A stretch of 64,000 nt of DNA from a virus. Its lineage: Duplodnaviria > Heunggongvirae > Uroviricota > Caudoviricetes. This document shows, one piece after another, positions 1 through 64,000 of this stretch (position 1 is the stretch's first letter; each line of letters opens with the position of its first letter). The position numbers and the translations under genes are program-made. The notes beneath the pieces are model-generated. The model had not been told where the DNA came from. It saw nothing but the letters and a program-made list of their open reading frames with translations, and ran no database searches. The stretch is from the IMG/VR virus record IMGVR_UViG_3300027301_000002; one strand, given 5' to 3'.

Positions 1-1
1 A

Positions 2-427
2 TCAAAGGGCACTTATTTCTTAGATATAATTGATAAACAAATCGAGCACACCGTCACTCAGTCTGTAAATCGTTCGAAATACTATGATTCGGAACGAATT
101 ATAGGGTCGCAAACGAATCCCATCGATTCGACAAAACCGTTAATTTTGTGTATTACAGATATTCGTTTTCAAGAATATGAAAATGACGAAGTTAATTGGT
201 TGCAGCAGAGGCATAATGGTAAATTAATCTATATCGATCGATACGATCTTGTTGATGGAAACAAAATGCCAATTTCCTTTATCAATGAGACTGAAAAGGA
301 ACAAATCCCTAAATTGATGAATCGAGCAGATATATGCATTAGCTGGCCAACCACTCCAGATCTTAACCTTAAAAATTATGTCACACCAATCGCAGACGAA
401 ATCCGACAAAATTGGTTGCCTGTATAA
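2..427 (+). CDS. Deoxynucleoside monophosphate kinase (T4 gp1-like), 5'-truncated by the window edge
   Basis: Frame is open from position 2 to the stop at 425-427. The C-terminal motif ITDIRFQEYENDEVNW...GKLIYIDR resembles the xxDxRF...E...G...I.R lid region of phage dNMP kinases. The P-loop would lie upstream of the window. Confidence 0.55.
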   Translation, partial: SKGTYFLDIIDKQIEHTVTQSVNRSKYYDSERIIGSQTNPIDSTKPLILCITDIRFQEYENDEVNWLQQRHNGKLIYIDRYDLVDGNKMPISFINETEKEQIPKLMNRADICISWPTTPDLNLKNYVTPIADEIRQNWLPV

Positions 428-710
428 AGCAACCTACATAGAAAGATTCTTTATTATCCTTGATGAATCTGAGCTGAGTTTGACATTACTGATTTACCCA
501 ACCTATTCCAAAGCTGTTGTGTCTAAAACAGAATTTTTAGCTAGCATTGCACAAAAACAAGTTGAGTATATTGCAACCCTGCCGCAAAGTGATATCACAG
601 ATCTACAGAAGTCATATTCTGGTGACAAATTAGAACCATTCAAACAAGCATATGAAGATTATCATCGACGGAAACAATCTATTATTTCGAGCGAGCTTTG
701 CGATTCCTGA
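378..710 (+). CDS. Hypothetical protein (start uncertain)
   Basis: Fills the gap between the kinase and RNase H genes in the same direction; no motif recognised. Confidence 0.35.
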   Translation: MSHQSQTKSDKIGCLYKATYIERFFIILDESELSLTLLIYPTYSKAVVSKTEFLASIAQKQVEYIATLPQSDITDLQKSYSGDKLEPFKQAYEDYHRRKQSIISSELCDS

Positions 711-1542
711 ATTTCGGAATAGTGACGGCGTGAATATTGCTGCAATCGCACAGAGTTTGAAAATGATTCGGTCGTATGCTATTGGATATGATACCAAGGA
801 TGTCATCGTTACATGGGACCAGAAGCTTGATTATGATCCAGCAAGACCTTCGTTCCGCAGTGAGTTGAATGATAATTACAAGCAGAATCGAAGCGACAAC
901 ACGGCAGTGTATCATACCGTTTCATATATTATTGAGTTTCTTAAATATATGGGCGTTCCTTCTATATATCCATATCGAATGGAGGCGGACGATGTTATTG
1001 CATGGCTTTGCCAAAAAGAATCTGGCGCGATCACAGTCATTTCCGGTGATAAAGATCTTTTGCAGTTAGTAAATGAACGGGTTAGTGTTTTTAATCCATA
1101 CCAGAAGAAAACATACACACATTTGAATTTTGAAAATGAAGTAGGACTTCCTATCGAACAATTTGTATTGTATAAATGTATTTTAGGGGATCCTTCCGAT
1201 AACATCAAAGGGCTCGATAGGTATGGTGAAAAGAAATCAAAGAAATTAGCTGTGGAGATTGGTGGCTTTGATAATTTGAGTAGTGTTTGCGATGCTCATC
1301 AGATTGAAGTCATTCTCACTAATCGAAAAATCATGGATTTGGGTATGGGGTGGTCTTCAGAGCCAGACGAGATGAAATCGTATGAAGATCAATATGCTTG
1401 GTTAAATACTACACAGGATCCGGTGAAATTTGTCGAACTCGCGAATAAATTAGAAATGACCAAACTTGCCAATGATAGTCACTACTGGCTTAATCCATTT
1501 ACATCGAAATTGAGTGACGTCATGGCACAATGGTTTTCATAA
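652..1542 (+). CDS. rnh: 5'-3' exonuclease / T4 RNase H-like (FEN/PIN family)
   Basis: IIDGNNLLFR, EADDVIA, VISGDKDLLQL and LGDPSDNIKG (helix-3-turn-helix) motifs. Confidence 0.9.
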   Translation: MKIIIDGNNLLFRASFAIPEFRNSDGVNIAAIAQSLKMIRSYAIGYDTKDVIVTWDQKLDYDPARPSFRSELNDNYKQNRSDNTAVYHTVSYIIEFLKYMGVPSIYPYRMEADDVIAWLCQKESGAITVISGDKDLLQLVNERVSVFNPYQKKTYTHLNFENEVGLPIEQFVLYKCILGDPSDNIKGLDRYGEKKSKKLAVEIGGFDNLSSVCDAHQIEVILTNRKIMDLGMGWSSEPDEMKSYEDQYAWLNTTQDPVKFVELANKLEMTKLANDSHYWLNPFTSKLSDVMAQWFS

Positions 1543-1543
1543 T

Positions 1544-1732
1544 ATGGAAATACGTACGTATCCAATTAACGATTATAATCTTTATGCCTGCAATTTAAAA
1601 TTGCACATATCAGAGATTCTAGCGTTGCACTATGATAGTGAAGCACTATTTGAAAAACAATTGATTCAGAAAATCAAAGAGCAAACTGCAGAAGTTGCTG
1701 AACGCATTAAAACCCAAAAAGAAAATGTTTAG
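1544..1732 (+). CDS. Small hypothetical protein
   Basis: ATG at 1544 directly after the rnh stop; translationally coupled arrangement. Confidence 0.4.
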   Translation: MEIRTYPINDYNLYACNLKLHISEILALHYDSEALFEKQLIQKIKEQTAEVAERIKTQKENV

Positions 1733-2135
1733 TTCATTTTTTGTACCTCTCTTTAAATCGATTCTATTGCTGGTCGTAGTGGGGTCGAGTATATCTGGTG
1801 TATTCTCCTTATTCTTTGACTGGAGTCTGTTAAAATTCAGTATTGCGACGGCAATCGCGATAGTCTTGCAGATCACTGTTAAATGGTATGCGGATCTCTT
1901 TCGTTCCTCAAGAATTCAAGAATTAGTTGATACAATGCCATCACCAACAATCAAAATGAATATTGAGTGTGCGTTCTGCAAAAAGCCCAGTATCATTGAT
2001 TATAATGTGTATGAAGAAGAATACGAATGTGTGCATTGCAAAAATATAAATGCCATTTACGGTAAATTTTATGCTGCTCGCAAGATCGTACCAGTAGATA
2101 CTTTATTGACTAATCATGAATCCTCAATACAGTAA
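1725..2135 (+). CDS. Membrane protein with C-terminal zinc ribbon
   Basis: Two hydrophobic N-terminal segments, then CAFC...CVHC. ATG at 1725 overlaps the upstream stop. Confidence 0.55.
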   Translation: MFSSFFVPLFKSILLLVVVGSSISGVFSLFFDWSLLKFSIATAIAIVLQITVKWYADLFRSSRIQELVDTMPSPTIKMNIECAFCKKPSIIDYNVYEEEYECVHCKNINAIYGKFYAARKIVPVDTLLTNHESSIQ

Positions 2136-2469
2136 CATCGATACATCAAAATATAGCGAAATGCTTCGTTCAATGGATATTTTTAAATCTTCTTTGATCG
2201 ACGAAACGCCTGCAGATAGAACCAAAAAACATCTAGTAGAGCTTACCTGCTTTGATAAAGACTGCTATACTGTGGGTGAGATGTTGAGTAAGCAAATATT
2301 AGATGCGAGAGACCTTGGCTCGTCGTTAAAGACATTATTGCATTCGATGTTCACAAATGCAGATCCTATGGTTATTGATGAAATAGTATCCGCTGCAAAA
2401 ATTGACGACCACAAAAAGAATCAAATAATCTCGTATATTGGAGGATTTATTTCTGGCTTAATAAAATAA
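2116..2469 (+). CDS. Hypothetical protein
   Basis: Tiled ORF in a plus-strand operon; no motif recognised. Confidence 0.5.
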   Translation: MNPQYSNIDTSKYSEMLRSMDIFKSSLIDETPADRTKKHLVELTCFDKDCYTVGEMLSKQILDARDLGSSLKTLLHSMFTNADPMVIDEIVSAAKIDDHKKNQIISYIGGFISGLIK

Positions 2470-2472
2470 TAT

Positions 2473-2916
2473 ATGCTCACGTGCAAATGTATTAAATGCC
2501 ACAAATACAAACAAAGATCGCAAATAAGCTGGAAACAGGCTACTATTGAGTATGGTGCTAGAGAGCTATTACGTGCAAATTTTATTTGCGGTGAATGTCA
2601 GAAAAATCAACGCCAGGAAAAATTCAAATACATGCTCGAGAGATCGAGTGATTATGTGCAGTTGATGCATAAAATCTCAAAAGAGAAACACAAATACGAC
2701 ACTACAAAATACGGATTGCCATTTCCTCAATGCATACAAAAATTTAAAGAAACCATCGACAAATATCTTAGAGAATCGTATATACAAAATTATACTTTTA
2801 TAGTTGAAAATAACAATTTAACAGGCATATTAGTTAACAACATTCCTTTTATCAAACAAATAATTTTAAAAATCTATGAAAAAACTCCGCAAATACCAAA
2901 GGCCGAAACCGAATAA
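2473..2916 (+). CDS. Hypothetical protein with putative zinc-binding N-terminus
   Basis: CIKC...CGEC cysteine pairs. Confidence 0.5.
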   Translation: MLTCKCIKCHKYKQRSQISWKQATIEYGARELLRANFICGECQKNQRQEKFKYMLERSSDYVQLMHKISKEKHKYDTTKYGLPFPQCIQKFKETIDKYLRESYIQNYTFIVENNNLTGILVNNIPFIKQIILKIYEKTPQIPKAETE

Positions 2917-3148
2917 GTTTGAAGATCAAGATGTGCACGTCGTTTCACGATGGCTCGCGCTGATCCGTTCAGTAAATGTCATTTTTGATAAAGCCGATAA
3001 ATTAGGAGTTCACGAAGATCTTGTTGATTTATCGCCAAACGACATTCAAGATTATATTGATGATATAAGCGGGGATATTTATTTTGAAATTATGGGATCT
3101 GGCAACGCCAATAAAATCCGACCATACGCATCTCGTTTGACTGCATGA
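2876..3148 (+). CDS. Hypothetical protein
   Basis: Tiled ORF; its stop overlaps the next start (ATGA). Confidence 0.5.
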   Translation: MKKLRKYQRPKPNKFEDQDVHVVSRWLALIRSVNVIFDKADKLGVHEDLVDLSPNDIQDYIDDISGDIYFEIMGSGNANKIRPYASRLTA

Positions 3149-3390
3149 ATTATATTCCTGGTGAAAAGCTTGAAGTGTTGAACGAACGATATTCATCCTT
3201 GGGATTTTCGCCTGGGGTATTTATCATACAAAATATCCGTCTCGATAGAGAGACACAAGAAATTGTCTATCGATTTACGAACGGCAAAACCATCAAATTT
3301 AAATCCATCCAAGAGGCGGAGGCGATTTTTGATAGAATAAAGGGCGTAGTCCGTGAGATGACTACGCCCTTAGGTGGTGACGGGTATTAA
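3145..3390 (+). CDS. Hypothetical protein
   Basis: Last gene of the plus-strand run, convergent with the tail tube gene. Confidence 0.5.
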   Translation: MNYIPGEKLEVLNERYSSLGFSPGVFIIQNIRLDRETQEIVYRFTNGKTIKFKSIQEAEAIFDRIKGVVREMTTPLGGDGY

Positions 3391-3403
3391 TTGAGGTTGA
3401 GTA

Positions 3404-4045
3404 TTAGCAGGCGTTTCCAGCACCAAGAGCAGGTGTAAGGCCAGTCGTTCTGTCGAAATCTGTAATGACTTGTGCCCCAGGAACTTTGGATTTATTGATA
3501 CGGTAGTATTGATATGCCAATGTTGCATTGAATGTCATGACTTCGGCATTGCCGGTCAATTCAAATGACAATCCATTAAACGCTACTGGATATACACCAA
3601 TCAAATCATAGTATCTTACTGCTTCTCCCTTAATGTTTAACAAGGCTAGCGTAATGATATTTCTGCTATTAGGCACTCCATAGCAGCCCGTGGATGTTCC
3701 ATCATCGAAGATATCGTAGCTCATTTGCTCGAATGCGTTTCGAATTGAAAGATCACCAGGCAATCTGAATGTAACTTGCCAGTTGTTGCTGTTATCATAT
3801 TTGGCGTTGCCTGGTACATTAAAATCCAATCCCATAAATGGTGCGGTAACGTTTTGGATAGTCCGGCCTGGCACTGTGGCTGTCGTTAGATATGCGTTTG
3901 AAATGCCACCATCTAGAGACGTTAACTCTGCCGCCAGTTTAGATAAAATGCCATCTCCATTGATCGCAGCAATGCGGAAGAGATTTCTTCGCTGAAATCC
4001 CTTTCTTTGGATTGTGTCGTAGTAGTCTTGAATACCTTGTGCCAT
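3404..4045 (-). CDS. gp19: Tail tube protein (T4 gp19-like)
   Basis: ATVPGRTIQNVTAPFMG, WQVTF, and YDLIGVYP...LAYQYY pattern of gp19; lies downstream of the sheath gene. Confidence 0.85.
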   Translation of the reverse strand: MAQGIQDYYDTIQRKGFQRRNLFRIAAINGDGILSKLAAELTSLDGGISNAYLTTATVPGRTIQNVTAPFMGLDFNVPGNAKYDNSNNWQVTFRLPGDLSIRNAFEQMSYDIFDDGTSTGCYGVPNSRNIITLALLNIKGEAVRYYDLIGVYPVAFNGLSFELTGNAEVMTFNATLAYQYYRINKSKVPGAQVITDFDRTTGLTPALGAGNAC

Positions 4046-4060
4046 AAAAATACTTATGAT

Positions 4061-4411
4061 TTAACCTTGATTTTCTTTTAGGAACGCATACATATCTTCC
4101 AAAATCTCTTCGACTGCGTTGAATTGGTCCATTCTATTTGTTTTAAAATAGCCTTCAAGGAACATAATCATACTTGAGTCTGTATTTTGATTTTTTTGAT
4201 ACTTTTCTCTCAATGATGTTTTCTGTGAGGCTTGGGGGGTATTAGATGCTGTTTTGACATGCATTCTCTCTGGCAAATATGTATTGATGACTGCTTCTCT
4301 CTCAGTCAGTTTTGCTGCTCTTGACGCTGGTGGTGCTTCAAACGGATCCATGTGAATAGAAGGTTTGCCAAATACTCTAGCGCCGTAAATTTCATCTAGT
4401 TTATTACTCAT
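4061..4411 (-). CDS. Hypothetical late protein
   Basis: Between the endonuclease and tail tube genes; preceded by a TAAGTA box (plus-strand tactta 4423-4428). Confidence 0.55.
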   Translation of the reverse strand: MSNKLDEIYGARVFGKPSIHMDPFEAPPASRAAKLTEREAVINTYLPERMHVKTASNTPQASQKTSLREKYQKNQNTDSSMIMFLEGYFKTNRMDQFNAVEEILEDMYAFLKENQG

Positions 4412-4425
4412 AGGTTTGAATGTAC

Positions 4426-6165
4426 TTATCTATCTTTGTATACAAAAACTGCATGACCACAATCCCAAATTCTGTCAAATCCATTATTCAACATGTTTTG
4501 ATACTCCGATAGATTCTCATCATATTCTTTTAAGACCTTGTGTAATCTATGTTTCATAAATCCACTGCGGTGTTTGAGTGTATTGTTGATGACATACCAA
4601 TAACCTGGTTTGCTGTCATGCTTATGTTTGAATCCTAATTTGTGGTATAGATCACCATTCGAATATCTCAAGTCGGCATAAGTGATGATGTTTTGTGGGT
4701 TGTGTGTATTAATGAAATATTTTAGAAGCCTCGAAGCACCACCAATGACAGTGTGGTTTAATTTATTACAAAACCGAATCATCTCCCAATCACTGTAATC
4801 ACCTTTGACAATTTTACGATGACCAAAAGTCATCATAGATACCAATTGACTGTCATGGTATAGCCCATAAGAAATTTGGCTATTATCGTTTCCTTGTATA
4901 TGGTTCTCGTCTAGGAATTTGACCTTCTCATGTCTATCAGTTATTTGGTGGATGGTGCACTTTCTGCCAAATATCCTTTTCGAAATACCCAATTTACTAT
5001 CTATAATAGATTTGACAATTTGTTGCTTTGTTTGCCATTCAGATTCCCATATCTGGATTAATTGAATGTTTTTAGCTTTGCATTCCATATATTTATTACG
5101 ATGGTAATTTTTGTCTTTTCCATTTGATTCATTGTGCCAATATATGCCATTGCATTCGATTGCTATGTTTTTTGATGGAATAAATATGTCTATTTCTTTT
5201 GGTGGTATAACGTCTCTTGAATTATTAATACACTCCAACCCAAGGGTTTTTATGTATTGATATACCTCTAATTCGAATGCACTTGATCGAGGATTGCATT
5301 GAGGGCATATAAGTGTGTTTTGCCACTGACCACTCGATATGGATCTGGTAAATTCGTGGCCACATGTCTGGTGCTTAATGTGATGTTTTCCTTCGTTTAT
5401 GCCGTGGTTGGTAATCAATTCGTAGCCATTGTCTAAAAAATGTTCGGTCACTAATTTAATGCGATTTTTCTTTTTGGACTCTGCTACAAGTTGCTGGGAG
5501 CATCTTTTTGCATGGCATGATGAATAGCCAAATTTGCTATTTCGGAAGTTAAGGTGATTACCACATTTATGGCATTTTGGTGGTGTGTGTATGTTATGTA
5601 TAAAGTTATAAAATACTTGTGACCATTTTATATCATCTCCATACTTAATATATCCGATTTTTAGCAGAGTAGATAGATGCGTACTATGTGTTCTTAGCAA
5701 CGCTGTATTAAATGTTGAATTAGGTTGCTGAAGCCTTTCGAGGCAGAACGCCATTAAAGCATCATGTGATACTAATTCATGATTTGAATTTAAAATTTCA
5801 ACAAATCCATTTTTTTTATTCTTCTCTGTGTTAATCTTTCCGTCTTTGCATGATTTCCATTTTGTAGATGCTCTCTTGCAAATGTTGTTTGAGCAAGTTT
5901 TTGAATATGGTTTGTTTTTATACCCCTTCCATTTTAATGGCTTATTGCAAGCTTTACATCTTTGCTGAGATGTGGTCTTATTGACGATACAGTAAATTCG
6001 TTCAGAACAGCATGCTTGCTCGTCTAGAAATTTGGTCTTTTCTTTTATACTTTGATACAATTCACTAGAATCAAACCCGGGTTGTCTTAGCACAGCACTA
6101 TTAATGTTACCTGTTTTGGTGTATAATTGTGCTTTTATCTGTTCTATGAGTAATTCATCGTCCAT
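4426..6165 (-). CDS. Free-standing homing endonuclease-like protein (Hef / Vsr-DUF559-like nuclease with zinc-binding repeats)
   Basis: Two N-terminal CxxC...Y...C...C repeats, CPQC, nuclease motif EIDIFIPSKNIAIECNGIYWH...IQIWESEW, and a C-terminal FCNKLNHTVIGGASRLL...YADLRYSNG...WDCG block typical of Hef-like phage proteins. Confidence 0.75.
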   Translation of the reverse strand: MDDELLIEQIKAQLYTKTGNINSAVLRQPGFDSSELYQSIKEKTKFLDEQACCSERIYCIVNKTTSQQRCKACNKPLKWKGYKNKPYSKTCSNNICKRASTKWKSCKDGKINTEKNKKNGFVEILNSNHELVSHDALMAFCLERLQQPNSTFNTALLRTHSTHLSTLLKIGYIKYGDDIKWSQVFYNFIHNIHTPPKCHKCGNHLNFRNSKFGYSSCHAKRCSQQLVAESKKKNRIKLVTEHFLDNGYELITNHGINEGKHHIKHQTCGHEFTRSISSGQWQNTLICPQCNPRSSAFELEVYQYIKTLGLECINNSRDVIPPKEIDIFIPSKNIAIECNGIYWHNESNGKDKNYHRNKYMECKAKNIQLIQIWESEWQTKQQIVKSIIDSKLGISKRIFGRKCTIHQITDRHEKVKFLDENHIQGNDNSQISYGLYHDSQLVSMMTFGHRKIVKGDYSDWEMIRFCNKLNHTVIGGASRLLKYFINTHNPQNIITYADLRYSNGDLYHKLGFKHKHDSKPGYWYVINNTLKHRSGFMKHRLHKVLKEYDENLSEYQNMLNNGFDRIWDCGHAVFVYKDR

Positions 6166-6175
6166 TATGAATATA

Positions 6176-6184
6176 ATTATATCA
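6176..6184 (-). promoter_or_regulatory. Extended -10 promoter candidate for the endonuclease gene
   Basis: Minus strand reads TGaTATAAT, 10 nt upstream of the ATG at 6165 and just downstream of the sheath terminator. Confidence 0.4.
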
Positions 6185-6191
6185 TCAACAT

Positions 6192-6226
6192 AAAATAAAA
6201 GCCAGTTTTTAGCTGGCTTTTATTTT
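6192..6226. terminator. Intrinsic (probably bidirectional) terminator after the sheath gene
   Basis: AAAATAAAAGCCAG (6192-6205) pairs with CTGGCTTTTATTTT (6213-6226); A/T tracts on both sides. Confidence 0.8.
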
Positions 6227-6238
6227 TGAATGTATTGA

Positions 6239-8569
6239 TTAGATCAATTCAGCGAAGTCTTGATTTGTTCTTGTTGCTACGAAGTTGACAAGGATGAACT
6301 CACTCGCTCTGACTGGCTTGAGATAAATGTCTACAACCATCTCATTTCGATCGATTACAGAACCGGTGTTATTCCGTTCATCGCACACGATCAGATAATC
6401 ATACAGACCTTCATTGCGTTTTGCATTCTCAAACAGCGGTGTCAATACGTTGATTACTTGCGTTCTTGTGAATACTGTATTAGGCTCGAACACGAAGTAT
6501 TTAAGAACTCTAGCAGTTGGCTTCTCAAGAGCTAAGAACAAGCGACGCACATTAATACGATCGAATGCACTTGGTTTTCTGAATAGAGTCTTCTGGCCCC
6601 AGATTACGTACCCATCGTTAGGGAAGTAGCACACAGGATTTTGTCCGATGCGATAGAGAAGATCGCGTTCTTTTTGGTTAGGATTGATTGCAAGATCTAC
6701 CACATTGCGTACAATGCCTCTTGTCAATCCAGCCGGTGCAATCCATGGGAAACGATCTCTATCAGTTTCAGCCAATGCGCGCCCTGCCCACCCAGAGAAT
6801 GGAACCCAGCAATAACCATCAGCGGCGCTGTCGTATACTCTCACCCAGTTTGCATATGATACTGAATATGATGTATTTGCAGCTTGATACAGATTGCGTA
6901 GCGGCCAGTATACTACTTTAGAGAATGGATTGGTTACGCGATCGCATTTGGATTCAAATACTTTGTAGTTGGTACCATTAACAAGGAGCTGGCGGAGTGG
7001 ATCACTAATATGGATGTGGTCTTTGCGTGTTGATTCTGCGAAGTTGTTGAACAGATTGAAGATTGTTTTGTGAGCATCGCCAATACCATTGTCCCCAGTG
7101 AAGCTACCGTCAAATGAAGCCAATTGGGTAAGTGCTGCATTCGGTACAAATACAGTATCGTCAAAGATTTCAGACCCTAATGTGGCAGATGTTGTTCTTG
7201 TCGTAGCCCAGATAGTGCTCAGCCCGCCATCGAGAGTTATGTCGATAGGAATCAAATCTGGATTCGATACACATGCAAAAATACGAGCCAATTTATCTGG
7301 AAGATTACCGATTAATTTATTTGCATCTGTAGTTGTCGCAAATGTGCTAGCTTCATAAAGACTTCTTGATTCTGAGATGTTAGTGGACGCAATTGTTTTG
7401 CCGTCTGGCAGAACGATAAATCCTGTGCCTGATACACCAGTTGTTTTCCAGAAGCGAACCTTATTAGCTGGCTGACCGCTAGCGTCTGACCATGTAGTAG
7501 ATTTCGAAATATATGGATTTACAAGTACTTTCAAATTAGAAGATGAATTATTTACAACATCTTCGATGAAGAATGATTTTGGTGGTCCTCCAAGCGGATC
7601 TGCAACTCTGCGTGACGAATCGAGCGAGCCGATATATGTCTCTACTAGAACTTTGTCGAGTGTACTATTACTCGCCCCAGCATAAATGGATTTGCGTACT
7701 TTAAAGAGACCCAAGACAATTGTATCGTTGTATGATGTTGTGTCATATACAAAATTCGGTACAGTTTCAAGAATTTCTGAAACAGAACCGGCTACACCGG
7801 CGTAGGATGCACTTAGCGCAAACCCAACTCTGCTTGAATCGACAGTGGCATATGTATTCGCACTGTTCACTGCTTTCAGATTCAGAATGTCTGTAAAATC
7901 TTGTGTAGGATTTGCTAATGCATTGTCTATAATCCCGACATAATATCCTTCTTGGATGTTATTGGACATCGACTTTGTGGTATCAATCACAATCATACCT
8001 GCGGAACTTAGTTTATTAACTCCCGTGCCGGTCGCAAATCTTGTTGCATTTGTTGCAGATAGTGCAGCAGCCGTAGCGCTCGCAGCCCATGAAATATTGT
8101 TGTTAATCAAGTCATAATACTCATCTTGTGTTAGTTCGACGTGATATGGTTCACCAAACACCAATGTATTAGAAATCAAGCTAAACGATGAAGTTGCTCC
8201 TGTTGCTGTTCCTACTGCTGCTGCACTATATGTCGACGACGCAGGAATTACAGGATACACCAGTGCACCAAATTTTTCACCATAGCTGCTGCCAGTACCA
8301 CTACCATATGGAATTCTTGTAGCGATAAGATTACCACCGGAATTCAAATACTCGCGGCATGTGTGATAAAAATATCTTTCAGCTGCATTTGCCGGAGTAC
8401 CATAAACAGATTCAAATTCTGAAAAACTTGTAACTGTAATTGGTTCTTCTGTAGGTCCTTGGCTTGCATATCCAAGAACCCATGTATTAGTGCCAACTGT
8501 TGGTTCAACGCGTAGGGTTAGATCGCGTTCTCTGATTTCTACGCCTGGTGATTCGATTGTACGTGCCAT
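6239..8569 (-). CDS. gp18: Tail sheath protein (T4 gp18-like)
   Basis: N-terminal SPGVEIRERDLT; C-terminal PWIAPAGLTRG, WGQKTL, DRINVRRLF, FVFEPN, IYLKPVRASEFI. Confidence 0.95.
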   Translation of the reverse strand: MARTIESPGVEIRERDLTLRVEPTVGTNTWVLGYASQGPTEEPITVTSFSEFESVYGTPANAAERYFYHTCREYLNSGGNLIATRIPYGSGTGSSYGEKFGALVYPVIPASSTYSAAAVGTATGATSSFSLISNTLVFGEPYHVELTQDEYYDLINNNISWAASATAAALSATNATRFATGTGVNKLSSAGMIVIDTTKSMSNNIQEGYYVGIIDNALANPTQDFTDILNLKAVNSANTYATVDSSRVGFALSASYAGVAGSVSEILETVPNFVYDTTSYNDTIVLGLFKVRKSIYAGASNSTLDKVLVETYIGSLDSSRRVADPLGGPPKSFFIEDVVNNSSSNLKVLVNPYISKSTTWSDASGQPANKVRFWKTTGVSGTGFIVLPDGKTIASTNISESRSLYEASTFATTTDANKLIGNLPDKLARIFACVSNPDLIPIDITLDGGLSTIWATTRTTSATLGSEIFDDTVFVPNAALTQLASFDGSFTGDNGIGDAHKTIFNLFNNFAESTRKDHIHISDPLRQLLVNGTNYKVFESKCDRVTNPFSKVVYWPLRNLYQAANTSYSVSYANWVRVYDSAADGYCWVPFSGWAGRALAETDRDRFPWIAPAGLTRGIVRNVVDLAINPNQKERDLLYRIGQNPVCYFPNDGYVIWGQKTLFRKPSAFDRINVRRLFLALEKPTARVLKYFVFEPNTVFTRTQVINVLTPLFENAKRNEGLYDYLIVCDERNNTGSVIDRNEMVVDIYLKPVRASEFILVNFVATRTNQDFAELI

Positions 8570-8611
8570 AATTACAATCTACTTACATTTTATCTTATGG
8601 CCGTTTTTGAT

Positions 8612-9244
8612 TTAACTACAAATTTGTACTGAATTATTCGATGTTGGGTCTAATACGGATTCGAATTCTGTATCGCATAAAAGCTCTGCTCTGAATTGTG
8701 AATACATGAAACGAAACTCTCCGGCCATCGCTTTGCTGTCTTGATATGACCAATCAATACCACTTAGATAGACTGGGAATGCATTTGTATACGTAAATTT
8801 TATAGTCTTTGCTTTTTGGTATTCATCCAGAGCATAAACTGTCAGATTTGTTTGATATCCAATTCCTGGCATCCCTGCAACTCCTCGTGAAATATTTTTA
8901 CCATCATAAATGCCATGAACATCATCAGAAATGAAGTCAAGCCATTTATATATGAACCAATAATTGTTAAAATTATTATCTACATTAAATCTTACCGAAA
9001 TTGGGTCGGGTGCTTGTTTATTATGTGTTGACACCGATATTGATTGCCCTGCTAATCTTTCTGTCAGATATGGCACTGTGATTGACGGTATAACAGAGCC
9101 ATATACAGTGAATTGCATCGAGTTCGAATTTAACAATTGATTCGTCCGTGCATTTTTGGTTTTTAAATGCCTTAATGCTGGTGGCGTGTCGAGTACAAGT
9201 AAAAACCTATCGACTGTTTGTTTATTGAGTGGACTAGAAAGCAT
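8612..9244 (-). CDS. gp3: Tail completion / tube terminator (T4 gp3-like)
   Basis: SVIPSITVP, DPISVRFNVDNNFNNYWFIYKWL and NAFPVYLSGIDWSY match the gp3 tube-fold pattern. Start reassigned to ATG 9244. Confidence 0.7.
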   Translation of the reverse strand: MLSSPLNKQTVDRFLLVLDTPPALRHLKTKNARTNQLLNSNSMQFTVYGSVIPSITVPYLTERLAGQSISVSTHNKQAPDPISVRFNVDNNFNNYWFIYKWLDFISDDVHGIYDGKNISRGVAGMPGIGYQTNLTVYALDEYQKAKTIKFTYTNAFPVYLSGIDWSYQDSKAMAGEFRFMYSQFRAELLCDTEFESVLDPTSNNSVQICS

Positions 9245-10922
9245 ATAGATAATTAATATCCTCTTGGCTGAATTCTGCTGCGCTTGGATCAAAATACACC
9301 GGCATCTGGCCTCTGAATATAGGCTCGACTGCCAATGTCAATTCACTGATCGGTGCATATTCATAAAACCCATACGGATCTACTAACTTAGAAACTTTAC
9401 CATTGCGATCTCTTTCGTATACATCATAATATTTTTCAACGATGCCGTTTTCTAGTATAAAAAGAGCCCACACTGTTGCCATGACCCGATCATCCCATGT
9501 ATTTCTCGAACCATTCTTTTTCCAAATGCCGTTTGAGTGTTTTACAAATGTACGAAATTCATCGATCAAGCCACCGCTTCTGACATCAACACATCTTAAG
9601 TGATTGACCCAATAACGCATATTTAATACACTATCATGTCGAACATTAGTATGGCTGAAGATTCCTCTTTTGTTTCTATCACTTTGTTTAGACGGCAGGA
9701 AGTCTAATAATCTTGTATAATGATATGATGTAACTAAGGTATCGACAACAGTGCCGCCCATGTTATTTCTTTCGATTGCAAGCATTGGCGAGCCCCACTG
9801 TAGAGCTATTTGGTATAATTTTCTAGTAAATGTCAACGGTTCAATTTGCCTATCATGGTATTCGGCGACTTGCTTAATGTTGCCAAGATCTGTAATGTCG
9901 TATATTTCCACAACTGACGCGGCTTCTCCTATGCCGTCAGATACATCGACTCCGATTGTATATACATGCGTTTTATCAGGCAAATCAAAGATCTTATAAT
10001 GCCCATCGTCTAATTGCAATATAGGTTCGCGTGCTTTTTGACGCATATCATCAATGAATGCCTCATCGACAGATCCGCTACCAGTGCTGATAAATTTGTT
10101 GTCATATTCTTGAGCAAATGCTTCTTCGTCGCCGTTTAGGCTTGCAAGCATTGATTCTTTCCATTTTTTGCCTCTGCCCGGAACATCCGACCAGTGAATG
10201 GTCTCTGCGTGCCATTGATCCAAACCCTCTGTCGGGGCCACCGACGTTGCATTCTTATATATTTCATAAAACATATTGTCAGTACCATTTGCGGTACTAA
10301 CTACAAATATCTGGGCCGTTTTAGAAGATGAAATTGTAGCTGACACGGATTTCCAAAATTGCGCCATGATGTTAGGTGCGATGAACGCCATCTCATCGAC
10401 GATGATTAAGTTGGTTGCCTTACCACGGCCCGTATTCGGTGATGTGGTTTCGACTGATAGATATGATCCATTTTCTAGCTTCATCCCTGTTTCACCCCAT
10501 TTCTCTACACCAGGCTTGAGCCAATTTGGTAATTGCTCATACGCCATTTTAACGCGGCTAAAAATTTCAATTGCGGTGTCTTCTCTGTTTGCAGCAATAA
10601 CGATTCTTTGGTGTTTAATGAAACATGCTTTCCATAATGAATAAACACACATCAAAGTACTTTTACCAACCTGTCTAGATGCTAGAGTCACTACGAAACG
10701 GTTTTTGCACAGTGACTTTAAAACGCGCTTCTGTGCGGGGTATAATTCTATCTTTTTTTCTCCATCATCAATGTTAATAATAGTAAAATAAGATTGTGCG
10801 AAATAAATGAGATCTTTTTTGCATTTCGCAATTTCCTCAATCATTTCCGATGTATAGTTGTGCTTTGTTGCCGGTAATGGTAGATTTTCGTTATTGAGAT
10901 AATGCGTTCGTTTTGACTGCAT
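9234..10922 (-). CDS. gp17: Terminase large subunit (T4 gp17-like)
   Basis: Walker A ASRQVGKST, Walker B LIIVDEMAF, coupling motif STANG, nuclease IGVDVSDG and DDRVMA. Confidence 0.95.
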   Translation of the reverse strand: MQSKRTHYLNNENLPLPATKHNYTSEMIEEIAKCKKDLIYFAQSYFTIINIDDGEKKIELYPAQKRVLKSLCKNRFVVTLASRQVGKSTLMCVYSLWKACFIKHQRIVIAANREDTAIEIFSRVKMAYEQLPNWLKPGVEKWGETGMKLENGSYLSVETTSPNTGRGKATNLIIVDEMAFIAPNIMAQFWKSVSATISSSKTAQIFVVSTANGTDNMFYEIYKNATSVAPTEGLDQWHAETIHWSDVPGRGKKWKESMLASLNGDEEAFAQEYDNKFISTGSGSVDEAFIDDMRQKAREPILQLDDGHYKIFDLPDKTHVYTIGVDVSDGIGEAASVVEIYDITDLGNIKQVAEYHDRQIEPLTFTRKLYQIALQWGSPMLAIERNNMGGTVVDTLVTSYHYTRLLDFLPSKQSDRNKRGIFSHTNVRHDSVLNMRYWVNHLRCVDVRSGGLIDEFRTFVKHSNGIWKKNGSRNTWDDRVMATVWALFILENGIVEKYYDVYERDRNGKVSKLVDPYGFYEYAPISELTLAVEPIFRGQMPVYFDPSAAEFSQEDINYLYAF

Positions 10923-10933
10923 ATAATTTTATA

Positions 10934-10995
10934 TACTTATATGCATTATCAATTTTTATTGTTGTGTGCGAAAATGGGGCTATTCTATATAAGTA
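10934..10995. promoter_or_regulatory. Back-to-back late-type promoter boxes (TAAGTA) in the divergent terminase / acidic-protein gap
   Basis: tactta at 10934-10939 (11 nt before the terminase ATG on the minus strand) and taagta at 10990-10995 (13 nt before ATG 11009). Confidence 0.55.
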
Positions 10996-11008
10996 CAATC
11001 TATAATCT

Positions 11009-11746
11009 ATGAATGTCAAATTAAAACAACTTTTAGAGGCACGCAAGAAAGCAAAAGGCGCGAAGTTCAAACAAACGTCAGCTACTAAAGCTCCTGGCGA
11101 TGCATTTAATGCGCCTAAAAAAGGGCTATCCGGTGCAGGCCCTGAGGGAGCAAAAACCCCAGTCAAACCAAAAAGTACCGTTAAAGAATCAAGAGTGCCT
11201 GCATTTGGTGCTAGATTCAATCGTCTATTCGAGCAAACACTTACTGAGCATGAAAATATGCTCGCAGAAGAAGATGGTGAACTATACGCTGAATATGATA
11301 TGATGTCAGACGACGATCAAGTCGATTCCGATCTTATTGGTGCTGAAGGAGAAGATGTGACAATTACCCTTGATAAAGAGACGGCTAAAAAGCTTCATGC
11401 ATTGCTGGCTGCAGTCATTGGTGGTGAAGAAGATGGCGGAGAGGGTGAAGAAGAAGGGGGAGAAGATTATGGATTAGGTGAGAGCAAAGATGAGGAAGAA
11501 GAAGACGATGAAGAAGTCGTTGAAGAAGAAGGTCATTATAGCATGGGAGCTGCTAATCTCGCAGCCGGTGCTAAGCTTGCACAAACAAGTACAGACAAAG
11601 TTAAGTGCAAACAGGTGGCACGCCCAGGCAAAGCAAGCCCGACAAAATCATACGACAGTAGCGGCAAGCTTAGCGCCGTTGGTGCTGCTAAACCACAACC
11701 GTTTCAAGTGAAAAGCAGTGTTGCCGCTGGTAAGGATCTTTTCTAA
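11009..11746 (+). CDS. Acidic low-complexity late protein, candidate prohead core/internal protein
   Basis: N-terminus KLKQLLE, a long D/E/G tract, and many (L/V)-x-E sites. Confidence 0.55.
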   Translation: MNVKLKQLLEARKKAKGAKFKQTSATKAPGDAFNAPKKGLSGAGPEGAKTPVKPKSTVKESRVPAFGARFNRLFEQTLTEHENMLAEEDGELYAEYDMMSDDDQVDSDLIGAEGEDVTITLDKETAKKLHALLAAVIGGEEDGGEGEEEGGEDYGLGESKDEEEEDDEEVVEEEGHYSMGAANLAAGAKLAQTSTDKVKCKQVARPGKASPTKSYDSSGKLSAVGAAKPQPFQVKSSVAAGKDLF

Positions 11747-11768
11747 TAGGCAGTCATATTGATAAACT

Positions 11769-11799
11769 AAAAAAGGAGAGCGTAAAGCTCTCCTTTTTT
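11769..11799. terminator. Bidirectional intrinsic terminator between convergent genes
   Basis: A6-GGAGAGC-GTAAA-GCTCTCC-T6. Confidence 0.85.
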
Positions 11800-12142
11800 A
11801 TTCGAATGAAATCACCAATTTCTCGTTTAAGTATTTGCTTGTTTTATTCTTGCCAATATAAAACATTAGCTCTTGATATGGTTGCGTGTTTTTGACTGCT
11901 ATCTTGTCTACGCTATAATCAAAAATTATCCCATTATCTGTAATGAATATATCAAACGGAATAGGTATCGGCAGAATCTCAATAGATGGTTTGGATGTCT
12001 TGATGTAGAGGTCAAACGAAAACGCATTTATCTTTGACAGCACAAATCTGCCTGTTTTGAATACGTTGGTTCCATTAATTGATAGCTTAATGGTTTTTTG
12101 GAAGTGCTGCTTTAACGCATTTTCGATTTTGTCTATTATCAT
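11798..12142 (-). CDS. Hypothetical protein
   Basis: Last gene of the minus-strand queC run; ATGA overlap with the upstream gene. Confidence 0.5.
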   Translation of the reverse strand: MIIDKIENALKQHFQKTIKLSINGTNVFKTGRFVLSKINAFSFDLYIKTSKPSIEILPIPIPFDIFITDNGIIFDYSVDKIAVKNTQPYQELMFYIGKNKTSKYLNEKLVISFE

Positions 12143-12531
12143 GAGTTCATGAATCTTAATTTATCTTCAGGGCTTAGCGGCAACATATTTGAGTCAAAAT
12201 AGTCCCAAAATTTTGCAACTTCGTCTTCTGTCGTTACTGGAATTTGTGTAATGATCGAAGATCCCTCTGCACCAAACAATCTATATTCTTGCCAGAGAAT
12301 ATCCCATGCAAGAATTAGATTGCGGGCTGCTGGTGTGAATTTTAATCCACCCCCACCACCACCTTCATATCGTAGTGTAATTTTACCTCGAGGGCTATTG
12401 AGTAGACTATTACTTGTTGTTATGAATGCTCTTCTAGTTGATGCTGCCCCTGGCTTTGGATTGCGCCTAATGAATTTGACCTCAAGTACATTAGTTTCCA
12501 GCAGATTGCTTAGTTCAGTGAGTGATGCCAT
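12139..12531 (-). CDS. SH3/WYL_2 (DUF2693)-like phage protein
   Basis: VLEVKFIRR...RRAFIT...LAWDILWQEYRLF resembles the V.F.K...R...T...V.D.....WRSF pattern. Confidence 0.4.
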   Translation of the reverse strand: MASLTELSNLLETNVLEVKFIRRNPKPGAASTRRAFITTSNSLLNSPRGKITLRYEGGGGGGLKFTPAARNLILAWDILWQEYRLFGAEGSSIITQIPVTTEDEVAKFWDYFDSNMLPLSPEDKLRFMNS

Positions 12532-12534
12532 ATT

Positions 12535-12876
12535 TTATTGTTCCTCTTTGAGGCTTACTTTGCCGAATAGTCTATCCTCGTTAATATATCGAACTTCGAC
12601 CCCCTTATGTTTGATGCCCGGAATCCCTCGATCATTAGGAAATAGAACCATATCTCCTACTTTGACATTGTCGCTGCATTTGGGTCCCTTGAGAATAATT
12701 TCTCCTACTCTCCACATGTTATAGGTAACACCTGGGTCTACCCACAGAGAGCCTCGCTTGACAAGACCTTCACCGTTATTATCTTTATAAGCAATTGCTA
12801 GTGTATCACCAAACAATTCACTGATTTCATAGTCTTCAGGAAGTGCGGAGCTACTGTATTTTTCTAAATTTTCCAT
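12535..12876 (-). CDS. GroES-like co-chaperonin (T4 gp31 analogue)
   Basis: LFGDTLAI...GSLWV...GEIILKGP...VKVGDMVLF...YINEDRLFGKV is the Cpn10 pattern. Confidence 0.7.
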   Translation of the reverse strand: MENLEKYSSSALPEDYEISELFGDTLAIAYKDNNGEGLVKRGSLWVDPGVTYNMWRVGEIILKGPKCSDNVKVGDMVLFPNDRGIPGIKHKGVEVRYINEDRLFGKVSLKEEQ

Positions 12877-12890
12877 ATGGGTGATTTATG

Positions 12891-13274
12891 TTACTTTTTG
12901 TAGATGTCAAGATCTTTTACCTTAAAATCAATTCTTTCCAAATACAACCGAACTTCTCTTTCAGAAATTTCCATATTTTTGGCAATTAATTTTACAGTAT
13001 CGTCGTCTTTGCTATTTTCCGCTTTTGCTTTCTTGATGTAGTTTAATTTACGAAATTTTACTCTCGGCAATGAGGTCATAAACGCATTATACCAATCTTG
13101 CTTATCAGCCAATGCCATCCAATATCTATTGGTAGTTTCGTTCAGAATGTATGTAACTTCTGGCGAATGCATTGATAGCCATCTTTGAATGAGAAACGGC
13201 ACAAAGTCATTTTCTTCTTCGAGCAACTCTGGTTGTTTCGAATAAAGGATATTTTTAAGATAATCAAATAGCAT
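12891..13274 (-). CDS. gp62: Clamp loader small subunit (T4 gp62-like)
   Basis: LFDYLKNI...FVPFLIQRWLS...NE.....KQDWY...LNYIKKAK...ISEREVRLYL. Confidence 0.75.
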   Translation of the reverse strand: MLFDYLKNILYSKQPELLEEENDFVPFLIQRWLSMHSPEVTYILNETTNRYWMALADKQDWYNAFMTSLPRVKFRKLNYIKKAKAENSKDDDTVKLIAKNMEISEREVRLYLERIDFKVKDLDIYKK

Positions 13275-13873
13275 TAGAGAATTGCCGTCTTTGAGGTTGC
13301 GACAAAAATGTCATCAATCATAACATAAAACTCATTAATGACATTATTTGTAAATTTCGTTAATTTATCACTATCTCCTAATACATCTCGTGTCGAGTAA
13401 GCGAATGCTGGTGCCTTTGCTCCTGCACTGATATTCACTGCTAAGTGTCCAAGACTTGCACCATTTACTTCATGACAAATAGAAACACTAGCCTTTCCTT
13501 TTGGAAGAACCAATGAATGATGGTCTGATACAAATTCGTTGTTAACCATAATGTCGTCTCCTTCGATAGATACTCCTGGCACTCCTTCTTCCCATAGAAG
13601 CTGTGCAACTTTCGCTGCGAACAATCGTTGGAAACTTACTCCACCAAACCTGCAGACGTTTGGAAGTTCCCAAACAAACTGAATGGCGTCCTCACTGTAA
13701 ATGTAATCATTCTTGAGAGCATCTTCAAGGTCAACGAGATTATCTGTTACTTCCATTGATCCTCGAAATGCCATGATATTGCCAAGCGGATGTACATTCT
13801 TGCCAAAATATCTATAAGCAAATCTTTGATGAATCAGCGAGCCGTCGTATTGTGTAATTTCTTTGTTAAACAT
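13274..13873 (-). CDS. DUF366 family protein (biotin/lipoate ligase-like fold)
   Basis: YDGSLI...AY..FG, VDLED, FQRL, EGDDIMV, GKASVSI and GHLAVNI match DUF366 as recalled. Confidence 0.7.
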   Translation of the reverse strand: MFNKEITQYDGSLIHQRFAYRYFGKNVHPLGNIMAFRGSMEVTDNLVDLEDALKNDYIYSEDAIQFVWELPNVCRFGGVSFQRLFAAKVAQLLWEEGVPGVSIEGDDIMVNNEFVSDHHSLVLPKGKASVSICHEVNGASLGHLAVNISAGAKAPAFAYSTRDVLGDSDKLTKFTNNVINEFYVMIDDIFVATSKTAIL

Positions 13874-14327
13874 AATATAGTGGTGATGTTGTTAATTTGT
13901 TAATATATAGCGGGATGTCTTTAGAATCAATATATAATCCTTGATAGCGCCAAAATATTTTATCTCCTTTTGCCAAAATCTTTTCAGCAATTCGATTTTT
14001 GATTATTTCGACTGCATTATTGTGGGGTCTCCAATCGTTGAGCAATTCATCTGGATAGTCGTCGAGGATAAACTTCTTGTCTGTTACCTTATATCCCCTG
14101 CGAATAATTTCATCTTTTATTTCGACATGTCGCTTGTGCAGGTATAAAATCTTATCAGTCCAAAATAAAATATGTCCTTTCCCAAGCGTAAATTCGTTGG
14201 GTACTTTTGATTTCATTTTGAATTTATTTTTTCTCAACATGCCATCCACAATAAGCAATTCAGATTGCTCTGCGATTAAATGCTGATCTAATAGCATATT
14301 AGGCTCAATGCCAGCATTGCATCTCAT
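13866..14327 (-). CDS. denV: Pyrimidine-dimer DNA glycosylase / endonuclease V family
   Basis: LLDQHLIAEQSEL and FTLGKGHILFWTDKILYLHKR...RRGY align with T4 DenV (LADQHLMAEYREL; FILGAGHVTFFYDKL). Confidence 0.85.
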   Translation of the reverse strand: MRCNAGIEPNMLLDQHLIAEQSELLIVDGMLRKNKFKMKSKVPNEFTLGKGHILFWTDKILYLHKRHVEIKDEIIRRGYKVTDKKFILDDYPDELLNDWRPHNNAVEIIKNRIAEKILAKGDKIFWRYQGLYIDSKDIPLYINKLTTSPLYYV

Positions 14328-14944
14328 GGAATAAAATAAAGAGGCTTGGTTTGATAACTGTGGACTTCGATGAATTCATTATCTTTAATTTCGTATACTA
14401 CTCTAGGGTTGATGCTCTGACTACATCTATTTGTAGCTGTTGAAGAAAAATCCCCAGTCTCTGGATCCATGAATAGAGTATTATCCGAACGTGTAACAAA
14501 AAGCTGATTGGTTAAAATATTATACATCCAACAAGCCCACGTTCCTTTAAATTTTTCAAAACATTGAAAGCCATGGATATGCAATTGAAACGGGATTACA
14601 CTACTATCTATTTCATATGTATGATTGTCTCGAATGTGTTCGGGAATAAGCTCTTTGTGGTTTGTTAGGATGCCGTTGTGAGCAACCAACCAATTCCGAT
14701 ATTCAAAAGGATGGCATCTTATTGGTGTAAATGTATGACCAATCCCAGTAGGCGCTCGCAGATGACCAAGATAAAGAGATGCATCATTCGCATTGAATCT
14801 GATATCCATGTCATCACTTTTGTATATAGTGTGTTTATTATTTCTCCGAAATACTCCGCCAAAACTACTAAACCCTCTAACGGTATTTGCGTCGTATAAT
14901 TCATTGAATCTTTCCAATTTAGTTGATTTAAAAATTCCGCACAT
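14324..14944 (-). CDS. Class II (Ntn) glutamine amidotransferase
   Basis: N-terminal MCG nucleophile, GHLRAPT, HPF, AHNG, DS motifs. Confidence 0.85.
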   Translation of the reverse strand: MCGIFKSTKLERFNELYDANTVRGFSSFGGVFRRNNKHTIYKSDDMDIRFNANDASLYLGHLRAPTGIGHTFTPIRCHPFEYRNWLVAHNGILTNHKELIPEHIRDNHTYEIDSSVIPFQLHIHGFQCFEKFKGTWACWMYNILTNQLFVTRSDNTLFMDPETGDFSSTATNRCSQSINPRVVYEIKDNEFIEVHSYQTKPLYFIP

Positions 14945-14948
14945 ATGA

Positions 14949-15629
14949 TTAACTATACTTTGCTAAAAACCTCTTTTCACTATTTTTCCATCTTTCATTA
15001 TCTGTAGAACTCAGTCCGCCTGATGCGTGTGTGACATGGATAGGAACTGTTGACATTTTCAACCCTGCTTTATTTGCGCGAAGACAAAAATCAATATCAT
15101 AATGATGGAAATCGAATTGAGGATCAAAAAGCACACCATTATCCATAAGTGCCTTTCTATTAGCAGCTAAAAACAGCCCATCCATAACGATGCATCTAGA
15201 TGGGGAAGGTCCAAAAGATGTTGCGAAAGATTGGTTTGTATTTGGAATATAATGATTCACAAATCCCATCCATTGTTCTCTAGGTGACATTAAATGCCAA
15301 AGTGCCGGTGATTTGATTTCTGTATTAGAACTACCAGCAAGACCCAAGATGTCGTAATTTTCAAATCCTTCTTTCAATTTTTCAAACCAAAAAATATCTT
15401 CAATTACGACATCATCATGAACACACACTACATAATCATGCTCACATTCCAAAATTGCATGGTTGTAAATTTCGGATAGGCCTTGCTTATTGTTATAAGC
15501 AACATATGTCTGGTCCGAGACTTTAGCCTTTCTCAAGAACTTTCCAAGATGGGAATTACACCAAAAATCGTAATGGTGCATTTTTGTCGCTGTGATGAAA
15601 TAAATATCAGTACTTTTCATAATTCTCAT
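14949..15629 (-). CDS. GT-A fold glycosyltransferase (Glyco_tranf_2_5-like)
   Basis: GLSEIYN, VHDDV, ILGLAG, MDGLFLA, FHHYDIDFCL. Confidence 0.75.
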   Translation of the reverse strand: MRIMKSTDIYFITATKMHHYDFWCNSHLGKFLRKAKVSDQTYVAYNNKQGLSEIYNHAILECEHDYVVCVHDDVVIEDIFWFEKLKEGFENYDILGLAGSSNTEIKSPALWHLMSPREQWMGFVNHYIPNTNQSFATSFGPSPSRCIVMDGLFLAANRKALMDNGVLFDPQFDFHHYDIDFCLRANKAGLKMSTVPIHVTHASGGLSSTDNERWKNSEKRFLAKYS

Positions 15630-16363
15630 TGAATGCCGTATTTCTCATAGTCAATGGAAATTGCATATTCCATGGAATCTTTTAACCCGGCATTAATAAA
15701 TCCTTGTAATCTATTGGCGCATGCGACACATTCGCCGCATGAAAGTGTTTTAACACCCGGAATATAAACCGGGTCGTAGCATGTCCATGTCAGTTCGAAT
15801 GGTACGTTTAATTCTGCACCTCTTCTAATGATTTCTTCTTTATTCATCGTCATTAGAGGTGCTTTAATTTCAATGCTATTTTTACGATTAAGGCAAATAA
15901 CTCTATTAATTGCTTCCAAAAACTCTGCAGAAGCGTCCCAATAACCCGACAGAGTATCTGCTTGTTGTGCTCCATAATATACTTCATTTGATTCTGTGCT
16001 TTCAGCGAAACCTACCGCAGTGCTCAGCATAATCATATTACGATTAGGCACGTAACTTAGTGGCTGCGGATCTCCAAGAACATCTTTTGCTTTTGGTATG
16101 TCATATTCTCCGTTGAGCAATGCAGATGTTTGCAAGTAGTCAAAAACATGCTTCAACGAAATTTCATGTAAAATTACTTTGTTGTTCGAAAGCGCCGCCA
16201 AATGATCTACTACTGCAGCTGCTCTGGCACATTCAATGGAATGCTTTTGGCCATAGAAGAAATTCAAACAATATAAAACTTCACCTTCTTCTAATTTTGA
16301 AGCGACGTCATACAACAGCACTGTGGAATCTAAGCCGCCGCTAAAGATAATAACCTTATTCAT
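15626..16363 (-). CDS. queC: 7-cyano-7-deazaguanine (preQ0) synthase
   Basis: FSGGLDST, YGQKH..E, YVPNRNMI, APLMTMNK, TWTCY...CGECVAC zinc site. Start reassigned to ATG 16363. Confidence 0.95.
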   Translation of the reverse strand: MNKVIIFSGGLDSTVLLYDVASKLEEGEVLYCLNFFYGQKHSIECARAAAVVDHLAALSNNKVILHEISLKHVFDYLQTSALLNGEYDIPKAKDVLGDPQPLSYVPNRNMIMLSTAVGFAESTESNEVYYGAQQADTLSGYWDASAEFLEAINRVICLNRKNSIEIKAPLMTMNKEEIIRRGAELNVPFELTWTCYDPVYIPGVKTLSCGECVACANRLQGFINAGLKDSMEYAISIDYEKYGIQ

Positions 16364-16368
16364 AAATA

Positions 16369-16397
16369 AATATAACATACGGAAATGATGGTTGCAA
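16369..16397 (-). promoter_or_regulatory. Sigma70-like promoter of the queC operon
   Basis: Minus strand TTGCAA-17 nt-TATATT with TGn extension. Confidence 0.6.
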
Positions 16398-16415
16398 CTA
16401 ATAAATAAATATTGT

Positions 16416-17261
16416 ATGGCAAACCTCAAACAAATTTTCCTAAACACATTACTCGAACAGGAAGCTCCTGAATCTGAAACCAATTATGATGCACAACAAG
16501 ATGAGGCACCTCTTCGTGATCGTCTTGCAAAAAATGATGTGCCTGAAGATGCATTAGACGTAGAGCCTGGACCCCCTAACACTGGATACAAAGCCGAAGT
16601 TGCCGCAGCAGAGGATTGGATTCAAAATATTGATGAGTTTGTCAAATACCTAAATGATACTGCGACTGGATCTATTAACCGACAAGTCAACGTATTAGAT
16701 AGAGATAATAGTGTGTTTAAGGGAATTGCATCACGTATTTCGGATAAGGTTGCGCGTGTTTCAAGCGACTTAGCTGAACTTAAAGAAATTATTGCTGGGT
16801 TTGTTATCGCATCGGATCGCAAGGCTAAGAACATTAGAATGGCTGATTCTTTTGAAAGTGAATTAACTCCGTCTGAAATCGTGATTGAGAGATTATCACG
16901 TTGCGGGTTTGAGTATAAATCGTCATCGCCAGCATCGCATAGAATGGTGCTTGAAACAGCAGACGGTGAGTTATTTGCTGAAATCAATCAAGAAGGTCTC
17001 GTCAATGGCGAGAGCATTGATGAGTACATGGAACGTCTTAATGCAGAATACAACATCACTGAACTAATCGATGATGCCGATGAAACCATTATCGGTGAAG
17101 ATGTTATCATGGATGAAAAAATCGTCAAGCAAATTAAAGAAATCGATGTAAAATTGGCTACAAAGTGGGACTACGATTTATACATCAAACGCCGCGAGCT
17201 TTTGTCTAAGATGGAAACTAACTACATTGATGTCGCCAAAAGCTTAGTCGAGGGTGATTAA
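16416..17261 (+). CDS. Acidic late protein, candidate head-internal protein
   Basis: TAAATA box 4 nt before the ATG; N-terminus LKQIFLNTLLE; strongly acidic. Confidence 0.55.
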   Translation: MANLKQIFLNTLLEQEAPESETNYDAQQDEAPLRDRLAKNDVPEDALDVEPGPPNTGYKAEVAAAEDWIQNIDEFVKYLNDTATGSINRQVNVLDRDNSVFKGIASRISDKVARVSSDLAELKEIIAGFVIASDRKAKNIRMADSFESELTPSEIVIERLSRCGFEYKSSSPASHRMVLETADGELFAEINQEGLVNGESIDEYMERLNAEYNITELIDDADETIIGEDVIMDEKIVKQIKEIDVKLATKWDYDLYIKRRELLSKMETNYIDVAKSLVEGD

Positions 17262-18292
17262 TTTATTTGCATGTATGATGCTTTTGCAGCAATGCCGTTC
17301 TTAGCATGCTTTAGTAGAATTTGATAAGGAAATTCATTTATTTTCTTATCAATGCAAATATCATTGATATCTTTATATATAGATAACGCAGCCGGCCATA
17401 CAAATACGGTTTCCCCTTTGTCTACTAATTCAATAAATTTATCAGTAACATCTTCATTGCGATCTTGATATGGATTGTCCAAAACCCATACAATTTTATA
17501 AAACGCCTTTAGTGTTTCTAATTGGCTCTCTTGTTTTGGAGTGCATGCAATTCCCGCAACTGCTACTCCATTTTTGACAAAGCATGCGTCTACAGGGCCT
17601 TCAAAAATAAAGCAATAGTCAATGTCGTTATTTACATTATTCAAATTGAATATGCTTTTGTCTGAATTGATTTTTGACAAATATTTTGGGCCATCGTCAT
17701 TGTCATTTATTTTTCTAGATTGGTAAAAGCAGATTTTATTACCAATATCGTAAAATGGGATGATAATACGATCTCCGTGGTATTTGTCCTTGTGTGAAAA
17801 ATAAATCGCCTTTGGTCTGTTTATGGCAGTATCTAATTTTCTCATTTTAAGATACTTAACTGCTTTCGTTACAGCAGGGTCACTTTTATAAAAATCGATT
17901 ACATTATCATCTAGCAGATTGATTGCATCGGTGGGTAGGTCCGGAATTGTGTATGTCTGTGATGATGCCTCTAATTTCTTAAAAAATTTGCCACCGGTGC
18001 CCATATCAAATCCATAATTTTTCATGGCATCATTAACAATTTGAGACGGGCTTTGTCCTGTGACCTCTTTAATCCACCACAGCGCCGTCCATGAGTTTTG
18101 ACAATTATGGCAAAACATTGAATTTGAACCTGGGTAATAGTAAAGCCTTTTTTTCTTTAACCAACTTTTACCTTCTCTGCATATTGGGCATGATGCGTTA
18201 TATTTGTCCCCAACTCGCCGAGCTTTGCCTGCATGAAGGTAAAACTTCTCAAGCACATAATCAGCTGGTAAATTATTGTCAAATTCGCTCAT
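17258..18292 (-). CDS. gp61: DNA primase (T4 gp61-like)
   Basis: Zinc-binding CPIC...CHNC; RIIIPF, GPKYL, TOPRIM FEGPVDA and LDN. Confidence 0.9.
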   Translation of the reverse strand: MSEFDNNLPADYVLEKFYLHAGKARRVGDKYNASCPICREGKSWLKKKRLYYYPGSNSMFCHNCQNSWTALWWIKEVTGQSPSQIVNDAMKNYGFDMGTGGKFFKKLEASSQTYTIPDLPTDAINLLDDNVIDFYKSDPAVTKAVKYLKMRKLDTAINRPKAIYFSHKDKYHGDRIIIPFYDIGNKICFYQSRKINDNDDGPKYLSKINSDKSIFNLNNVNNDIDYCFIFEGPVDACFVKNGVAVAGIACTPKQESQLETLKAFYKIVWVLDNPYQDRNEDVTDKFIELVDKGETVFVWPAALSIYKDINDICIDKKINEFPYQILLKHAKNGIAAKASYMQIN

Positions 18293-18317
18293 CTCTCTAA
18301 GTATAAATAAGGACTAT

Positions 18318-18683
18318 ATGAATTATAACGAATTGGTTGCATATTATCAAGTGAAATTATTAGGTGAAAAGGATTATCGTGGGTACAATCCTGATAATTT
18401 CGACCGTAAACATCAGAACATCACTACAACCAAGGACAAAAATCAATTTCGTCCTTACAACAAGGTATCACAGACACTAACGACATCTGCCGACCAAATG
18501 CTAAAGAATATAGATAAATCTGCTCCTGGCTCGATTATGAAAGTAACAGACCCAATAGCACAAGAAATAATGACATTCTATAACGTACGGCCTACCGAAA
18601 AAGAACCCGAAAAGAGATTGAACTCTGCTAATGGGTTAATGCTCATTCTCATAAATGGTGCATACTCATTGAAAAAAGAATAA
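18318..18683 (+). CDS. Hypothetical late protein
   Basis: TATAAATA box (18302-18309) then AAGGA and ATG 18318. Confidence 0.55.
   Translation: MNYNELVAYYQVKLLGEKDYRGYNPDNFDRKHQNITTTKDKNQFRPYNKVSQTLTTSADQMLKNIDKSAPGSIMKVTDPIAQEIMTFYNVRPTEKEPEKRLNSANGLMLILINGAYSLKKE
18322..18350 (-). promoter_or_regulatory. Sigma70-like promoter for primase, nested in the opposite-strand gene
   Basis: Minus strand TTGATA-17 nt-TATAAT. Confidence 0.6.
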
Positions 18684-18691
18684 ACTCAATT

Positions 18692-19456
18692 ATGTATTGC
18701 CCAGAACCTCAACCATATAAATTTAATCTAGCAGCTGGTGCCGACGCCGACAAAGGACCAATACCTGCTTTTTTGGATTTGTTAGGAAAATGGCCTACGT
18801 CAATTCCTCTCAAGACTATGTGGTCTGTAGAACTGACAGTGCCTCGAGTGATGAATACATATTTGTCTGAGCCTTTATCAAATCCATCAATATCATATGG
18901 CGTGAAGGGGGCCGACGCTGCAAAATCATGGGATGTAGATGATCAGCGTCAAGAGATTGTGACAGCAACTACAAAAGAAATAAATGGGTGGTATTTGGGA
19001 AATATGTTGGCTACGGGTGTTGATTTTATATCTGACGGGATTACAACTAAAAGGGCTGCTGTAGAAAAATCTGCTGGTTACTTGGGTGGTATCCTTACTG
19101 AGGGTCGTAATGAATTAGATGCGTTGCGTATATCTTTTCTCGAGACTAATATATCATATGTGGATACTGCAATTCGCCCATGGATGATCAATGTTGCTGC
19201 CGATAGTTTGGTTGCTTATAATCGCCGCGACAATTTGAAATTGCGGAGCGATATTATATGCAGCTTATATGCACTAACTGGCCCGGGTAAAGCACCTATC
19301 AAAAGAAAGACGTATTATTTTTATAATGCTTTTCCTTCAAGTATAGCCGGCGAAAAATATGCATCTGTGGGGGATTCGTCTATAATATCAACCACTGTTA
19401 ATTTTTCCTATTCTCATTATTCGATTATATCTGGGAAAACATTTAGTGGATCTTGA
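18692..19456 (+). CDS. Tube-fold baseplate protein (gp54-like tail tube initiator)
   Basis: ISFLETN, RPWM and RKTYYFYNAFPSSI...VNFSYSHY, a gp19/gp54-family C-terminal pattern. Confidence 0.6.
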   Translation: MYCPEPQPYKFNLAAGADADKGPIPAFLDLLGKWPTSIPLKTMWSVELTVPRVMNTYLSEPLSNPSISYGVKGADAAKSWDVDDQRQEIVTATTKEINGWYLGNMLATGVDFISDGITTKRAAVEKSAGYLGGILTEGRNELDALRISFLETNISYVDTAIRPWMINVAADSLVAYNRRDNLKLRSDIICSLYALTGPGKAPIKRKTYYFYNAFPSSIAGEKYASVGDSSIISTTVNFSYSHYSIISGKTFSGS

Positions 19457-19482
19457 AACCCGTTCATAGTAATTAACTTTTA

Positions 19483-20388
19483 ATGATATTGCGGTCGTTT
19501 AATAAGATTTGGATACCAAGTGCTGAGAAAGAATTATTCTTCGCTGAGATAACGCACGACCAAGAAAAAATTCTTGCAAAGGCTGCGAAGCAGACAACGC
19601 TAAATTCTTCGTCATTTTGTTTTGCTATTGACAAAATCATGCAAGAAAATTGCATGGAATCTTATAATGATTTTAATATCATTGATCGATTATATTATGC
19701 CATATACACCCGAGGGTATTGCTTCGATAAAGAGTTAAAGTATTCCGTTGAATGTGATTGTGGTGATACTATGTCTTTTAATTTGGAGATTGATGAGGTA
19801 CTCAGCAAAATTAAATATGCAGACACACATCTTAGTATTGATTTTGGTAATGTATTGCGATATACTATCGGTTGGCCCCGGATTGTAAATGATCTTGAGT
19901 ATAGAAGACTGTCAGACAAAAAAGGAACGCTAGATCACAATTTATGGAGATCGTCGTTCATAAAAGAGATGTCTATTGAAGGTAATAATGTCCCTTCACA
20001 TTTTCTTACCGTTGAAAATAATTTCAAGTTGTTAACTGAGTTGGGTGTGTCTGTAACGTCTAATTTTTATAAGACTATTGATGCTTTTATTGAGAAGGAA
20101 ACCTATAAAGAAATCGCGTATTCTTATCGATGTTTCAATTGTGGATCGTTGCTGTATCATCTCGATACATCTCTAGACTCATTGTTTAATTTTGTGATAT
20201 CTATATACAATGCAAATCTCCAAGATTTATATACAAAGGAAATGAATTTCATGACTCTTTTCCCTGGGCAACCAATCAATCAATTAATTCCAATTGAAAG
20301 AGACCATCTCATTTCTCTGAAAATCAATTCGACACAACAACAACGTGAGACATCGGATTATGAAGATCAATTTCTTGATATAATGTAA
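19483..20388 (+). CDS. Baseplate hub assembly protein (gp26-like)
   Basis: WIPS...ITHDQEKIL...IMQENC...IIDRLYYAIYTR...ECDCG. Confidence 0.6.
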   Translation: MILRSFNKIWIPSAEKELFFAEITHDQEKILAKAAKQTTLNSSSFCFAIDKIMQENCMESYNDFNIIDRLYYAIYTRGYCFDKELKYSVECDCGDTMSFNLEIDEVLSKIKYADTHLSIDFGNVLRYTIGWPRIVNDLEYRRLSDKKGTLDHNLWRSSFIKEMSIEGNNVPSHFLTVENNFKLLTELGVSVTSNFYKTIDAFIEKETYKEIAYSYRCFNCGSLLYHLDTSLDSLFNFVISIYNANLQDLYTKEMNFMTLFPGQPINQLIPIERDHLISLKINSTQQQRETSDYEDQFLDIM

Positions 20389-20389
20389 T

Positions 20390-21241
20390 TTGGACATAAT
20401 TAAATGCATGCCAGAATCAATAAAAATCCTCGACTTTAATGACGCGTTAAATCTTATTAAGAAAAATACAATGTCTGCGGCAACTGCTGTATGGATTCCA
20501 TCTCTATCTCGTTCGTTTAAATTCAGACAACTCACAACACAGCAGCACAAAGAACTTTTAAAATGTGCCATTAATGCGTCTGTTTTGAAGTCCGAGATGA
20601 ATATTGTTCTGTATAATATTTTGAAAGACTGCCTAGTTGACGATGCTAATGTGGATCAATTTACTATTTTGGATAAAATAGCCATATGCTATCAATTGCG
20701 TCGATTTAATTCTGGTAATTTTGTCAAATGCGAATTTAATGTTGATGGTGTCAAGCATTATAATAATTTTGATATTGATATTGCTATTGACAATTTTGAA
20801 CAAAACTACTCATCAGTTGTATTAGATTCCGTTATCAATTCAAGCAATCTTCAAGTACGAGTTAGCATCCCGACTCTAAAAACACAAAAGGAAATTGATG
20901 AATATGTGGTTAATAATCATATAGCAGATCTTCATACTATATCAGATGAGGAGCCAAATTCTTTAAATAATTTCTTGGCTGAGATTATTATCTACAACAT
21001 TATCCAATTCATTGATGAAATTGATATTAATGGCAGTACTATTGCCTTTAATAAACTAACAGTAGATGAACGCATTCAATTAGTCAATCAGCTTGATAAG
21101 TCTACATTTGATAAAATTTCTAAATTCGTATCAGAATTTAATCAATTAAAGGAAACACTCATCAATAATAAATTTGAATACAACGGCACCACTATTAATT
21201 TTCCATTAGATCTTAACTCGAATTTCTTTGTGACCGAATAA
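20390..21241 (+). CDS. Second gp26-like baseplate hub assembly protein
   Basis: VWIPS...LTTQQHKELL...ILKDC...TILDKIAICYQLR parallels the upstream gene. Confidence 0.55.
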   Translation: MDIIKCMPESIKILDFNDALNLIKKNTMSAATAVWIPSLSRSFKFRQLTTQQHKELLKCAINASVLKSEMNIVLYNILKDCLVDDANVDQFTILDKIAICYQLRRFNSGNFVKCEFNVDGVKHYNNFDIDIAIDNFEQNYSSVVLDSVINSSNLQVRVSIPTLKTQKEIDEYVVNNHIADLHTISDEEPNSLNNFLAEIIIYNIIQFIDEIDINGSTIAFNKLTVDERIQLVNQLDKSTFDKISKFVSEFNQLKETLINNKFEYNGTTINFPLDLNSNFFVTE

Positions 21242-21268
21242 TAAGACACGTCGGCTGTAAATAATAAT

Positions 21269-23302
21269 ATGGCCGATGAATCCACACGCATTAATCTATC
21301 TGACGTACGTATCAATATGTCAGATCTGCAAGATTTGATCGGAAGGCGTGAGACTGAAGAAATTTCGTATGCGCTAGCACGTGCAATTAAAGAAAAGGTA
21401 TCAGCATCGATAACTAAATCTGATTTATTAATTGATCTAGGAGATAGGGTCAATAAAATTTTAGATTCTACAATGGATGATTCATTGGCAAATGCAATTC
21501 GCCCATCGATAATAGAATCTCTGAAGCTTAATTTATCTGACAATATCAAGAATACTAATTTCATTGATACTTCAAAGTCAGTCAATATATTCGACGAATT
21601 AAAAATACCTCTAGCTGAACAATATAGTACATTCGCTGCAGAATTATTTCAGCGCGCCTCATCTCAAACGTCAAATATAGATTTCAAAGCGTTAATTGAG
21701 GCTGGGTTTAATAATTCATTATTTGCACCTCAAAGTATTCCTCAGATAAATATCGAGAGCATTAAAGCTGATTTATCAAAATTGGCTTCAAACAATGCTC
21801 AGCCCTCGGCGCCTACTGTGAATTATGCATCTAATGATATGCTAAATGCATTGAAGGTGCAGAATACAACACAACAACAAAATGCAATATTTGATGCAGA
21901 GGTGACTGCTACTCCTGTTGTTCTTCAAGATGTCGGAGATAATGCTGTTAGTAAATTGAAGGGATTGTTCGCAGCTTCTGATCAAATTAGTGCAGGCAAA
22001 CGGAATGAAGTATCTTCTGAAGAAATGGGAGGCGGGGGTCTATTAGGTGGCTTGGTAGATTCAGTTTCTGAATTATTTGGAGGGGGCGGATCTGCCAGAT
22101 CTAGAAAACCATCTGGCGGGGGATCTCGTTCGGGTTCCGGCGGCGCGACCGGTTCTGGTTCCAGACCAAGAGGTTCGCGTGCAGCAAGAGCACCCAAACC
22201 CTCAAGAGGGGTTGTTTCGAGAGGAGCAGGTGCTGTTAGACGTGCTGCCACGAGAAGCGCTAAGACCGTTGCCAAAATAGGAGGCAAAGCGTTGCGAGCT
22301 GCCGGGGGTATTGCAAAGGGTGCTGGCGCAATGGCTTCATCAGCAGGTAAAATGCTAGGCCCTCTCGCACTTGCCGTAACTGCGGGGCAGGCTGTCGGGA
22401 CTGTTCAAGACTTATTATCTGATGAAGGCAAGGAGCGTCTATTAATGGAATCTGAGCAAATGAGAAAGCGAAGTGGTGTTGGTGGATTCCTAGAAAATAC
22501 TTTGGATTTAGTTTCGAACCCATCTGATTATCTTGCAAAGACTGGCATGGTTGCTGGTGGTGATATCGCCAAAAAAATCTACGGATCTGATCAGATAGAT
22601 GCTAATTTAGTGGCAAGCAATAAGCAAAATACAGATTTAGCTCAAAGTGCACGTGCGTCTATTGAGAAAAGAAATGAGTTATTGGGTGCAACTAATGAAG
22701 GTAAAGAATTGCTACAAAATTTGAATATCGGAGCTTCGTTAATTAAAAGCAATGCTGCTGCTGTTAAAACAGATGCAGGTGAAATTCAGCGAATAAATCC
22801 TGGCATGGCTGCTGTTATTCTTGACAAGTATCAGGGAGACACACAAAAAACAATCGACGAGATGAGACGAATCAATTCGTTGCCTGGTGCTGATGCTGTT
22901 AAAGAAATTGAATTATTAAAGCAACAATTTAATAAACTACAACAAAGTTCTTCTGAAAGAACAACACCAGTGCAAAGCACCCCAATAGTAAATCCGTCAC
23001 CAATGCTCGCACCCCCACAGGACTATAGCACTCCGGCTGTTACTCGGAATACCGAAAGCATAACGCCTCTGGTTGCATCGAGCAGTGATATCAAGAACAT
23101 GACATCAGTCATTTCGTCAAAATTAGACACACTAAACAATATGATCCCACAACTTGCACCACCAGATAGCGGCAGTGATACATCTGTTGTTGTTAGTACC
23201 GGTGGTGAATCTGGTGGTGGATTTGGGGGATCTAGAGATCCAGCATATGAATTTAGAATTTCATCATGGAATCGTATTCGAGGCAATTCAATCGTACATT
23301 AA
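21269..23302 (+). CDS. Tape-measure / hub protein candidate (gp29-like position)
   Basis: 677 aa, helical with G/S/R/A-rich low-complexity tract; sits in the baseplate module before gp48-like. Confidence 0.5.
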   Translation: MADESTRINLSDVRINMSDLQDLIGRRETEEISYALARAIKEKVSASITKSDLLIDLGDRVNKILDSTMDDSLANAIRPSIIESLKLNLSDNIKNTNFIDTSKSVNIFDELKIPLAEQYSTFAAELFQRASSQTSNIDFKALIEAGFNNSLFAPQSIPQINIESIKADLSKLASNNAQPSAPTVNYASNDMLNALKVQNTTQQQNAIFDAEVTATPVVLQDVGDNAVSKLKGLFAASDQISAGKRNEVSSEEMGGGGLLGGLVDSVSELFGGGGSARSRKPSGGGSRSGSGGATGSGSRPRGSRAARAPKPSRGVVSRGAGAVRRAATRSAKTVAKIGGKALRAAGGIAKGAGAMASSAGKMLGPLALAVTAGQAVGTVQDLLSDEGKERLLMESEQMRKRSGVGGFLENTLDLVSNPSDYLAKTGMVAGGDIAKKIYGSDQIDANLVASNKQNTDLAQSARASIEKRNELLGATNEGKELLQNLNIGASLIKSNAAAVKTDAGEIQRINPGMAAVILDKYQGDTQKTIDEMRRINSLPGADAVKEIELLKQQFNKLQQSSSERTTPVQSTPIVNPSPMLAPPQDYSTPAVTRNTESITPLVASSSDIKNMTSVISSKLDTLNNMIPQLAPPDSGSDTSVVVSTGGESGGGFGGSRDPAYEFRISSWNRIRGNSIVH

Positions 23303-23305
23303 TAT

Positions 23306-24379
23306 ATGCAAAATAAATCATTACACAATAGAATTCTAAGCCAATTAAGAACTCCATCTGATTCTGTTTATCAATATATGGGCGAATTGGGTGAAATTGA
23401 TGTAGTCAAAGACTTTCATTGGGCTGTATTTGATGGTTCAAAAGAAATCCCGCGCAATAGGGTGCCAAGTATACGACTAACTGAATATCAGCCAACTGGA
23501 AGTCAAACTATAGCAGGCATTGAAAAACTAATTGCAAATGCATTTGGCTCATTTAGGTCTATTGGTGAGTCACTTGATTACTATAAATCTTTATACAACG
23601 CAAAGCCAACAGGTAATACATATATCCTACCATATTTTACATCTTCATTGCGAACTAAATCTAACAATTGGCAAGTTAATAATTTGAATAATAAGGCAAA
23701 ACAACTATCTGATTTTTTTACTTCAAGTAAAGGCCAGGGGGCTGATGTTAATAAGAAGCAAACCAATAAAATCAAGCAAATCGGCGCGGCTTCAAAAGTA
23801 GTTGGTGTCGCTGCTGGTATTTTTACTGGCAGTCAATTGGGAGTAGAGTATCCAAAACAATGGGACGGTTCCCATGGTGTTGCGGAGTACTCATTTAGTA
23901 TTATACTTCATAATACAATGAGCCTGCAGAGTACTCAACAAAATTGGGCACTTGTTACTTTACTAACTTATAATAATTCTTATAATCGACGAAATCTCGC
24001 CCTTCAAGATGCTCCCGTTCTTTATAAAGTTGAAATACCTGGTGTTAGATACTCCCCCGCATCTTTCATGAAAAAAATCGACATTAGAATGCTAGGGCAA
24101 ATGCGTAAATATTCGCCTCAAGAGCTTTTGGGGTCATCTGGTGGGCAAATAATAATGCCAGAAGCTTATCAAATAGATATCACGATGCAAGATCTATTTG
24201 CCGAGTCAAGACAATTATTGTCTTGGATTACAGAGGCAGATAAAAGAGTTGAGGTTTTTTCAAAAAACACCCGCGAAATCGTTAATGAAAATCTTCAAAA
24301 TGGTGCTAGAGCAAACGACGGCAGTGCTGGTGCTCGTGGCGTCCCAAATCAATATATCAGAGACTATGGTGGTTTTTAA
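23306..24379 (+). CDS. Baseplate tail-tube cap (gp48-like)
   Basis: IRLTEYQ, YSFSIILHNT, PVLYKVEIPG and PEAYQIDITMQDL. Confidence 0.55.
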   Translation: MQNKSLHNRILSQLRTPSDSVYQYMGELGEIDVVKDFHWAVFDGSKEIPRNRVPSIRLTEYQPTGSQTIAGIEKLIANAFGSFRSIGESLDYYKSLYNAKPTGNTYILPYFTSSLRTKSNNWQVNNLNNKAKQLSDFFTSSKGQGADVNKKQTNKIKQIGAASKVVGVAAGIFTGSQLGVEYPKQWDGSHGVAEYSFSIILHNTMSLQSTQQNWALVTLLTYNNSYNRRNLALQDAPVLYKVEIPGVRYSPASFMKKIDIRMLGQMRKYSPQELLGSSGGQIIMPEAYQIDITMQDLFAESRQLLSWITEADKRVEVFSKNTREIVNENLQNGARANDGSAGARGVPNQYIRDYGGF

Positions 24380-24393
24380 AATATATTTGTACA

Positions 24394-24744
24394 ATGAAAA
24401 AATTAACCAAAACAAATATTGATATATACAAAATGTCTTCCTTGTTCAACAAGTATGAAGATAATGATGGTTTTGTGTTTTTTAATATTCTTAAAAGAAT
24501 CAATCTCAATGCTGATAATCTAAATGACTTTGAAATATTTGAGCCATATGTAATAAAGCCAGGAGATTCGTATACAAATATTGCATATAAATATTATGGC
24601 AATCTTAATGTGTGGTGGGTTATATGCACATTAAATAAAATTGACAATCCCTTTATTAAACCTGCAATAGGCGCTCGCATATATTTGTTGCGGCTCAATT
24701 ATATGTCTCAGCTATTAGATCAATTATCATTTGCCAATGGATAA
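24394..24744 (+). CDS. LysM-domain baseplate wedge protein (gp53-like)
   Basis: YVIKPGDSYTNIAYKYYGNLNVWWVICTLNKIDNPF. Confidence 0.7.
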   Translation: MKKLTKTNIDIYKMSSLFNKYEDNDGFVFFNILKRINLNADNLNDFEIFEPYVIKPGDSYTNIAYKYYGNLNVWWVICTLNKIDNPFIKPAIGARIYLLRLNYMSQLLDQLSFANG

Positions 24745-26278
24745 TAAATATTATAACAAAGGGGGCAAGGAGTATACCTTCAGGGTCATTTTATTGAATA
24801 AAAATGATTCAGAAACTATTGTCCATGAATTTAATCCTAATTTAATCGAAGAGCTTGTCATTGAGGATAATTTCTTTCAATGGTATTCTAACGGATATCT
24901 CGTGTATGCTAACCACGATGAAGTATTTGAAAGAGGCTCTGCCCCCGCCGATGGAAGAGGCAATCCTATTGATCCTGTATTCTTTTACAAATATCGTTTT
25001 GATTGCTACGACCAGCTTGTTGTTTCCATCAAGCCTAAAGATACTTCTGATGACTTTCTAATCGAGCATAAGTTTGTTGTGTATGATGTTGAAGACATTG
25101 CGTCTAATAACAATCAGCTCAAAGTTAAAAAATTGTATTTCTGGGATCTCGAATATCAAATGATGCTTGATAAAAATTTAGCGTGGTCAAGTGGAATGCA
25201 TTCTAAATTTACTGGAATGACTAAAGAGCAAAAGTTCAAATTGACCAATTATGAAAGATCTTTAAGAGCAGATGAAAATCTTGAATTGTTTTTAGAAGAT
25301 CCAAATATATGTAACTTCGCAGGTCGTATTGATCGTGATCTGTGGAGACAGACCAGTAAAGAACATCTATTCTTTTACACTTCTCCTAGTCAAAACTTTT
25401 TAGCAGATGATTTGGAGTATCTGATCAGTAATTCTGTAGGCGATGAAGATACAGATTTTTCTCCAATGATTTTTCGCAAAGAAGGTGTCTTGGGGTCTAA
25501 GCAAAATGGCAAATTTAGTTTCCTACCTTTGTCTGAATATTACGAAAAAGCACAAACCGATTTCTTCATGGAGAACTTTTTCCTGCAATACAAAGGACAC
25601 CAGGATAAACAAATGCTCACACTGAAGTCTCCTGATTATTTTAATACCAAGTCATATACCGAAAGTGTGATCTTTAATTATCAATATTCACAATCTAGTG
25701 GTATTGATAACTCTCGTGCATATCTAATCAAGCCACAGCTGTATTACAGTCATGGGTCTGGTCAATTCAATTGGGATATTACGTGGAACACACCATCGGT
25801 TGCTAAAAAATATGTTGCTAGTAAAATGACTAAGCATCTGAAGCAATTGGGTGACACCGAAACCAATACATTAGTGTTGCTTAACAAATATAAGAAGTCA
25901 AAATCATATACAGTAGAGCCTGAGTATAATATGAACCCTACCCGAAATGGCCGGCTTATTTCGGGTAGGAATAAGCTAGTAGAGTCGATGATTCAATTGA
26001 ACGATAGTATTACGTTTACTGCAAGAGGTCTGACTTCGAGAGGATCTGGGCGATTTATTGGTATTGATTTAATGGCTGGATTTCCTAATATAGACTTTGA
26101 TAATCGTTTGCTTGGACAATGGTTTGTGGTTAAAATTAGCCATATCTTTTTCAAGACTGGTTATATGAATGAGCTGACATGTGTCAAGACACACTCATAT
26201 CAGAATTTAAAACCACTTGCACAAGATTTTGATCCTGATGAATTAAATACAGAGGGTTGGCCAGAGCCTACGCCATAA
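24731..26278 (+). CDS. Baseplate hub protein (gp27/VgrG-like)
   Basis: C-terminal ITFTARG...GRFIGID...LGQWFVVKISHIF...YMNELTCVK. Confidence 0.55.
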   Translation: MPMDNKYYNKGGKEYTFRVILLNKNDSETIVHEFNPNLIEELVIEDNFFQWYSNGYLVYANHDEVFERGSAPADGRGNPIDPVFFYKYRFDCYDQLVVSIKPKDTSDDFLIEHKFVVYDVEDIASNNNQLKVKKLYFWDLEYQMMLDKNLAWSSGMHSKFTGMTKEQKFKLTNYERSLRADENLELFLEDPNICNFAGRIDRDLWRQTSKEHLFFYTSPSQNFLADDLEYLISNSVGDEDTDFSPMIFRKEGVLGSKQNGKFSFLPLSEYYEKAQTDFFMENFFLQYKGHQDKQMLTLKSPDYFNTKSYTESVIFNYQYSQSSGIDNSRAYLIKPQLYYSHGSGQFNWDITWNTPSVAKKYVASKMTKHLKQLGDTETNTLVLLNKYKKSKSYTVEPEYNMNPTRNGRLISGRNKLVESMIQLNDSITFTARGLTSRGSGRFIGIDLMAGFPNIDFDNRLLGQWFVVKISHIFFKTGYMNELTCVKTHSYQNLKPLAQDFDPDELNTEGWPEPTP

Positions 26279-26286
26279 TTAAATGT

Positions 26287-27258
26287 ATGGCATTTACGGT
26301 TGCATCCACATATGATGGCGAATATCTACAAGACGAAGAATTTTACGTCTATGTAAGCTCTGATCCTAATATCACACGTCAAGAAGCTCGAGTCATTGAT
26401 GAGATACGATGGTTCCTACAGACACAAAATAGTATTGATCTAATTGCATGCTATGACAAAAAGCTGCATACGGAAGAGGGCAATCCAGATGCAAACGAAA
26501 GATACTGCGAAAATGTGAGAGCCAATACAAGACCTTGCAAACTTATCTACCCAAAAATGTCGGCAGCACAGCTGCGTTACTTTGTACGCAAAATTGAGAA
26601 CATTCATCCGGAGATAGCAAGCTTGGTGTCTGTCAATGAAATGCATCAACCTATTTCCCCCTCTGTGGCAACCATTGCAATGTTCTCATCAGATGCGTCT
26701 TCTACTGAGTTACAAAATCAATCCAAGACTCATACTTTTACTACTCGGGAGCAATTCAATGGATTAGTATACGGCACAGATCCAACTATACCGGCAGTTA
26801 TGCCCTTGAATGTAATCCAGCAACAATTACCACAGGTTAATGAGTGGGTCGATAAATTAAATGCTTCTGTTAATGCTTTGTTCATCGAGACTCTGCCAGA
26901 AAAAACATACGGCAAGGTTAAATCTTCTTATAATCCCGGTGACGCACATGGGTTGGTGTTGAACAACGATGCACTAAAAGCAACTCGAGTGTCTGCTGCT
27001 ATAAGCAGTATTCTTAGTAATACTAAAAAACGATATAAAAATCGATTTAAGATGATGGATCATTTGACACCATTGGTATCTCGTATGGATCAAAGTAAAG
27101 TGACTCTTCTTTATAAATTCGATATTGAAGGAATTTTAACTGAAGTCGATCCTAATGGATCCAAAAAAGGAAGTAATTTGGTTAGCAATAAAATATTATA
27201 CGCATATTTGGAGCGATTTAATGATGACAACGTAAGTGGTAAATATATTCAATCATAA
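26287..27258 (+). CDS. Hypothetical baseplate-region protein
   Basis: Long tiled ORF between hub and spike genes; start could also be 26257. Confidence 0.5.
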   Translation: MAFTVASTYDGEYLQDEEFYVYVSSDPNITRQEARVIDEIRWFLQTQNSIDLIACYDKKLHTEEGNPDANERYCENVRANTRPCKLIYPKMSAAQLRYFVRKIENIHPEIASLVSVNEMHQPISPSVATIAMFSSDASSTELQNQSKTHTFTTREQFNGLVYGTDPTIPAVMPLNVIQQQLPQVNEWVDKLNASVNALFIETLPEKTYGKVKSSYNPGDAHGLVLNNDALKATRVSAAISSILSNTKKRYKNRFKMMDHLTPLVSRMDQSKVTLLYKFDIEGILTEVDPNGSKKGSNLVSNKILYAYLERFNDDNVSGKYIQS

Positions 27259-29867
27259 TGAAAAAACAGTATATTAGAAACTATCTTGGAATAGTCGTAC
27301 AAAACAATGACCCACTTAAAAGAGGTCGTGTTAAGGTATGGGTTCCTCATGTTGATATGACTGTATATGATGGTTGGAATAATAGCCAGAAGAATAAGCA
27401 GTTTAATTTTGTTGGTAAAAATACTTTTACGGATCTCAATGCAAATATTATAGAACAATTAAGATTATTTTTACCGTGGGCTGAAATGGCCATGCCAGTA
27501 GTTGGTTCTGGTAATACATCTGGTGTCTACAATTCTGTGCTTGATCGTGGATCTATATCTGATAAATCTGAATATTTGTCAGAAGGATTAGATTTTGTTA
27601 GTGACCGAAGCGCTGAGGAACAAAATGATGCTCGCAAAGAAGTTGGTGAATGGAAAGACATCTTGCCGACAACACTTGACAACTTATCAAGAACGGACGG
27701 ATTGCCTAAAACTAAAGGCAAATCATATCCGACGTTGGTAGATGACAAATATGTTCTTGGGAATAAGCCTGCCAAGTTATACCAAGACAAACCCATTTTC
27801 GATGCCTTTGCAACGAGTGGTCCTACTCAATTAAATCGATATACAAATCCTTATAGCAATTCGTATAGACCGATGCCATATTCCAATACTGCTGCTGGGT
27901 CGTTTGCCATTCCTAATGTGGGTGCTCACGTATGGGTTTTCTTTGAAAATGGCGATCCTATGAAGCCGGTGATCTTTGCTGTATCATATGGTCAAGAAGA
28001 CTGGAAGGGCATATATGATAGTCATAACGATACTACTTCTGTCGGTGCGTCACCTGATTATCCTGGTAAATTTGAGAATGGAATAGGCAGAGAGGATAAA
28101 GAATACGCAGCAAGCAAGGATGATATGATTTATCGAAGCAAGTACTCTTTAGTGCAAAGAGGAGGTGCACTGACATTCGTCAATACAGTTGAACGAGAGA
28201 TCCTCAATTTAACGCATTTTAGCGGTTCATATAAAGAATTCAATAACTACACTACTGTTGAGTTTGCTGCGAATAACGATCAGCGTCTTGTGTTAAATGA
28301 CGCGTTCTATACAGTCAATGGCCATCGCTCTGAGTATGTCGGTGGTGATTACGATTTAATTATCAAAGGAGCTTATAGGGTTACGTTTGGTGATCCCAAA
28401 AATCACAAAGCCCCTGCTGCGTCTATCAAGAGATTGATGGAAGAATTCCATAAAAAGTATAATCTCCCTTTTGAAATACAGCGTTCAATTATTGATAGTG
28501 CCGGAGGGCAATCCGGCACATTTGCTGCATGTCCTACTTGTAATCTAGCAGCATACGCAGCTCTTGAAAATGTTGCAGATGAAGTGGCCCAATCGATGTT
28601 CGATATCAAGTGTCCAACAGAGACTAGCCTAAAATCATTTCCAAAAGGATATGGCGTTGCTACTATACCAACAGAGATCTGTTTAACTTGTGGTGGTACG
28701 GGCAAGAGCCCTTCGACACAAGATGGTTCATGGGCAAGAAATTCTGATAAAGCAGATATGACGAGTGCGTTAGTTTCGCTCCAGACCCAAATGTATCCAT
28801 ATGAAGAGCAATTAGGAAATACTGCAGACGCCGTTATCAACTATGGAAAGAATCATGCTGTTGTCGTTGGTTCTGAGATGCATGATTTCCAATCATATCG
28901 AGTAGATCCTATTGGTAAGTTATCTCCGGCTGGTGTCAAAATTTCCCCTGGCACTGCTTACCAAAGATTAGCAGCTACTCCATTGGTAGAAAAAGTTCAT
29001 GTAGATGCGCCTCCTACTGGATCATTCAATTTAACCTGTGGCTATAAATGTTCCATGCTTGTGGGATCTGGTGGTGTTTCCATTAAGACTACAGGTGCTG
29101 TCGATATCGGTGGTTCTGTCACAACTATAACCGGCAAGCAATTGGTTCTGTCTTCTGATAATGAAGTATATGTTGATGGTGGACGCCGCGCACATATTAC
29201 TGCAGACAACATTAGCCTGGTTCCTAAAGGCAAAGATGGTGTTGCTGCTGTTTATGTGGGTGGGAACTTAGAGGTAGATAAAAATATCATCACCAAAGGT
29301 GGTGCGTACGTAGAAGGTGAATTATATGTCCAACACATTAGTGCTCCTATCGAATATCAATCGACTGAAACAGAGGTGACCGCTGCACATATTGTTCCTG
29401 AAATTGAAATTGGTTACATTCGAAAGGGTACAAAATTTGGTTATGATCTATTTGGTGTAGAGATTGTTACTGAAGAAGATATTCCTATCTATGGTAAAAC
29501 CTCAGAAGAACCTCAAGTCTACACAAGACCTCACTTCCACTTATTCAAAAACGTACCATTGCAGCTTTATGGTACTAGCGCAGAGATGAGAACAGATGCA
29601 GTTGGAATGAATGCTTCCCAAGCAAAGCTAGCTAAACCTGCAGCGTATGTTCCTGACATTACCAAAAAGTTCAAAGGGGTTGATTTTAGTTCTTTGACTG
29701 TAGGAGATCCAGTTCTATCCACAGCAAACTCTGATGTGTCACTTGATGCTGTACTATCGCTTGGTGATATCGTTGCACCCGATATCGTTATGGAGTCTGT
29801 AGAAAAATTACCACTATGTCCTGCTGAACACGATCTCAAGACTGGATTGACTCCAGTAATGGATTAA
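27258..29867 (+). CDS. gp5: Central tail spike (gp5/VgrG-like OB-fold plus beta-helix), no lysozyme domain evident
   Basis: YLGIVVQNNDPLKRGRVKVWVP, LPWA..AMP, PNVGAHVWVFFENGDPMKP; repetitive beta-strand C-terminal half. Confidence 0.75.
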   Translation: MKKQYIRNYLGIVVQNNDPLKRGRVKVWVPHVDMTVYDGWNNSQKNKQFNFVGKNTFTDLNANIIEQLRLFLPWAEMAMPVVGSGNTSGVYNSVLDRGSISDKSEYLSEGLDFVSDRSAEEQNDARKEVGEWKDILPTTLDNLSRTDGLPKTKGKSYPTLVDDKYVLGNKPAKLYQDKPIFDAFATSGPTQLNRYTNPYSNSYRPMPYSNTAAGSFAIPNVGAHVWVFFENGDPMKPVIFAVSYGQEDWKGIYDSHNDTTSVGASPDYPGKFENGIGREDKEYAASKDDMIYRSKYSLVQRGGALTFVNTVEREILNLTHFSGSYKEFNNYTTVEFAANNDQRLVLNDAFYTVNGHRSEYVGGDYDLIIKGAYRVTFGDPKNHKAPAASIKRLMEEFHKKYNLPFEIQRSIIDSAGGQSGTFAACPTCNLAAYAALENVADEVAQSMFDIKCPTETSLKSFPKGYGVATIPTEICLTCGGTGKSPSTQDGSWARNSDKADMTSALVSLQTQMYPYEEQLGNTADAVINYGKNHAVVVGSEMHDFQSYRVDPIGKLSPAGVKISPGTAYQRLAATPLVEKVHVDAPPTGSFNLTCGYKCSMLVGSGGVSIKTTGAVDIGGSVTTITGKQLVLSSDNEVYVDGGRRAHITADNISLVPKGKDGVAAVYVGGNLEVDKNIITKGGAYVEGELYVQHISAPIEYQSTETEVTAAHIVPEIEIGYIRKGTKFGYDLFGVEIVTEEDIPIYGKTSEEPQVYTRPHFHLFKNVPLQLYGTSAEMRTDAVGMNASQAKLAKPAAYVPDITKKFKGVDFSSLTVGDPVLSTANSDVSLDAVLSLGDIVAPDIVMESVEKLPLCPAEHDLKTGLTPVMD

Positions 29868-30178
29868 TCGAGGTAACTATTCAGAATACCTTCAATGGTT
29901 CTATAATTGGAATCACTAAAAGGTTCTTCTGCCAAACGAGATAGTGTAGCCTTGTCTGTTTCTGATACATGTGTAGGATCAAATAAAAGACCCATTGCTG
30001 CTACTTGCAAAGCATTGTATACTCCTCTCTTTTCTTGATCTGCTGTGTCTGGAGGTAATTCAACTCCTTGTGTTGTTCCAGGAGGCATTCCAGGCAATGC
30101 AGTGTCTTCCTGTTCTGCGTAAATCTTGTTTACATTTTCAATGCAAAGTTGTCTTAGAGTTTTGTAGAAAGTAGACAT
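29864..30178 (-). CDS. Small acidic hypothetical protein
   Basis: Convergent with the spike gene; N-terminus FYKTLRQLCIE...IYAE. Confidence 0.5.
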   Translation of the reverse strand: MSTFYKTLRQLCIENVNKIYAEQEDTALPGMPPGTTQGVELPPDTADQEKRGVYNALQVAAMGLLFDPTHVSETDKATLSRLAEEPFSDSNYRTIEGILNSYLD

Positions 30179-30182
30179 GATG

Positions 30183-30407
30183 TTATATTGGTGTGCTGCT
30201 TAGCTTCTGTTTAACAATTTCTGCTTTCTTTTTAGCATCTGCTGCTTCTAGTTCCTTTTGTTTTACCTTTGCATCGGCTGCTGCTGCTTCGAGCTCTGAA
30301 GCTTTTTTCTTCGCAGACGTCACTTCTGGGGATTCAAGTGCGGAACCTAGTTCTTCATTAAGGGTATTTAAAATTTCCTCTATAAGAGAATTGAATTTGA
30401 AACTCAT
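30183..30407 (-). CDS. Small late protein with coiled-coil tail
   Basis: ATAAATA box 5 nt before the ATG; N-terminus FKFNSLIEEILNTLNE. Confidence 0.55.
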   Translation of the reverse strand: MSFKFNSLIEEILNTLNEELGSALESPEVTSAKKKASELEAAAADAKVKQKELEAADAKKKAEIVKQKLSSTPI

Positions 30408-30514
30408 AAAAATATTTATCCAAATTGAGCAGAGTATGCCTTAAATGCTTTGAAATCTTTTTTGGCTCTCTTTTCTTTGTCTCTTTTTTAAATCCTATTT
30501 TTCAATTTAATCCA

Positions 30515-30528
30515 GATAAGCACTTATC
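30515..30528. repeat. Short inverted repeat in the longest intergenic region
   Basis: GATAAG-CA-CTTATC. Confidence 0.6.
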
Positions 30529-30573
30529 CATTAGCTATTTCTAACTACGCAAGCGCGTTTTTAAATGCAAGGT

Positions 30574-30601
30574 AATTTTAAAAAATAAATTTTAAAAAAT
30601 A
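30574..30601. repeat. Perfect 14-bp tandem direct repeat, pure A/T
   Basis: AATTTTAAAAAATA twice (30574-30587, 30588-30601). Confidence 0.7.
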
Positions 30602-30655
30602 AAAATAATTGCAAAGAGAGCACAATTTCACAAACTTTTAATGAATACTTCATTA

Positions 30656-31186
30656 TTATTTACTAAATGATGTGGACAGGGAACATCTCACACTCAAATT
30701 GTCGTTCACCTTTCGCTTTAGGCCAGAAAGGGAAAGACTATCAAAAAATTCAATTAATATTTTGAAATTAAATTTTTTATTGATTTGGAGTCGCTCAATA
30801 ATTTCCCCTGGAATATCATTTAAAGATATTTCTCCTTCATACGCAATATACTTGGTCTTAAAAATTTTCTGTAATGCCTTCTTTAATTGGTCAAGACATT
30901 TGTCGGCTTTGGAATCACCTATGATATTAGCAATGCTTTCATTATTGAAAGGCCCATTATCCACGATCAATGTTGTGGTACTAGTTTTTAATAAATCTAT
31001 GATAGTTTCAAAGCAGCAATGAAGAACAATCTTTTTAATATCACCTTGAAGACTTTTTTCATTAATCCCATAGTCGTCTAAAAAATTAAGTATTTTGTTC
31101 TGGCTTTTGCAGACTAGCTCCTTGACTGTTATTATCTGAAGTCCTCGATATAAGCCGTAGGAGGGTTTCGAATTCAATGCATGCAT
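30656..31186 (-). CDS. Hypothetical protein (true start probably downstream of 31186)
   Basis: Fills the gap after the resolvase; listed start overlaps that gene by 100 nt. Confidence 0.45.
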   Translation of the reverse strand: MHALNSKPSYGLYRGLQIITVKELVCKSQNKILNFLDDYGINEKSLQGDIKKIVLHCCFETIIDLLKTSTTTLIVDNGPFNNESIANIIGDSKADKCLDQLKKALQKIFKTKYIAYEGEISLNDIPGEIIERLQINKKFNFKILIEFFDSLSLSGLKRKVNDNLSVRCSLSTSFSK

Positions 31187-31496
31187 AGGGTTTTGTATGG
31201 TTTCGCTTGAATACTAATAGCGGAATGCGGTCTTTATTGCAATTGGTTTCGCATTGTTTAATGGAAGCCCATACATTCATCTTCTCTTGATTTTTGCATT
31301 CAATGTCAAACGGAATCAATTTCCTTGCTGCTGGAGACATTTTGATGTCTGTTCCACTCTCACCCATGATCGCACATTTAATGTCATCATCTTCAAGCTC
31401 TTTATGTATCGCGCGGAATGAATCGCGAACATAATCTTGCAAGCGCCGGCCTTTTGCTTTCGCAGCACTAGTTGAAATCTTCTTTGGCATACCCAA
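31086..31496 (-). CDS. Holliday junction resolvase-like PD-(D/E)xK nuclease
   Basis: AKAKGRRLQ, GTDI, IECKNQEK, PLLVFKRN. Confidence 0.75.
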   Translation of the reverse strand: MGMPKKISTSAAKAKGRRLQDYVRDSFRAIHKELEDDDIKCAIMGESGTDIKMSPAARKLIPFDIECKNQEKMNVWASIKQCETNCNKDRIPLLVFKRNHTKPYACIEFETLLRLISRTSDNNSQGASLQKPEQNT

Positions 31497-31500
31497 AGAC

Positions 31501-31707
31501 TTACATCTTTTTAGGTTCTAATACACCCTTAATTTTCTGGCGTCGGAACATTTTACCCTTAAAGAGTGCTTTTGGCATTCTCGCATCGCCTGGTGCATAA
31601 TCACCTTTAACACCAACACCCGCAGTTGAAGTTGTATTGCCATCTTCGCTAATAATATTTGCATTTGCGATGATAGTGTTGTATACTAAATAGAATTTCG
31701 ATCCCAC
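31501..31707 (-). CDS. Small late protein (GTG start)
   Basis: ATAAGTA box 5 nt before GTG 31707; contains ISE-DG and DYAPGDARMPK. Confidence 0.5.
   Translation of the reverse strand: MGSKFYLVYNTIIANANIISEDGNTTSTAGVGVKGDYAPGDARMPKALFKGKMFRRQKIKGVLEPKKM
31659..31687 (+). promoter_or_regulatory. Sigma70-like promoter of the uvsY-uvsW-55-47 run
   Basis: TTGCAT-17 nt-TATACT. Confidence 0.55.
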
Positions 31708-31717
31708 GTTTATACTT

Positions 31718-32113
31718 ATGGATATTATTGCAAAATATGATGAAGAAATAGCAAGAGATGCACACGTTGATGAACTCAACGTCAAAGATGTCGCAATGAG
31801 GTTGCCGGCAATTAAACACAAATGGGTATCAAGACTCATTGCTCATAAGAGAAGCTTATATCAATTAGAGCAGCAAAAAGAACAATTAGTAGAAGCAGCG
31901 TTAAAGCGTATGAAAGAAAAGACTGACATACAGCTAAGCAATAATGCAATGAAAACCAAAATAGATTCGTCGCCTCAAATGAAACAGATTAACGACGATA
32001 TCGCAGACCAAAAAAGCATAATCGACTACCTTGAGCATGTTGAATCTATTTTCCGCTATATGACTAACGACATCAAAAATGTTACAGAGATAATGAAACT
32101 TGAACTCACCTAA
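31718..32113 (+). CDS. uvsY: Recombination mediator (UvsY-like)
   Basis: IDELN...P.IKHKW...helical...IDYLEHV...IKN pattern; adjacent to uvsW. Confidence 0.75.
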   Translation: MDIIAKYDEEIARDAHVDELNVKDVAMRLPAIKHKWVSRLIAHKRSLYQLEQQKEQLVEAALKRMKEKTDIQLSNNAMKTKIDSSPQMKQINDDIADQKSIIDYLEHVESIFRYMTNDIKNVTEIMKLELT

Positions 32114-33582
32114 TGGCTTATTTGAATTTTACATTCCAAAAGAATAACAAAGCAGTATTGCACTCGGATGCCTTTGATATTATAAGAGAACAACTATCGG
32201 TTGAGACTGAATTGTTTCTTCGACGTGGTGGCAAATTTCAAAGAAAGAAAACAAGAACGTATGCAATAACCTCAGCAGGAGTCGTTGATATCGGACTAGT
32301 TCCTGAACTAGTTAAATTGGCTTCTCAGTTGGGATTCCCTGTTAGTGTATCTCTAGATGATAAAGTAAAGAGCATTCTTAAACCTTCATTTAAATTTGAA
32401 GAAAATAAACAAGCATTAGCATTTGATCAATTCGAACTGAGACCATATCAAAAAGAATCTGTTGAATTGGCGGTACCAAGAGGACGAGGAATTATTGTCT
32501 TGCCGACTGCCACAGGAAAGACTTTAACAATGGCATCGTTAATCAAGACGATACTGAATGAAAATCCTCTAGATGGCAAGCATATTCTAATATTAGTACC
32601 AGATATTGGGTTAGTCAATCAAACACATGCAGACTTTCTTAAATACGGTTTGGAGTATTCATGCAGCAAATGGTCTGGTAGTTTTGAATTTGATTCAACA
32701 AGCAAGGTCATAGTTTGCAATCAAGCAATTCTTCGTTCTGAAAGCCAACAAGAGATAGTGCAGTACCTGAAAAAGAATACAGGCTTGATCATCGTTGATG
32801 AAGTGCATACGTTAAAAAAAGATAATGCATCCACGAAGATCATCGATGAATTTGAGACTATACACAGATATGGCTTTACTGGGACACTACCTGATGCACA
32901 GCTAGACTATTGGACATTACTTGGTAAAATAGGTCCTGTGCTATCTAAAGTCGAAGCACACGAAATGAGAAGCGATGAATGGATTGCCGATGTGATCGCT
33001 AAGATCATTTTCATTAAGCACCAAAATCCACCTCATATCGTCGTAGATATTAAAGAACCAAACAAAGCATATCTTGAAGAAACTGAATGGCTAATCCAAA
33101 ACCATTTCAGAAATACATTGATGTGTAACTTTGCAAACAAGCTAAAGAAAAATAGCTTGTTGCTTGTCAATCGCAAAGAGCATGGTAGACAAATGTTAGA
33201 GATAGCAAAGTCTTTAGATGTTAATAACGAGAAAGAAATTTACTTCATTGAAGGTGAAGTCGATGTCGAAGAAAGAGAAAAGGTGCAAAAGATGATGGAA
33301 GAGAAAGACAACATAATTTGCATTGCAATGTCGTCTATTTTTAGCACAGGGATCAGTATCAATAACTTACATTATGTATTTTTCTGCTCCGGAGGTAAAT
33401 CAAGAATTCGCATCATTCAATCGATTGGTAGAGGTAGTCGTTTACATCATAGCAAAGAAAAAATGATTTTATTTGATTTTGCAGACAATACCCGCTATAG
33501 TTTTAAACATCTGCAACAGAGAATATCCCTCTATAAGCAGGAAAAAATTAGCCATGAAAAAATTGAAATCAAAGAAGTCTGA
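32113..33582 (+). CDS. uvsW: SF2 DNA helicase UvsW
   Basis: LRPYQ, LPTATGKT, IVDEVH, GFTGTL, FSTGISI, QSIGRGSR. Confidence 0.92.
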   Translation: MAYLNFTFQKNNKAVLHSDAFDIIREQLSVETELFLRRGGKFQRKKTRTYAITSAGVVDIGLVPELVKLASQLGFPVSVSLDDKVKSILKPSFKFEENKQALAFDQFELRPYQKESVELAVPRGRGIIVLPTATGKTLTMASLIKTILNENPLDGKHILILVPDIGLVNQTHADFLKYGLEYSCSKWSGSFEFDSTSKVIVCNQAILRSESQQEIVQYLKKNTGLIIVDEVHTLKKDNASTKIIDEFETIHRYGFTGTLPDAQLDYWTLLGKIGPVLSKVEAHEMRSDEWIADVIAKIIFIKHQNPPHIVVDIKEPNKAYLEETEWLIQNHFRNTLMCNFANKLKKNSLLLVNRKEHGRQMLEIAKSLDVNNEKEIYFIEGEVDVEEREKVQKMMEEKDNIICIAMSSIFSTGISINNLHYVFFCSGGKSRIRIIQSIGRGSRLHHSKEKMILFDFADNTRYSFKHLQQRISLYKQEKISHEKIEIKEV

Positions 33583-34108
33583 AGATGAAACATCAGAGAA
33601 GAAACCAGCAAAAAAGAACAAAGAGTTCTACGTAAAACCGGAAGAGTTTCATGATGCAATCTTGGCGTACTACCAAGACGAAACAAATGAGATTCCGCAT
33701 ATCCTTGGCGATATGGTTCAAAAGATTGCTACTAAAATTGGGTTTCTTCCCAACTTCAAAGACTATTCATATAAAGAAGAAATGATTGGCGATGCTGTTG
33801 TTCGAATGATATCAGCTCTCTCAAAAAAGAAATATGATATCAAAATTGGTAACCCATTTTCATACTTCACCAAGATTGCTATCAATACTTTTATTGGCAG
33901 AATTAAAAAAGAGAAACAAAATCAAAATACGCTCAAGGCATACCGCGAAGAACAGTTTGCAAATTTGGCAAACGATGAAGCTTGGTATCAAACACGACGC
34001 CAGCGGATTGCAGAATCGGATAGCAATGAATTCTATTACGAGAATGATACGGCTAGCTTTTACGATGATAGCAAAGACACTAGACTAGAGAATGATGATG
34101 AAATTTAA
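33554..34108 (+). CDS. gp55: Late-transcription sigma factor (T4 gp55-like)
   Basis: FYV...F...I, NFKDYSYKEEMIGDA, NPFSYFTKIAIN.FI.RIKKEK. Start reassigned to ATG 33554. Confidence 0.85.
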   Translation: MKKLKSKKSEDETSEKKPAKKNKEFYVKPEEFHDAILAYYQDETNEIPHILGDMVQKIATKIGFLPNFKDYSYKEEMIGDAVVRMISALSKKKYDIKIGNPFSYFTKIAINTFIGRIKKEKQNQNTLKAYREEQFANLANDEAWYQTRRQRIAESDSNEFYYENDTASFYDDSKDTRLENDDEI

Positions 34109-35135
34109 TTCTGATCGGATCGGTGTCATTGCAGATTTGCATTTAGGTGTTTATCGAGACAGCACTTTATGGCATACATTGGCATTAGAATTTGCCAGAT
34201 GGATGTCCAAGACGTATAAGCTTCTAGATATCAAAGACATTGTTATTAGCGGTGATATCTTTCACAATAGAAAAGAAGTGTGTGTCAATACAATGCACAC
34301 CGCATCTGAATTTTTCAAGATTCTTGAAGATTTTAATATTATCCTAGTTACAGGGAATCATGATGCATTTTATCGGGATCGGTCTGATGTCAACTCATTG
34401 AATATCCTCACCGGGTGGCAGAATATCCATGTCGTATCGGAAGCCACATCTATCACACACAACGACAAAAAAATAACATTTGTCCCATGGGCTACCAATA
34501 TGGATACGGTAGACAAGTGTGACATCATGTTCGGCCATTTTGAAATAACTAGCTTTACCATATCCGAAGGACAAGTGTGTGAACATGGTGAGTCTGCTTC
34601 TAAACTTTTGTCATTATGTCCTCTTGTATTAACAGGTCATTTTCACATGGCTGATATGAGGAAGTATGATAACGGACGCATCATATACGTGGGATCTCCA
34701 ATGGAATTGAGCTGGGGAGAGGCATACACACCAAAGTATATTTGGGTGCTTGATATCAATGAAAGCAAAGCAAGAGCGATAGAAAATAAAATATCACCAA
34801 AGCATCTGAAATTTAAAAGTTCGGCTATACGCGAGAATGTTGCTGAATATCGCTCAGCGATAGCAAATAACTTCATTCGTATACAGATAGATGAAGAACT
34901 TTCTGTTTCAGATATTGAGTTGATGCAATCGCAAATATCAGCACTGAAACCTATTGAATTGAATTTTGAGTATCAATCATCTGGAACTATTACGCTCGAT
35001 GATATCGATGAAGATTTTGATCCTATTGATATTGAAAAGACCTTCAAAGAAATAGTTGATAAGCTATCAGAGGAAGCACCAAAGAAACAAAGAATACTTC
35101 AAACACTAGTTGAAATATATAGACAAGTTAGTTAA
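34092..35135 (+). CDS. gp47: Recombination nuclease, Mre11/SbcD-like (T4 gp47)
   Basis: ADLHLG, GDIFH, GNHD, FGHFE, TGHFH, YVGSP. Confidence 0.9.
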   Translation: MMMKFNSDRIGVIADLHLGVYRDSTLWHTLALEFARWMSKTYKLLDIKDIVISGDIFHNRKEVCVNTMHTASEFFKILEDFNIILVTGNHDAFYRDRSDVNSLNILTGWQNIHVVSEATSITHNDKKITFVPWATNMDTVDKCDIMFGHFEITSFTISEGQVCEHGESASKLLSLCPLVLTGHFHMADMRKYDNGRIIYVGSPMELSWGEAYTPKYIWVLDINESKARAIENKISPKHLKFKSSAIRENVAEYRSAIANNFIRIQIDEELSVSDIELMQSQISALKPIELNFEYQSSGTITLDDIDEDFDPIDIEKTFKEIVDKLSEEAPKKQRILQTLVEIYRQVS

Positions 35136-35146
35136 TTTTACAAAAC

Positions 35147-35476
35147 ATGAATACAAACTTATTGCAGCCCGACGCCGACGTTGTTAAAACAGGCTTAGAA
35201 ATACCACAGTCATTAGACGGCATCCTTGTTGATAATGATGACACATGCATTTCGGTACAGACATCTGATGCGATGTTCAAATCATTTGAAAATGACCCAG
35301 ACAATATAAACATATCAAATCTCTATACACCACAAGAGTCAATTGACTTGACGGATCTTTTTAATGCTTTATCTCCTTATAAGTCACAGACCAACGGGAT
35401 ACCAACATTGGACTTTGATGACATTATGAAAAGTATTGACGATGATATAAAAAGCAGAATGAATGATGAAGGCTGA
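35147..35476 (+). CDS. Acidic hypothetical protein
   Basis: Tiled ORF after gp47. Confidence 0.45.
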   Translation: MNTNLLQPDADVVKTGLEIPQSLDGILVDNDDTCISVQTSDAMFKSFENDPDNINISNLYTPQESIDLTDLFNALSPYKSQTNGIPTLDFDDIMKSIDDDIKSRMNDEG

Positions 35477-35482
35477 TCAATT

Positions 35483-36265
35483 ATGAAAATAGGAATAGGA
35501 ATCATTACATGTAATCGTCCAGAGTTTTTAAAAAAATTATGGGCGACCATGCCAGACTATATTGATGATATAGTCATCGTCAATGATGGGAATAAAATCG
35601 ATAATATAGAAGGAGCACATATTATAAACAACCCCAAAAAAATACAAGTTGGTGGATCAAAAAATGTCGCGATGAAATATCTTATCGAACAAAAATGTGA
35701 TTACATCTTCACCTTAGAAGATGACATTTTAATCGAGGATCCGATGGTGTTTTTGAATTACATCAATGCGAGCAAGTCAACAGGAATTTGTCATTTTAAT
35801 TTTGGATTTTCGAATCGTGAAAATTTAGATGCATCTTTACAACCGGTTTATAAAAAAGTTATCGAATACCCAGACGGAACGAAAATTATATTAACACCAA
35901 ACATACTCGGTGCTCTTTCTTTTTATACAAGAGATGCGTTGATGGAAATTGGGCTACATAATCGTGTATTCAACAAAGGACACGGAGATCATCCAGAGCT
36001 AACGTATAGAGCATACAAGCACGGGTATACAACGCCGTTTTGGTGGTTTGCTGACATATATAATAGTTGGAGCATGATTAAAAATCAATCAAATATGTCA
36101 ACAGATAGTACGATTAGAAATAACAATTTTTGGCAGTCATTCAACGAGGCGAACGATTCATTTAAAGTGCTGCACGGTTACAAAATGACTGAAGTACCAT
36201 ATGAGGGCGAAGAAAAAACAATCGAAGTGCTCAAACAATTAAAAAATAACAAACAATTAAAATGA
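35483..36265 (+). CDS. GT2-family glycosyltransferase
   Basis: IGIITCNR, IVNDG, FTLEDD. Confidence 0.8.
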   Translation: MKIGIGIITCNRPEFLKKLWATMPDYIDDIVIVNDGNKIDNIEGAHIINNPKKIQVGGSKNVAMKYLIEQKCDYIFTLEDDILIEDPMVFLNYINASKSTGICHFNFGFSNRENLDASLQPVYKKVIEYPDGTKIILTPNILGALSFYTRDALMEIGLHNRVFNKGHGDHPELTYRAYKHGYTTPFWWFADIYNSWSMIKNQSNMSTDSTIRNNNFWQSFNEANDSFKVLHGYKMTEVPYEGEEKTIEVLKQLKNNKQLK

Positions 36266-36933
36266 AAATAAAAAAAGCTTTAAACCATTATTTCACATAT
36301 CCTGATAACGTAAAAGTACATCTTCCATGGTCACCTACAGGTCTTGGAGATGCCATTGATTGGCCAGAAGAAGTATTGAAATTATTTAATTATTCTCCAG
36401 GTTCTGGCCGCAATTTGTATATCTATCAATATTTTCAAAATCTAAAAAAACAATCAATTAAAAGCATTGATTATTTAGAAGTGGGGACGTTTATTGGCAG
36501 TAGCGTTATCGACATCTACAAATTTTCAACACTATTTGATATTAATGTAAATATTACAGTTGTTGATACATTTGAAGGGACTACAAATGAGGACATGAGC
36601 GGCTTCATGAGTCACTGGGATGAAACTAATAAATTCAAAAATAAATTTCTAGAAAATTTAAAGGAAAATAACATCACAAATGTTAACATATACGAGGGTT
36701 ACAGCGATGATTTTTTCAAGACAAATAAAAAAACATATGACTTAATATATATCGACGCAGATCATTCATATGAAGCAGTTGTTCGTGATATTAATAATTC
36801 ACTACAAATTTTAAATAAAAATGGTAAACTTACCGGCGACGACTATCATCCTATATGGGGTGTGTTTAATGCTGTAAATTCATTTGCAAATAGATTCAAT
36901 GTAAACATTATCGGTGAGATGTGGTATATTTAA
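36262..36933 (+). CDS. Class I SAM methyltransferase (Methyltransf_24-like)
   Basis: LEVGTFIGSS, DTFEG, DLIYIDADHSYE, GDDY. Confidence 0.8.
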   Translation: MKIKKALNHYFTYPDNVKVHLPWSPTGLGDAIDWPEEVLKLFNYSPGSGRNLYIYQYFQNLKKQSIKSIDYLEVGTFIGSSVIDIYKFSTLFDINVNITVVDTFEGTTNEDMSGFMSHWDETNKFKNKFLENLKENNITNVNIYEGYSDDFFKTNKKTYDLIYIDADHSYEAVVRDINNSLQILNKNGKLTGDDYHPIWGVFNAVNSFANRFNVNIIGEMWYI

Positions 36934-36976
36934 CAGACTTAAGTAACATAATAGTAATAGTTAAATTATTGAAATA

Positions 36977-37759
36977 ATGAAAGATAAAATCGGCGTTGGA
37001 ATCACAACATATAATTCGGAATCATACTATAAGGCTTTGTATGAATCTTTGCCCCTTGATAGAATTGATTGTCTAGTAACAGTAAACGGAGGTGACAAAT
37101 ATCAAAATAATTATTCAGGCAAGTGGATTCAGCATACTCAAAATAAATATCCATCTGTGTGTCGGAATGAATGTGTGGAATATTTACTCGAACAAGGATG
37201 TGAGCATATCTTTATTATTGAGGATGATATGATTATTTTAAATCCAAGCATATTCGATGAATATATTAGGGTTTCAAAAGGAACTGGATTAAAGTATTTT
37301 TGCTTTGTAAGCACAGGGGCTGGTTCAGGAGATGCGCATCACCGAACACCAAAAACGATAATTGATTATCCTAATAACTTGCAAGTTGCATTTTATCAAA
37401 ATATGTGCAATGAATTTACGTACCACCATAGATCGGCTTTTCTAGATACAGGTAAATATGATGAAAATATGCGCGATGGTTTTGATGTCGACATGGTATA
37501 TAGAGAATCAAAAAAAGATTATAGCTCATTATTTTGGTGGTTTGCTGACATAGTTAATTCAGATGGGTTTATAATGAATAACCCAATCGCAACGAGTCGC
37601 TTACAAACCAATAGAGCTGATGGAAGCAGAGCGGATATTATAGATAAAATATGGGAGTATTTTTATAATAAACACCAAATCCGTGTTAATAATATCCCAC
37701 AGCCAAGTCTTAGAGATTTGAAATTTAAACTTATGCAAGCATATGAATCAAAAGATTGA
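36977..37759 (+). CDS. GT2-family glycosyltransferase, paralogue of 35483-36265
   Basis: IGVGITTYN, FIIEDD; shares FWWFADI.NS with the first copy; both are 260 aa. Confidence 0.75.
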   Translation: MKDKIGVGITTYNSESYYKALYESLPLDRIDCLVTVNGGDKYQNNYSGKWIQHTQNKYPSVCRNECVEYLLEQGCEHIFIIEDDMIILNPSIFDEYIRVSKGTGLKYFCFVSTGAGSGDAHHRTPKTIIDYPNNLQVAFYQNMCNEFTYHHRSAFLDTGKYDENMRDGFDVDMVYRESKKDYSSLFWWFADIVNSDGFIMNNPIATSRLQTNRADGSRADIIDKIWEYFYNKHQIRVNNIPQPSLRDLKFKLMQAYESKD

Positions 37760-38525
37760 CGTATTTTTACCAATAGCACCAAAAGATCTTTTCAGGTCTA
37801 GACTCGTCATTAAATATCTTTTACGAAATGTGCCTGATATTGCAACGATTCATATTTGTACACCCACACCAATTTCACCAATATTTGAAACAGGCGAGCA
37901 TGATATCTGTTATCATTTGGATCGAGAGATTCTACCATATGCCACTCCACAAAAATGGAAATTTAGACCGAATTGGATTCTGCAGCAATTTTTGAAACTC
38001 TTCCAAAACGTTACAAAAACAGAATATTACATGACAATTGATTGCGACGCTATTGTTACAAATCGTCTGGAATTATTTGAAGAAAATAGACCAATATGGT
38101 ATTACGGATATGATCAATGTGAGCCCCAATATTTTGAATTCAATAAAAAAATGTTCAATTTAGATAGAAAAGCAACACATACATATATTGGCGATATCGG
38201 TTTCTTTAACAAAAATATTATTCAACACCTAGTAAATTATGTAAATTTAACACCACAACAAATAATTGAAAAGAGCTATGATATAATTTCATATAATTGT
38301 CACCCGTCTGAATTTGAATTATATGGCAATTTTGTTGAAATGTTTTACCCCGAGCTATATATATCAAAAAGGTTAAAAGATTTAAGAACTGGCAAACTCC
38401 AATCAGATCCGTACGATACTAACTGGAGTCTTGATGAAACCCTACAATTAATTCAAAGAGGCATATCAGAAAAATACGATGTAGTTAATATGCATTCTTG
38501 GTGCATACCTTCCCATGCGTGGTAA
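37743..38525 (+). CDS. GT-A-like protein (DUF6492-like)
   Basis: WILQQFLKL, YMTIDCD, SEFELYGNF. Confidence 0.55.
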   Translation: MNQKIDVFLPIAPKDLFRSRLVIKYLLRNVPDIATIHICTPTPISPIFETGEHDICYHLDREILPYATPQKWKFRPNWILQQFLKLFQNVTKTEYYMTIDCDAIVTNRLELFEENRPIWYYGYDQCEPQYFEFNKKMFNLDRKATHTYIGDIGFFNKNIIQHLVNYVNLTPQQIIEKSYDIISYNCHPSEFELYGNFVEMFYPELYISKRLKDLRTGKLQSDPYDTNWSLDETLQLIQRGISEKYDVVNMHSWCIPSHAW

Positions 38526-38538
38526 TAATTAAAAGCAA

Positions 38539-39411
38539 ATGAAAGTAATTTTAATACATTTATCGCCACATAAATTGCCGATTAATGACAAAATGATATA
38601 TGACTATACGTACGACGAGTTGCCTCCTTATGCAGATATCTGTATCAAACAATGCAAGCATTATCTATGCGACCCGATTGTCGTTGATGATCAATACGTC
38701 ATGAAATACATGCAGCATGACATACAAAAATTATATACAATCTGCAAAGAAAAATATCCATCACAATCAACAAATGCGTTTTGGTTCACAACGATGATAC
38801 GTTTATTTGTACTGTATCATTTTTGTAAGAATAATAATATTAACGAATTTATTCACATGGAGTATGATAATTTAATATACTCCGACATGACGATGCTTAA
38901 AAAATTACAGCCATCGGTGTACTTCACTAGAGTCGATCAATATAAAAGCTCTGCAGGGTTTGTTTATTGCAATTCCTTGATTCACTTAGAACAATTTATC
39001 TCGAAAATGATAAAATTGCTGAACATTGGCGAACAATCATTATACGCCAATAATGTTATTCCATATTTTACACCAATATCAGAAATGGTAATGATTGATT
39101 TAATATATAAGGGAACACAAAATATAATAGATTATCTTCCCGCATTGCCGTTCGAACCAGCAGACGACAATTTTAATAATTTAGGGATATTATTTGACGG
39201 GGCTTCTTATGGGCAGTACATAGGAGGCACAAATAACGGACATACTAAGGGATTCTGTGATCCGAATCATTATGTTGGCAAATGCATTATTGATAATAAG
39301 CTAGATGTTATATTCGATAACCAAAAGCCCTACGCTGTACATGATAACAAACTAATACCAATTGCAAATCTTCACATCCATAGCAAACAACTAGAGCTGT
39401 ATGTGAGTTAA
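38539..39411 (+). CDS. Putative nucleotide-sugar transferase
   Basis: FWFTTMIRLF, HMEYDNL, FDGASYGQY, NLHIHSK. Confidence 0.45.
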   Translation: MKVILIHLSPHKLPINDKMIYDYTYDELPPYADICIKQCKHYLCDPIVVDDQYVMKYMQHDIQKLYTICKEKYPSQSTNAFWFTTMIRLFVLYHFCKNNNINEFIHMEYDNLIYSDMTMLKKLQPSVYFTRVDQYKSSAGFVYCNSLIHLEQFISKMIKLLNIGEQSLYANNVIPYFTPISEMVMIDLIYKGTQNIIDYLPALPFEPADDNFNNLGILFDGASYGQYIGGTNNGHTKGFCDPNHYVGKCIIDNKLDVIFDNQKPYAVHDNKLIPIANLHIHSKQLELYVS

Positions 39412-39484
39412 TTCGGCCAAATAATAGATTAATGAAAAAGTATAGTATAATAAATAGTATAATAAATAGATTATAGTTCAGCTC

Positions 39485-40594
39485 ATGAAGAAAGAAAGAA
39501 ATAAGTGCATTTTGTGTGATAATACACTTTACAATATATTAGAATTTAAACTCCCATGTTTTATGGGTGTCGTAAAAGAAGCATCTCACACAGAAGATTT
39601 TAAATTATCTTTAACACAATGTCAAGAGTGTGGAGAGATACAAACAAAAGAGCTATTTGATGTAAATATTGTATACCAAAACAACCATAACATAAACACA
39701 GTTGGTAGTATTTGGGAAAATCATTATATAGAATTTGCGAGGTTTATAAAAAATGATATCATCAATAAATCTATATTAGAAATAAGTGATCCTTCGGCCA
39801 AAATAGCAAAATTGTCTACAGAATTTGCATCATGGGATATAATAGAACCAAATCCAGAAAATATAAAAATTGAAAACGTAAAATTCACACGAGGATTTTT
39901 CGATGAAAATTTCAAGACACAAAAAAAAGATATTATAATCCATTCGCATTTGCTGGAACATATGCACGACCCAATATCTTTTTTAAAGCAGTGTCATGAT
40001 ATCTTGAAGGATGATGGTATAATGGTATTTTCAATTCCAGATATGGATTTCTTGCTAAACGCCGGATACTCGCCTGGTAATATACTTCATTTCGAGCACA
40101 CATATTTTATAAATAAAGATGTAGTTCACTATATAGCAAAAAAAACAGGATTTGAAGTAAGCGAATTCTTTTTTTATAAAAATCATTCTGTGTTTTTTAA
40201 ATTAAAAAAAATTACACCCACTAACGAAAATATAAAACCAATTAAATTGGAATTAGGCAATAAATTTACAAATAATTTTACACACCACCTATCTAACATA
40301 AAAGACATAAACAAAATCACAAATGTTAGCACAGACGAAATATATCTATTCGGAGCTCATGTATCGTCGCAATTTTATATATCAAATGGGCTAGATACAT
40401 CAAAAATCACTACCATAATAGATAACGCACCTAGTAAATCTGGTAAATTTTTATTTGGCACGGAACTGCGAGTCGAACAACCCGAAATCTTGACAAACAA
40501 AAAATGCACAATAATATGTAGTCATGTTGGCGTATATTTTGACGAAATAGTATCAAAATTAAGAAGCATTAATCAGACAATTAATATAATATGA
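39485..40594 (+). CDS. NDP-sugar C-methyltransferase-like protein
   Basis: N-terminal CILC...CQECG zinc site, HLLEH..DP, EHTYF, LFGAH, IIDNAPSKSGKF. The glycine-rich SAM loop looks degenerate (LEISDP). Confidence 0.7.
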   Translation: MKKERNKCILCDNTLYNILEFKLPCFMGVVKEASHTEDFKLSLTQCQECGEIQTKELFDVNIVYQNNHNINTVGSIWENHYIEFARFIKNDIINKSILEISDPSAKIAKLSTEFASWDIIEPNPENIKIENVKFTRGFFDENFKTQKKDIIIHSHLLEHMHDPISFLKQCHDILKDDGIMVFSIPDMDFLLNAGYSPGNILHFEHTYFINKDVVHYIAKKTGFEVSEFFFYKNHSVFFKLKKITPTNENIKPIKLELGNKFTNNFTHHLSNIKDINKITNVSTDEIYLFGAHVSSQFYISNGLDTSKITTIIDNAPSKSGKFLFGTELRVEQPEILTNKKCTIICSHVGVYFDEIVSKLRSINQTINII

Positions 40595-41340
40595 AAACGG
40601 GATTCATCATAACAGCATATAAACAAATCGATCTATGCACCAACACTATTAATATGATAAGAAAAGACTATGGTATATTAAAGACCTCACCTATTATAAT
40701 AGTAACAACATCAGAAGAAGATATCGGTTTTAAAGAGTTAGAAAATATAAATGACAATATATTCGTAATTGAAAATAAAGATGTACCTAGGTGCACGCCA
40801 GTCAATTACCTAGGAATAGAACATTACGGATTCAACTTAAGCAAGAGAATATTAATTTCATTGCAGAAGGGGTTAGATAAAGCGATCGAACTAAATTTAG
40901 ATGTTATAATACATTTACATTCAGACACTTACTGGCAATCTAATAAAATTGATATTTTGACAGAATATTTAAAAGATGTTTACGAAAATAAATTACTATT
41001 CAGTGGTGATTTATCTTTGATCGATGTGGATTCGCCAATAACAAGAGATATCCATTTTGAACCAGAAGGATTAATTATAAACATAAAAGAATCTGTAAAA
41101 TGCGGGTTTGCAAAATTTGAAAATATTTGGGCTGGTGATTTTAATTCACACAATTATGGAAGTATAGAAGCCATGATAGGACAATTTGCAGTGTGGTGTC
41201 TATCAAAACAGACAATATTATCAAACGAACCACTGCCAAAGATATATAGAGAAAAGGTAAAAATACGCCAGACAAGACCATGTCATGGCATATTCGAAGA
41301 TGGCCTCGTAAATCAAAAAATAATCCAACCATACGACTAA
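40591..41340 (+). CDS. Putative GT-A-like glycosyltransferase
   Basis: GFIITAYKQ, IHLHSDTY. Confidence 0.45.
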   Translation: MKTGFIITAYKQIDLCTNTINMIRKDYGILKTSPIIIVTTSEEDIGFKELENINDNIFVIENKDVPRCTPVNYLGIEHYGFNLSKRILISLQKGLDKAIELNLDVIIHLHSDTYWQSNKIDILTEYLKDVYENKLLFSGDLSLIDVDSPITRDIHFEPEGLIINIKESVKCGFAKFENIWAGDFNSHNYGSIEAMIGQFAVWCLSKQTILSNEPLPKIYREKVKIRQTRPCHGIFEDGLVNQKIIQPYD

Positions 41341-41443
41341 AACATTCAGAATAGTCACAAATAGAAACGGATGGATTTATAACATATAGGTGTTCATGAT
41401 TGCAAAAATGTTTAGTGATAATAAATAATATTTAAAATACAAC

Positions 41444-42145
41444 ATGCTAGAAGAATTAAATAATTTAGCTATAGTAGTACAAGGCCCCAGTGCTAATGTA
41501 GATAAAATCAAAGAAGCATATGGGGAGTACAATTTAATAATATCTACGTGGGAAGGATCTGAAACATTATATGATGCAAACGATAACGTTATCTTTAATA
41601 AGATACCAGAGGATAGAGGATTTATGAATTTTAATTTACAGATATTGTCAACATTAAAAGGCATAGAAGAGGCTAGTAATAGGGGATATAAATACGTATT
41701 AAAAATAAGATCAGATATAATCCCAACCAATTTTACAAGGTTTATTTCCAATCTTGATAAAAATAAATTAAACATGTTTTCATGGAAAAATCATGTCTGT
41801 TACACAACCTGCCCTGGATATTTAACGGATCATTTAATGCTCGGGACGGTAGAGGATATGTACACGTTATGGGACATAAAAGACACAACATGGATTGAAG
41901 TACCTGAAATACAATTAACACAACAGTATATAACAAAACTACAAGGAAAAAGAGATATTCGTTTTTTTATAAACGACCTAGGAATTGAAAATGATTTTTA
42001 TTGGATAAAGCGTAATATATATTTATCATGGTTTAGGGAAATGTCACAAGATGGAGTTCGAGGCATGCACTTGTGCAACGATACCAAAGAATACATACAT
42101 AGCGAGTATATTAATTTTTTACCACCCGAAAGGAGAATCAAATAA
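41444..42145 (+). CDS. WavE-like lipopolysaccharide synthesis protein
   Basis: AIVVQGP, IISTWEG, NLQILSTLKG, VLKIRSD, DHLMLG, PEIQL. Confidence 0.65.
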   Translation: MLEELNNLAIVVQGPSANVDKIKEAYGEYNLIISTWEGSETLYDANDNVIFNKIPEDRGFMNFNLQILSTLKGIEEASNRGYKYVLKIRSDIIPTNFTRFISNLDKNKLNMFSWKNHVCYTTCPGYLTDHLMLGTVEDMYTLWDIKDTTWIEVPEIQLTQQYITKLQGKRDIRFFINDLGIENDFYWIKRNIYLSWFREMSQDGVRGMHLCNDTKEYIHSEYINFLPPERRIK

Positions 42146-43515
42146 TGATAAAATTAATTATCTTTGATTTAGACGGAGTCTTGATAGATACCAAAGCTCT
42201 ACATTATCAATGTCTAAATACTGCATTAGAATCAATTGACCCAAAATATACAATATCATTTAACGAGCATCTTATAAAATACGACGGATTAAAAACAGGC
42301 GAAAAATTAAAATTGTTATCAAAGGAAAAGAATCTACCAGAACACCTACATAGGCAAATATGGATAGAAAAACAACGACTGACTCTTAATTCATTAGATG
42401 ATATAAAAGAATCTGATAAGTTAAAACACCTACTTGATAATTTATCCCAAGATGGTTATAAGATTGCATGTTGTACTAATTCTATTCGAAAAACAGTAAA
42501 TACTATTCTCTCAAATTTAGGAATAATATCGCATTTTGATTTGATATTATCTAATGATGATGTTGAAAATAGCAAACCACATCCGGAGATATACTGGACC
42601 GCGATGAGTAAGCTAAAGATGATGCCAGGCGAAACATTGATAGTCGAAGATTCACCAAATGGTTTGATTGCCGCATGCAGAAGCAATGCAAATGTTTTTA
42701 GAGTAAATTCACCAAATGACTTGACACATGGATCATTATACGATAAGATAAATACCAATAAAAATAACATGAAAATACCAAAATGGAAAGGCGAAAATCT
42801 TAATGTTTTAATTCCGATGGCAGGAGCAGGCAGTAGATTCCAAAGTGCAGGGTATACATTTCCAAAACCACTAATCGATGTCCGCGGAGACCCGATGATA
42901 CAGCGCGTAGTTGATAGTTTGAATATCGATGCAAATTATATATATATTATCCAAAAAGAGCATAGGCAGAAATATAATCTAGATACTTTACTAAAATTAA
43001 TAACACCAAAATGTAGTATAGTCGAAGTTGATGGTATAACCGAAGGTGCTGCATGCACTACGCTCATTGCGAAGGAATTAATCGATAATGATGTGCCGTT
43101 ATTAATTGCAAATTCTGATCAATTTATCGAATGGGATAGCAGCGAGTTCTTCTATAAAATGATCGAACAAAAAGCAGATGGTGGTATGCTAACGTTTAAA
43201 TCTACACACCCAAAATGGTCGTTTGCCAAAGTCGACGAAAGTAATAATATCACTGAAGTTGCAGAAAAGAACCCAATATCCGACATAGCATCTGTCGGTA
43301 TATATTACTGGCAAAAAGGCAGCGACTATGTCAAATACGCAGAACAGATGATTGAGAAGAATATTCGTGTTAATAATGAATTTTATATCTGCCCAGTTTT
43401 TAACGAAGCGATTTGTGGCGGCAAAACAATCAAAATACATAATATCGAAAAGATGTGGGGATTGGGTACACCAGAAGATCTCGAGTACTTTATTAAAAAT
43501 TACACAACCAATTAA
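42145..43515 (+). CDS. HAD phosphatase fused to a sugar-phosphate nucleotidyltransferase
   Basis: FDLDGVL...KPHPEIY...VEDS, then IPMAGAGSRF...PKPLI...WGLGTPEDL. Confidence 0.85.
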   Translation: MIKLIIFDLDGVLIDTKALHYQCLNTALESIDPKYTISFNEHLIKYDGLKTGEKLKLLSKEKNLPEHLHRQIWIEKQRLTLNSLDDIKESDKLKHLLDNLSQDGYKIACCTNSIRKTVNTILSNLGIISHFDLILSNDDVENSKPHPEIYWTAMSKLKMMPGETLIVEDSPNGLIAACRSNANVFRVNSPNDLTHGSLYDKINTNKNNMKIPKWKGENLNVLIPMAGAGSRFQSAGYTFPKPLIDVRGDPMIQRVVDSLNIDANYIYIIQKEHRQKYNLDTLLKLITPKCSIVEVDGITEGAACTTLIAKELIDNDVPLLIANSDQFIEWDSSEFFYKMIEQKADGGMLTFKSTHPKWSFAKVDESNNITEVAEKNPISDIASVGIYYWQKGSDYVKYAEQMIEKNIRVNNEFYICPVFNEAICGGKTIKIHNIEKMWGLGTPEDLEYFIKNYTTN

Positions 43516-43527
43516 CCAACAAAAAAT

Positions 43528-44193
43528 ATGAATAAAGAAGATGCAGATCTGCTCTCAGTATTAATTGGGTCATGTGATAAATATCGCCACCTTTGGGAAA
43601 ATTTTGACATTCTGTTTAAAAGATATTGGCAATTAAAAACAAAAAATATTTTTGTAAGCGAAACGATTAAGATACAATATAAAGATTATATTAGTGTAAC
43701 TCCTGGGGCTAATTTACAATGGACTGATATCATGTTAAAAGGTCTTAATGAAATTAAGACACCATATGTTTGTCTTATTCTTGAAGATTATTATTTGACA
43801 GAGCCGATTACGTCGAAATTTATAAGAGAGCATATTCAAATGTTAGAGCATCATAATGCGGATAAAATATTATTTGATAGGTTATACCCACCAGGCATAT
43901 ATGAATTAAAACATCTTGAAAATAATTTGTATATATTCAATCAACATAGTGATTATTTAAATTCCGTACAACCTGCAATTTGGAAAACCGAGTATTTGAA
44001 ACATTTACTAGAATCACATTCTTGCAATCCGTGGCAATTTGAAGTAGATTGCAACAGATATACCCAACAACTTAATCCAAAAATTCTCTTAAATGCAAGA
44101 GATCATTCTATGTATTTTAACTACACGAGATCCGGTGGAATAATAGCAGATGGATGGCAGGATGTTTTTGCTAAAGAAGATTTGACACCATAA
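43528..44193 (+). CDS. Putative glycosyltransferase-like protein
   Basis: GSCDKY..LW, LILEDY, QPAIWK, PWQFE. Confidence 0.45.
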   Translation: MNKEDADLLSVLIGSCDKYRHLWENFDILFKRYWQLKTKNIFVSETIKIQYKDYISVTPGANLQWTDIMLKGLNEIKTPYVCLILEDYYLTEPITSKFIREHIQMLEHHNADKILFDRLYPPGIYELKHLENNLYIFNQHSDYLNSVQPAIWKTEYLKHLLESHSCNPWQFEVDCNRYTQQLNPKILLNARDHSMYFNYTRSGGIIADGWQDVFAKEDLTP

Positions 44194-44228
44194 TCTGGAC
44201 GGAGATAATATATAAAATAGAACATTAC

Positions 44229-44816
44229 ATGAACACACTTATTATTAATCTAAAGCATAGGCAAGATAGGTTTGAGCATATTACTAATGAGATTAAAAAA
44301 TTAAGCAATGTTATTAGCAATGTATATAGGGTTGAGGCAATTATCGACGAGACAAGAACTGCATTCAAATCACACAAACAATGCATCAGAATAGCAAAAG
44401 AACGCAAATGGCCGTATGTTTTAATTCTCGAAGATGACGCAATGTTTGAAGACAACGCGAATGATATTTTGCTGAGATCAGTAAACGAGATACAAAATCA
44501 TAATTGGGATGTACTATATCTTGGTGCATCTTTGCTTGCGCATACTACAAGAGTATCCGACTGCTTAATAAAATTAACGCACGCATATGCACTACATGCA
44601 TATATTGTAAATTCGCAAATGTATGATACTATTTTAAACTTACCACAAATATATGAAATGGATGTTCACTATAACCTGATTATGCCTCAACATAATATGT
44701 ATATGTGTGATCCTATGATAGCGTATCAAATGCCAAATTATTCTGATTTACAAAACGGATATAGGGATTACAACGCAGCGATGAAAGAAGCCTATAGTGA
44801 ATTAAAACCGCGATAA
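44229..44816 (+). CDS. GT25-family glycosyltransferase
   Basis: INLKHRQDR, SH, LILEDD, WDVLYLG, HAYIV. Confidence 0.75.
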   Translation: MNTLIINLKHRQDRFEHITNEIKKLSNVISNVYRVEAIIDETRTAFKSHKQCIRIAKERKWPYVLILEDDAMFEDNANDILLRSVNEIQNHNWDVLYLGASLLAHTTRVSDCLIKLTHAYALHAYIVNSQMYDTILNLPQIYEMDVHYNLIMPQHNMYMCDPMIAYQMPNYSDLQNGYRDYNAAMKEAYSELKPR

Positions 44817-44905
44817 AATTCATTTGAATACGAGCTTTTTTGCAATAAATACAAATGATATGATTTGATTTGTAAAGAGTCGGTTGTAATTTTTATAGAT
44901 ATTTT

Positions 44906-45436
44906 ATGATAAAAGTTCTCGGAGACGATATAATTATAGATGAAGATATTTTTATAAAACAGGATTTAATTATCAATGGTTCACATGTAGCCATTGATAA
45001 GGGATTTTATTGTACAACCAACACTACTATTGGTAGTTATGTGCATGTCGGCCCTTATGTAACAATAATAGGAGGTAAAGATGGCTCATTTACTTCAAAG
45101 GGATTTAATAATATAATGGCGGGTGCTAGGATTATATGTGGGTCTGATAGGTTTGATGGTAGTGGTTTATTTGGTGCAATGATACCAAAGGATTTAAAAG
45201 GAACACAAATTATAAAACCCATTGTGATGGAAGAGTTTTCTAATATAGGTACAAATTCTATCGTATTGCCCGGATCTATACTAAGAAAAGGTGTTTTACT
45301 AGCAGCAGGTAGTTTATTGATGGGAGATACAGAAGAATGGGGCGTTTATAAAGGAAATCCGGCAGTGTTAGTTAAAAAAATTAATCCTGAAAAAATAATC
45401 AAAAATGCTAAAAAATTAGGCTATGATGAATTTTAA
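44906..45436 (+). CDS. Hexapeptide-repeat (left-handed beta-helix) acyltransferase
   Basis: IGSYVHVGPYVTI, IGTNSIVLPG, GNPAVLVK. Confidence 0.85.
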   Translation: MIKVLGDDIIIDEDIFIKQDLIINGSHVAIDKGFYCTTNTTIGSYVHVGPYVTIIGGKDGSFTSKGFNNIMAGARIICGSDRFDGSGLFGAMIPKDLKGTQIIKPIVMEEFSNIGTNSIVLPGSILRKGVLLAAGSLLMGDTEEWGVYKGNPAVLVKKINPEKIIKNAKKLGYDEF

Positions 45437-46250
45437 AAAAGTTAAAATCAATATGATTGCTGGCGGGTTTCAACACAGTATATCATCAAACGACCTGCCT
45501 CCAAAATTTATTGAATGGACCAAAGACGGCTCGGCATCGATTTCTGTTTATATAGATCATGGAATATATCATCAAACAACACCACATACAAAAAACTATG
45601 GATGGATATGTGAATCTAAAACAATTATACCCGATATTTATTCATGGGCCGAAAATAATTCTGATTTACTGAAGACAAAATTCATAAAAGTTTTTACACA
45701 TGATGCACAATTAGCCAAAACGTCAGATATATTTCAATTAACACAATGTAGTGGCAAATCATATTTTAAGCAGGGCGAAATATATCCAAAAACTAAATTA
45801 ATATCAATGATCGCATCAAATAAAATAATGTGTGCAGACCATCAATATAGACAGCACATAATTCAAAAATTTTCAAGTAAATGTGATCATTTCGGCAGAG
45901 GTTACAATGAAATACAAAACAAAGAAAGTGGTTTAAAAGATTATTGCTTTTCAATAGCAATGGAAAATGCAACGTATTCCAACATGTTTACCGAAAAAAT
46001 AACAGACTGCTTTATGACAGGCACAATCCCGATTTACTACGGTATGCCAAATATTAGTGATTACTTTGATACTGATGGTATAATAATATTGGATGATAAT
46101 TTTAAAGTCGAAGATCTGTCTTTTGAACTGTATTATTCTAAAATAAAATCAGTTGAAAAAAATCTTCAATTAGCCGTTGACTTGTTGATGGCGGAAGATT
46201 ATATTTATAAAAACTTTATTGAAAATAGATACATAAAATATGTCATTTGA
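45423..46250 (+). CDS. GT10-like (fucosyltransferase-type) glycosyltransferase
   Basis: YCFSIAMEN, FTEKITDCFMTGTIPIYYG. Confidence 0.7.
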   Translation: MMNFKKVKINMIAGGFQHSISSNDLPPKFIEWTKDGSASISVYIDHGIYHQTTPHTKNYGWICESKTIIPDIYSWAENNSDLLKTKFIKVFTHDAQLAKTSDIFQLTQCSGKSYFKQGEIYPKTKLISMIASNKIMCADHQYRQHIIQKFSSKCDHFGRGYNEIQNKESGLKDYCFSIAMENATYSNMFTEKITDCFMTGTIPIYYGMPNISDYFDTDGIIILDDNFKVEDLSFELYYSKIKSVEKNLQLAVDLLMAEDYIYKNFIENRYIKYVI

Positions 46251-46836
46251 AACCGTTAATGAATTTGAAAAGGCTGTAGCTAATTTTTTTGGTTCACCAT
46301 ATGCTGTCGCAGTAGATAGTTGTACTCATGGCATTGAATTATGCTTAAGATATACAAAGGAGACAAAAATAAATGTACCTAAAAGAACGTATTTATCAGT
46401 GCCTTTTTTAGCGGAAAAAATGGGACTACAAAGAGTGTGGAGAGATGAAGAATGGGAAGACTACTATGTACTTAACTACAGTAGTAAGAAGATAATAGAC
46501 GCTGCGGTTCTTTGGAGAAAGGATAGCTATATACCAAATACATTTATGTGTATTAGCTTTCAATATCAAAAGCATCTTTCACTGGGTCGTGGTGGAATGA
46601 TTTTGATTGACAATAAAAATGATTACGCTATACTTAAAAAAATGTCTTACGATGGTAGGTTACCAAATATACCATGGAGAGAACAAAATATTGATACAGT
46701 TGGATATCACTACTATATGACACCAGAGGTAGCCGATTTAGGATTAAAAAAAATAAAACAGGCAATTGATACTGCACCTAAGAAATGGCTAGTTACTGAT
46801 TGGCCCGACCTGACAAAAATGGAAATTTTTAAATAA
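46240..46836 (+). CDS. Short DegT/DnrJ/EryC1/StrS-family PLP enzyme
   Basis: FEKAVA.F.G..YAVAVDSCT, IIDAA, SFQYQKHL..GRGGM; only 198 aa. Confidence 0.75.
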   Translation: MSFETVNEFEKAVANFFGSPYAVAVDSCTHGIELCLRYTKETKINVPKRTYLSVPFLAEKMGLQRVWRDEEWEDYYVLNYSSKKIIDAAVLWRKDSYIPNTFMCISFQYQKHLSLGRGGMILIDNKNDYAILKKMSYDGRLPNIPWREQNIDTVGYHYYMTPEVADLGLKKIKQAIDTAPKKWLVTDWPDLTKMEIFK

Positions 46837-46840
46837 AATT

Positions 46841-47878
46841 ATGGAAAAAGAAAAAATTAATTATAAAGGCCGCCGGGCGTTTCTGACGGGTACTAACGGA
46901 CAGGACGGAAGCTACCTGGTCGAATATTTACTGGATTTGGGTTATGAAGTTCACGGCATTATAAGAAGAAATTCAACTGTAGAATCACAACAAAGCAGAT
47001 TTAGTGAAGATGTCAGACATAAAGTTAATATTCATTACGGAGATTTACTAGATCAGGGTGGTTTAGAAAAATTATTGGATCAAATACAACCGGATGAGAT
47101 TTATAACCTTGCAGCCCAAAGCCATGTCAGGATTAGTTTTGACATTCCACAATTTACAATTCAAACAAACGCTATTGGTGTTCTTAATATTTTAGAAGCA
47201 TATAGACGTTCTTGCCCAAGTGCTAGATTTTATCAAGCGAGTTCGTCTGAAATGTTTGGAAATTCTGTAGATATAGATGGGTTTCAGAGAGAAACAACCC
47301 CCATGAATCCTGTTAGTCCTTATGGCTGTTCTAAAGTTTTTGGTTATAATATCGTCAGAAATTATCGCAACGCATATAAATTGCATGCGTGCAATGGAAT
47401 ATTATTTAACCACGAATCACCAAGAAGAGGGTCAAATTTTGTAACCAATAAAGTAGTCAAAACGGCAGTTGAAATAAAATTAGGATTAACTGATAATTTA
47501 GTATTGGGTAATATGGATTCTTATCGCGATTGGGGCCACTCAAAAGATTATGTAAAAGCAATGCACATGATAGTAAATCATGATATTCCAGATGATTTTG
47601 TTGTGTCAACAATGACAACACATTCAGTTAGAGAAATGGTTGAATATGTTTTTAAAAAATTAGATTTAGATTATACTAAATACGTGTCGCAAGATCAAAA
47701 ATTTTTAAGAGCAGAGGAATTAAAATACTTAAAAGGCGATTCTACAAAAATAAGAAAAACACTAGGATGGGAACCAGAATATAATTTCGAAACGCTCATG
47801 GATGATATGATAGGTGAGTGGACGGCTAAGTTAGAAAAAAACTATGAAAAAAATATATTCAAAAGTTGTGCCAGATAA
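46841..47878 (+). CDS. gmd: GDP-mannose 4,6-dehydratase
   Basis: TGTNGQDGSYL, YNLAAQSHV, YQASSSEMFG, SPYGCSK, NGILFNHESPRRG, RDWGH. Confidence 0.95.
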   Translation: MEKEKINYKGRRAFLTGTNGQDGSYLVEYLLDLGYEVHGIIRRNSTVESQQSRFSEDVRHKVNIHYGDLLDQGGLEKLLDQIQPDEIYNLAAQSHVRISFDIPQFTIQTNAIGVLNILEAYRRSCPSARFYQASSSEMFGNSVDIDGFQRETTPMNPVSPYGCSKVFGYNIVRNYRNAYKLHACNGILFNHESPRRGSNFVTNKVVKTAVEIKLGLTDNLVLGNMDSYRDWGHSKDYVKAMHMIVNHDIPDDFVVSTMTTHSVREMVEYVFKKLDLDYTKYVSQDQKFLRAEELKYLKGDSTKIRKTLGWEPEYNFETLMDDMIGEWTAKLEKNYEKNIFKSCAR

Positions 47879-48257
47879 ACTACTTCACATAATAAACAGA
47901 TTAAGTGAAATAGAATCAAGAACCGAAATAGTGCCGGAAAATAATTTTATTCAATGTGCATCATTAAATATGCCAAAAAATAAAACATTCCCCCCTCATA
48001 AACATATAACAAAAAAAAGAACCCATGAGAATCAGATAGCGCAGGAATCTTGGATTGTAATAAAGGGCAGTGTTAAGTGTTTTTTATATGATCTAGACGA
48101 TACTATCATCGCTGAGGAAGTTCTTCTACCAGGTGACGCAAGTTTCACTCTTTATGGAGGCCATACATATCTAATATTAGAAGACGATACAATAGTTTAC
48201 GAATATAAAACTGGCCCATACGAAGGCGCAAATTTAGATAAAGAATTTATATCTTAG
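47844..48257 (+). CDS. Cupin-fold sugar isomerase/epimerase (WbuC-like)
   Basis: PHKH, QESW, GGH, YEYKTGPY. Confidence 0.65.
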   Translation: MKKIYSKVVPDKLLHIINRLSEIESRTEIVPENNFIQCASLNMPKNKTFPPHKHITKKRTHENQIAQESWIVIKGSVKCFLYDLDDTIIAEEVLLPGDASFTLYGGHTYLILEDDTIVYEYKTGPYEGANLDKEFIS

Positions 48258-48260
48258 TTC

Positions 48261-48289
48261 TTGATTTTTTTAACATAGTGCTTTATAGT
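48261..48289 (+). promoter_or_regulatory. Sigma70-like promoter for gp46
   Basis: TTGATT-17 nt-TATAGT. Confidence 0.55.
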
Positions 48290-48297
48290 AATTCACA

Positions 48298-50109
48298 ATG
48301 AAGCGAGTTGTCTTAAAAAAATTAAAGATCAAAAATTTTCTAAGCATTGGAGATGAATGGGTCGAACTGGATATCAAACCAGGTCTAACTTTCATTACAG
48401 GATATAATCACGACAAAAATAGCTCAAACGGAGTCGGTAAATCTGCATTGTTTACCGACTCCTTTTTCTTTTCTCTTTATGGCAATACTCTCCGAAAGCT
48501 AAACAAAAAAGAAATAGCTAATAACATTACAGGCAAGCCCTGCAAATCAGTTATTACATTTGACGTATACGACAACCACAACAAGGATGAATATATTCTT
48601 ATGAGGCAGTTGTCGCCTTCAAAAATGCAGCTGTATAAAAACGGTATTGATATAACCCAAAATATCCGTGAGACTGACAACGTAATCGAGAACACCATAA
48701 ATGCTACTGCAGATGTATTCAAATACGCGGTTATTATGACGCTCAATGATTCTATCGGATTTATGAATCAGAATAAAAATGACCGCAGAAAATTCATTGA
48801 AAGCATATTGCATCTAGGTGTCTTTACTGACATGGCAAAGGTTCATTCAAAGATTATTTCCGAAACCAAGAAAGATTTTGAAGTAGCGTCGAGTAGATTA
48901 GATGACTCGAAAAAAACTCTTGCTCAGTATGAAGAGCAGGCACAAAAGAGCATTGAAAGAAGACAAAGCAAAGTCACAGAGTTACAGGAACGTATTCAAT
49001 CAAATGCAACAGAAATTGGTAGATTAACGGAAAAATTAAATTCAATCGTAATACCTGATGCAGAAAAGTTGGCAATCAATAAACAACTCATTGAGCAAAA
49101 ACAAGACGAACTTCGAAAAACTAAAGATGTTGTTTTGACTAATAAAACACGCATTAGCTTTGAAATAAAGATACACAAACAAAGGATATCACATATTAGC
49201 AATCACGGCCCTTCATGTGATAAATGTCTGCGTGTTTTTACCGAATCCGACATTAAAAACCAAGATGATGAAATTGAAAAATTAAAACAATCAATAGAAG
49301 AACATACGCTCCAAATAACAAAATGGACTAATGTGCATAATGAAATTGAATCAAGATTAATAAAATGTAGCGATGCATTGAATGAAATTAATCAAAAGCT
49401 GGTCTATGGAGAAACAAAGAAAAGCGAAAAATCAAGCATAGAGTCACGCATTAACCAACTAAGAAATTGGACAGCCACTATTGAAAGTGATTTGGCTAAT
49501 CTAAATCTAGAAGATGATGATTTTACGAAAATAATCAATACAGCAGTCAGCCATCTTAACACCATCGAAATTAAAGTCAAAGAAGAGGCAGATAAAATTG
49601 AAATTCTTGAAATAGTTAAGTTCTTATTATCTGAAGAAGGCATTAAGAAATTTATTGTCAAAAAAATTCTCAAGCTGCTTAATTCAAGACTTGCACATTA
49701 TCTAAAGGCATTAAACGCCCCATGTACATGCACATTTGATGATGTGTTCGAAGAGAAAATTAACAATGATAAAGGAATTGAATGTTCTTATGAATCGTTT
49801 TCTGGCGGCGAAAGAAAAAGAATCGATCTTGCAATGTTATTCACATTCCAAGACATTCGCCGGTTACAGTCTAATACAACTATTAACATTAGTGTGTATG
49901 ATGAATTAATTGATTCTGCTTTATCCAGCGAAGGTGTTACTAGTGTTCTAGATATGCTTAAAGAAAGATCGGTGAAGTACAGTGAAGCAATGTATATCAT
50001 CACACACCGAAAGGAAAATGCAACACTTATGAACGACGCCAATGTAATCTTTTTAGAGAAAAAAAATGGCATAACCGAATTGACATTGAGGGAAACTGCT
50101 ACTATTTAA
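48298..50109 (+). CDS. gp46: Recombination ATPase, Rad50/SbcC-like (T4 gp46)
   Basis: IKNFLSIG, NGVGKS, coiled coil with CDKC zinc hook, FSGGE signature, VYDE, ITH. Confidence 0.93.
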   Translation: MKRVVLKKLKIKNFLSIGDEWVELDIKPGLTFITGYNHDKNSSNGVGKSALFTDSFFFSLYGNTLRKLNKKEIANNITGKPCKSVITFDVYDNHNKDEYILMRQLSPSKMQLYKNGIDITQNIRETDNVIENTINATADVFKYAVIMTLNDSIGFMNQNKNDRRKFIESILHLGVFTDMAKVHSKIISETKKDFEVASSRLDDSKKTLAQYEEQAQKSIERRQSKVTELQERIQSNATEIGRLTEKLNSIVIPDAEKLAINKQLIEQKQDELRKTKDVVLTNKTRISFEIKIHKQRISHISNHGPSCDKCLRVFTESDIKNQDDEIEKLKQSIEEHTLQITKWTNVHNEIESRLIKCSDALNEINQKLVYGETKKSEKSSIESRINQLRNWTATIESDLANLNLEDDDFTKIINTAVSHLNTIEIKVKEEADKIEILEIVKFLLSEEGIKKFIVKKILKLLNSRLAHYLKALNAPCTCTFDDVFEEKINNDKGIECSYESFSGGERKRIDLAMLFTFQDIRRLQSNTTINISVYDELIDSALSSEGVTSVLDMLKERSVKYSEAMYIITHRKENATLMNDANVIFLEKKNGITELTLRETATI

Positions 50110-50121
50110 TTTCTAAATTAT

Positions 50122-51378
50122 ATGCATTTTAATACCCAGCCACATATTCATGGTAGTGTTTTCGGCAAGCCCGCATTTGGAAATTATAATCCAGAATTCT
50201 TCCGCCATAGGATGGATCAACAAACAGAGCAGTTGAGAAATTCTCAACAGGTTGTCAATACTACTGAACCTCCAGGTGCGGGCCTCAAGAGAGCTATTCA
50301 TTTCTATGCTGATTATGGTGGGTGTGGATTATGGAGAATGTCATGGCCAGAATTGCTAATGAATGGGTATAATAAAACAGTAGTCAATGGGTTGACACAA
50401 ATGAATACGGATCCCAATTTTTACAGACCAGTAAATGCTATCAAATTACAAAGACAAGCAACTAACGAACAACTCATGTTTGTTAAATTCTTGAAATCAA
50501 TGCAAAAAGAGTTTGGATTTAAATTGATCTACGAAGTGGATGATGTTGTATTCTCCGAAGATATCCCCCTATACAACACAAGCAGACCTGCATTTACAGA
50601 TCCCCAAATTAGAAGTAATATTATAGAAATTATTAATCTATGTGATGAAATGTGTGTAGTCTCTCCATACATGAGAGATTACTATAAGAAAAAATCAGGC
50701 AAGCAAGAAATCAACGTCATTCCAAACTATGCCCCTAAATTCTGGCTTCATGATTTTTATGACCCGATTAAGATTGACAAGAATTACGTCAAAAATAAAA
50801 AGAAACCAATAATCGGGTATATGGGATCTGGCACTCATTTTGACCCGGCTAATACTGCGAATCAACAAGATGACTTTGCACATGTTATTGAAGCAATTAT
50901 CAAAACGCGGAATAAGTTTCAGTGGGTATTTATGGGTGGCATTCCGATGAGATTGCTGCCCTTTGTAAATCGAAAAGAAATTATTCACGTGCCGTGGGTA
51001 AACATTTACGAAATGCCAAGAACATTTGGATCTCTTAATATCAATGCCGTAATCGCACCACTCGCACGTAATGAATTCAATCGTGCAAAATCGGATATCA
51101 AAATGCTTGAGGCTGGTGCATTAGGTATTCCCGGAGTATATCAAGACATGGAACCATACCAAGAGGCGCCGTTCAAATTCAAAACAGGCGATGAAATGAT
51201 TTCTAAATTAGAAACACTGCTTAAAGATAGAAATGAATACCTTAAGCAATCAGTGAAGGCGCGCAAATTTGCAGAGAAGAGATGGCTAGATGACCATCTT
51301 GATGAACATGTTGAGATGCTGTTCAAGATGCCAACCGAAAATAGACCAGCCATCGCTAATAATGGATTCAATGTATAA
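50122..51378 (+). CDS. GT-B fold (GT4-like) glycosyltransferase
   Basis: GCGLWRMSWP, YEVDD, VIPNY, IGYMGS.TH, IAPL..NEFNRAKSDIKMLEAG..GIP. Confidence 0.75.
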   Translation: MHFNTQPHIHGSVFGKPAFGNYNPEFFRHRMDQQTEQLRNSQQVVNTTEPPGAGLKRAIHFYADYGGCGLWRMSWPELLMNGYNKTVVNGLTQMNTDPNFYRPVNAIKLQRQATNEQLMFVKFLKSMQKEFGFKLIYEVDDVVFSEDIPLYNTSRPAFTDPQIRSNIIEIINLCDEMCVVSPYMRDYYKKKSGKQEINVIPNYAPKFWLHDFYDPIKIDKNYVKNKKKPIIGYMGSGTHFDPANTANQQDDFAHVIEAIIKTRNKFQWVFMGGIPMRLLPFVNRKEIIHVPWVNIYEMPRTFGSLNINAVIAPLARNEFNRAKSDIKMLEAGALGIPGVYQDMEPYQEAPFKFKTGDEMISKLETLLKDRNEYLKQSVKARKFAEKRWLDDHLDEHVEMLFKMPTENRPAIANNGFNV

Positions 51379-51383
51379 TTTGC

Positions 51384-51412
51384 TTGATTAATGAGCCACC
51401 ACATGTTATGAT
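51384..51412 (+). promoter_or_regulatory. Sigma70-like promoter for the polymerase N-fragment
   Basis: TTGATT-17 nt-TATGAT with TGn extension. Confidence 0.6.
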
Positions 51413-51417
51413 ATCTC

Positions 51418-51843
51418 ATGTGGAGAAATGTTTACTATGACAATAGCCGCAAGAAGATTTTCTTGTGGAGTTGGGATAAAAATGGCAAACGCAAAATGTA
51501 TGATTTTGAGTATGAGCCATTCTTGTATGTAGAGACAAACAGTGCTCAGTATGATGCAAAAAGTCTTTTCAATACCAACCTTAAAAAGATTGTATTCAAA
51601 AACGAATCAGCAAGAAATCAATATGTAAAGGATGCAGGCATTCGTCGTGTGTTCTATAACTTGAGAGCAGAGCAACAATTTTTACTTGATCTTTATCGCG
51701 ATAAAGAATTTGATTGGTCTCATTTGCCATTCAAAACATTTTATTTGGATATTGAAGTTTATACTGCAAAGTATAAAAATGATAAAAAAGTCAAAATACG
51801 CAAAAAGATAGACACACAAAAAACGCGGGGAAGCAATATCTAA
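51418..51843 (+). CDS. gp43: Family B DNA polymerase, N-terminal fragment (N-domain to Exo I)
   Basis: YEPFLYV, QQFLLDLY and Exo I YLDIEVY, followed by a basic tail and TAA. Confidence 0.85.
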   Translation: MWRNVYYDNSRKKIFLWSWDKNGKRKMYDFEYEPFLYVETNSAQYDAKSLFNTNLKKIVFKNESARNQYVKDAGIRRVFYNLRAEQQFLLDLYRDKEFDWSHLPFKTFYLDIEVYTAKYKNDKKVKIRKKIDTQKTRGSNI

Positions 51844-51988
51844 AGCAAAAAAAGGAGTCAAAACAAACCAAAAACAATTAACATCGTCAAGACTTAAAAA
51901 AATGTCAGACGAAGAATTTGAAATCTATTTATCGAAAATTAATCCATGCACAAGAAAACGCATGATACACTACCGAAACAATGAATGA
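51812..51988 (+). pseudogene. Start-less remnant resembling the C-terminal DNA-binding (NUMOD3-like) tail of a homing endonuclease
   Basis: 58 open codons in a third frame: THKKRGEAISKAKKGVK...LKKMSDEEFEIYLSK...RNNE*, whose TGA overlaps the ATG region of the polymerase C-fragment. Confidence 0.5.
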
Positions 51989-54338
51989 AGTAATTGAAAC
52001 AACATTGGGTGAAATCCGTGGAAATCCGCAACTACTTGAGCAATATGAAATCTGGGACGAAGAGACAAAGGAATGGACTTCATATCATAATTCATGCTAT
52101 ACTCATCAGTCAGAATTTCCAGAAGCAGACGAAGCAAAACATCCAATCAACGTAATCACAATTTATGATAACATATCTGAAAGCTTTTATAGTTGGGGTT
52201 TACATCCGTACGAAAAATCTGGCATCAACGCCGCGTTCGCATCGCAAGGAATTAAAGAGTTGGATGTTCAGAGAATCCATTATACCTATTGTAGAACCGA
52301 AACGGAGTTGCTCCAAAAATTTCTAGAGTTTTGGTCTAAAGATTATCCAGATGCAGTAACCGGATGGAATATTGAAGGGTTTGATATTCCATATATCATT
52401 AATCGGATTTCTTATGTTTTGGGAGAGGATGAAGCAAAGATGCTCTCTCCTGTGCGCAAGCTTTATGTTCGACAAGGAATTGCTACAAAGTTTGGCAGAG
52501 AAATTAATAAGTGGTATATTCGAGGAATGACTTGTCTTGATTATATGGACTTGTACAAGACCTTTAGTAGAGGAGAACAAGATTCATATTCTCTTAACAA
52601 CATTGCAGCAGCAGAGCTTGAAATTGGTAAATTGGCCCACAATGCGTCGGATTTGGCAGCGCTTGCTGAAAGCGATTGGAATTCATTTGTTCATTACAAT
52701 ATTCATGACGTAAACCTTGTCAGATTGTTGGACGAAAAATTGAATTATGTTACTATTGCGAGATTCTTAGCTTATAAAGGATTTACCAAAATCGAAGACT
52801 CATTGGGTAAAATTATGATAGTGACTGGTGCGATGTGCAAGGAAGCTAATCGCATGAATAAAATCATTCCGACATTCAATGCAGTTGCAACACAAGAGGA
52901 TTATGTTGGTGGATATGTCCGAGAACCGCAGCGTGGGTTGAATGAAGCAGTTGTATCATTTGACGCCAACTCCCTATATCCAAATACGATCATCACCCTG
53001 AATCTTTCACCGGAAACAAAAATCGGTAAAATCATTTACAGGGATGACACCGAATGCAAAGTAAGATTTATCAACAAAAAAGAACAAGTATTTACCATAG
53101 ACCAGCTTGAGGAATTTTGTACAAAAGGAAGGCTTGCATTATCACAAGCAGGTGTTTTGTATCGTCAAGATGTCAAAGGCATTTGTCCGACTTTTATTGA
53201 TTCACTTTATCAAGAACGGGTTGTTATCCAAAACCAAATTGAACAGCTTGAATCACAGCAAGTAACACCAGAAATTAAACATAAGATTAAGCATTTGGAT
53301 CAGATGCAGTACACAATCAAGATTTTCTTGAATTCTGCGTATGGTACTTATGCGAACAAATACAGTCCGTTCTATGATATTGATATGGCTGCAAGTATTA
53401 CGGAAACAGGGCAGGCGGTTATTAAACAAGCAGCATCGATTGTTAATAAATTCTTTGTCGAGGAAAATGGTTTGCCGGATAAGGATTATATCGTATATGG
53501 AGACACAGATTCGGTTTATTTAACTATTAAAGATTACCTCACAAAACATAATATTCCGATCTTAAAGGAAAACGGAGACGTTACAGAAGAATGCGTTGCA
53601 GCAACGGATACACTACAGTCATTCATCAATGATAAAATTAATCATTGGGCGCGCAATACATTACATTCAGTAGATCCGCGATACTTCTTCAAGAGAGAAT
53701 CAATTTGTGATGTTGGTCTTTTCTTGGAAAAGAAACGGTATATTCTTAGTGTGAGGTATGATGGCAAAAGAAACAAACACAAATACAAATATGTTGGTGT
53801 TGAAGTTCAGCGCAGTACATATTCAAATGCTGTTAAGAAGTTGATGAAGGATATCATTACGACCGCGTTTAAATCAAAAGATCGTGCGATTACTGACGCA
53901 AAGTATAGAGAGTGTTATGAGAGTTTCAAGACCTTACCAATTGATGATATTGCATTGCGTTCCTCTATTAAAGATTATGAGAAATATGCTTCACAGTCGA
54001 ACGGATTCAATATTGCATTGCATACTCCTATTCATGTCAAATCGGCGATTTATTTCAATACATTAATTAATACATTGAATTTGAAATCAAAATACATGCC
54101 AATCATTTCGGGCACAAAGATTCGGTATGTATACACAGCCCAAAACAAATACGGGCTCAAATGTATTGGATTTAATGACACAATCCCACCAGAGTTCGAC
54201 ATTAAAATCGACACAGAAAAAATGTTTGAGAAGCTAGTTGCACCTTGCATTGAAAGAGTGTATAGTTGTATCGGCTGGCAAATTCCAGACATGAGCAGAC
54301 AATATCAATGTGATTTTTTAGATCTTTTTGCCTTATGA
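51981..54338 (+). CDS. gp43: Family B DNA polymerase, C-terminal fragment (rest of exonuclease plus polymerase)
   Basis: EFP...HPINVIT, Exo II GWNIEGFDIPY, Exo III YNIHDV, Pol A FDANSLYP, Pol B KIFLNSAYG, Pol C YGDTDS. Confidence 0.95.
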   Translation: MNEVIETTLGEIRGNPQLLEQYEIWDEETKEWTSYHNSCYTHQSEFPEADEAKHPINVITIYDNISESFYSWGLHPYEKSGINAAFASQGIKELDVQRIHYTYCRTETELLQKFLEFWSKDYPDAVTGWNIEGFDIPYIINRISYVLGEDEAKMLSPVRKLYVRQGIATKFGREINKWYIRGMTCLDYMDLYKTFSRGEQDSYSLNNIAAAELEIGKLAHNASDLAALAESDWNSFVHYNIHDVNLVRLLDEKLNYVTIARFLAYKGFTKIEDSLGKIMIVTGAMCKEANRMNKIIPTFNAVATQEDYVGGYVREPQRGLNEAVVSFDANSLYPNTIITLNLSPETKIGKIIYRDDTECKVRFINKKEQVFTIDQLEEFCTKGRLALSQAGVLYRQDVKGICPTFIDSLYQERVVIQNQIEQLESQQVTPEIKHKIKHLDQMQYTIKIFLNSAYGTYANKYSPFYDIDMAASITETGQAVIKQAASIVNKFFVEENGLPDKDYIVYGDTDSVYLTIKDYLTKHNIPILKENGDVTEECVAATDTLQSFINDKINHWARNTLHSVDPRYFFKRESICDVGLFLEKKRYILSVRYDGKRNKHKYKYVGVEVQRSTYSNAVKKLMKDIITTAFKSKDRAITDAKYRECYESFKTLPIDDIALRSSIKDYEKYASQSNGFNIALHTPIHVKSAIYFNTLINTLNLKSKYMPIISGTKIRYVYTAQNKYGLKCIGFNDTIPPEFDIKIDTEKMFEKLVAPCIERVYSCIGWQIPDMSRQYQCDFLDLFAL

Positions 54339-55129
54339 AAATAGCACACGAAGCACCAATAGCAATATTAAAACAAGTACAGAAAGTAACGCACTATGAA
54401 TATGTTCTAGTTCATCTTTTAGATGAATCACAAGAATATAAAGACCATTTCTACAGCAAAAGCAAGATTCCAGTCAATCAGCTAATACTTGATAACAGTA
54501 TATTTGAACTAGGGCATGCTTTTGATTGGGATAAATATGCAGTACATGTGCAGGGATTGAATCCTACTAGGTACATCTTGCCAGATGTTCTGGGAGATAA
54601 AGAAGACAGTATTCATAATGCGAGGGTTTGGATGTCGACATATCATGACAAATTCAACAGGTCTCCACGTAATTTGTTACCAATGGCAGTTGTGCAAGGC
54701 CAATCAATGGATGAGCTGACCGAGTGTTATGTAGCATATTACAAAAATGGCATTAGAAATATCGCCATCGGATTCAATCATGATTTCTTTGTTAAAGATT
54801 CAGAGACTAGAGACTGGGATCAAGCAAATGGCAGAATTCAATTTGTGAAACATCTCAAAGAAACAGGAGTATGGAAATCGGATTGCTATCATCATTTGCT
54901 CGGATGTTCTTTGCCAATTGAATTGGGATATCGAGGATATAATGATATTAATTCTGTAGACACATCAAGCCCAATTCTACACGGATTGCTTGGTATTAAA
55001 TATGACGCATTGGGAATTTATCAGAAGAAGAAAATCAAAATGAATGATTTGATTCATAGCGAGGTTTCTGATGAACAACTGCAAATTATACTTGATAACA
55101 TAAAAACCTTTAGATATATTACTGAATGA
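54335..55129 (+). CDS. TGT/DpdA-like guanine transglycosylase (TIM barrel)
   Basis: ILDNSIFE, PDVLGD, AVVQG, IAIGF, HHLLG and SVDTSSP correspond to the two catalytic-Asp regions and the H/YLxG strand of TGT-fold enzymes; no C-terminal zinc site. Confidence 0.65.
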   Translation: MKIAHEAPIAILKQVQKVTHYEYVLVHLLDESQEYKDHFYSKSKIPVNQLILDNSIFELGHAFDWDKYAVHVQGLNPTRYILPDVLGDKEDSIHNARVWMSTYHDKFNRSPRNLLPMAVVQGQSMDELTECYVAYYKNGIRNIAIGFNHDFFVKDSETRDWDQANGRIQFVKHLKETGVWKSDCYHHLLGCSLPIELGYRGYNDINSVDTSSPILHGLLGIKYDALGIYQKKKIKMNDLIHSEVSDEQLQIILDNIKTFRYITE

Positions 55130-55689
55130 AAATTTGTATTAGCGGACCCCAATGTGCGGGTAAAAGTACTCTAATGCGCAAACTTAAAGAGTGCGGTAAT
55201 TTTGACCAGTATCATTTTATTGATGAGCCTGTAAGAAGGCTGGTGAAAGAAAAGAATATTAAAATCAATCAAGATTCGAATTATGAATCTCAGATGACTA
55301 TTCTTGAGGAGCATCATCGTAATATCTATAGACATCCGAAGTTCATCACCGACAGGGGTGCATTAGATGCGTTTACGTACGCTACGCATGATTATCTCAT
55401 TGGAAAATATTCATTCAAGGAATGGAAAACATTCTATGAAATTTATGCGGAGACTATGCATCAATATGATCATATTTTCGTATTACCACCTCTTGAAATG
55501 AAAGATGACGGATTTCGGTCATTGGATGTTCAATGGCAGGAGCAGATCTACAATCTAATGTCAGATATTGGCTATCGGTGGCTAGATATTACAAGCACTC
55601 TTTCTACGCCTATTTGGCAAGTTCCGCAAGGTAACCCCGATAGTTATGTTGAATATATTTTAGCTAAACTAGATCAGGAGCTCTGGTAA
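55126..55689 (+). CDS. P-loop nucleotide kinase (AAA_28 / dNMP kinase-like)
   Basis: ISGPQCAGKSTL, ITDRGALDAFTY, DDGFRS. Confidence 0.75.
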   Translation: MKICISGPQCAGKSTLMRKLKECGNFDQYHFIDEPVRRLVKEKNIKINQDSNYESQMTILEEHHRNIYRHPKFITDRGALDAFTYATHDYLIGKYSFKEWKTFYEIYAETMHQYDHIFVLPPLEMKDDGFRSLDVQWQEQIYNLMSDIGYRWLDITSTLSTPIWQVPQGNPDSYVEYILAKLDQELW

Positions 55690-55691
55690 CA

Positions 55692-56162
55692 ATGAAGACT
55701 TATCTATCTTGGGATTACGTAGAGGAAAGTACTGAATCATTAGCACAAACGCTCGTTACAGATTATTCAGATAAGCTAAATGATTTTGTAATTTTGGCAC
55801 CATATTATGGAGGGTGGCCTGTAGCCACAATGACAGTCAATGCGATACGAAATTTGACATCCACCGAATTCAAACCACCAGCAATTAATGAAACAGATCT
55901 AATTCGTCTTAATCTTCTTTCATTGTTTAATTCTCAAAGGTACTTGGTTATATTTGATGATGTCCTGGATACCGGAAAAGTCATTAATAATATTATCTGG
56001 AGAATTGATCATGAGTGCAGATCGTTTATCAATACAGATAAAATCCATGAACGAATCATTGTCGCCACGATTGGTCGTAAAAGAAAGTGCGAATGGCCAT
56101 GTCGGCATATTTTCAACACAGAATGGAAGTTAGATGAATGGATTGTATTTCCATGGGAATAA
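55692..56162 (+). CDS. Type I purine phosphoribosyltransferase (Gpt/HGPRT-like)
   Basis: LSWDYV, PRPP loop IFDDVLDTG, C-terminal WIVFPWE. Confidence 0.75.
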   Translation: MKTYLSWDYVEESTESLAQTLVTDYSDKLNDFVILAPYYGGWPVATMTVNAIRNLTSTEFKPPAINETDLIRLNLLSLFNSQRYLVIFDDVLDTGKVINNIIWRIDHECRSFINTDKIHERIIVATIGRKRKCEWPCRHIFNTEWKLDEWIVFPWE

Positions 56163-56170
56163 ATTATTAT

Positions 56171-56644
56171 ATGAATACATTTTTAGAATACATCAACACG
56201 GCGGAACAAGAATCAATTTTAAGAGAGTCGAAACAAACCAATAAATTTGACATCAAATGGCAGATTGTTCGAACAGACGCTAGAGACATCAAAGACCCGA
56301 GCAAAAAACTGTCATTCGTTCTGAATTTCCTTGAAAAGAATCCATCAAAACAAAACTATGATAGAGTAGCCAATTGGGTTAAAATGACGGGTGTTTCCTA
56401 TAAAGGAAATGATCGTGAAAAATTTGAAAAAGCCCACGATAAACTAAAACAAGACAAAGAGGAATACAAAGAATCTAATGACGAAGATAATGACCTCAGC
56501 AAAATCAATACATCAGAATTACAAAAGGTATACAAAGACCTCAGCAAGAGAAAATATGGATTTCAATTTAAATCAGTACCAAAAGCACACACTGAATTTA
56601 TCAATGCAGTTGAAAAAGAGTTAAAATCAAGAAATAATAGTTGA
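56171..56644 (+). CDS. Hypothetical charged protein
   Basis: ATG 56171; N-terminus MNTFLEYI...ILRE. Confidence 0.5.
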   Translation: MNTFLEYINTAEQESILRESKQTNKFDIKWQIVRTDARDIKDPSKKLSFVLNFLEKNPSKQNYDRVANWVKMTGVSYKGNDREKFEKAHDKLKQDKEEYKESNDEDNDLSKINTSELQKVYKDLSKRKYGFQFKSVPKAHTEFINAVEKELKSRNNS

Positions 56645-56684
56645 ATACACAACAACCACAATATAACATATAACATATAAATTT

Positions 56685-57068
56685 ATGAGTAACGAAACAC
56701 CAAACATCCGCACATTCGTCAAGGAAAACCTTATCGCATTTATCGATCCAGCAGGACGCACTGGATTCGGTGAATTGGTTCCACATCTCGATACAGATAC
56801 TACAGTAGCAATCAAGAATCCAGTAGTAGTTCATGTTGTTCCCCAAGGACAGAACATGGCACTACAACTCTTGCCTGCATTCTTCCGCGAATTCGGCGCA
56901 AGCCTCGAAGAACCAATTGTCTTCAATTATCCAAAGAGTTCAATTGCACTTACCAATGGCGCCACCTTTGACTTCAAGTTGTACGGCCAATATGAAGCAA
57001 TGTTTGCACCGCCGCCTTTGGTGCAGCCGATTTCAGACCCAAAGGTTGTCAAGCTTTTTGACGAATAA
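56685..57068 (+). CDS. Hypothetical beta-rich (Sm/SH3-like) protein
   Basis: AFIDPAGRTGFGEL...IKNPVVV pattern; followed by a strong terminator. Confidence 0.5.
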   Translation: MSNETPNIRTFVKENLIAFIDPAGRTGFGELVPHLDTDTTVAIKNPVVVHVVPQGQNMALQLLPAFFREFGASLEEPIVFNYPKSSIALTNGATFDFKLYGQYEAMFAPPPLVQPISDPKVVKLFDE

Positions 57069-57085
57069 TCAAACCAAACTAAACC

Positions 57086-57113
57086 AAAAGCCCCTCTTCG
57101 GAGGGGCTTTTTT
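57086..57113 (+). terminator. Intrinsic terminator with C-UUCG-G tetraloop
   Basis: AAAA-GCCCCTC-TTCG-GAGGGGC-TTTTTT. Confidence 0.9.
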
Positions 57114-57163
57114 ATTGCACAATACATGTGATTTAACACACACCGCCTCTTATATTGATATAC

Positions 57164-58264
57164 ATGAAAAAGAATCCGATTTTAGAAAAGGCTTTCAAGA
57201 GTTTAAAGAAGATTAATCCGGACGCTGAGTTCCTTAATAACAGTACACTATCGACTATTACAGGCTTCATTGATACAGGAAGCTATGCACTGAATGCTAT
57301 CATCAGTGGCAAGATCAAAGATGGTGGGGTACCAAAGGGTCGTATTACAGGATTTTCTGGTCCATCCGGATGTGGCAAGACTCTTATTATCAATAAGATT
57401 TTTGGGAATGCACAAAAACAAGGAATGATTCCAGTCATCTGGGATACAGAGGGTGCGGTTGATCGCAGAGCAGCTGAGGGTGTTGGGTGTGATGTCAACA
57501 ATTATATTTGGAACTCGGCAGATACGATCGAGCAATGTCGTAATGATATGGTTAAGTTTCTGGATGAAATTATCGCAGATCCAGAAATGAAAGGTAAATT
57601 TATTTTTGCAATTGATTCTCTTGGCAACCTTATCAATGCAAAAGAGTTGCAAGACATTTCCAAAGACAAAGAATCTGCGGATATGGGTCTTCGTGCAAGG
57701 GCGATGAAAAGCCTTATGCGAACATTGAGCAATAAAGCATCGAAAGCACAGGTTCCAATTTTATTCACAAACCATATCTATGATGACCCATCTGCGATGT
57801 TTCCATCATTGATTAAGAATCAAGGTGGTGGTAAGGGACCAATTTATCTTTCAACTGTTTTAGTTCAGATGTCAATGACACAAAATAAAGACGAGGACGA
57901 TGATGATAAAAAAATCGCCATTGCAAATAAAGTTAGCGGCATTACTATGTCTGCAATGACTGTTAAAAATCGTGTAGTTCCGCCATTCTTGAAGACTGAA
58001 CTAGAGCTTAACTTTAAAACAGGTCTCGATAAATTTTCGGGCCTTGAGGTGATGGCAATTGCATATGAAGTTGTTAAGCAAACTGGTGCAACATATCAGT
58101 TGCCAGATGGCACTAAGCTCGGATATTTTAAACAGTGGCGCAAGAATGAAGATCTTTGGGAGAATACCATTATTCCTAATCTTCAAAAGAAACTCGACAC
58201 TGAACTGATGTATTCAACCACCGACCTAGACACCAATGACGAAGAAGACAACGAAGAAGCTTGA
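57164..58264 (+). CDS. uvsX: RecA-like recombinase (UvsX)
   Basis: DTGSYALNAIISG, GPSGCGKT, DTEGA, IDSLGNL, TNHIY, GGGKG, KNR. Confidence 0.9.
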   Translation: MKKNPILEKAFKSLKKINPDAEFLNNSTLSTITGFIDTGSYALNAIISGKIKDGGVPKGRITGFSGPSGCGKTLIINKIFGNAQKQGMIPVIWDTEGAVDRRAAEGVGCDVNNYIWNSADTIEQCRNDMVKFLDEIIADPEMKGKFIFAIDSLGNLINAKELQDISKDKESADMGLRARAMKSLMRTLSNKASKAQVPILFTNHIYDDPSAMFPSLIKNQGGGKGPIYLSTVLVQMSMTQNKDEDDDDKKIAIANKVSGITMSAMTVKNRVVPPFLKTELELNFKTGLDKFSGLEVMAIAYEVVKQTGATYQLPDGTKLGYFKQWRKNEDLWENTIIPNLQKKLDTELMYSTTDLDTNDEEDNEEA

Positions 58265-59603
58265 TTTAAATCTTTTTGAATCGGTAATTGCATACCATGC
58301 TCTGTTTAATTCAGAGTATCTCGCAAGCATTATCGACCATCTTAAACCTGAGTTATTTCATCGACCGGAGACAAAGGCTGCGATCTTTCCTATCGTTGAC
58401 TTTTTCAATGAGCACAATGAAATTCCGTCTATCACGGAAATCAAAGTAAGACTCAAAGAGTCAACCGAAAGAGAGTTGTTTGCAAAGCTTTTAAAAGAGT
58501 TCACAGCGATCGACAAGACATTTAACTTAAAAGAATTGCTCACGAATACAGAGCAGTTTTTGAAAGAAAGATCGCTTGTTGCATTCTTGAGTAAGACCGC
58601 AACGCAGCTAGCAAAAGAAGGCAGTGTAGATTACACTGCAGCATATGCAGAGCTTGAGACTGCGGTGACAATGTCGCTGATTGATGATGTTGGTCTTGAG
58701 TATTTCAAGGACTTTGAAAAGCATTTGGATTACCTTGATCGAAAAGAATCTCGTCTCAAGACAGGGTGGAATTGGCTTGATGAGAAGCTTGGTGGTGGGC
58801 TTTTGGAAGAAGGAAGAGCACTGTATATTTTCTGCGGTACTACGAATGTAGGCAAATCAATCTTCTTAGGCAATATAGCTAATAACATTGTGGCACAAGG
58901 TAAGTGTGCGGTGATTATTAGTTTGGAAATGCCTGAGCAGATTTATGCTAAGCGTATTTCTGCACAGCTATCTCGGATTCCTATCAATACACTTGCAGAG
59001 AAGAAAGAAGAACTCCGTGATTGGATGAATGAGTACACCTCAAATCATATGGATTCAAAGCTCTTCATTAAAGAGTTTCCGCCATCGTCGATTAGTGCAA
59101 ATCATATTAGAGCGTACTTAACAAAGCTCGTACGTAAAGGAATTAAGATTGATGCCATCATTTTGGATTATTTGAATTTGATGATTCCATGCAGAGGCTC
59201 TGGTGATGGCAATTCTTATGAAAAAATTAAGAAAATTGCAGAAGAAGTGCGTGCCTTGTCGTATGTGTTCAATGCACCTGTTATTAGTGCCACTCAATTA
59301 AATAGGTCGGCATATGATCAAGCAAATCCTGGATTAGAGACGACAGGTGAATCGATGGGGTTGCCTATGACAGCAGACGCTCAGTTCGGTATCTGGTGTA
59401 CAGATGAAGATCGGGAAGCTGGGATTTTGCATCTTAACTTGATGAAGAACCGTTTTGGACCTAATCATGGCAATACAGCGTTTCAAATTGATTATGATAC
59501 TTTGCATCTTTCGGAATATGATGCGGAGACATTATCATCGGGAGAAACCAATTTCGATGATGATGATTTTAACAATGCAATGAAAGACCTGAAGTTGACA
59601 TAA
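58236..59603 (+). CDS. gp41: Replicative DnaB-like helicase (T4 gp41)
   Basis: GTTNVGKS, ISLEM, ILDYLNL, SATQLNR, KNRFG. Confidence 0.92.
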   Translation: MTKKTTKKLDLNLFESVIAYHALFNSEYLASIIDHLKPELFHRPETKAAIFPIVDFFNEHNEIPSITEIKVRLKESTERELFAKLLKEFTAIDKTFNLKELLTNTEQFLKERSLVAFLSKTATQLAKEGSVDYTAAYAELETAVTMSLIDDVGLEYFKDFEKHLDYLDRKESRLKTGWNWLDEKLGGGLLEEGRALYIFCGTTNVGKSIFLGNIANNIVAQGKCAVIISLEMPEQIYAKRISAQLSRIPINTLAEKKEELRDWMNEYTSNHMDSKLFIKEFPPSSISANHIRAYLTKLVRKGIKIDAIILDYLNLMIPCRGSGDGNSYEKIKKIAEEVRALSYVFNAPVISATQLNRSAYDQANPGLETTGESMGLPMTADAQFGIWCTDEDREAGILHLNLMKNRFGPNHGNTAFQIDYDTLHLSEYDAETLSSGETNFDDDDFNNAMKDLKLT

Positions 59604-59627
59604 TTCTTTGTATGTCTAAATACAGGC

Positions 59628-59939
59628 ATGGAATTTGAAACAAAAAAGGATTATGAATCAACAGAATTTTTAGGCGAAAATGAAATCGACGAACATTATA
59701 TCAAATCTTGCTCTTTGATCTGTCTTTTATCAAATAAGAATTTAAGTCCTACATCGATTATTATTTCTTTCATACAAAATCAGGAATTGCGTAAAATAAT
59801 GTGTGATATCATGGATATTACATATTATGATTTTGTGAGAAAGATGTCGTACAATTACGATATTGTCAATAGATCAAAGAAAATATTATATGCACTAAAT
59901 CAAAGTAATGACAGAAAACGAAAAACAGATTTACAATAA
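59628..59939 (+). CDS. Hypothetical protein
   Basis: TAAATA box 5 nt before the ATG; tiled ORF. Confidence 0.5.
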   Translation: MEFETKKDYESTEFLGENEIDEHYIKSCSLICLLSNKNLSPTSIIISFIQNQELRKIMCDIMDITYYDFVRKMSYNYDIVNRSKKILYALNQSNDRKRKTDLQ

Positions 59940-60564
59940 ATGGCTTGCTACTACTTCTGGACAAATTAATAAGCCATTTAGATTAAGAGAAAATTGGCTG
60001 AATTTTGATTGTAGAGAGGATTATCCATATCTACAAAGACTGAGCCATTTCTTTGGTAAGCACCCGCATATTAAATGGGAAGATTATTTTGCGGCTCCAT
60101 ACAAAATCCACAAATCACAAAAAAACAACGGCAGGATAGCACTTGAGTATTACATATCACCAAAAGCAATTAAAGACTATACGTCATATATGAAGTATTT
60201 GTCATTGCTGGAACCAGATGATCCACAACAAGCAGCACTCACCATACAATCATTTAAGTTCATCCGTGATTTTTGTGTTGAGAATAAAATTAGAGCATCA
60301 CAATACTGCCAGTTTAAGCAAGGATATACATCTACCTTTCTTAAGCATATCAAACAACACCAAGTATCATTGTATGCCATCTTTGCATTTCCAGATGCAT
60401 TTTCTATTATGAACGGGCTGCACCCAGAAGAATTTGGTTTGTTTCTTGGAGATGTGAATTTGTACTCACACAAGACTAAATACGATAGATCAGATATCAA
60501 ACCAAAAACACAACAACTATACCAAGCACTACAAAACTACACTAAAAAAATTCTTGAATCCTAA
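59908..60564 (+). CDS. Hypothetical protein, possible helicase loader (gp59-like by size and position)
   Basis: 218-aa helical, aromatic/basic protein between gp41 and gp32; no diagnostic motif recognised. Confidence 0.35.
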   Translation: MTENEKQIYNKWLATTSGQINKPFRLRENWLNFDCREDYPYLQRLSHFFGKHPHIKWEDYFAAPYKIHKSQKNNGRIALEYYISPKAIKDYTSYMKYLSLLEPDDPQQAALTIQSFKFIRDFCVENKIRASQYCQFKQGYTSTFLKHIKQHQVSLYAIFAFPDAFSIMNGLHPEEFGLFLGDVNLYSHKTKYDRSDIKPKTQQLYQALQNYTKKILES

Positions 60565-60605
60565 ACAACCAACAATTATAATAAAATACACAACCAAATA
60601 ACACT

Positions 60606-61562
60606 ATGTCTATTCTCGACGAAATCTTCAGCAAAATTCAAACCTCACAAACACCACAAAGTGCATCACCGAAAAACGATAATCTCTTTAAACCAGAAAT
60701 TGACAAGACGTATATCGTACGCTTTGTTCCATATCTTCCCAATCCCAGCAACTCAATGTTGTCGTTTATGAATCACGGATGGGAGTCGAGACAGAATGGT
60801 CGTTACATCTCTGTGCCGTGTCTCAAATCATGGGGCAAGTCAGAAATTTGCCCTTGCTGTGAAACCAGATTCGCAGAGCTTAAAATTGGCACAGATGCCG
60901 CGAAAAATAAAGCACGACTGCTTCGTCAGAAGACAATGAATTACGCCAATATTTACATTATCGAATCTCCAAATGAAAAGGATATTGGTCAGGTTAAGCC
61001 ATGGCGCTATGGTGCCGAAATCGGCAAGATTTTGAGTGCAGCAATTGTCGGTGAAGATAGTGAAGAATACGGTAAGCGTATTTTCGACCTATCACCAAAT
61101 GGGGTTGATTTTCGTATTCGTTGTGAGATGAAAGGCACTGGTAAAGAAGCAACACCTACATATGTAGCAAGCAAATTCATCAGTAAGCAACGCAACCTGA
61201 ATTTTACCGCAAGTGAAATTGAAAACATTTACGGGCTTGCACAGGATTTGACTACGTTGCTTCCTCCAAAGAAGACAGCAGACGAGATTCAAAAGGTGCT
61301 GAATGAACATTATTTCACAAATCAAAATAGACCTTCTATTCAAGTTATCTCATATGCAAATGATGATGTTGATGTTGATGATGTACAGCCTAATACGATT
61401 GGTCAATATGGTGGACCGCCAGCTAGTGTAATCAATACAAATAATGCAGTACGCGAAGCAGTTGCAGAAACACAGTCAAAGAGAGAAATCAAAACCAATT
61501 CGGTGGATATCGATGAAACGGTAAACTCTCTCCTCAAAGAATTCGAAATCCCTACTTTCTAA
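60606..61562 (+). CDS. gp32: Single-stranded DNA-binding protein (T4 gp32-like)
   Basis: IVRFVP, HGW, CLKSWG...CPCC, YANIYII, WRYG, FDL..NG.DF, acidic tail. Confidence 0.85.
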   Translation: MSILDEIFSKIQTSQTPQSASPKNDNLFKPEIDKTYIVRFVPYLPNPSNSMLSFMNHGWESRQNGRYISVPCLKSWGKSEICPCCETRFAELKIGTDAAKNKARLLRQKTMNYANIYIIESPNEKDIGQVKPWRYGAEIGKILSAAIVGEDSEEYGKRIFDLSPNGVDFRIRCEMKGTGKEATPTYVASKFISKQRNLNFTASEIENIYGLAQDLTTLLPPKKTADEIQKVLNEHYFTNQNRPSIQVISYANDDVDVDDVQPNTIGQYGGPPASVINTNNAVREAVAETQSKREIKTNSVDIDETVNSLLKEFEIPTF

Positions 61563-61567
61563 TATAC

Positions 61568-62176
61568 ATGAAACAACAAAAATATAATTTCGACGATGCC
61601 AAAAAGGCATATGGTGGCTTCTTGACGGCACTTGGATTTGATTGGCAGAATAATCCGCATATGAAAGATACACCCTCTCGTGTCACAAAGGCATGGGTTG
61701 AAGATCTTGCTCGTGGTTGTTTTGAACCAGCACCAAAAATTACTGCATTTGATAATGACGGTAGTTACGACGGGATTGTTTGTCAGACCAATATTCCTGT
61801 AGTATCCATGTGTGCACATCACAACCTACCATTTTTTGGATATTGCCATGTTGCGTATATTCCACAAAAGGATGGCAAAGTCATCGGTCTTTCTAAGCTC
61901 AATCGAGTAGTTGATTACTTTGGTCGGCGCCCGCAAGTACAAGAAAATCTTACGATGGAGATTCACAACTTCTTAAACGATCTTTGTGAAAATAATCTTG
62001 GAGTCTCGGTGCTAGTCGAGGCAAATCACACGTGCTGCTCTATGAGAGGCATTAAACAGAATTCAACAATGCGTACGGCAAAAATGTCGGGCGCGTTTAT
62101 TGAAGCATCCAATAACAGCAGAAACGAATTTTATAAATTCGTAGAATTTGCACAAACAAGTAGAAGCCTAGTATGA
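61568..62176 (+). CDS. folE: GTP cyclohydrolase I
   Basis: TPSRV, SMCAHHNLPFFG, GLSKLNR, RRPQVQENLT, HTCCSMRG. Confidence 0.95.
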   Translation: MKQQKYNFDDAKKAYGGFLTALGFDWQNNPHMKDTPSRVTKAWVEDLARGCFEPAPKITAFDNDGSYDGIVCQTNIPVVSMCAHHNLPFFGYCHVAYIPQKDGKVIGLSKLNRVVDYFGRRPQVQENLTMEIHNFLNDLCENNLGVSVLVEANHTCCSMRGIKQNSTMRTAKMSGAFIEASNNSRNEFYKFVEFAQTSRSLV

Positions 62177-62754
62177 TTGAATTAAGCAGAGATGAAGCGA
62201 TCGCGACGGCAAAATTGGCATCATTTGTTTCCGGTGCTCTGAATAGTATTGGTGAAATGTCGACAGGATCTTCTCGCAATATCACAGATGGGAGAGACAT
62301 TGATGTGAATAATATTCTATCACAGTTCACTATTACAGCACCACCAAAACCACCAGGACCAGTGATCGAAGGTATTGCAGTCGATCGCGAAGATAAAGAG
62401 GTCGTTTTGCATCCTGTAGAACAATCAAATGTTATCGATGAACCAGTTAGAATCGAAAATCCTTTTGCTAAACAATCGACTATGATAACAAGCAACAAGC
62501 CAGTAATTCCACTCAATCCAAATGGCAAATCACCGATAGCATCTTTTCTCAAAAAAGAGGCAACAAGTACTGTGGAGGCAGCACCAATACCAACACAATC
62601 ATTACCAGGTACGCCAGGGCTGAATGAGGGTGATATTAGCAAAAATAGTGTTGCATCGTTAATCTATGAGAAATTAGTATCAATTGAACTTAAGTTAAAA
62701 ACAATACAAACGTCAATTAAGAAACTAAATGAAAATAAAAGTTCAAAAGGATAA
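62173..62754 (+). CDS. Hypothetical protein with proline-rich linker
   Basis: ATGA overlap with folE; tiled ORF. Confidence 0.5.
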   Translation: MIELSRDEAIATAKLASFVSGALNSIGEMSTGSSRNITDGRDIDVNNILSQFTITAPPKPPGPVIEGIAVDREDKEVVLHPVEQSNVIDEPVRIENPFAKQSTMITSNKPVIPLNPNGKSPIASFLKKEATSTVEAAPIPTQSLPGTPGLNEGDISKNSVASLIYEKLVSIELKLKTIQTSIKKLNENKSSKG

Positions 62755-63478
62755 TTTCAGTAGCTTTTTATTGCCAGTTTCACGCATTAGTGACGCCAAT
62801 ATTTCTTGTGCAATTCACATAGAATCGGATTATCTGTATGTTGTATCTCATGACGCAAGTGCGGTTTGCATTTACTATGCAAAGCATGTTCCGATAAAAA
62901 TAGAAGACGTTAGCGAACCGTTTGTTATATATGTATCGGATATTCGCAAGGTAATTAATGCAATTGATGTTATCGACGAAGACGAAATTATATTGAATAT
63001 TACGTCAAAATTCATCAGTTATGAATCACCAACCATCAAGTTCAAATGTTATCTTTTGGATCCCGCAGTAGCGGCTGCTGAAAAAATCAGTGCCAAGATG
63101 ATTGATTCATTTAAGTTCGATACGGAATTTGTTATGAACACAAATACGTTTTCAAAAATTAATAAAGGATGCACATTTACAGACAACAAAGGAAAGATCT
63201 ATTTCTATACCAACGCGGAGAATAAAAAGGTATATGTTGACTTGGATGATAAATCCGCAAACCATAGCGTCAATAACATTACGTTTATCGCCGCTGATGG
63301 GTATATTGGATCAGACCTGACACCAACATCACCATTATCAATTGATACATTTAAAATTATCAGTGCATTAAAACATGACGTGCAAACGAAAGTAAATATT
63401 ACCAAGGGAGCATATATGTTTTATTACAGAGATGGAAATACAGAAATCAAATACTTGCTTAGAGCACTTAAATCTTAA
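62729..63478 (+). CDS. Sliding clamp candidate (T4 gp45-like)
   Basis: 249 aa with alternating beta/alpha pattern and duplicated halves (K...F...L..+..I; DTEFVM....FSKI), consistent with a ring clamp. Confidence 0.6.
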   Translation: MKIKVQKDNFSSFLLPVSRISDANISCAIHIESDYLYVVSHDASAVCIYYAKHVPIKIEDVSEPFVIYVSDIRKVINAIDVIDEDEIILNITSKFISYESPTIKFKCYLLDPAVAAAEKISAKMIDSFKFDTEFVMNTNTFSKINKGCTFTDNKGKIYFYTNAENKKVYVDLDDKSANHSVNNITFIAADGYIGSDLTPTSPLSIDTFKIISALKHDVQTKVNITKGAYMFYYRDGNTEIKYLLRALKS

Positions 63479-63493
63479 CCAAACACCACATAT

Positions 63494-63844
63494 ATGGCAA
63501 ATAAAAACAAACCAACTAACGAAAGTTATTTCATCAAAAGACTCCGCGACAGCGGATACCTTGTTGACAGGCTTCCGATTCGATACGGCCAACATGATCC
63601 ACGCTCATGGTCAGTAGTTATCGATCCTGGTAATTCCTCTGTAATCGCGACTATGTATCGCAATCTAGACGGAGTGGACGAGAACTATCTTGAATTCTAC
63701 GATGGGGATCAATTTGTACCACAACGATTCAGACTGTCTACAGATTCAATGGAAGTAATTATGGAGTGGTTGTATAAATTCGGCATCAATAACAAAACTA
63801 CACTTTATAATGCAAGAGGGTCGAATACATCGACCGCAGAATGA
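63494..63844 (+). CDS. Hypothetical protein
   Basis: YFIKRLRDSGY...DPRSWSVVIDPG; tiled ORF. Confidence 0.5.
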   Translation: MANKNKPTNESYFIKRLRDSGYLVDRLPIRYGQHDPRSWSVVIDPGNSSVIATMYRNLDGVDENYLEFYDGDQFVPQRFRLSTDSMEVIMEWLYKFGINNKTTLYNARGSNTSTAE

Positions 63845-63847
63845 ACT

Positions 63848-64000
63848 ATGAAGAAAAAACCTAAATCTTCTGATTATGGCTTGTATAAGTCATTAAAAGA
63901 ATTATCAAGCCAACTACAAACAGAGGGATTTAGTTTATCTCCTGAGCAACTGCGCGACCTGAAAGCACAGATTGCTCAGGAGATGTCAGTTCATAAAAGC
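63848..64000 (+). CDS. Hypothetical protein, 3'-truncated by the window edge
   Basis: ATG 63848; frame open to the end (MKKKPKSSDYGLYK...). Confidence 0.4.
   Translation, partial: MKKKPKSSDYGLYKSLKELSSQLQTEGFSLSPEQLRDLKAQIAQEMSVHKS

Follow-up and report, generated by a model that had tools for sequence, protein, structure and literature searches.

A predicted 7-deazaguanine DNA-modification kit and a probably composite gene run in an uncultured T4-like river phage

Abstract

A 195.9-kb uncultured, T4-like river phage carries five tightly packed genes that, with a probability of roughly 60%, form a composite rather than one pathway: QueC and a class II glutaminase from a 7-deazaguanine kit, a probable DUF366 helper, a resident glycosyltransferase, and an inserted denV-like gene. 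This reading draws on observed gene identities, genome-wide gene content, and comparative patterns. Judged by its genes, the phage has a full predicted kit for 7-deazaguanine DNA modification, a system of known kind in a new combination of DpdA3, split QueC and glutaminase, and DUF366. It is unlikely that the phage makes a new DNA base carrying a sugar.

Introduction

Modification of DNA with 7-deazaguanines protects phages against restriction enzymes and CRISPR. To our knowledge, such modification has been characterized in only a handful of cultured phages. The phage described here belongs to a large, widespread uncultured T4-like lineage from rivers and lakes that has a DpdA3-type kit and is represented by hundreds of loci in IMG/VR.

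Results

Five genes in a longer co-oriented run

A preliminary description of the window, the 64,000-nucleotide stretch of the genome that we analyzed, had proposed a five-gene run. Profile matches recovered all five genes, each on the minus strand, followed by a small conserved gene:

15626..16363, minus strand: queC (7-cyano-7-deazaguanine synthase, PP-loop ATPase); PF06508, E=8.6e-54, and phrog_1550
14949..15629, minus strand: majastridin-like GT-A glycosyltransferase (GT); PF13712, E=1.2e-10, 41.9 bits (cut-off 27)
14324..14944, minus strand: free-standing class II (Ntn) glutamine amidotransferase (GAT, or glutaminase); PF13522, E=6e-9, and PF13537
13866..14327, minus strand: denV-like pyrimidine-dimer DNA glycosylase; PF03013, E=8.5e-9, 36.1 bits (cut-off 23), and phrog_1183, E=3.4e-28
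13274..13873, minus strand: DUF366 protein; PF04017, E=8e-23, 81.3 bits (cut-off 29.9)
12891..13274, minus strand: small conserved gene; weak clamp-loader PHROG match, phrog_225, E=1e-9

The coordinates also bear out the observation that almost all stop and start codons overlap. Overlaps measure 4 nt between queC and the GT gene, 4 nt between the glutaminase and denV-like genes, and 8 nt between the latter and the DUF366 gene; the sole gap, between the GT and glutaminase genes, is 4 nt. Because the DUF366 gene overlaps the next gene by 1 nt, the co-oriented run goes beyond 13274, through four more genes, to 11798. A gp31/GroES-like gene comes next after the small conserved gene. Tight packing of this kind in the variable regions of T4-like phages is no evidence of a common pathway.

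QueC retains the PP-loop motif SGGLDS and the C-terminal Cys cluster. The TTG start at 16483 called by the ORF program for queC is an over-extension.

Two promoter-like sites lie in this run:

16369..16397, minus strand: sigma-70-like promoter match upstream of queC; TTGCAA-17-TATATT, TG-extended, 9/12
13874..13903, minus strand: second promoter-like site, directly upstream of the DUF366 gene; TTAACA-18-TATATT, 10/12

The first site, in the 50-nt divergent gap between queC and a plus-strand gene, had been taken as the single promoter of the run. The site exists, but that interpretation does not hold up: sites of this type are no more frequent in the region than in shuffled sequence (22 observed versus 21.4 +/- 4.9), only 5 nt separate the -10 hexamer from the queC ATG, and the second site is the better match. 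Genes of the lineage are covered by metatranscriptome contigs, and in three of four runs a long, deeper contig ends at 13871-13896, with higher word depth downstream. The site and the contig ends give a weak hint that DUF366 is the start of a second transcription unit with the downstream genes.

The rest of the deazaguanine kit lies elsewhere in the genome

QueD and QueE had been reported missing from the window, correctly; a genome search places both outside it, with the QueE-like radical-SAM enzyme identified by phrog_2076 only (E=3e-45; Pfam Radical_SAM falls below its cut-off). Two further genes complete the set:

61568..62176, plus strand: folE (GTP cyclohydrolase I), first step of the preQ0 pathway; PF01227, E=5.7e-48
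54335..55129, plus strand: DpdA3-type DNA guanine transglycosylase candidate; phrog_19058

The Pfam TGT model gives no match to the latter protein, so its placement among DpdA enzymes rests on homology to DpdA3 members: alignments covering 99-100% of its length show 36-38% identity to proteins of the Campylobacter phage CP220 group and to the "DNA guanine transglycosylase" of Flavobacterium phage immuto. [quoted passage not shown] QueF was not found in the genome, queuosine-forming genes are not present, and no DpdL/M/N-type tailoring gene was found near the kit. With FolE, QueD, a QueE-like enzyme, and a DpdA3-type protein in the same genome, the proposal of a 7-deazaguanine DNA-modification kit that includes QueC and the free class II GATase stands.

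By homology, we infer the DNA target, the base made, and its occupancy. FolE, QueD, and the QueE-like enzyme would produce 7-carboxy-7-deazaguanine, and QueC would carry it towards preQ0. The DpdA3-type transglycosylase, encoded 38 kb away, would then swap guanine in phage DNA for the deazaguanine base, probably at high occupancy.

The que genes might instead supply preQ0 to the host's tRNA queuosine pathway during infection, leaving phage DNA unmodified. Such a role would fit the scattering of these genes over the genome, where no single module holds them with the transglycosylase, and the failure of the Pfam TGT model to recognize the DpdA-like protein. However, the DpdA3-like gene occurs in 7 of 8 Que-positive genomes tested and in none of the three complete Que-less genomes, and every phage known to combine such pathways with DpdA modifies its own DNA (PMC10516641). 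A glutaminase partner for QueC also suggests chemistry of the G+ type, which has no use in bacterial tRNA (PMC6884629). We therefore regard supply to host tRNA as highly improbable.

A free glutaminase split from QueC

The glutaminase occurs only together with QueC in our locus comparisons, and 15 homologues all keep its residues Cys2, R23-G24, N90-G91, and D113. We propose that it is the ammonia donor for QueC. No Gat-QueC fusion, in which the glutaminase would form the N-terminal part of a single polypeptide, is present: the two are separate genes, QueC first and GAT second, with the GT gene in between. QueC and GAT are likewise adjacent yet separate in relatives and in KVP40.

A structure prediction for the QueC-GAT complex gave a weak positive, scoring 0.48 versus 0.00 for the best of three controls. 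Among solved complexes, 58 of 80 reach the same mark, as do 2 of 110 mismatched pairs. Of the passes that score 0.60 or below, only 7 come from the 80 solved complexes, and both mismatched pairs are among them. At least 87% of contacts agreed across runs, and partner pLDDT was at least 82. Resemblance to solved enzymes of the AsnB type may account for the pass. In our proposed mechanism, the glutaminase would dock on QueC, the pair forming a split version of the AsnB-like Gat-QueC architecture, and its ammonia would serve either QueC's own amidation step or conversion of preQ0 to the archaeosine base.

Three known systems frame this arrangement. The dG+ system of Enterobacteria phage 9g (Gat-QueC with DpdA1; Hutinet et al. 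2019, PMC6884629) resembles ours in pairing a class II glutaminase with QueC chemistry and in having a DNA transglycosylase and the complete preQ0 pathway. Here, however, glutaminase and QueC are separate, with QueC first and GT between them, and the transglycosylase is of the DpdA3 rather than the DpdA1 subfamily. Fused Gat-QueC together with DpdA yields dG+ in E. coli (PMC6884629).

The KVP40/nt-1-type T4-like vibriophages (Schizotequatrovirus) hold the nearest cultured QueC (35% identity). Directly after it, upstream of gene 31, lies a homologous free PF00310 glutaminase whose start shares one base with the queC stop. These phages differ in having DpdA2, ArcS-like, and QueF-like genes and low-level DNA modification, and their que cluster has neither GT nor DUF366. 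They make mainly dPreQ0/dPreQ1-type bases, at low level, and no dG+ (PMC6884629, PMC10516641). Thus, a glutaminase beside QueC is no proof of archaeosine.

The DpdA3 phages described in 2023 (PMC10516641) share the full-length DpdA3 transglycosylase homologue, FolE, QueD, QueE, and QueC. Our phage differs from them in having no QueF and in having its que genes scattered over a T4-like genome; conversely, a search of the cultured DpdA3 phages found neither a free glutaminase like its own nor DUF366, and both extend the picture beyond those phages. DUF366 is part of no deazaguanine system studied so far.

DUF366 is a candidate partner of QueC

The predicted DUF366 model (pLDDT 96.6) matches PDB 2DDZ with a TM of 0.82 (profile E=1.2e-35). 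This structure is PH0223 of Pyrococcus horikoshii (DUF366/PF04017), 26% identical to the phage protein, with a fold related to biotin/lipoate protein ligases. At E<=0.01 the phage protein has no Pfam match besides DUF366, the biotin/lipoate ligase family PF03099 included, and its similarity to BPL_LplA_LipB ligases is at the level of fold only (TM about 0.5, E of 3e-5 or weaker). The conserved lysine of its GK-x-SVSI motif may correspond to the ligases' catalytic lysine. Phage DUF366 proteins form a small group of their own, with 161 clusters in 1.84 billion representatives. Our literature search found no paper mentioning DUF366.

DUF366 follows QueC closely. Among contigs at least 32% complete, it is present in 14 of 14 that carry QueC, and every contig that carries it also has QueC, even when 30-45 kb separates the two. 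Of 49 loci, 24 have both Que and DUF366, 25 have neither, and none is discordant; within the T4-like backbone this association reflects 2-3 phylogenetically independent events, for which a sign test is non-significant. None of the three complete Que-less genomes has DUF366.

Elsewhere, unrelated PolA-type phages have gene orders of the form QueD-(QueE)-QueC-DUF366-FolE-QueF, a bacterial-looking contig has SecDF-QueC-DUF366 with overlapping stop and start codons, and a distant T4-like group has FolE2 beside GT-DUF366. In most loci where the small conserved gene (12891..13274 type) was detected, DUF366 lies directly or closely upstream of it. A 2.9-Mb bacterial contig has DUF366 without a que neighbor, and at locus L009 it sits among sugar-synthesis genes.

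DUF366 could be unrelated to deazaguanine: a lineage gene tied to the downstream small gene (cd-gene 31 region), its co-occurrence with QueC a matter of shared ancestry. Its usual place just before the same small gene, also at distances of 30-45 kb from QueC, the hints of its own transcription unit, the small number of gain/loss events behind the association, the sugar-synthesis surroundings at L009, and the que-less bacterial locus all favor that account. It is nevertheless fairly unlikely, given that DUF366 adjoins queC in the unrelated PolA-type phages and the SecDF-QueC-DUF366 contig, has FolE2 nearby in the distant T4-like group, is missing from every complete Que-less genome, and shows no discordance among the 49 loci.

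We conclude that DUF366 is a candidate partner of QueC that probably belongs to the deazaguanine system, and is more likely to act in the pathway than the preliminary description assumed. As a protein with a biotin/lipoate-ligase fold, it would most likely be an unrecognized helper that acts at the QueC step or beside it, and its gene would probably share a transcription unit of their own with the genes downstream. Its role and that of the glutaminase, like the identity of the modified base, are deduced within the composite reading.

More tentatively, DUF366 would itself be an unrecognized 7-deazaguanine enzyme at the QueC step, acting with split QueC and glutaminase and with DpdA3 to give fully substituted DNA that carries archaeosine or an undescribed amide or amidine derivative; we think this possible, though the odds are against it. 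In that case DUF366 might work as a ligase that adenylates the carboxylate of 7-carboxy-7-deazaguanine, with a smaller possibility that the ever-adjacent GT also takes part. The link to queC in two unrelated phage types and a bacterial-looking contig makes DUF366 function directly testable.

The glycosyltransferase is a resident of the lineage

The GT-A assignment is well founded: the predicted model (pLDDT 95) gives GT-A matches, and in the H71-D72-D73 motif H71 and D73 are invariant and D72 nearly so. The best structural match (E=1e-12, TM 0.67) is majastridin (Rhodobacter blasticus ATP-synthase operon ORF6; PDB 2QGI and 2NXV; PF13712), a small single-domain GT-A protein that binds UDP and is only 18% identical to the phage GT. 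Since majastridin's own acceptor is not established, the match gives no clue to the phage enzyme's substrate.

The preliminary description had suggested that GT glycosylates the 7-substituent of deazaguanine, as base, nucleotide, or DNA, to give a sugar-bearing hypermodified guanine analogue. Position favors this idea. Besides overlapping the queC stop by 4 nt, GT is the glutaminase's neighbor at 79 of the 80 loci anchored on that gene and lies 0.7-4.6 kb downstream of QueC in all 12 further genomes, an adjacency that spans two backbones and three gene orders; its fold and intact HDD motif are those of a GT-A enzyme. In one backbone it lies between uvsX-like and helicase genes, a neighborhood that presumably recalls the map position of the T4 beta-glucosyltransferase.

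However, a synteny check across relatives found GT unlinked to que genes in three complete genomes (G001-G003), which retain it and lack QueC, FolE, the DpdA-like gene, and DUF366, an outcome that the preliminary description itself had counted against its idea; its presence thus does not depend on the base-synthesis pathway. At about 45 of 80 GT-anchored loci, GT stands alone in the same slot, and the Que-less GTs fall into at least two clades. All 25 Que-less sequences agree at 33 of the 35 residues that are invariant in the family, and 24 of 25 do so at the other two, D72 and S217. With essentially every invariant residue kept, the Que-less enzymes would have the same pocket, which also counts against an action on deazaguanine.

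Gene content beyond the lineage points the same way. GT has no homologue in 50,697 GenBank phage records, which include every studied deazaguanine phage, and PolA-type phages with QueD-QueE-QueC-DUF366-FolE-QueF have none. As far as we know from established chemistry, none of preQ0, ADG, and G+ has a hydroxyl group that could serve as acceptor, and the genome has neither queuosine-forming genes nor a detectable QueF. No word starting with "glycos" occurs in the two key papers.

We thus consider glycosylation of deazaguanine by GT very unlikely, and the result removes an attractive yet unsupported idea. GT belongs to the core genes of this uncultured T4-like lineage and probably lies outside the deazaguanine pathway, with a function that would be independent of it. 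Reading GT as a bystander leaves its persistent adjacency to the glutaminase not fully explained.

The denV-like gene is a clade-specific insertion

The denV-like protein resembles T4 endonuclease V (DenV) in its PF03013 and phrog_1183 matches, a limited likeness in which the Pfam match spans residues 9-84 only; its N-terminus presumably differs from that of T4 DenV. At this site the gene is confined to close relatives of the window (L010-L014 and L091-L094). It is a clade-specific insertion and a resident neighbor of the que genes, probably a UV-repair gene of the ordinary T4 type that was inserted in this small clade alone.

A compact que gene run in a T4-like phage

The window covers bases 64010-128009 of a 195,888-bp phage record, which has direct terminal repeats. 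Several genes mark the phage as T4-like, among them those for gp46/47, a split family-B polymerase, a gp32-like protein and a primase. A blastn search with the region returned no DNA-level relative among GenBank phages, so this lineage has no cultured relative at the DNA level. The gene content and tight packing noted in the preliminary description hold: five genes lie on the minus strand, with overlapping or near-touching junctions.

16363..15626, minus strand, queC
15629..14949, minus strand, GT-A glycosyltransferase (GT)
14944..14324, minus strand, free class II glutaminase
14327..13866, minus strand, denV-like gene
13873..13274, minus strand, DUF366

Neighbouring genes overlap by 4 nt at queC/GT and at glutaminase/denV and by 8 nt at denV/DUF366, and the GT and glutaminase genes are 4 nt apart. 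The run continues beyond DUF366, which shares 1 nt with the gene after it, into four more genes of the same orientation. DenV at this site is confined to the close relatives L010-L014 and L091-L094 (among the best 80 of 347 GT-anchored and the best 80 of 455 glutaminase-anchored loci), and we regard it as an ordinary repair gene of the T4 type. Nearby, a 157-aa plus-strand ORF with a poly-Pro run (12251-12724) is the antisense shadow of a minus-strand gene with a Gly run (12139-12531) and is very likely not a gene, though tblastn finds matches to it in relatives.

A promoter had also been proposed upstream of queC. The site there (16397..16369) matches at only 9 of 12 positions, its -10 hexamer ends 5 nt before the queC ATG, and such sites are as numerous in shuffled sequence as in the region; the proposal is not confirmed. 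A scan of 11000-18500 with Rfam models identified neither riboswitches nor any other RNA family. One other site lies further along the run.

13903..13874, minus strand, promoter-like site (10/12 match), inside the 3' end of denV and just before DUF366

The region is covered in full by four riverine metatranscriptome runs, with at least 99% identity. In three of the four, a long RNA contig extends from 11700 to about 13880, its end (13871-13896) falling at the DUF366 start beside the 13903..13874 site, and contigs break at 16415-16464 in all four. These ends hint weakly that DUF366 is transcribed with its downstream genes and not from a queC promoter, and the two may make up a separate unit with stronger coverage; contigs from RNA libraries show neither transcript starts nor levels, and depth differences were not used to rank expression.

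The phage encodes a predicted deazaguanine DNA-modification kit

Neither queD nor queE had been seen in the window. Both are present elsewhere in the genome, and the window itself supplies two further candidate pathway genes.

window 61568-62176, FolE
genome 147775-148326, QueD
genome 166977-167822, QueE-like radical-SAM protein (phrog_2076, E=3e-45)
window 54335-55129, DpdA3-like transglycosylase candidate (tblastn homology to DpdA3 proteins)

A search for queF, also suggested earlier, came back empty: QueF is absent from this genome and from the searched genomes of relatives with QueC (Que+) or without it (Que-less). The Pfam TGT model (PF01702) matches nothing in the genome, including the protein at 54335-55129, which tblastn reveals as a candidate. 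Along its full length it shares 36-38% identity with proteins from Flavobacterium phage immuto and the Campylobacter phage CP220 group, the immuto protein being annotated 'DNA guanine transglycosylase'. These proteins have been defined as subfamily DpdA3 (Cui et al. 2023, PMC10516641), and guanine replacement was complete in the three DpdA3 phages measured (PMC10516641). Because FolE, QueD, a QueE-like protein, QueC and a DpdA3 homologue are all encoded, the predicted gene kit for 7-deazaguanine DNA modification is complete in this phage. Directly after the DpdA3-like gene (55126-56162) are a P-loop kinase (AAA_28/dNK-like) and a weak phosphoribosyltransferase match; a paralogue of the kinase occurs near the primase in many relatives, Que-less ones included.

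Judged by its genes, the system would work like DpdA3-type and Gat-QueC-type modifications, combining a DpdA3 transglycosylase with split QueC/glutaminase and DUF366. QueC and the glutaminase are separate genes, unlike the fused Gat-QueC; the split is as in KVP40, but the transglycosylase is different. The KVP40 locus (L258, 68000-80000) reads cd - folE - QueF-like - QueC - free glutaminase - 31.1-like - gene 31, and the que genes of the window (11798-16363) likewise lie upstream of a GroES/gp31-like gene. Given this shared position, distant T4-like phages may have their que module in a common variable region between cd and gene 31.

The glutaminase has the invariant Ntn Cys2 together with the oxyanion and glutamine-binding residues, and among the loci surveyed it is restricted to those bearing QueC. 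Among cultured phages, it is most closely matched by the Gat domain of 9g-like Gat-QueC and by the free PF00310 protein of KVP40-type vibriophages, whose gene directly follows QueC with a start codon sharing one base with the QueC stop. Gat-QueC with DpdA puts dG+, the archaeosine deoxynucleoside, into E. coli DNA (PMC6884629). The bases of KVP40-type phages, however, are mostly of the dPreQ0/dPreQ1 type (PMC10516641, PMC6884629), and the base made here may be dG+, dPreQ0 or dADG.

Structure prediction lends weak support to a QueC-glutaminase complex (score 0.48, against 0.00 for the best of three controls), with at least 87% contact agreement between runs and a partner pLDDT of at least 82. 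Among solved complexes, 58 of 80 attain the mark used, against 2 of 110 mismatched pairs; passing scores of 0.60 or below come from only 7 of those 80 and from the two mismatched pairs. Solved structures of AsnB-type enzymes share this two-domain architecture, and the pass may mirror that resemblance.

The glycosyltransferase persists without que genes

The position of the GT between queC and the glutaminase had suggested that it glycosylates the deazaguanine. We ran three anchored IMG/VR surveys on the question of GT membership. The GT-anchored survey found 347 loci, of which the best 80 were read. In the slot bounded on one side by the primase, with its divergent neighbour, and on the other by the small gene that follows DUF366, about 13 of these loci have QueC-GT-GAT-(DenV)-DUF366, GAT being the glutaminase, and about 45 have the GT alone; on a second genomic backbone, QueC-GAT-GT is found in about 13 and the GT alone in about 6. 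Three complete GT-alone genomes (211.6, 202.9 and 225.8 kb) lack QueC, FolE, a DpdA-like gene and DUF366, which argues against a deazaguanine tailoring enzyme that depends on the pathway.

In a tree of 108 GT sequences, the Que-less ones are spread over at least two clades; the tree requires four changes, two of them forced by well-supported branches. The 25 distinct Que-less GTs all keep 33 of 35 family-invariant residues, H71 and D73 among them, and 24 of the 25 keep D72 and S217. We take the function of the GT to be conserved and independent of deazaguanine. No remnants of QueC, GAT or DUF366 were found on either side of the GT in Que-less loci, where the gap downstream measures just 12-102 nt; loss and gain of the que genes look alike.

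The GT has no homologue among 50,697 GenBank phages, including every phage with measured deazaguanines. AlphaFold predicts a simple GT-A fold for it (pLDDT 95), and a structure search returned generic GT-A matches only, none indicating the acceptor; the best, UDP-binding majastridin, is likewise no guide. Hydroxymethyl-pyrimidine is not supported as a target, the thymidylate-synthase-like hydroxymethylase (PF00303) being absent from six complete Que+ and Que-less genomes. A literature search for a GT linked to 7-deazaguanine gave nothing relevant, and no word beginning 'glycos' occurs in PMC10516641 or PMC6884629.

The GT is thus found unlinked to que genes in relatives, the outcome that the preliminary description had named as refuting its proposal, with a reservation from the converse association. 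A glutaminase-anchored survey yielded 455 loci, and in 79 of the best 80 a GT lies within about 1 kb of the glutaminase; in 12 further QueC+ genomes it follows QueC on the same strand at a distance of 0.7-4.6 kb. Three gene orders and two backbones all preserve this proximity. Most simply read, the que genes are neighbours of a core gene, the GT, in a variable region, into which homing-endonuclease, GMP-reductase-like and dioxygenase genes have also been inserted in relatives; some functional coupling of GT and que genes may exist as well. Other genes separate QueC from the glutaminase or GT in relatives: one locus (L154:1860-3726) has a 2OG-Fe dioxygenase (PF10014, E=3e-48) as well as a GMP-reductase/IMPDH-family gene (PF00478, E=9e-78), and another (L043:9222-9926) has a GIY-YIG/NUMOD3 homing endonuclease. 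The purine-metabolism gene beside QueC in L154 could matter for guanine depletion.

DUF366 accompanies QueC

The DUF366 model (pLDDT 96.6) matches PH0223/2DDZ (TM 0.82), with biotin and lipoate protein ligases as more distant structural matches. The family is small (161 clusters among 1.84 billion representatives), and our literature search on DUF366/PF04017 returned matches to DUF3669 or nothing. In the T4-like lineage, DUF366 usually lies directly upstream of the same small gene. By locus, QueC and DUF366 are both present in 24, both absent in 25 and discordant in none, a split that reflects only 2-3 independent events and is not significant by a sign test. QueC is present in all DUF366-bearing contigs at least 32% complete (10/10, plus the related genomes G000, G007, G008 and G014), even where the two are 30-45 kb apart, and DUF366 is absent from three complete Que-less genomes.

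Contexts beyond this lineage lend independent support: PolA-type phages have QueD-QueC-DUF366-FolE-QueF and QueD-QueE-QueC-DUF366-FolE-QueF, one contig has SecDF-QueC-DUF366 with overlapping stop and start, and FolE2 lies near GT-DUF366 in a distant T4-like group. Because DUF366 accompanies QueC with either a preQ1 (QueF) or a G+-like (glutaminase) product, we take its place to be the QueC step or one adjacent to it. Some cases run counter to this association: DUF366 has no que neighbour in one 2.9-Mb bacterial contig, cellular context having been sampled only through contigs encoding homologues (four look-ups), and it sits among sugar-synthesis genes in one phage fragment (L009).

The only GenBank 'phage' match to DUF366, Microcystis phage MaAM05 (MW495066.1, L251), was set aside as it lies among bacterial housekeeping genes; secF, glyS, mtgA, fabI and fliM surround DUF366 at 108483-124959, and the stretch looks bacterial, not viral. 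The compact QueD-(QueE)-QueC-DUF366-FolE-QueF clusters of the PolA-type phages (L256:5818-9436 and L259:4131-8359) occur with a UDG-PolA fusion, one with an intein, and an unannotated 404-415 aa gene upstream could be their transglycosylase. In L009 (740-9325), DUF366 is preceded by a split transketolase, an SDR, a GT10-like gene, epimerases and a TylF-like methyltransferase, and an inserted phosphomannomutase separates DUF366 from the partner that usually follows it.

Follow-up and report, generated by a model that had tools for sequence, protein, structure and literature searches.

A three-layered, strain-variable glycan-synthesis island between gp47 and gp46 of a T4-like river phage

We examined the interval between gp47 (Mre11-like) and gp46 (Rad50-like) in a complete 196-kb T4-like phage genome of river-water origin; the window, meaning the whole stretch of DNA analysed, is 64,000 nucleotides long. 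From 35483 to 48257 lie 16 open reading frames, all on the plus strand (Table 1), and their family matches uphold a sequence-only reading that had called a co-oriented 16-gene glycan island at this site. Every frame is intact and the genes follow one another closely, the spacing between neighbours ranging from -35 to 103 nt. Family and Atlas structure assignments together give nine glycosyltransferase-like proteins, where about eight had been counted, and family matches agree with the two methyltransferases, WavE-like protein, HAD-nucleotidyltransferase fusion, N-acyltransferase, Gmd and cupin named in that reading; its DegT-like enzyme does belong to the expected family (PF01041) but is only half size. 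The island is set in the replication/recombination module, beside gp47, gp46 and polB, and another glycosyltransferase (phrog_7162) lies downstream of gp46. Outside the island on its left, the small acidic ORF between gp47 and g1 is probably the counterpart of the single small 47/46 ORF of other T4-like phages; in S-CAM9, one 90-aa ORF separates gp47 from gp46.

Table 1. Features of the gp47/gp46 interval and its flanks, with identities or presence in relatives
Feature	Position	Strand	Match or basis	In relatives
gp55-like late sigma factor, backbone	33554..34108	+	phrog_234 late sigma transcription factor, E 5.8e-24	
gp47 / Mre11-SbcD-like nuclease, left flank	34092..35135	+	Metallophos_2 and Metallophos	99-100% in G001 and L023; 75% in G002/G003
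Small acidic ORF, 109 aa	35147..35476	+	no family match	kept in clade members
g1 glycosyltransferase, g3 paralogue, layer A	35483..36265	+	phrog_2456, E 5e-19	in L023 and G002/G003; missing from G001
g2 SAM methyltransferase, layer A, patchy	36262..36933	+	Methyltransf_24, E 1.3e-12	in L023; missing from G001/G002/G003
g3 glycosyltransferase, conserved core	36977..37759	+	phrog_2456, E 2.4e-15	80-99% across all close relatives
g4 DUF6492 protein, counted as GT-like, conserved core	37743..38525	+	PF20102, E 9e-7, above cut-off	74-99%
g5 GT-A-like protein, conserved core	38539..39411	+	Atlas model; no Pfam match	
Spacer g5/g6, two tandem ATAAATA late-promoter-like motifs (39450, 39462)	39412..39484	+		
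g6 methyltransferase, layer B	39485..40594	+	Methyltransf_23, E 7e-11	83% in L023
g7 GT-A-like protein, layer B	40591..41340	+	Atlas structure, TM 0.58-0.70 to GT8/GT2 clusters	77% in L023
g8 WavE-like protein, layer B	41444..42145	+	PF07507, E 3e-7, above cut-off	
g9 HAD (beta-phosphoglucomutase-like) + sugar-1-phosphate nucleotidyltransferase fusion, layer B	42145..43515	+	HAD_2, NTP_transferase	
g10 GT-A / GT2-like protein, layer B	43528..44193	+	Atlas model	
g11 GT25-family glycosyltransferase, layer B	44229..44816	+	PF01755, E 4.7e-8	72% in L023
g12 left-handed beta-helix N-acyltransferase, layer C	44906..45436	+	Hexapep; NeuD/PglB/VioB family match	84% in L018
g13 GT10-type (fucosyltransferase-like, GDP-sugar) glycosyltransferase, layer C	45423..46250	+	PF00852, E 6e-9	76% in L018
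g14 half-size DegT-type PLP enzyme, layer C	46240..46836	+	PF01041, E 5e-16	
g15 GDP-mannose 4,6-dehydratase (Gmd), layer C	46841..47878	+	PF16363, 384 bits	91% in L018
g16 WbuC-type metallo-cupin, layer C	47844..48257	+	TIGR04366, 38 bits (cut-off 42)	
Sigma-70-like promoter match upstream of gp46, TTGATT-N17-TATAGT	48261..48289	+	consensus match	
gp46 / Rad50-SbcC-like ATPase, right flank	48298..50109	+	SMC_N	99.5% in L023

Within layer A (g1-g5), g1 is 34-36% identical to g3 homologues, and the Atlas model of g5 (pTM 0.90) resembles viral clusters and GT-A families (TM 0.52-0.84). In layer B (g6-g11), a C-terminal domain of g6 matches Methyltransf_14 below the cut-off (E 5.6e-4), making this protein possibly a candidate sugar C-methyltransferase. 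The g9 fusion matches both HAD_2 (E 2e-35) and NTP_transferase (E 2e-11), has HAD motif I (DxDG) as well as the G-x-G-x-R loop, and finds 4evw, HddC and mannose-1-P guanylyltransferase in the PDB; fusions of this type occur in more than 8000 protein clusters. The g10 model (pTM 0.90) resembles viral clusters and GT2 families (TM 0.65-0.90).

Among the layer C genes (g12-g16), the best PDB match of g12 is 3vbi-3vbp (E 1.7e-16), and g13 matches H. pylori alpha1,3-FucT (E 1.7e-7). The PLP lysine of g14 (198 aa) aligns with K186 of perosamine synthase, residues D87, S106, F107 and K111 are invariant across 51 homologues, and the top fold match of its AF2 model (pLDDT 95.9) is GDP-perosamine synthase. 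Short DegT proteins of about 200 aa form more than 8000 clusters, and we know of no characterised DegT enzyme of this half size. The g15 protein, which carries both GxxGxxG and YxxxK, scores 388 bits against TIGR01472 (cut-off 415); compared with known structures, it reaches 311 bits with Arabidopsis GMD and 122 bits with a GDP-heptose dehydratase. Generic in its cupin fold, g16 has matches that include NDP-sugar epimerases and 3,4-ketoisomerases; its residues H52, H54, H107 and E68 are all invariant, and cupins of this type are linked with short DegT and Gmd genes in many loci.

The block is A/T-rich, as had been judged by eye against its flanks: its GC content is 31.9% versus 38.6% genome-wide, the lowest of 367 windows of island size, and its GC3 is 26.7% versus 35.9% (p = 6e-8). 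The same island junctions occur on at least 24 independent contigs, which argues against a chimera, and also on RNA-library contigs, where DNA carry-over is possible. The island is not an assembly chimera.

Comparison of the 47/46 interval among relatives revealed a hypervariable glycan locus. Every clade member examined (G001, G002, G003, L023, L024, L048, L049 and L050) carries a glycan island at this site, with different content each time, and in L051, a distant marine relative, the site is empty and gp47 overlaps gp46. Layer A is a clade-shared core, with g3-g5 ancestral to part of the clade; these results overturn the earlier idea of a single insertion. The L023 backbone is 99-100% identical to that of our phage, yet the stretch from 38.85 to 44.8 kb is only 62-91% identical. 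The left recombination breakpoint falls within g5 at about 38835-38900, where identity to L023 drops from 98-100% to 62-91%, and the right boundary is at about 48283, where identity starts again; the spacer before gp46 differs with each island variant. Genes g6-g11 are replaced at about 80% nucleotide identity in L023, with g11 the most diverged layer B allele, and g5'-g11 constitute an allelic replacement relative to that strain. The L023 island also contains a decayed SDR gene fragment.

Layer C is missing from L023, and its five genes are 76-91% identical at the amino acid level in phage contigs with an island-like GC of 33%, from river and marine samples. The other genes of those contigs are only 28-33% identical to ours, as are the PhoH and dUTPase of one such phage, or are unmatched, which supports a horizontal origin for g12-g16, the part of the block for which the proposed acquisition stood. 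The island is the variable glycan locus of this phage lineage and the 47/46 junction a recombination hotspot, built up in layers, replaced from strain to strain, and exchanging layer C between distant phage lineages; our genome carries the largest version, with three layers. The locus behaves as a switchable "serotype" locus, in which near-identical strains hold different versions of the block. Recombination could also have picked up passenger or "stuffer" DNA that fills the capsid and is not selected for function, a possibility already raised for cyanophage LPS clusters (PMC3037559) and in line with the decayed L023 fragment. We regard this as highly improbable given the intact, closely packed frames, the catalytic residues, which do not vary within the short DegT family and are likewise found in g9 and g15, the conservation of layer C among distant phages, the same arrangement in at least 24 assemblies, and the glycan genes at this site in every clade member.

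None of the 16 island proteins has a hydrophobic segment, and no ORF in the 196-kb genome has five or more. All products are soluble, and a flippase, polymerase, ligase or priming transferase was found nowhere in the complete genome, in agreement with the sequence-only reading, which had noted no flippase, polymerase or exporter. Its description of the pathway as self-contained is unsupported: the island has no reductase, isomerase or proven phosphomannomutase.

Layer A is a conserved transferase set, layer B contributes an NDP-sugar via the HAD-nucleotidyltransferase fusion along with further transferases and a methyltransferase, and layer C is a mobile five-gene module. Going by family assignments, Gmd (g15) would convert GDP-mannose to GDP-4-keto-6-deoxymannose for amination by the half-size DegT enzyme (g14), the cupin (g16) may epimerise or isomerise a sugar intermediate, the beta-helix enzyme (g12) would N-acylate the aminated sugar, and the GT10 enzyme (g13) would transfer the N-acyl-perosamine-like product. 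Sugars would be put together in the cytoplasm with no phage-encoded lipid-carrier, flippase or polymerase step, and the acceptor would be one or more of the phage's own virion proteins, so that each strain would have a glycan coat of its own, subject to diversifying selection.

Our preference for a virion protein as the most likely acceptor, over host envelope and DNA, is tentative. It draws on the orphan transferases g5, g7 and g10, whose nearest structural clusters are viral, not bacterial, with Nucleocytoviricota proteins among those of g5 and g10, and on ATAAATA motifs before g6, g8 (41421) and g12 (44845) in a phage encoding gp55. Of the A5T2 heptamers, this motif shows the strongest enrichment in front of genes, among them those for the portal, the prohead protease and the baseplate wedge. 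Counted against a virion acceptor are five further ATAAATA occurrences inside the A/T-rich island genes, the replication/recombination setting, and the arrangement of g1-g5, which follow gp47 without a spacer (the gaps are 11 and 6 nt); this suggests co-transcription with early or middle genes and not with virion genes. The promoter of its own proposed for gp46 at 48261 is a consensus match, not proof, with the geometry of the phage's own early promoter class, and we consider it putative.

Remodelling of the host envelope is a serious rival, which we rate as possible though rather unlikely. At the inner membrane face, phage enzymes would modify lipid-linked intermediates of the host, whether lipid A-core, capsule precursors or Und-PP-linked O-units, host flippases and ligases would export them, and the altered surface could block superinfection or keep progeny from adsorbing to doomed cells and debris. 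WavE, GT25 and GT10 proteins are best known from LPS/O-antigen synthesis as soluble transferases acting on host lipid-linked acceptors, so the absence of phage membrane components is compatible with this target. Early or middle transcription of g1-g5 would also fit, strain-level switching is compatible with surface-antigen selection, and on a SAR11-like bacterial contig a cupin, short DegT and Gmd 50-59% identical to those of the island adjoin Glycos_transf_4 (a priming transferase) and Wzy_C, within a classical surface-polysaccharide locus. The literature reads cyanomyovirus and pelagimyophage clusters in the same way (PMC7029224, PMC12801897, PMC1079782). However, all post-assembly steps would have to be borrowed, the orphan transferases point to viral relatives, and layer C, nearly unchanged across river and marine phages with probably different hosts, is hard to fit to a host-specific acceptor and unlikely to be tied to one host's envelope structure.

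DNA, which the sequence-only reading had named as an alternative target, is disfavoured and in our view improbable. In T4 the alpha-glucosyltransferase gene adjoins gene 47, and our island, with the extra glycosyltransferase beyond gp46, occupies a comparable module; its transferases could glycosylate a modified base and block host nucleases. We know of no characterised phage DNA modification with nine transferases plus amino-, N-acyl- and methyl-tailoring, nor of a T-even or 5hmC-type system with as many transferases and tailoring enzymes. GT-A and GT-B enzymes that modify DNA occur widely among phages, and the preprint that describes them finds DNA glycosyltransferases beside 5mYOX or ThyS genes (bioRxiv 10.1101/2023.12.21.572611). 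We found no ThyA-family hydroxymethylase or C5-cytosine methyltransferase in the complete genome, so that the phage has no established pathway for making a hydroxymethyl handle; a Tet/JBP search of the genome gave no match, and its control was equally without one. The glucosylation systems of T-even DNA and 5hmC glycan hypermodification resemble this locus in having glycosyltransferases in the replication region (bioRxiv 10.1101/2023.12.21.572611); our phage differs in that neither a hydroxymethylase nor a C5-methyltransferase was found in it.

Bacterial O-antigen and capsule loci with serotype switching share with the island a cassette of sugar-nucleotide and transferase genes, a GC content below the genome's, and conserved flanks around alleles that diverge between near-identical strains, whereas the phage lacks a priming transferase, Wzx or ABC transporter, and Wzy/WaaL. 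Closer to our preferred virion acceptor are the capsid glycans of chlorovirus PBCV-1 and the fibril glycosylation clusters of Megavirinae, in which virion glycosylation is virus-encoded. Virion-glycosylating viruses are similar in their soluble virus-encoded transferases, GDP-mannose 4,6-dehydratase and methyltransferases, in having no lipid-carrier or export genes, and in their clade-specific gene sets; the likeness is one of gene content, and virion glycosylation in our phage is a prediction. Mycobacteriophages are reported to glycosylate capsid and tail tube (Freeman et al. 2023, cited in PMC12619734); their glycosylation genes lie beside structural genes, unlike the island here in the replication module.

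Such islands are already known in aquatic T4-like phages, as LPS or "cell wall synthesis and modification" clusters in the cyanomyoviruses P-SSM2, S-SM2, S-SSM7, S-SCSM1 and S-SCSM2R and as glycosyltransferase-rich hypervariable regions in pelagimyophages (PMC1079782, PMC3037559, PMC12801897, PMC7029224). These also place soluble glycosyltransferases and Gmd-type enzymes in a plastic region of an aquatic T4-like myovirus, and on both sides functions are predicted from genes. The Gmd encoded in the island shares 45-48% identity with its cyanophage counterparts, and one S-SCSM2R protein is 51.5% identical to the short DegT. Our phage belongs to a different lineage from the cyanomyoviruses, with a gp46 only 27% identical to the cyanophage protein and psbA not found in its genome. 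Its island occupies the 47/46 site rather than the vicinity of hli03/phoH or the tail-fibre region, and here strain-level allelic replacement and three-layer build-up are documented directly.

Variation between gp47 and gp46 in this phage and its relatives is a property of the 47/46 site rather than of one insertion. The window corresponds to positions 64010-128009 of a virus record that is complete at 195,888 bp and bounded by direct terminal repeats, and the phage is uncultured, its source samples being riverine metagenomes. We detected a T4-like core of UvsY, a UvsW-like helicase, gp55, gp47, gp46, polB, portal, prohead protease and baseplate wedge genes, with UvsY, the UvsW-like helicase and the gp55-like late sigma factor upstream of the glycan genes. 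On one side of these stands a gp47/Mre11-like phosphoesterase, on the other a gp46/Rad50-like SMC ATPase, and the sixteen ORFs between them (g1-g16) are closely packed, with intergenic distances of -35 to 103 nt. We group them as layers A (g1-g5), B (g6-g11) and C (g12-g16). The sequence-only reading correctly recognized a cluster of glycosyltransferase-like genes but undercounted it at about eight; nine are glycosyltransferase-like once g5, g7 and g10 are included by Atlas structure. Counting DxD motifs across these proteins was uninformative. Directly after gp47 and before g1 lies a strongly acidic (D/E-rich) ORF that is conserved in the clade, has no family match, occupies the position of the single small 47-46 ORF of other T4-like phages and could be a putative DNA mimic or nuclease partner.

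Features at and around the gp47-gp46 junction, in window coordinates
Feature	Position	Strand	Assignment	Basis
Acidic ORF	35147-35476		109 aa
Island, g1-g16	35483-48257	+	sixteen ORFs
g1, g3		+	glycosyltransferases, phrog_2456; mutual paralogues	profile search
g2		+	Methyltransf_24	profile search
g4		+	DUF6492	profile search
g5, g7, g10		+	GT-A-like, family-less	confident Atlas models; nearest structures GT-A transferases, mostly viral clusters
Spacer before g6	39412-39484		perfect tandem duplication
g6		+	Methyltransf_23; sub-threshold match to sugar C-methyltransferase C-terminal domain	profile search
g8		+	WavE	profile search
g9	42145-43515	+	beta-phosphoglucomutase-like HAD + sugar-1-phosphate nucleotidyltransferase fusion	profile search
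g11		+	GT25	profile search
g12		+	hexapeptide-repeat acyltransferase	profile search
g13		+	GT10	profile search
g14	46240-46836	+	DegT, half-size, 198 aa	profile search
g15		+	GDP-mannose 4,6-dehydratase	profile search
g16		+	WbuC-type cupin	profile search
Promoter-like site before gp46	48261-48289		TTGATT-N17-TATAGT	consensus match
Glycosyltransferase after gp46	50122-51378		phrog_7162 (E 2.7e-21); weak Glyco_trans_1_2

Scans of IMG/VR with a single protein and small alignments returned three relatives (G001-G003), and further relatives came from protein database and contig look-ups. A megablast search with 18 kb found no match among GenBank phages, leaving the clade without a cultured member in that collection, and tblastn gave no match for g5 and only weak matches for g3. 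A single inserted island had been proposed, a view overturned by comparing the 47-46 interval across relatives: glycan genes occupy it in all members of the closer clade, the gene sets are unlike one another, and content varies across nine related loci. G001 (gp46 98% identical) keeps g3-g5 and then carries a different 5.9 kb encoding an RXYLT1_C-like protein, GT25, GT10 with FucT_N, methyltransferases and an SDR, and G002/G003 (gp46 75%) have g1, g3-g5 and a further 2.1 kb of different genes. In three contigs with gp46 about 66% identical, the interval holds 5-6 kb of other sets, marked by GT92, a complete C-methyltransferase and an SDR in the first, DUF5672, DUF2334 and GT2 in the second and a DAO-like protein in the third. 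Beyond the closer clade, gp47 and gp46 are separated by one 90-aa ORF in cyanophage S-CAM9, and in L051, a distant marine relative (gp46 38% identical), gp47 and the start of gp46 overlap.

The glycosyltransferase gene that follows gp46 is 79-100% identical in G001, G002/G003 and a near-identical strain (L023), and it belongs to the backbone, outside the swappable island. More distant relatives (L048-L050) have genes of comparable length (423-426 aa) after gp46, and the island-less L051 also has a similarly sized one there. A contig from another distant relative (L052, JGI 3300014656; gp46 39% identical) has a small glycan set (RXYLT1_C-like, GT47-like, SDR) adjoining ribonucleotide reductase a few kb upstream of gp46. 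Its IMPDH-like gene and its polB, 1314 aa long, both contain intein-type domains.

The sharpest view of exchange at the site comes from L023, which was recovered from another sample. Its helicase, gp55, gp47, g1-g4, gp46, following glycosyltransferase and polB are 99-100% identical to ours; identity falls to 62-91% from about position 38,835, inside g5, and returns to 99.3% at 48,283, inside the promoter-like spacer of gp46. Across the replaced stretch, amino acid identities are 88% (g5), 83% (g6), 77% (g7), 84% (g8), 89% (g9), 83% (g10) and 72% (g11), and g12-g16 are absent. These strains are a natural experiment with mapped boundaries, one inside g5 and the other in the gp46 promoter region, in which backbones 99-100% identical differ solely in the glycan cassette they carry. 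Between g7 and g8, L023 also has about 350 nt of non-coding DNA (~8960-9290 of that contig) that reads as the N-terminus, frameshifted, of an NAD-dependent sugar epimerase/dehydratase (SDR, with a GGFIGNHL-type Rossmann motif), a decaying gene within the island.

Layer C has a wider distribution. We found g12-g16 at 76-91% amino acid and 74-78% nucleotide identity on two phage contigs (L018/L019) whose PhoH and dUTPase are only 28-33% identical to those of the studied phage and whose GC content, 33%, is island-like; the L018 backbone comparison covers 20.6 kb. Contigs classified under Prochlorococcus single cells also carry the cupin-short DegT-Gmd set, and a 380-kb, 27%-GC alphaproteobacterial contig has it at 50-59% identity; on the latter an SDR, the priming transferase Glycos_transf_4, Wzy_C, GT2, GT11 and a DegT of full length come after it. 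A 176-aa gene beside the short DegT in this bacterial locus proved to be neither an acyltransferase nor the missing DegT half. Because layer C is shared with unrelated phages and with a bacterial surface-polysaccharide locus, we consider it a mobile module; its bacterial counterpart is part of a classical surface-polysaccharide locus, and the phage versions come without the membrane parts. Strain differences confined to the cassette, the mapped boundaries and a module shared nearly unchanged with unrelated phages together argue for a function under diversifying selection. That the island is non-functional passenger DNA is highly improbable.

The island is the lowest-GC window of its size in the genome (31.9% versus 38.6% overall; lowest among all 367 same-size windows), as its A/T-rich appearance by eye had suggested, and third-position GC is 26.7% in island genes against 35.9% in other genes (p = 6e-8). 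The relatives' islands likewise have GC below their own flanks in five of six cases. An assembly chimera or host insertion, which had been named as grounds for rejecting the island, is ruled out: the order g6...g16-gp46-GT-polB was seen again in 24 or more contigs assembled independently of one another, and the g11/g12 and g16/gp46 junctions are bridged at 99% identity or more in three metatranscriptome libraries and one DNA library. RNA-library contigs in three metatranscriptome runs cover the island; we do not count them as proof of transcription given possible carry-over DNA, and they are silent on strand, level and timing.

The enzymes of layer C point to a specific sugar. The g15 product matches PF16363 (384 bits) and TIGR01472 (388 bits, just below the cut-off of 415), scores 311 bits to solved GDP-mannose 4,6-dehydratases versus only 122 to GDP-heptose dehydratase, and carries Rossmann and YxxxK motifs, supplying the GDP-mannose 4,6-dehydratase of a GDP-perosamine/N-acyl-perosamine pathway. 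The N-acyltransferase of that pathway would be g12, a beta-helix enzyme: its best PDB match (3vbi-3vbp, E 1.7e-16) is labelled 'galactoside O-acetyltransferase' in the PDB, but we take it to be AntD, a 4-amino-4,6-dideoxyhexose N-acyltransferase. The aminotransferase candidate, g14, is half the usual DegT size and lacks the C-terminal domain (the pathway's DegT is about 370 aa). Its AF2 model (pLDDT 95.9) best matches GDP-perosamine synthase, with TM 0.67-0.70 over the large domain, and K111 occupies the alignment position of K186, the PLP lysine of the Caulobacter perosamine synthase. This catalytic Lys sets g14 apart from ColD-type 3-dehydratases, in which the residue is His. A remnant gene is ruled out by the abundant family of about 200 aa with invariant residues to which g14 belongs: D87, S106, F107 and K111 are invariant across 51 diverse homologues, and the family comprises more than 8000 clusters at 90% identity and 470 at 50% identity (E <=1e-10), in phages and in bacteria including Bdellovibrio, Neomarinimicrobiota and SAR11-like genomes (loci L018, L027-L047). 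These data demonstrate a half-size DegT family that is both conserved and abundant, and we know of no characterised DegT enzyme of about 200 aa.

The last layer C enzyme, g16, is a metal-type cupin with invariant H52, H54, H107 and E68. A sequence search against the PDB gave nothing meaningful, and its fold search was generic, with NDP-sugar epimerases and 3,4-ketoisomerases both matching without a clear winner and metal-dependent roles likewise not separable, so we retain both the 3-amino and the 4-amino options. From family assignments, the layer C product is most likely a GDP-linked N-acyl-amino-6-deoxy-mannose-type sugar, perosamine-like, and may alternatively be the 3-amino isomer; the N-acyl-amino-6-deoxyhexose would then be transferred by the GT10 enzyme g13. 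In layer B, g9 may be a candidate for the GDP-mannose supply (ManB/ManC) of this pathway: its HAD and nucleotidyltransferase motifs are both intact, and the nucleotidyltransferase domain weakly matches mannose-1-P guanylyltransferase and HddC. Its sugar need not be mannose, however, since L023 has g9 without Gmd. Fusions of this HAD(beta-PGM-like)-nucleotidyltransferase type, about 455 aa long, make up more than 8000 protein clusters (66-70% identity). Another large phage glycan cluster (L025), adjoining clamp-loader genes, has one as well, together with a full DegT, GNAT, SDR, C-methyltransferase, GHMP kinase and SIS isomerase. The island exposes two very abundant, uncharacterised enzyme forms, the 200-aa DegT with all PLP residues and this fusion. 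The idea of a 'self-contained' glycosylation pathway is not supported by these genes.

Upstream of genes, ATAAATA is enriched above every other A5T2 heptamer, with 21 of 68 occurrences no more than 45 nt from a start; in this gp55-encoding phage it stands before the genes for the portal, the prohead protease and the baseplate wedge. Within the island it occurs before g6 (twice), g8 and g12 and also five times inside genes, all as consensus matches only. The duplication of AGTATAATAAAT before g6 creates a pair of ATAAATA cores resembling late promoters, spaced by 12 nt, with TATAGT after them. No spacer separates g1-g5 from gp47. The site before gp46 fits the phage's early promoter geometry, as a consensus match only, and a sigma-70 consensus scan (119 sites versus 100 expected) has no weight by itself. 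Outside the window, on the minus strand at about 177,900-195,500 of the complete genome, more than 25 small genes each have nearly the same promoter (TTGACA and (GC)TATATT or TATAGT, with CAACCCT inside the 17-nt spacer between them), and near the genome end a sub-array repeats a block of about 70 nt upstream almost verbatim. The array looks like the phage's early promoter class serving short early genes.

What the glycan is attached to can be weighed from gene content. A hydropathy scan revealed no membrane-like segments in any of the 16 island proteins and, among ORFs of at least 100 aa in the whole genome, none with five or more hydrophobic segments, so the lack of a flippase, polymerase or exporter noted for the island extends to the whole phage. 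Four points speak, each indirectly, for a virion protein as acceptor, a reading to which we give a little less than an even chance: the phage lacks lipid-carrier machinery, its orphan transferases have viral affinity, motifs of late type occur in the island, and layer C has moved between phages from different habitats. The LPS-type families in the island, the bacterial context of the layer C module and the island's position among early or middle genes are instead consistent with the host envelope, which we regard as a possible acceptor, though on the unlikely side. DNA is an improbable one: the complete genome has no ThyA-family hydroxymethylase (PF00303) and no C5-methyltransferase (PF00145), both searches having matched in controls. 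The first of these enzymes makes the hydroxymethyl-pyrimidine handle in T-even DNA glycosylation, and the second does so together with a TET/JBP dioxygenase in C5-MT/TET-type systems. A search for PF12851 (Tet/JBP) also gave no match, which is no evidence of absence because the control genomes were equally silent. Known DNA glycosyltransferases adjoin 5mYOX or ThyS genes (bioRxiv 10.1101/2023.12.21.572611).

Returning to the virion, we suggest, as a speculative and rather doubtful proposal, that 47/46 is a phage 'serotype' locus that would place a strain-specific oligosaccharide onto the particle, including an N-acyl-amino-6-deoxyhexose made via a hitherto uncharacterised half-size PLP aminotransferase, with natural populations switching glycan by homologous recombination between the conserved flanks, as in bacterial O-antigens. 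If true, some agent in rivers would select on phage surface glycans, for example grazers, host defences, adsorption to particles or decoy binding. Layer C-bearing and layer C-free cassettes are defined constructs for probing the glycosylation target.

The literature on large sugar-gene clusters in aquatic T4-like phages goes back to 2005, and one paper raised the question of stuffer DNA (PMC3037559); large 'LPS'/cell-wall clusters in T4-like cyanomyoviruses and pelagimyophages are well documented, with function untested (PMC1079782, PMC3037559, PMC7029224, PMC12801897). To these we add the location at the 47/46 junction in an uncultured riverine clade, mapped strain-level allelic replacement, a three-layer island history and the half-size DegT as a conserved, abundant family. 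Like those islands, ours sits in a T4-like core genome and combines nine glycosyltransferase-like genes with Gmd, DegT and a nucleotidyltransferase in a stretch whose content changes from relative to relative. As in an O-antigen or capsule locus, sugar-nucleotide genes and serotype-specific transferases lie between conserved flanks; unlike Wzx/Wzy- or ABC-dependent loci, the phage has, by the hydropathy scan, no polyprenyl-phosphate priming transferase (WecA/WbaP type), flippase/transporter or polymerase/ligase, whereas the bacterial counterpart of layer C has Glycos_transf_4 and Wzy_C. In its gene content the island also resembles the virion glycosylation systems of PBCV-1, Megavirinae and mycobacteriophages, in which the virus encodes soluble transferases along with sugar-nucleotide enzymes but no lipid-carrier machinery.

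What the first reader, a model, noticed from the sequence alone, without database searches (positions are those of the whole stretch)
51418..52121. DNA polymerase fractured inside Exo I, with an intein-like fossil split over both halves
Seen: the N-fragment ends just after the catalytic DIE (51748-51756) with TAKYKNDKKVKIRKK plus a short tail and TAA. The C-fragment starts 137 nt later in another frame and carries 44 extra residues (MNEVIETTLGEI...QYEIWDEETKEWTSYHN-SCY) before the EFP that follows DIEV almost directly in T4-type gp43. Exo II/III and all Pol motifs are intact, so the proofreading site must be built from two polypeptides. Established: phage 'fractured genes' have split inteins flanking a homing endonuclease, and atypical split inteins have very short N-parts. 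Inference: KYKNDKKVKIR aligns with intein block A (CxxxDTxVxIR) with Cys1 lost, and HN-S matches the intein C-terminal junction, but about 55 residues is far too small for a Hint fold. It may be a splicing-dead intein relic domesticated as a non-covalent heterodimerisation clasp.
Basis: partly seen in the sequence, partly recalled or inferred. Interest (0 to 1): 0.85.

Follow-up and report, generated by a model that had tools for sequence, protein, structure and literature searches.

The report
Polymerase gene split by selfish cassette
A river phage's only DNA polymerase gene is cut in two inside its proofreading site by the decayed remains of a mobile endonuclease cassette, and the two proteins probably stay together through a small pair of oppositely charged tails that belong to the cassette; this trick has been shown once in a phage ribonucleotide reductase and appears here as a widespread, conserved family.

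Summary
The T4-type PolB is encoded by two ORFs, 51418-51843 (141 aa, ending just after Exo I DIE) and 51981-54338 (785 aa), 137 nt apart and in different frames. The sequence is identical in independent DNA and RNA-library contigs.

It holds the last 58 codons of a MobE-like HNH homing endonuclease. Relatives show a full series at this exact site:
- an empty site;
- a complete cassette (basic N tail ..KIRKK, HEG, acidic C head ..YEVWDEE..SCY);
- a split without HEG;
- an in-frame fused insert, including in a 99% relative.

A profile search found about 80 clusters, all PolB: about 46 split and 34 fused.

It is not a working intein. The two tails total about 60 aa. There is no Hint hit, no conserved nucleophile, and the window's "HN" is not conserved. 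Descent from an intein split near its N-terminus (S1 site) remains possible but unproven.

The tails are under purifying selection, carry opposite charges, and are predicted to fold into one mini-domain and to touch each other.

The best reading is a two-piece polymerase assembled non-covalently, as with the Aeh1 NrdA-a/MobE/NrdA-b tails. I class it as a new variant of a known kind.

The parts
51418..51843 (+). polB N fragment (141 aa): N-terminal domain plus the first exonuclease strand carrying Exo I D111/E113
   Evidence: product recorded on 35 contigs
51748..51756 (+). Exo I motif D-I-E
51760..51807 (+). Cassette N tail YTAKYKNDKKVKIRKK (net charge +7). I-R-K is invariant in 10 split relatives.
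51808..51843 (+). 11-codon extension (IDTQKTRGSNI) plus TAA. This is an out-of-frame read of the endonuclease remnant; the deletion removed the cassette's usual stop right after KIRKK[ST].
51812..51988 (+). Remnant of the MobE-like HNH homing endonuclease gene: the last 58 codons plus TGA. The catalytic domain is gone. Its stop overlaps the start of the C fragment.
   Evidence: BLASTP to intact HEGs of L019 and L080: 46% identity, E 9e-14 and 1e-12. It is the only match to this HEG in the genome.
51981..54338 (+). polB C fragment (785 aa): acidic head, the rest of the exonuclease domain (Exo II, III), palm, fingers and thumb
51981..52112 (+). Cassette C head, 44 aa (net charge -8 counted through the adjacent Glu, 45 aa), with the conserved motifs TLGE.R, YE[VI]WDE.....W and SCY
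51760..51765 (+). Left copy of the 6-nt direct repeat TATACT (Tyr-Thr) bounding the 338-nt insert
   Evidence: the same kind of Y-[ST] repeat bounds the cassette in L019
52098..52103 (+). Right copy of the TATACT repeat

Best explanation
The window holds a 'gene in pieces'. A mobile cassette sits in the loop after the first exonuclease strand of a T4-type PolB. In its complete form the cassette has three parts: a short basic coding tail (..[YF][KR].D..[IV]KIRKK[ST], then a stop), a free-standing MobE-like HNH homing endonuclease gene, and an acidic coding head of about 44 aa (M.E..ITLGE.R....YEVWDEE...W.SY..SCY).

In this phage the endonuclease gene has been deleted down to its last 58 codons, so the cassette can no longer move by itself. 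The deletion also removed the normal stop of the N fragment, which now runs 11 codons into the remnant.

The polymerase is made as two polypeptides of 141 and 785 aa. Asp111 and Glu113 of Exo I come from the small one; Exo II, Exo III and all polymerase motifs come from the large one. The two co-fold. The basic tail and the acidic head pair up as one small beta-beta-alpha-beta-beta mini-domain that projects from the exonuclease hairpin and helps hold the pieces together without any splicing.

Shown here: the split, the endonuclease remnant, the cassette family and its states, selection on the tails, and the charge pattern. Inferred: that the two proteins assemble, that the tails drive or stabilise this, and that the C fragment is translated by coupling to the remnant ORF whose stop overlaps its ATG.
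For: 1. The split is real.
2. The spacer is the 3' end of the HEG.
3. The HEG family is phrog_655 'homing endonuclease' (E 1e-37) with weak Pfam HNH hits. It is 42-50% identical over its N-terminal ~100-120 residues to free-standing HNH endonucleases annotated in T-even-type phages, most of the listed hits lying next to nrdA.
4. The full cassette is at the same site in L009/L010, L018, L019, L022, L080, L092 and L100-102. L017 is split without a HEG. L003, L038/39/44, L096/97 and L099 carry the insert fused in frame. About 65 loci have an empty site.
5. A profile search of 1.84 billion representatives gave 80 clusters, all PolB, about 46 split and 34 fused.
6. The distribution on the PolB tree is patchy: at least 9 changes, of which 7 are forced by supported branches. 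HEG-bearing L019 is sister to insert-less PolBs.
7. The tails are translated and constrained: C-head pN/pS is 0.02-0.24, and the tail/head pairs measured (nine) all have opposite charges.
8. The complex model scores ipSAE 0.91 against a best control of 0.00. That mark was reached by 58 of 80 solved complexes and 2 of 110 mismatched pairs. The three runs agree in at least 88% of contacts and the partner's pLDDT is at least 83. N tail 118-130 touches C head 2-47. This pass may rest on likeness to solved single-chain PolB structures.
9. The fused insert folds confidently in context (pLDDT 83-93 over residues 111-170, 77 for 171-180) with the same beta-beta-alpha-beta-beta topology as when folded alone.
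10. The complete, terminally repeated 195,888-bp genome has one PolB and no PolA. The phage is present in at least 18 river DNA runs and 6 RNA libraries.
11. Precedent: the mobE-derived tails of Aeh1 NrdA-a/NrdA-b have pI 10.4 and 3.8 and are essential for activity (PMC3045599).
Against: No experiment shows that the two proteins bind or that the tails matter. In Aeh1 the tails were not needed for heterodimer formation, only for the higher-order assembly.

The complex score could be reached from the PolB fold alone.

No Shine-Dalgarno sequence is evident before either fragment, so how the C fragment is translated is a guess.

Fused forms are almost as common as split ones. The mini-domain may therefore have a role of its own, or may predate the endonuclease.
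Confidence: 0.75

Rival explanations
1. The mini-domain is an older in-frame insertion of some PolB lineages. The endonuclease later invaded the DNA of its central loop. On this view the tails did not arrive with the endonuclease; they are the two halves of a pre-existing domain.
For: About 34 of 80 clusters carry the insert unsplit. The fused insert folds confidently. The endonuclease always sits at the same loop, after the KIRKK strand.
Against: Insert-bearing PolBs are scattered among insert-less close relatives, needing at least 9 changes. That pattern needs many precise losses, unless conversion by co-infecting relatives is invoked. Every HEG at this site comes with both tails, and L017/L092 and the window/L003 pair show that HEG loss does happen. 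The window's insert differs more from L003 than the flanks do: 42/48 against 328/342 nt.
Confidence: 0.15
2. The two tails are a very small working split intein, and protein trans-splicing joins the halves into one polymerase.
For: A HEG lying between two gene halves is the arrangement of 'fractured genes' (PMC2677866). The same phage has a true fractured nrdA with a canonical split intein. Natural N-inteins can be as short as 15-16 aa (PMC10189870, PMC13014065). The window has HN-S.
Against: N tail plus C head total about 60 aa, against about 130 or more for a Hint domain, and there are no block B, F or G motifs. The residue at the N junction varies (T, G, I, S, C, M). Asn before SCY is present in only about a quarter of family members. 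Pfam Intein_splicing detects a 100-aa N-intein and a 165-aa mini-intein from this lineage but nothing in the insert at E<=10. Fused forms keep the insert stably in frame.
Confidence: 0.03
3. A single polypeptide is restored at the RNA or ribosome level: an intron is spliced out, or the ribosome frameshifts twice or hops over the insert.
For: A-rich runs lie at both frame changes. A TATACT repeat at both ends could serve as take-off and landing codons.
Against: No Rfam family matches, even at E<=10. An RNA-library contig spans 51706-52103 unspliced and no joints were seen, although contigs cannot exclude a minor spliced form. The tail codons are under protein-level selection. Relatives with a 0.8-0.9 kb HEG in the gap cannot be hopped over.
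Confidence: 0.04
4. The gene is a sequencing artefact or a dead pseudogene.
For: Homopolymer A runs lie near the frame changes.
Against: The sequence is identical in independent DNA and RNA-library assemblies, and the same product is on 35 contigs. The same split occurs in divergent relatives. It is the only polymerase of a complete genome. All catalytic motifs are intact.
Confidence: 0.02

Closest known systems
Aeromonas phage Aeh1 nrdA-a / mobE / nrdA-b, with tails derived from the mobile element (Crona et al. 2011, PMC3045599)
   Same: An essential T4-like replication or nucleotide-metabolism gene is cut in two by a free-standing MobE-type HNH endonuclease. The upstream piece carries an extra basic C-terminal tail and the downstream piece an extra acidic N-terminal tail. 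The active site is composite and there is no splicing. The authors also raised a degenerate-intein origin.
   Different: The host gene (PolB) and the site (Exo I hairpin) differ. The tails here form a conserved sequence family found in about 80 clusters and in very divergent PolBs, in both split and fused states, with a predicted common fold. The Aeh1 tails had no database match and show no significant similarity to this profile (1.1 bits; 393 of 1000 shuffles score as high). In the window the endonuclease is only a remnant.
Fractured genes: split inteins flanking a free-standing homing endonuclease (Dassa et al. 2009, PMC2677866)
   Same: The gene order is N half, HEG, C half, with cassette-borne coding sequence on both sides. 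They are known from environmental phage-like DNA. This phage has a true example in nrdA.
   Different: The flanking pieces here are far too small for a Hint domain, lack the catalytic residues, and persist as a fused insert, so no protein splicing is expected. The endonuclease is HNH, not GIY-YIG or Vsr-like.
Atypically split (S1-site) inteins VidaL and PolB16 OarG (PMC10189870, PMC13014065)
   Same: The N piece is 15-16 aa and ends after the second beta strand. One of them sits in a phage-type PolB. The insert profile aligns weakly with VidaL across the stretch that includes the split point: VQIRltKKGmIEEKKVTVQELREL against vKiRkk/meekeitlgelr.
   Different: That match has E 1.2. PolB16 lies at the YGDTDS motif, not at Exo I. 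The C-inteins run to 168 aa (PolB16; VidaL chain 145 aa) with all splicing motifs, whereas the C head here is about 44 aa with none.
Split gp43 (43A/43B) of Aeromonas phages such as phage 25 (Petrov, Karam and co-workers, as cited in PMC2677866)
   Same: A T4-type PolB is encoded by two genes, in one case with a homing endonuclease between them.
   Different: By that citation the genes are 2-3 kb apart and the endonuclease is GIY-YIG. To my recollection, which I did not check here, that split lies in the polymerase part rather than inside Exo I.

Membership tests
Family B DNA polymerase, T4 gp43 type | Exo I (DxE), Exo II and Exo III motifs, plus polymerase motifs A, B and C | tested here: met
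   Pfam DNA_pol_B_exo1 (E 7e-18) and DNA_pol_B (E 4e-34) match the C fragment. DIE is in the N fragment. The other motifs can be read. Identity to cyanophage and vibriophage gp43 is 31% over 92-96% of the length.
Homing-endonuclease-fragmented gene with cassette-borne tails (Aeh1 nrdA type) | A free-standing HNH (Mob-type) endonuclease gene lies between the two halves | tested here: met
   Nine related loci have an intact HEG (phrog_655, E 1e-37; 42-50% identity to HNH endonucleases annotated in T-even-type phages, mostly next to nrdA). The window keeps only its last 58 codons.
Homing-endonuclease-fragmented gene with cassette-borne tails (Aeh1 nrdA type) | Extra C-terminal and N-terminal tails that are absent from uninterrupted homologues, with opposite charge | tested here: met
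   Empty-site relatives read DIEVYSPYEFPE. The tails have net charges +2..+7 and -3..-8 in all nine pairs measured.
Homing-endonuclease-fragmented gene with cassette-borne tails (Aeh1 nrdA type) | The tails are needed for assembly or activity | not testable with these tools
   There is only a model: ipSAE 0.91 against a best control of 0.00, with tail-head contacts.
Split intein / fractured gene with intein | A Hint domain of about 130 aa or more with splicing blocks A, B, F and G | tested here: not met
   The insert is 57-66 aa in all 80 clusters. Pfam gives no hit at E<=10, while true inteins of the lineage score E 1.6e-11 and 5.9e-8.
Split intein / fractured gene with intein | A conserved Cys/Ser/Thr at intein position 1, and a terminal Asn followed by a +1 nucleophile | tested here: not met
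   The N junction varies (T, G, I, S, C, M). Asn precedes SCY in about a quarter of members. Only the Ser of SCY is nearly invariant.
Split intein / fractured gene with intein | Structural similarity to the Hint fold | tested here: inconclusive
   Foldseek gives E>3. VIA-align gives Z 2.2-3.5 for 11 intein chains among its top 50, but BRK, GINS and KOW chains also recur in that list, and GYF domains appear among the weak rows there and in AlphaFold DB. The VidaL sequence match has E 1.2.
Group I/II intron | A conserved ribozyme core and a spliced RNA | tested here: inconclusive
   No Rfam match at E<=10. An unspliced RNA-library contig spans the insert and no joint was seen. Contigs cannot exclude a minor spliced form.

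The most novel reading that the evidence does not exclude
The tail pair is the surviving stub of an intein that was split at the S1 site (after its second strand). It lost its catalytic middle and end and was kept as a portable, charge-matched clasp of about 15 + 44 residues. This clasp travels with a MobE-like endonuclease and lets the endonuclease break essential genes, even inside an active-site beta sheet, without killing the phage. That would be a third route for selfish elements, 'self-neutralising by non-covalent re-assembly', beside RNA and protein splicing, with a traceable evolutionary link to inteins.
Probability: 0.3. Interest if true: 0.8.

Novelty: new variant of a known kind. 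Interest (0 to 1): 0.6.

Why it matters
Crona et al. proposed in 2011 that tails carried by a mobile endonuclease might be a general way to neutralise the fragmentation of essential genes. They had one case, and its tails matched nothing in the databases.

Here the same logic appears as a conserved and widespread sequence family in the replicative polymerase of uncultured T4-like phages. All stages of the homing cycle are preserved: empty site, full cassette, decaying endonuclease, split without endonuclease, and re-fused insert.

This gives a natural comparative series for asking:
- how a beta sheet that carries catalytic residues can be assembled from two chains;
- whether such tails descend from inteins;
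- whether a pair of about 15 + 44 residues could serve as a small non-covalent protein-complementation tag.

It also warns annotators that short 'orphan' ORFs upstream of truncated polB genes in metagenomic phages can be functional halves.

Tried and rejected
- Rfam scan of 51000-53000 at E<=10: only a chance snoRNA hit.
- blastn against GenBank phages: only 47-68-nt matches in polB.
- tblastn of the C head against 50,697 phage records: no match at E<=1, so the cassette tails were not found in deposited phage genomes at that sensitivity.
- Pfam and PHROGs on the insert and on the remnant: nothing meaningful.
- ESM Atlas look-up of the insert: no usable hit.
- Fold searches with the isolated insert model in PDB, a representative PDB set, AlphaFold DB clusters and BFVD: no significant match.
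- Homology between the Aeh1 NrdA tails and this family, suggested by 'YEVYEDEE': the profile score is 1.1 bits and 393 of 1000 shuffles score as high, so rejected.
- A co-conversion gradient around the insertion site (L019 vs L076, L017 vs L060): identity is flat at about 75-90%, with no gradient.
- A search for an intact copy of the HEG in the same genome: only the remnant was found.
- The promoter and terminator scan gave no more promoter-like sites than shuffled sequence; one terminator-like site lies on the minus strand.
- The VidaL paper itself (PMC7275667) is not held, so the exact VidaL split residue was taken from PMC13014065 (16-aa N-intein, S1 site).
Full report
**What is in the window**

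The T4-type family B polymerase gene is in two ORFs.
- The first ORF, 51418-51843, encodes 141 aa. It ends ..LDIEVYTAKYKNDKKVKIRKKIDTQKTRGSNI*, with the Exo I DIE at 51748-51756.
- The second ORF, 51981-54338, encodes 785 aa and starts 137 nt later in another frame. It has 44 residues (MNEVIETTLGEIRGNPQLLEQYEIWDEETKEWTSYHNSCYTHQS) before the EFPEADEAKHPINVITIYD that follows DIEV almost directly in uninterrupted relatives.
- Pfam places DNA_pol_B_exo1 and DNA_pol_B in the large ORF. Exo II, Exo III and motifs A, B and C can be read in the translation.
- The nearest deposited phage polymerases are only about 31% identical.

**The split is not an error**

- The N-fragment product is recorded on 35 contigs, the longest 196.6 kb.
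- The stretch is held by 18 riverine DNA runs and 6 metatranscriptome runs.
- A DNA contig, possibly the source, is identical over 51300-52500. An RNA-library contig covers 51706-52103 without a single difference, gap or joint. These are contigs, so they show that the unspliced form is present; they do not show that a spliced form is absent.
- The genome is a complete 195,888-bp record with terminal repeats. It has one PolB and no PolA, so this is the phage's only polymerase.

**What the spacer is**

A 99% relative (L003) has one continuous 1083-aa PolB with a 57-aa in-frame insert at this site. It reads DIEVYTAKYKNDKKVKMRKAKNSNEVIETTLGEIRGNQQILEQYEIWDEETKEWTSYHNSCYTHQSEFPE. The window equals L003 plus 167 extra nucleotides.

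Read in the third frame, 51812-51985 gives 58 codons (THKKRGEAISKAKKGVKTNQKQL..MSDEEFEIYLSK..). These align with the C-terminal end of intact endonucleases found at the same place in relatives: 46% identity, E 9e-14 to L019 and E 1e-12 to L080.

Those endonucleases have these properties:
- They are 269-290 aa long.
- They match phrog_655 'homing endonuclease' at E 1e-37 to 1e-32 and have weak Pfam HNH hits.
- Over their N-terminal ~100-120 residues they are 42-50% identical to free-standing HNH endonucleases annotated in T-even-type phages, most of the listed hits lying beside nrdA. I take these to be the MobE type; that name comes from PMC3045599 and my own knowledge.

The window therefore carries a decapitated homing endonuclease gene. 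The deletion also removed the cassette's usual stop codon, so the N fragment runs on for 11 out-of-frame codons. The remnant's TGA (51986-51988) overlaps the ATG of the C fragment (51981). Intact cassettes show the same kind of overlap between the HEG end and the C-fragment start.

**The cassette family**

Ninety-odd related polB loci from IMG/VR and Logan show every state at this one site.

| State | Loci |
|---|---|
| Empty site (DIE[VT]YSP.[EQD]FP) | about 65 loci |
| Full cassette | L009/L010, L018, L019, L022, L080, L092, and the very distant PolBs L100-L102 |
| Split, HEG completely gone | L017, whose close relative L092 still has the HEG |
| Split with HEG remnant | the window |
| Fused in frame | L003, L038/39/44, L096/97, L099 |

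The full cassette reads as follows. The N fragment ends ..[YF][KR].D..[IV]KIRKK[ST]*. The HEG follows. The C fragment starts M.E..ITLGE.R....YEVWDEE...W.SY..SCY.....FPEP.

A profile of the insert, searched against 1.84 billion representative proteins, found 80 clusters at E<=0.001. All have PolB context and all have the same small insert. About 46 begin at the C head (split) and about 34 carry the insert internally (fused). None has an intein-sized insert. No deposited phage genome matches the C head.

On a tree of 86 PolB cores the insert needs at least 9 gains or losses, 7 of them forced by supported branches. HEG-bearing L019 is sister to five insert-less PolBs, and L092, L017 and insert-less L060 share one supported clade. 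The presence/absence unit is always tails plus HEG, or the tails alone. This is the pattern of a homing element going through invasion, decay and loss.

A Tyr-[Ser/Thr] codon pair is repeated at both ends: TATACT in the window, TTTAGC/TATAGC in L019.

**Are the tails an intein?**

Evidence against a working intein:
- N tail plus C head total about 60 aa.
- No residue at the N junction is conserved.
- The 'HN' before SCY is peculiar to the window's lineage (L017/L092 keep only the Asn), and Asn occupies that place in only about a quarter of members.
- Pfam's Intein_splicing model finds the true mini-intein that L003 carries at YGDTDS (E 1.6e-11) and the 100-aa N-intein of this phage's own fractured nrdA (E 5.9e-8). 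It finds nothing in the insert at E<=10.

Leads towards an intein ancestry:
- The profile's only intein hit in the PDB is VidaL, an atypically split intein with a 16-aa N piece. The score is E 1.2 (12.5 bits). The alignment, VQIRltKKGmIEEKKVTVQELREL against vKiRkk/meekeitlgelr, spans the split point.
- VidaL and PolB16 OarG (15-aa N piece, in a PolB but at the DTDS motif) are split at the S1 site after strand 2 (PMC13014065, PMC10189870).
- The AlphaFold model of the insert has pLDDT 78 alone and 83-93 over residues 111-170 in context (77 for 171-180). Its topology is beta-beta-alpha-beta-beta, with the natural break between the first two strands.
- Eleven of the top 50 VIA-align rows for that model are inteins, but at Z 2.2-3.5. 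BRK, GINS and KOW chains recur in the same list, and GYF domains appear among the weak rows. Nothing is significant in the PDB, AlphaFold DB or BFVD.

I therefore treat descent from an S1-split intein as possible (about 0.3), not as shown.

**How it most likely works**

- The tails are translated and constrained. C-head pN/pS is 0.02-0.24 while pS is 0.46-0.73; for example, L017 against L092 gives pN 0.02 and pS 0.73.
- In all nine tail/head pairs measured the N tail is basic (+2 to +7) and the C head acidic (-3 to -8).
- A two-chain prediction (N fragment plus the first 330 residues of the C fragment, each with an alignment of split relatives) scored ipSAE 0.91 against a best control of 0.00. 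That mark was reached by 58 of 80 solved complexes and 2 of 110 mismatched pairs. The runs agree in at least 88% of contacts and the partner's pLDDT is at least 83. The DIE strand (104-116) is inserted between C-fragment strands, and the N tail (118-130) touches the C head (2-47).
- Because solved single-chain PolB structures exist, this pass may reflect likeness rather than evidence that these two chains bind.

The experimental precedent is phage Aeh1. There mobE split nrdA, the basic NrdA-a tail (pI 10.4) and the acidic NrdA-b tail (pI 3.8) came with the insertion, and deleting them cut activity about 2000-fold (PMC3045599). I computed +6 and -10 for those tails and found no significant sequence similarity to the present family. 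The relation is one of mechanism, not demonstrated homology.

**Verdict**

It is partly wrong or incomplete: there is no intein junction, and the endonuclease remnant and the mobile cassette were missed.

The kind of system, a gene fragmented by a homing endonuclease and rescued by cassette-borne tails, is known from one studied case. New here are:
- the site, inside Exo I, so that a central active-site strand is supplied in trans;
- a conserved tail pair predicted to fold as one mini-domain and shared by very divergent polymerases;
- the complete natural series of states.

Earlier work in this scan had already noted a true fractured nrdA in the same genome (e1-1848526). I looked at that locus and used it as a positive control for intein detection.

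Noticed in passing
L003:4531-5025 (IMGVR_UViG_3300007735_000736): The 99% relative of the window's PolB carries a 165-aa mini-intein at YGDTDS|C..VHN|S (Pfam Intein_splicing, E 1.6e-11). The window lacks it. So two near-identical phages differ by two independent selfish elements in one gene.
   Followed up: partly
L105:1875-5755 (own genome, about 28 kb upstream of the window): nrdA is fractured by a canonical split intein. The N-intein of about 105 aa has C..TKDH motifs and the C-intein ends SHN|S. A 362-aa ORF lies between them and did not match the polB cassette HEG at E<=0.001.
   Followed up: partly
L015:4334-4400 and L004:942-1010: PolBs whose N-terminal core is 71-74% identical read DIEVYTRKADGSRGEFP, seven residues longer than the empty site. 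This may be a footprint of imprecise cassette loss, or an unrelated small indel.
   Followed up: no
L101:2989-4944: The C fragment of this distant split PolB runs into an intein-like sequence (..KVTEDHSIMVDRDGYLIEVKPTDI..) before the contig ends. It therefore has both the Exo I cassette and an intein.
   Followed up: no
L009:1-4960: Upstream of the split polB, a LAGLIDADG endonuclease gene lies on the opposite strand (2991-3896) among SMC/Rad50-like (gp46-type) ORFs. gp46 may be in pieces there too.
   Followed up: no
window 50122-51378 vs L001:1508-2641: The glycosyltransferase-like gene just upstream of polB is 418 aa in the window and 377 aa in the 79% relative, which lacks an internal block of about 41 aa.
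   Followed up: no
Synechococcus phage ACG-2014f records (e.g. KJ019144, 119006-121689): The cyanophage polB matched in two pieces, with 'DNA polymerase (x2) | hypothetical protein (x2)' annotated under the match. This is another split gp43 at a different site.
   Followed up: no
window 51418 and 51981: Neither polB fragment has a recognisable Shine-Dalgarno sequence upstream. The only AGGAG in the region (51853-51857) lies inside the HEG remnant with no start codon after it. The host may not use SD-led initiation.
   Followed up: no
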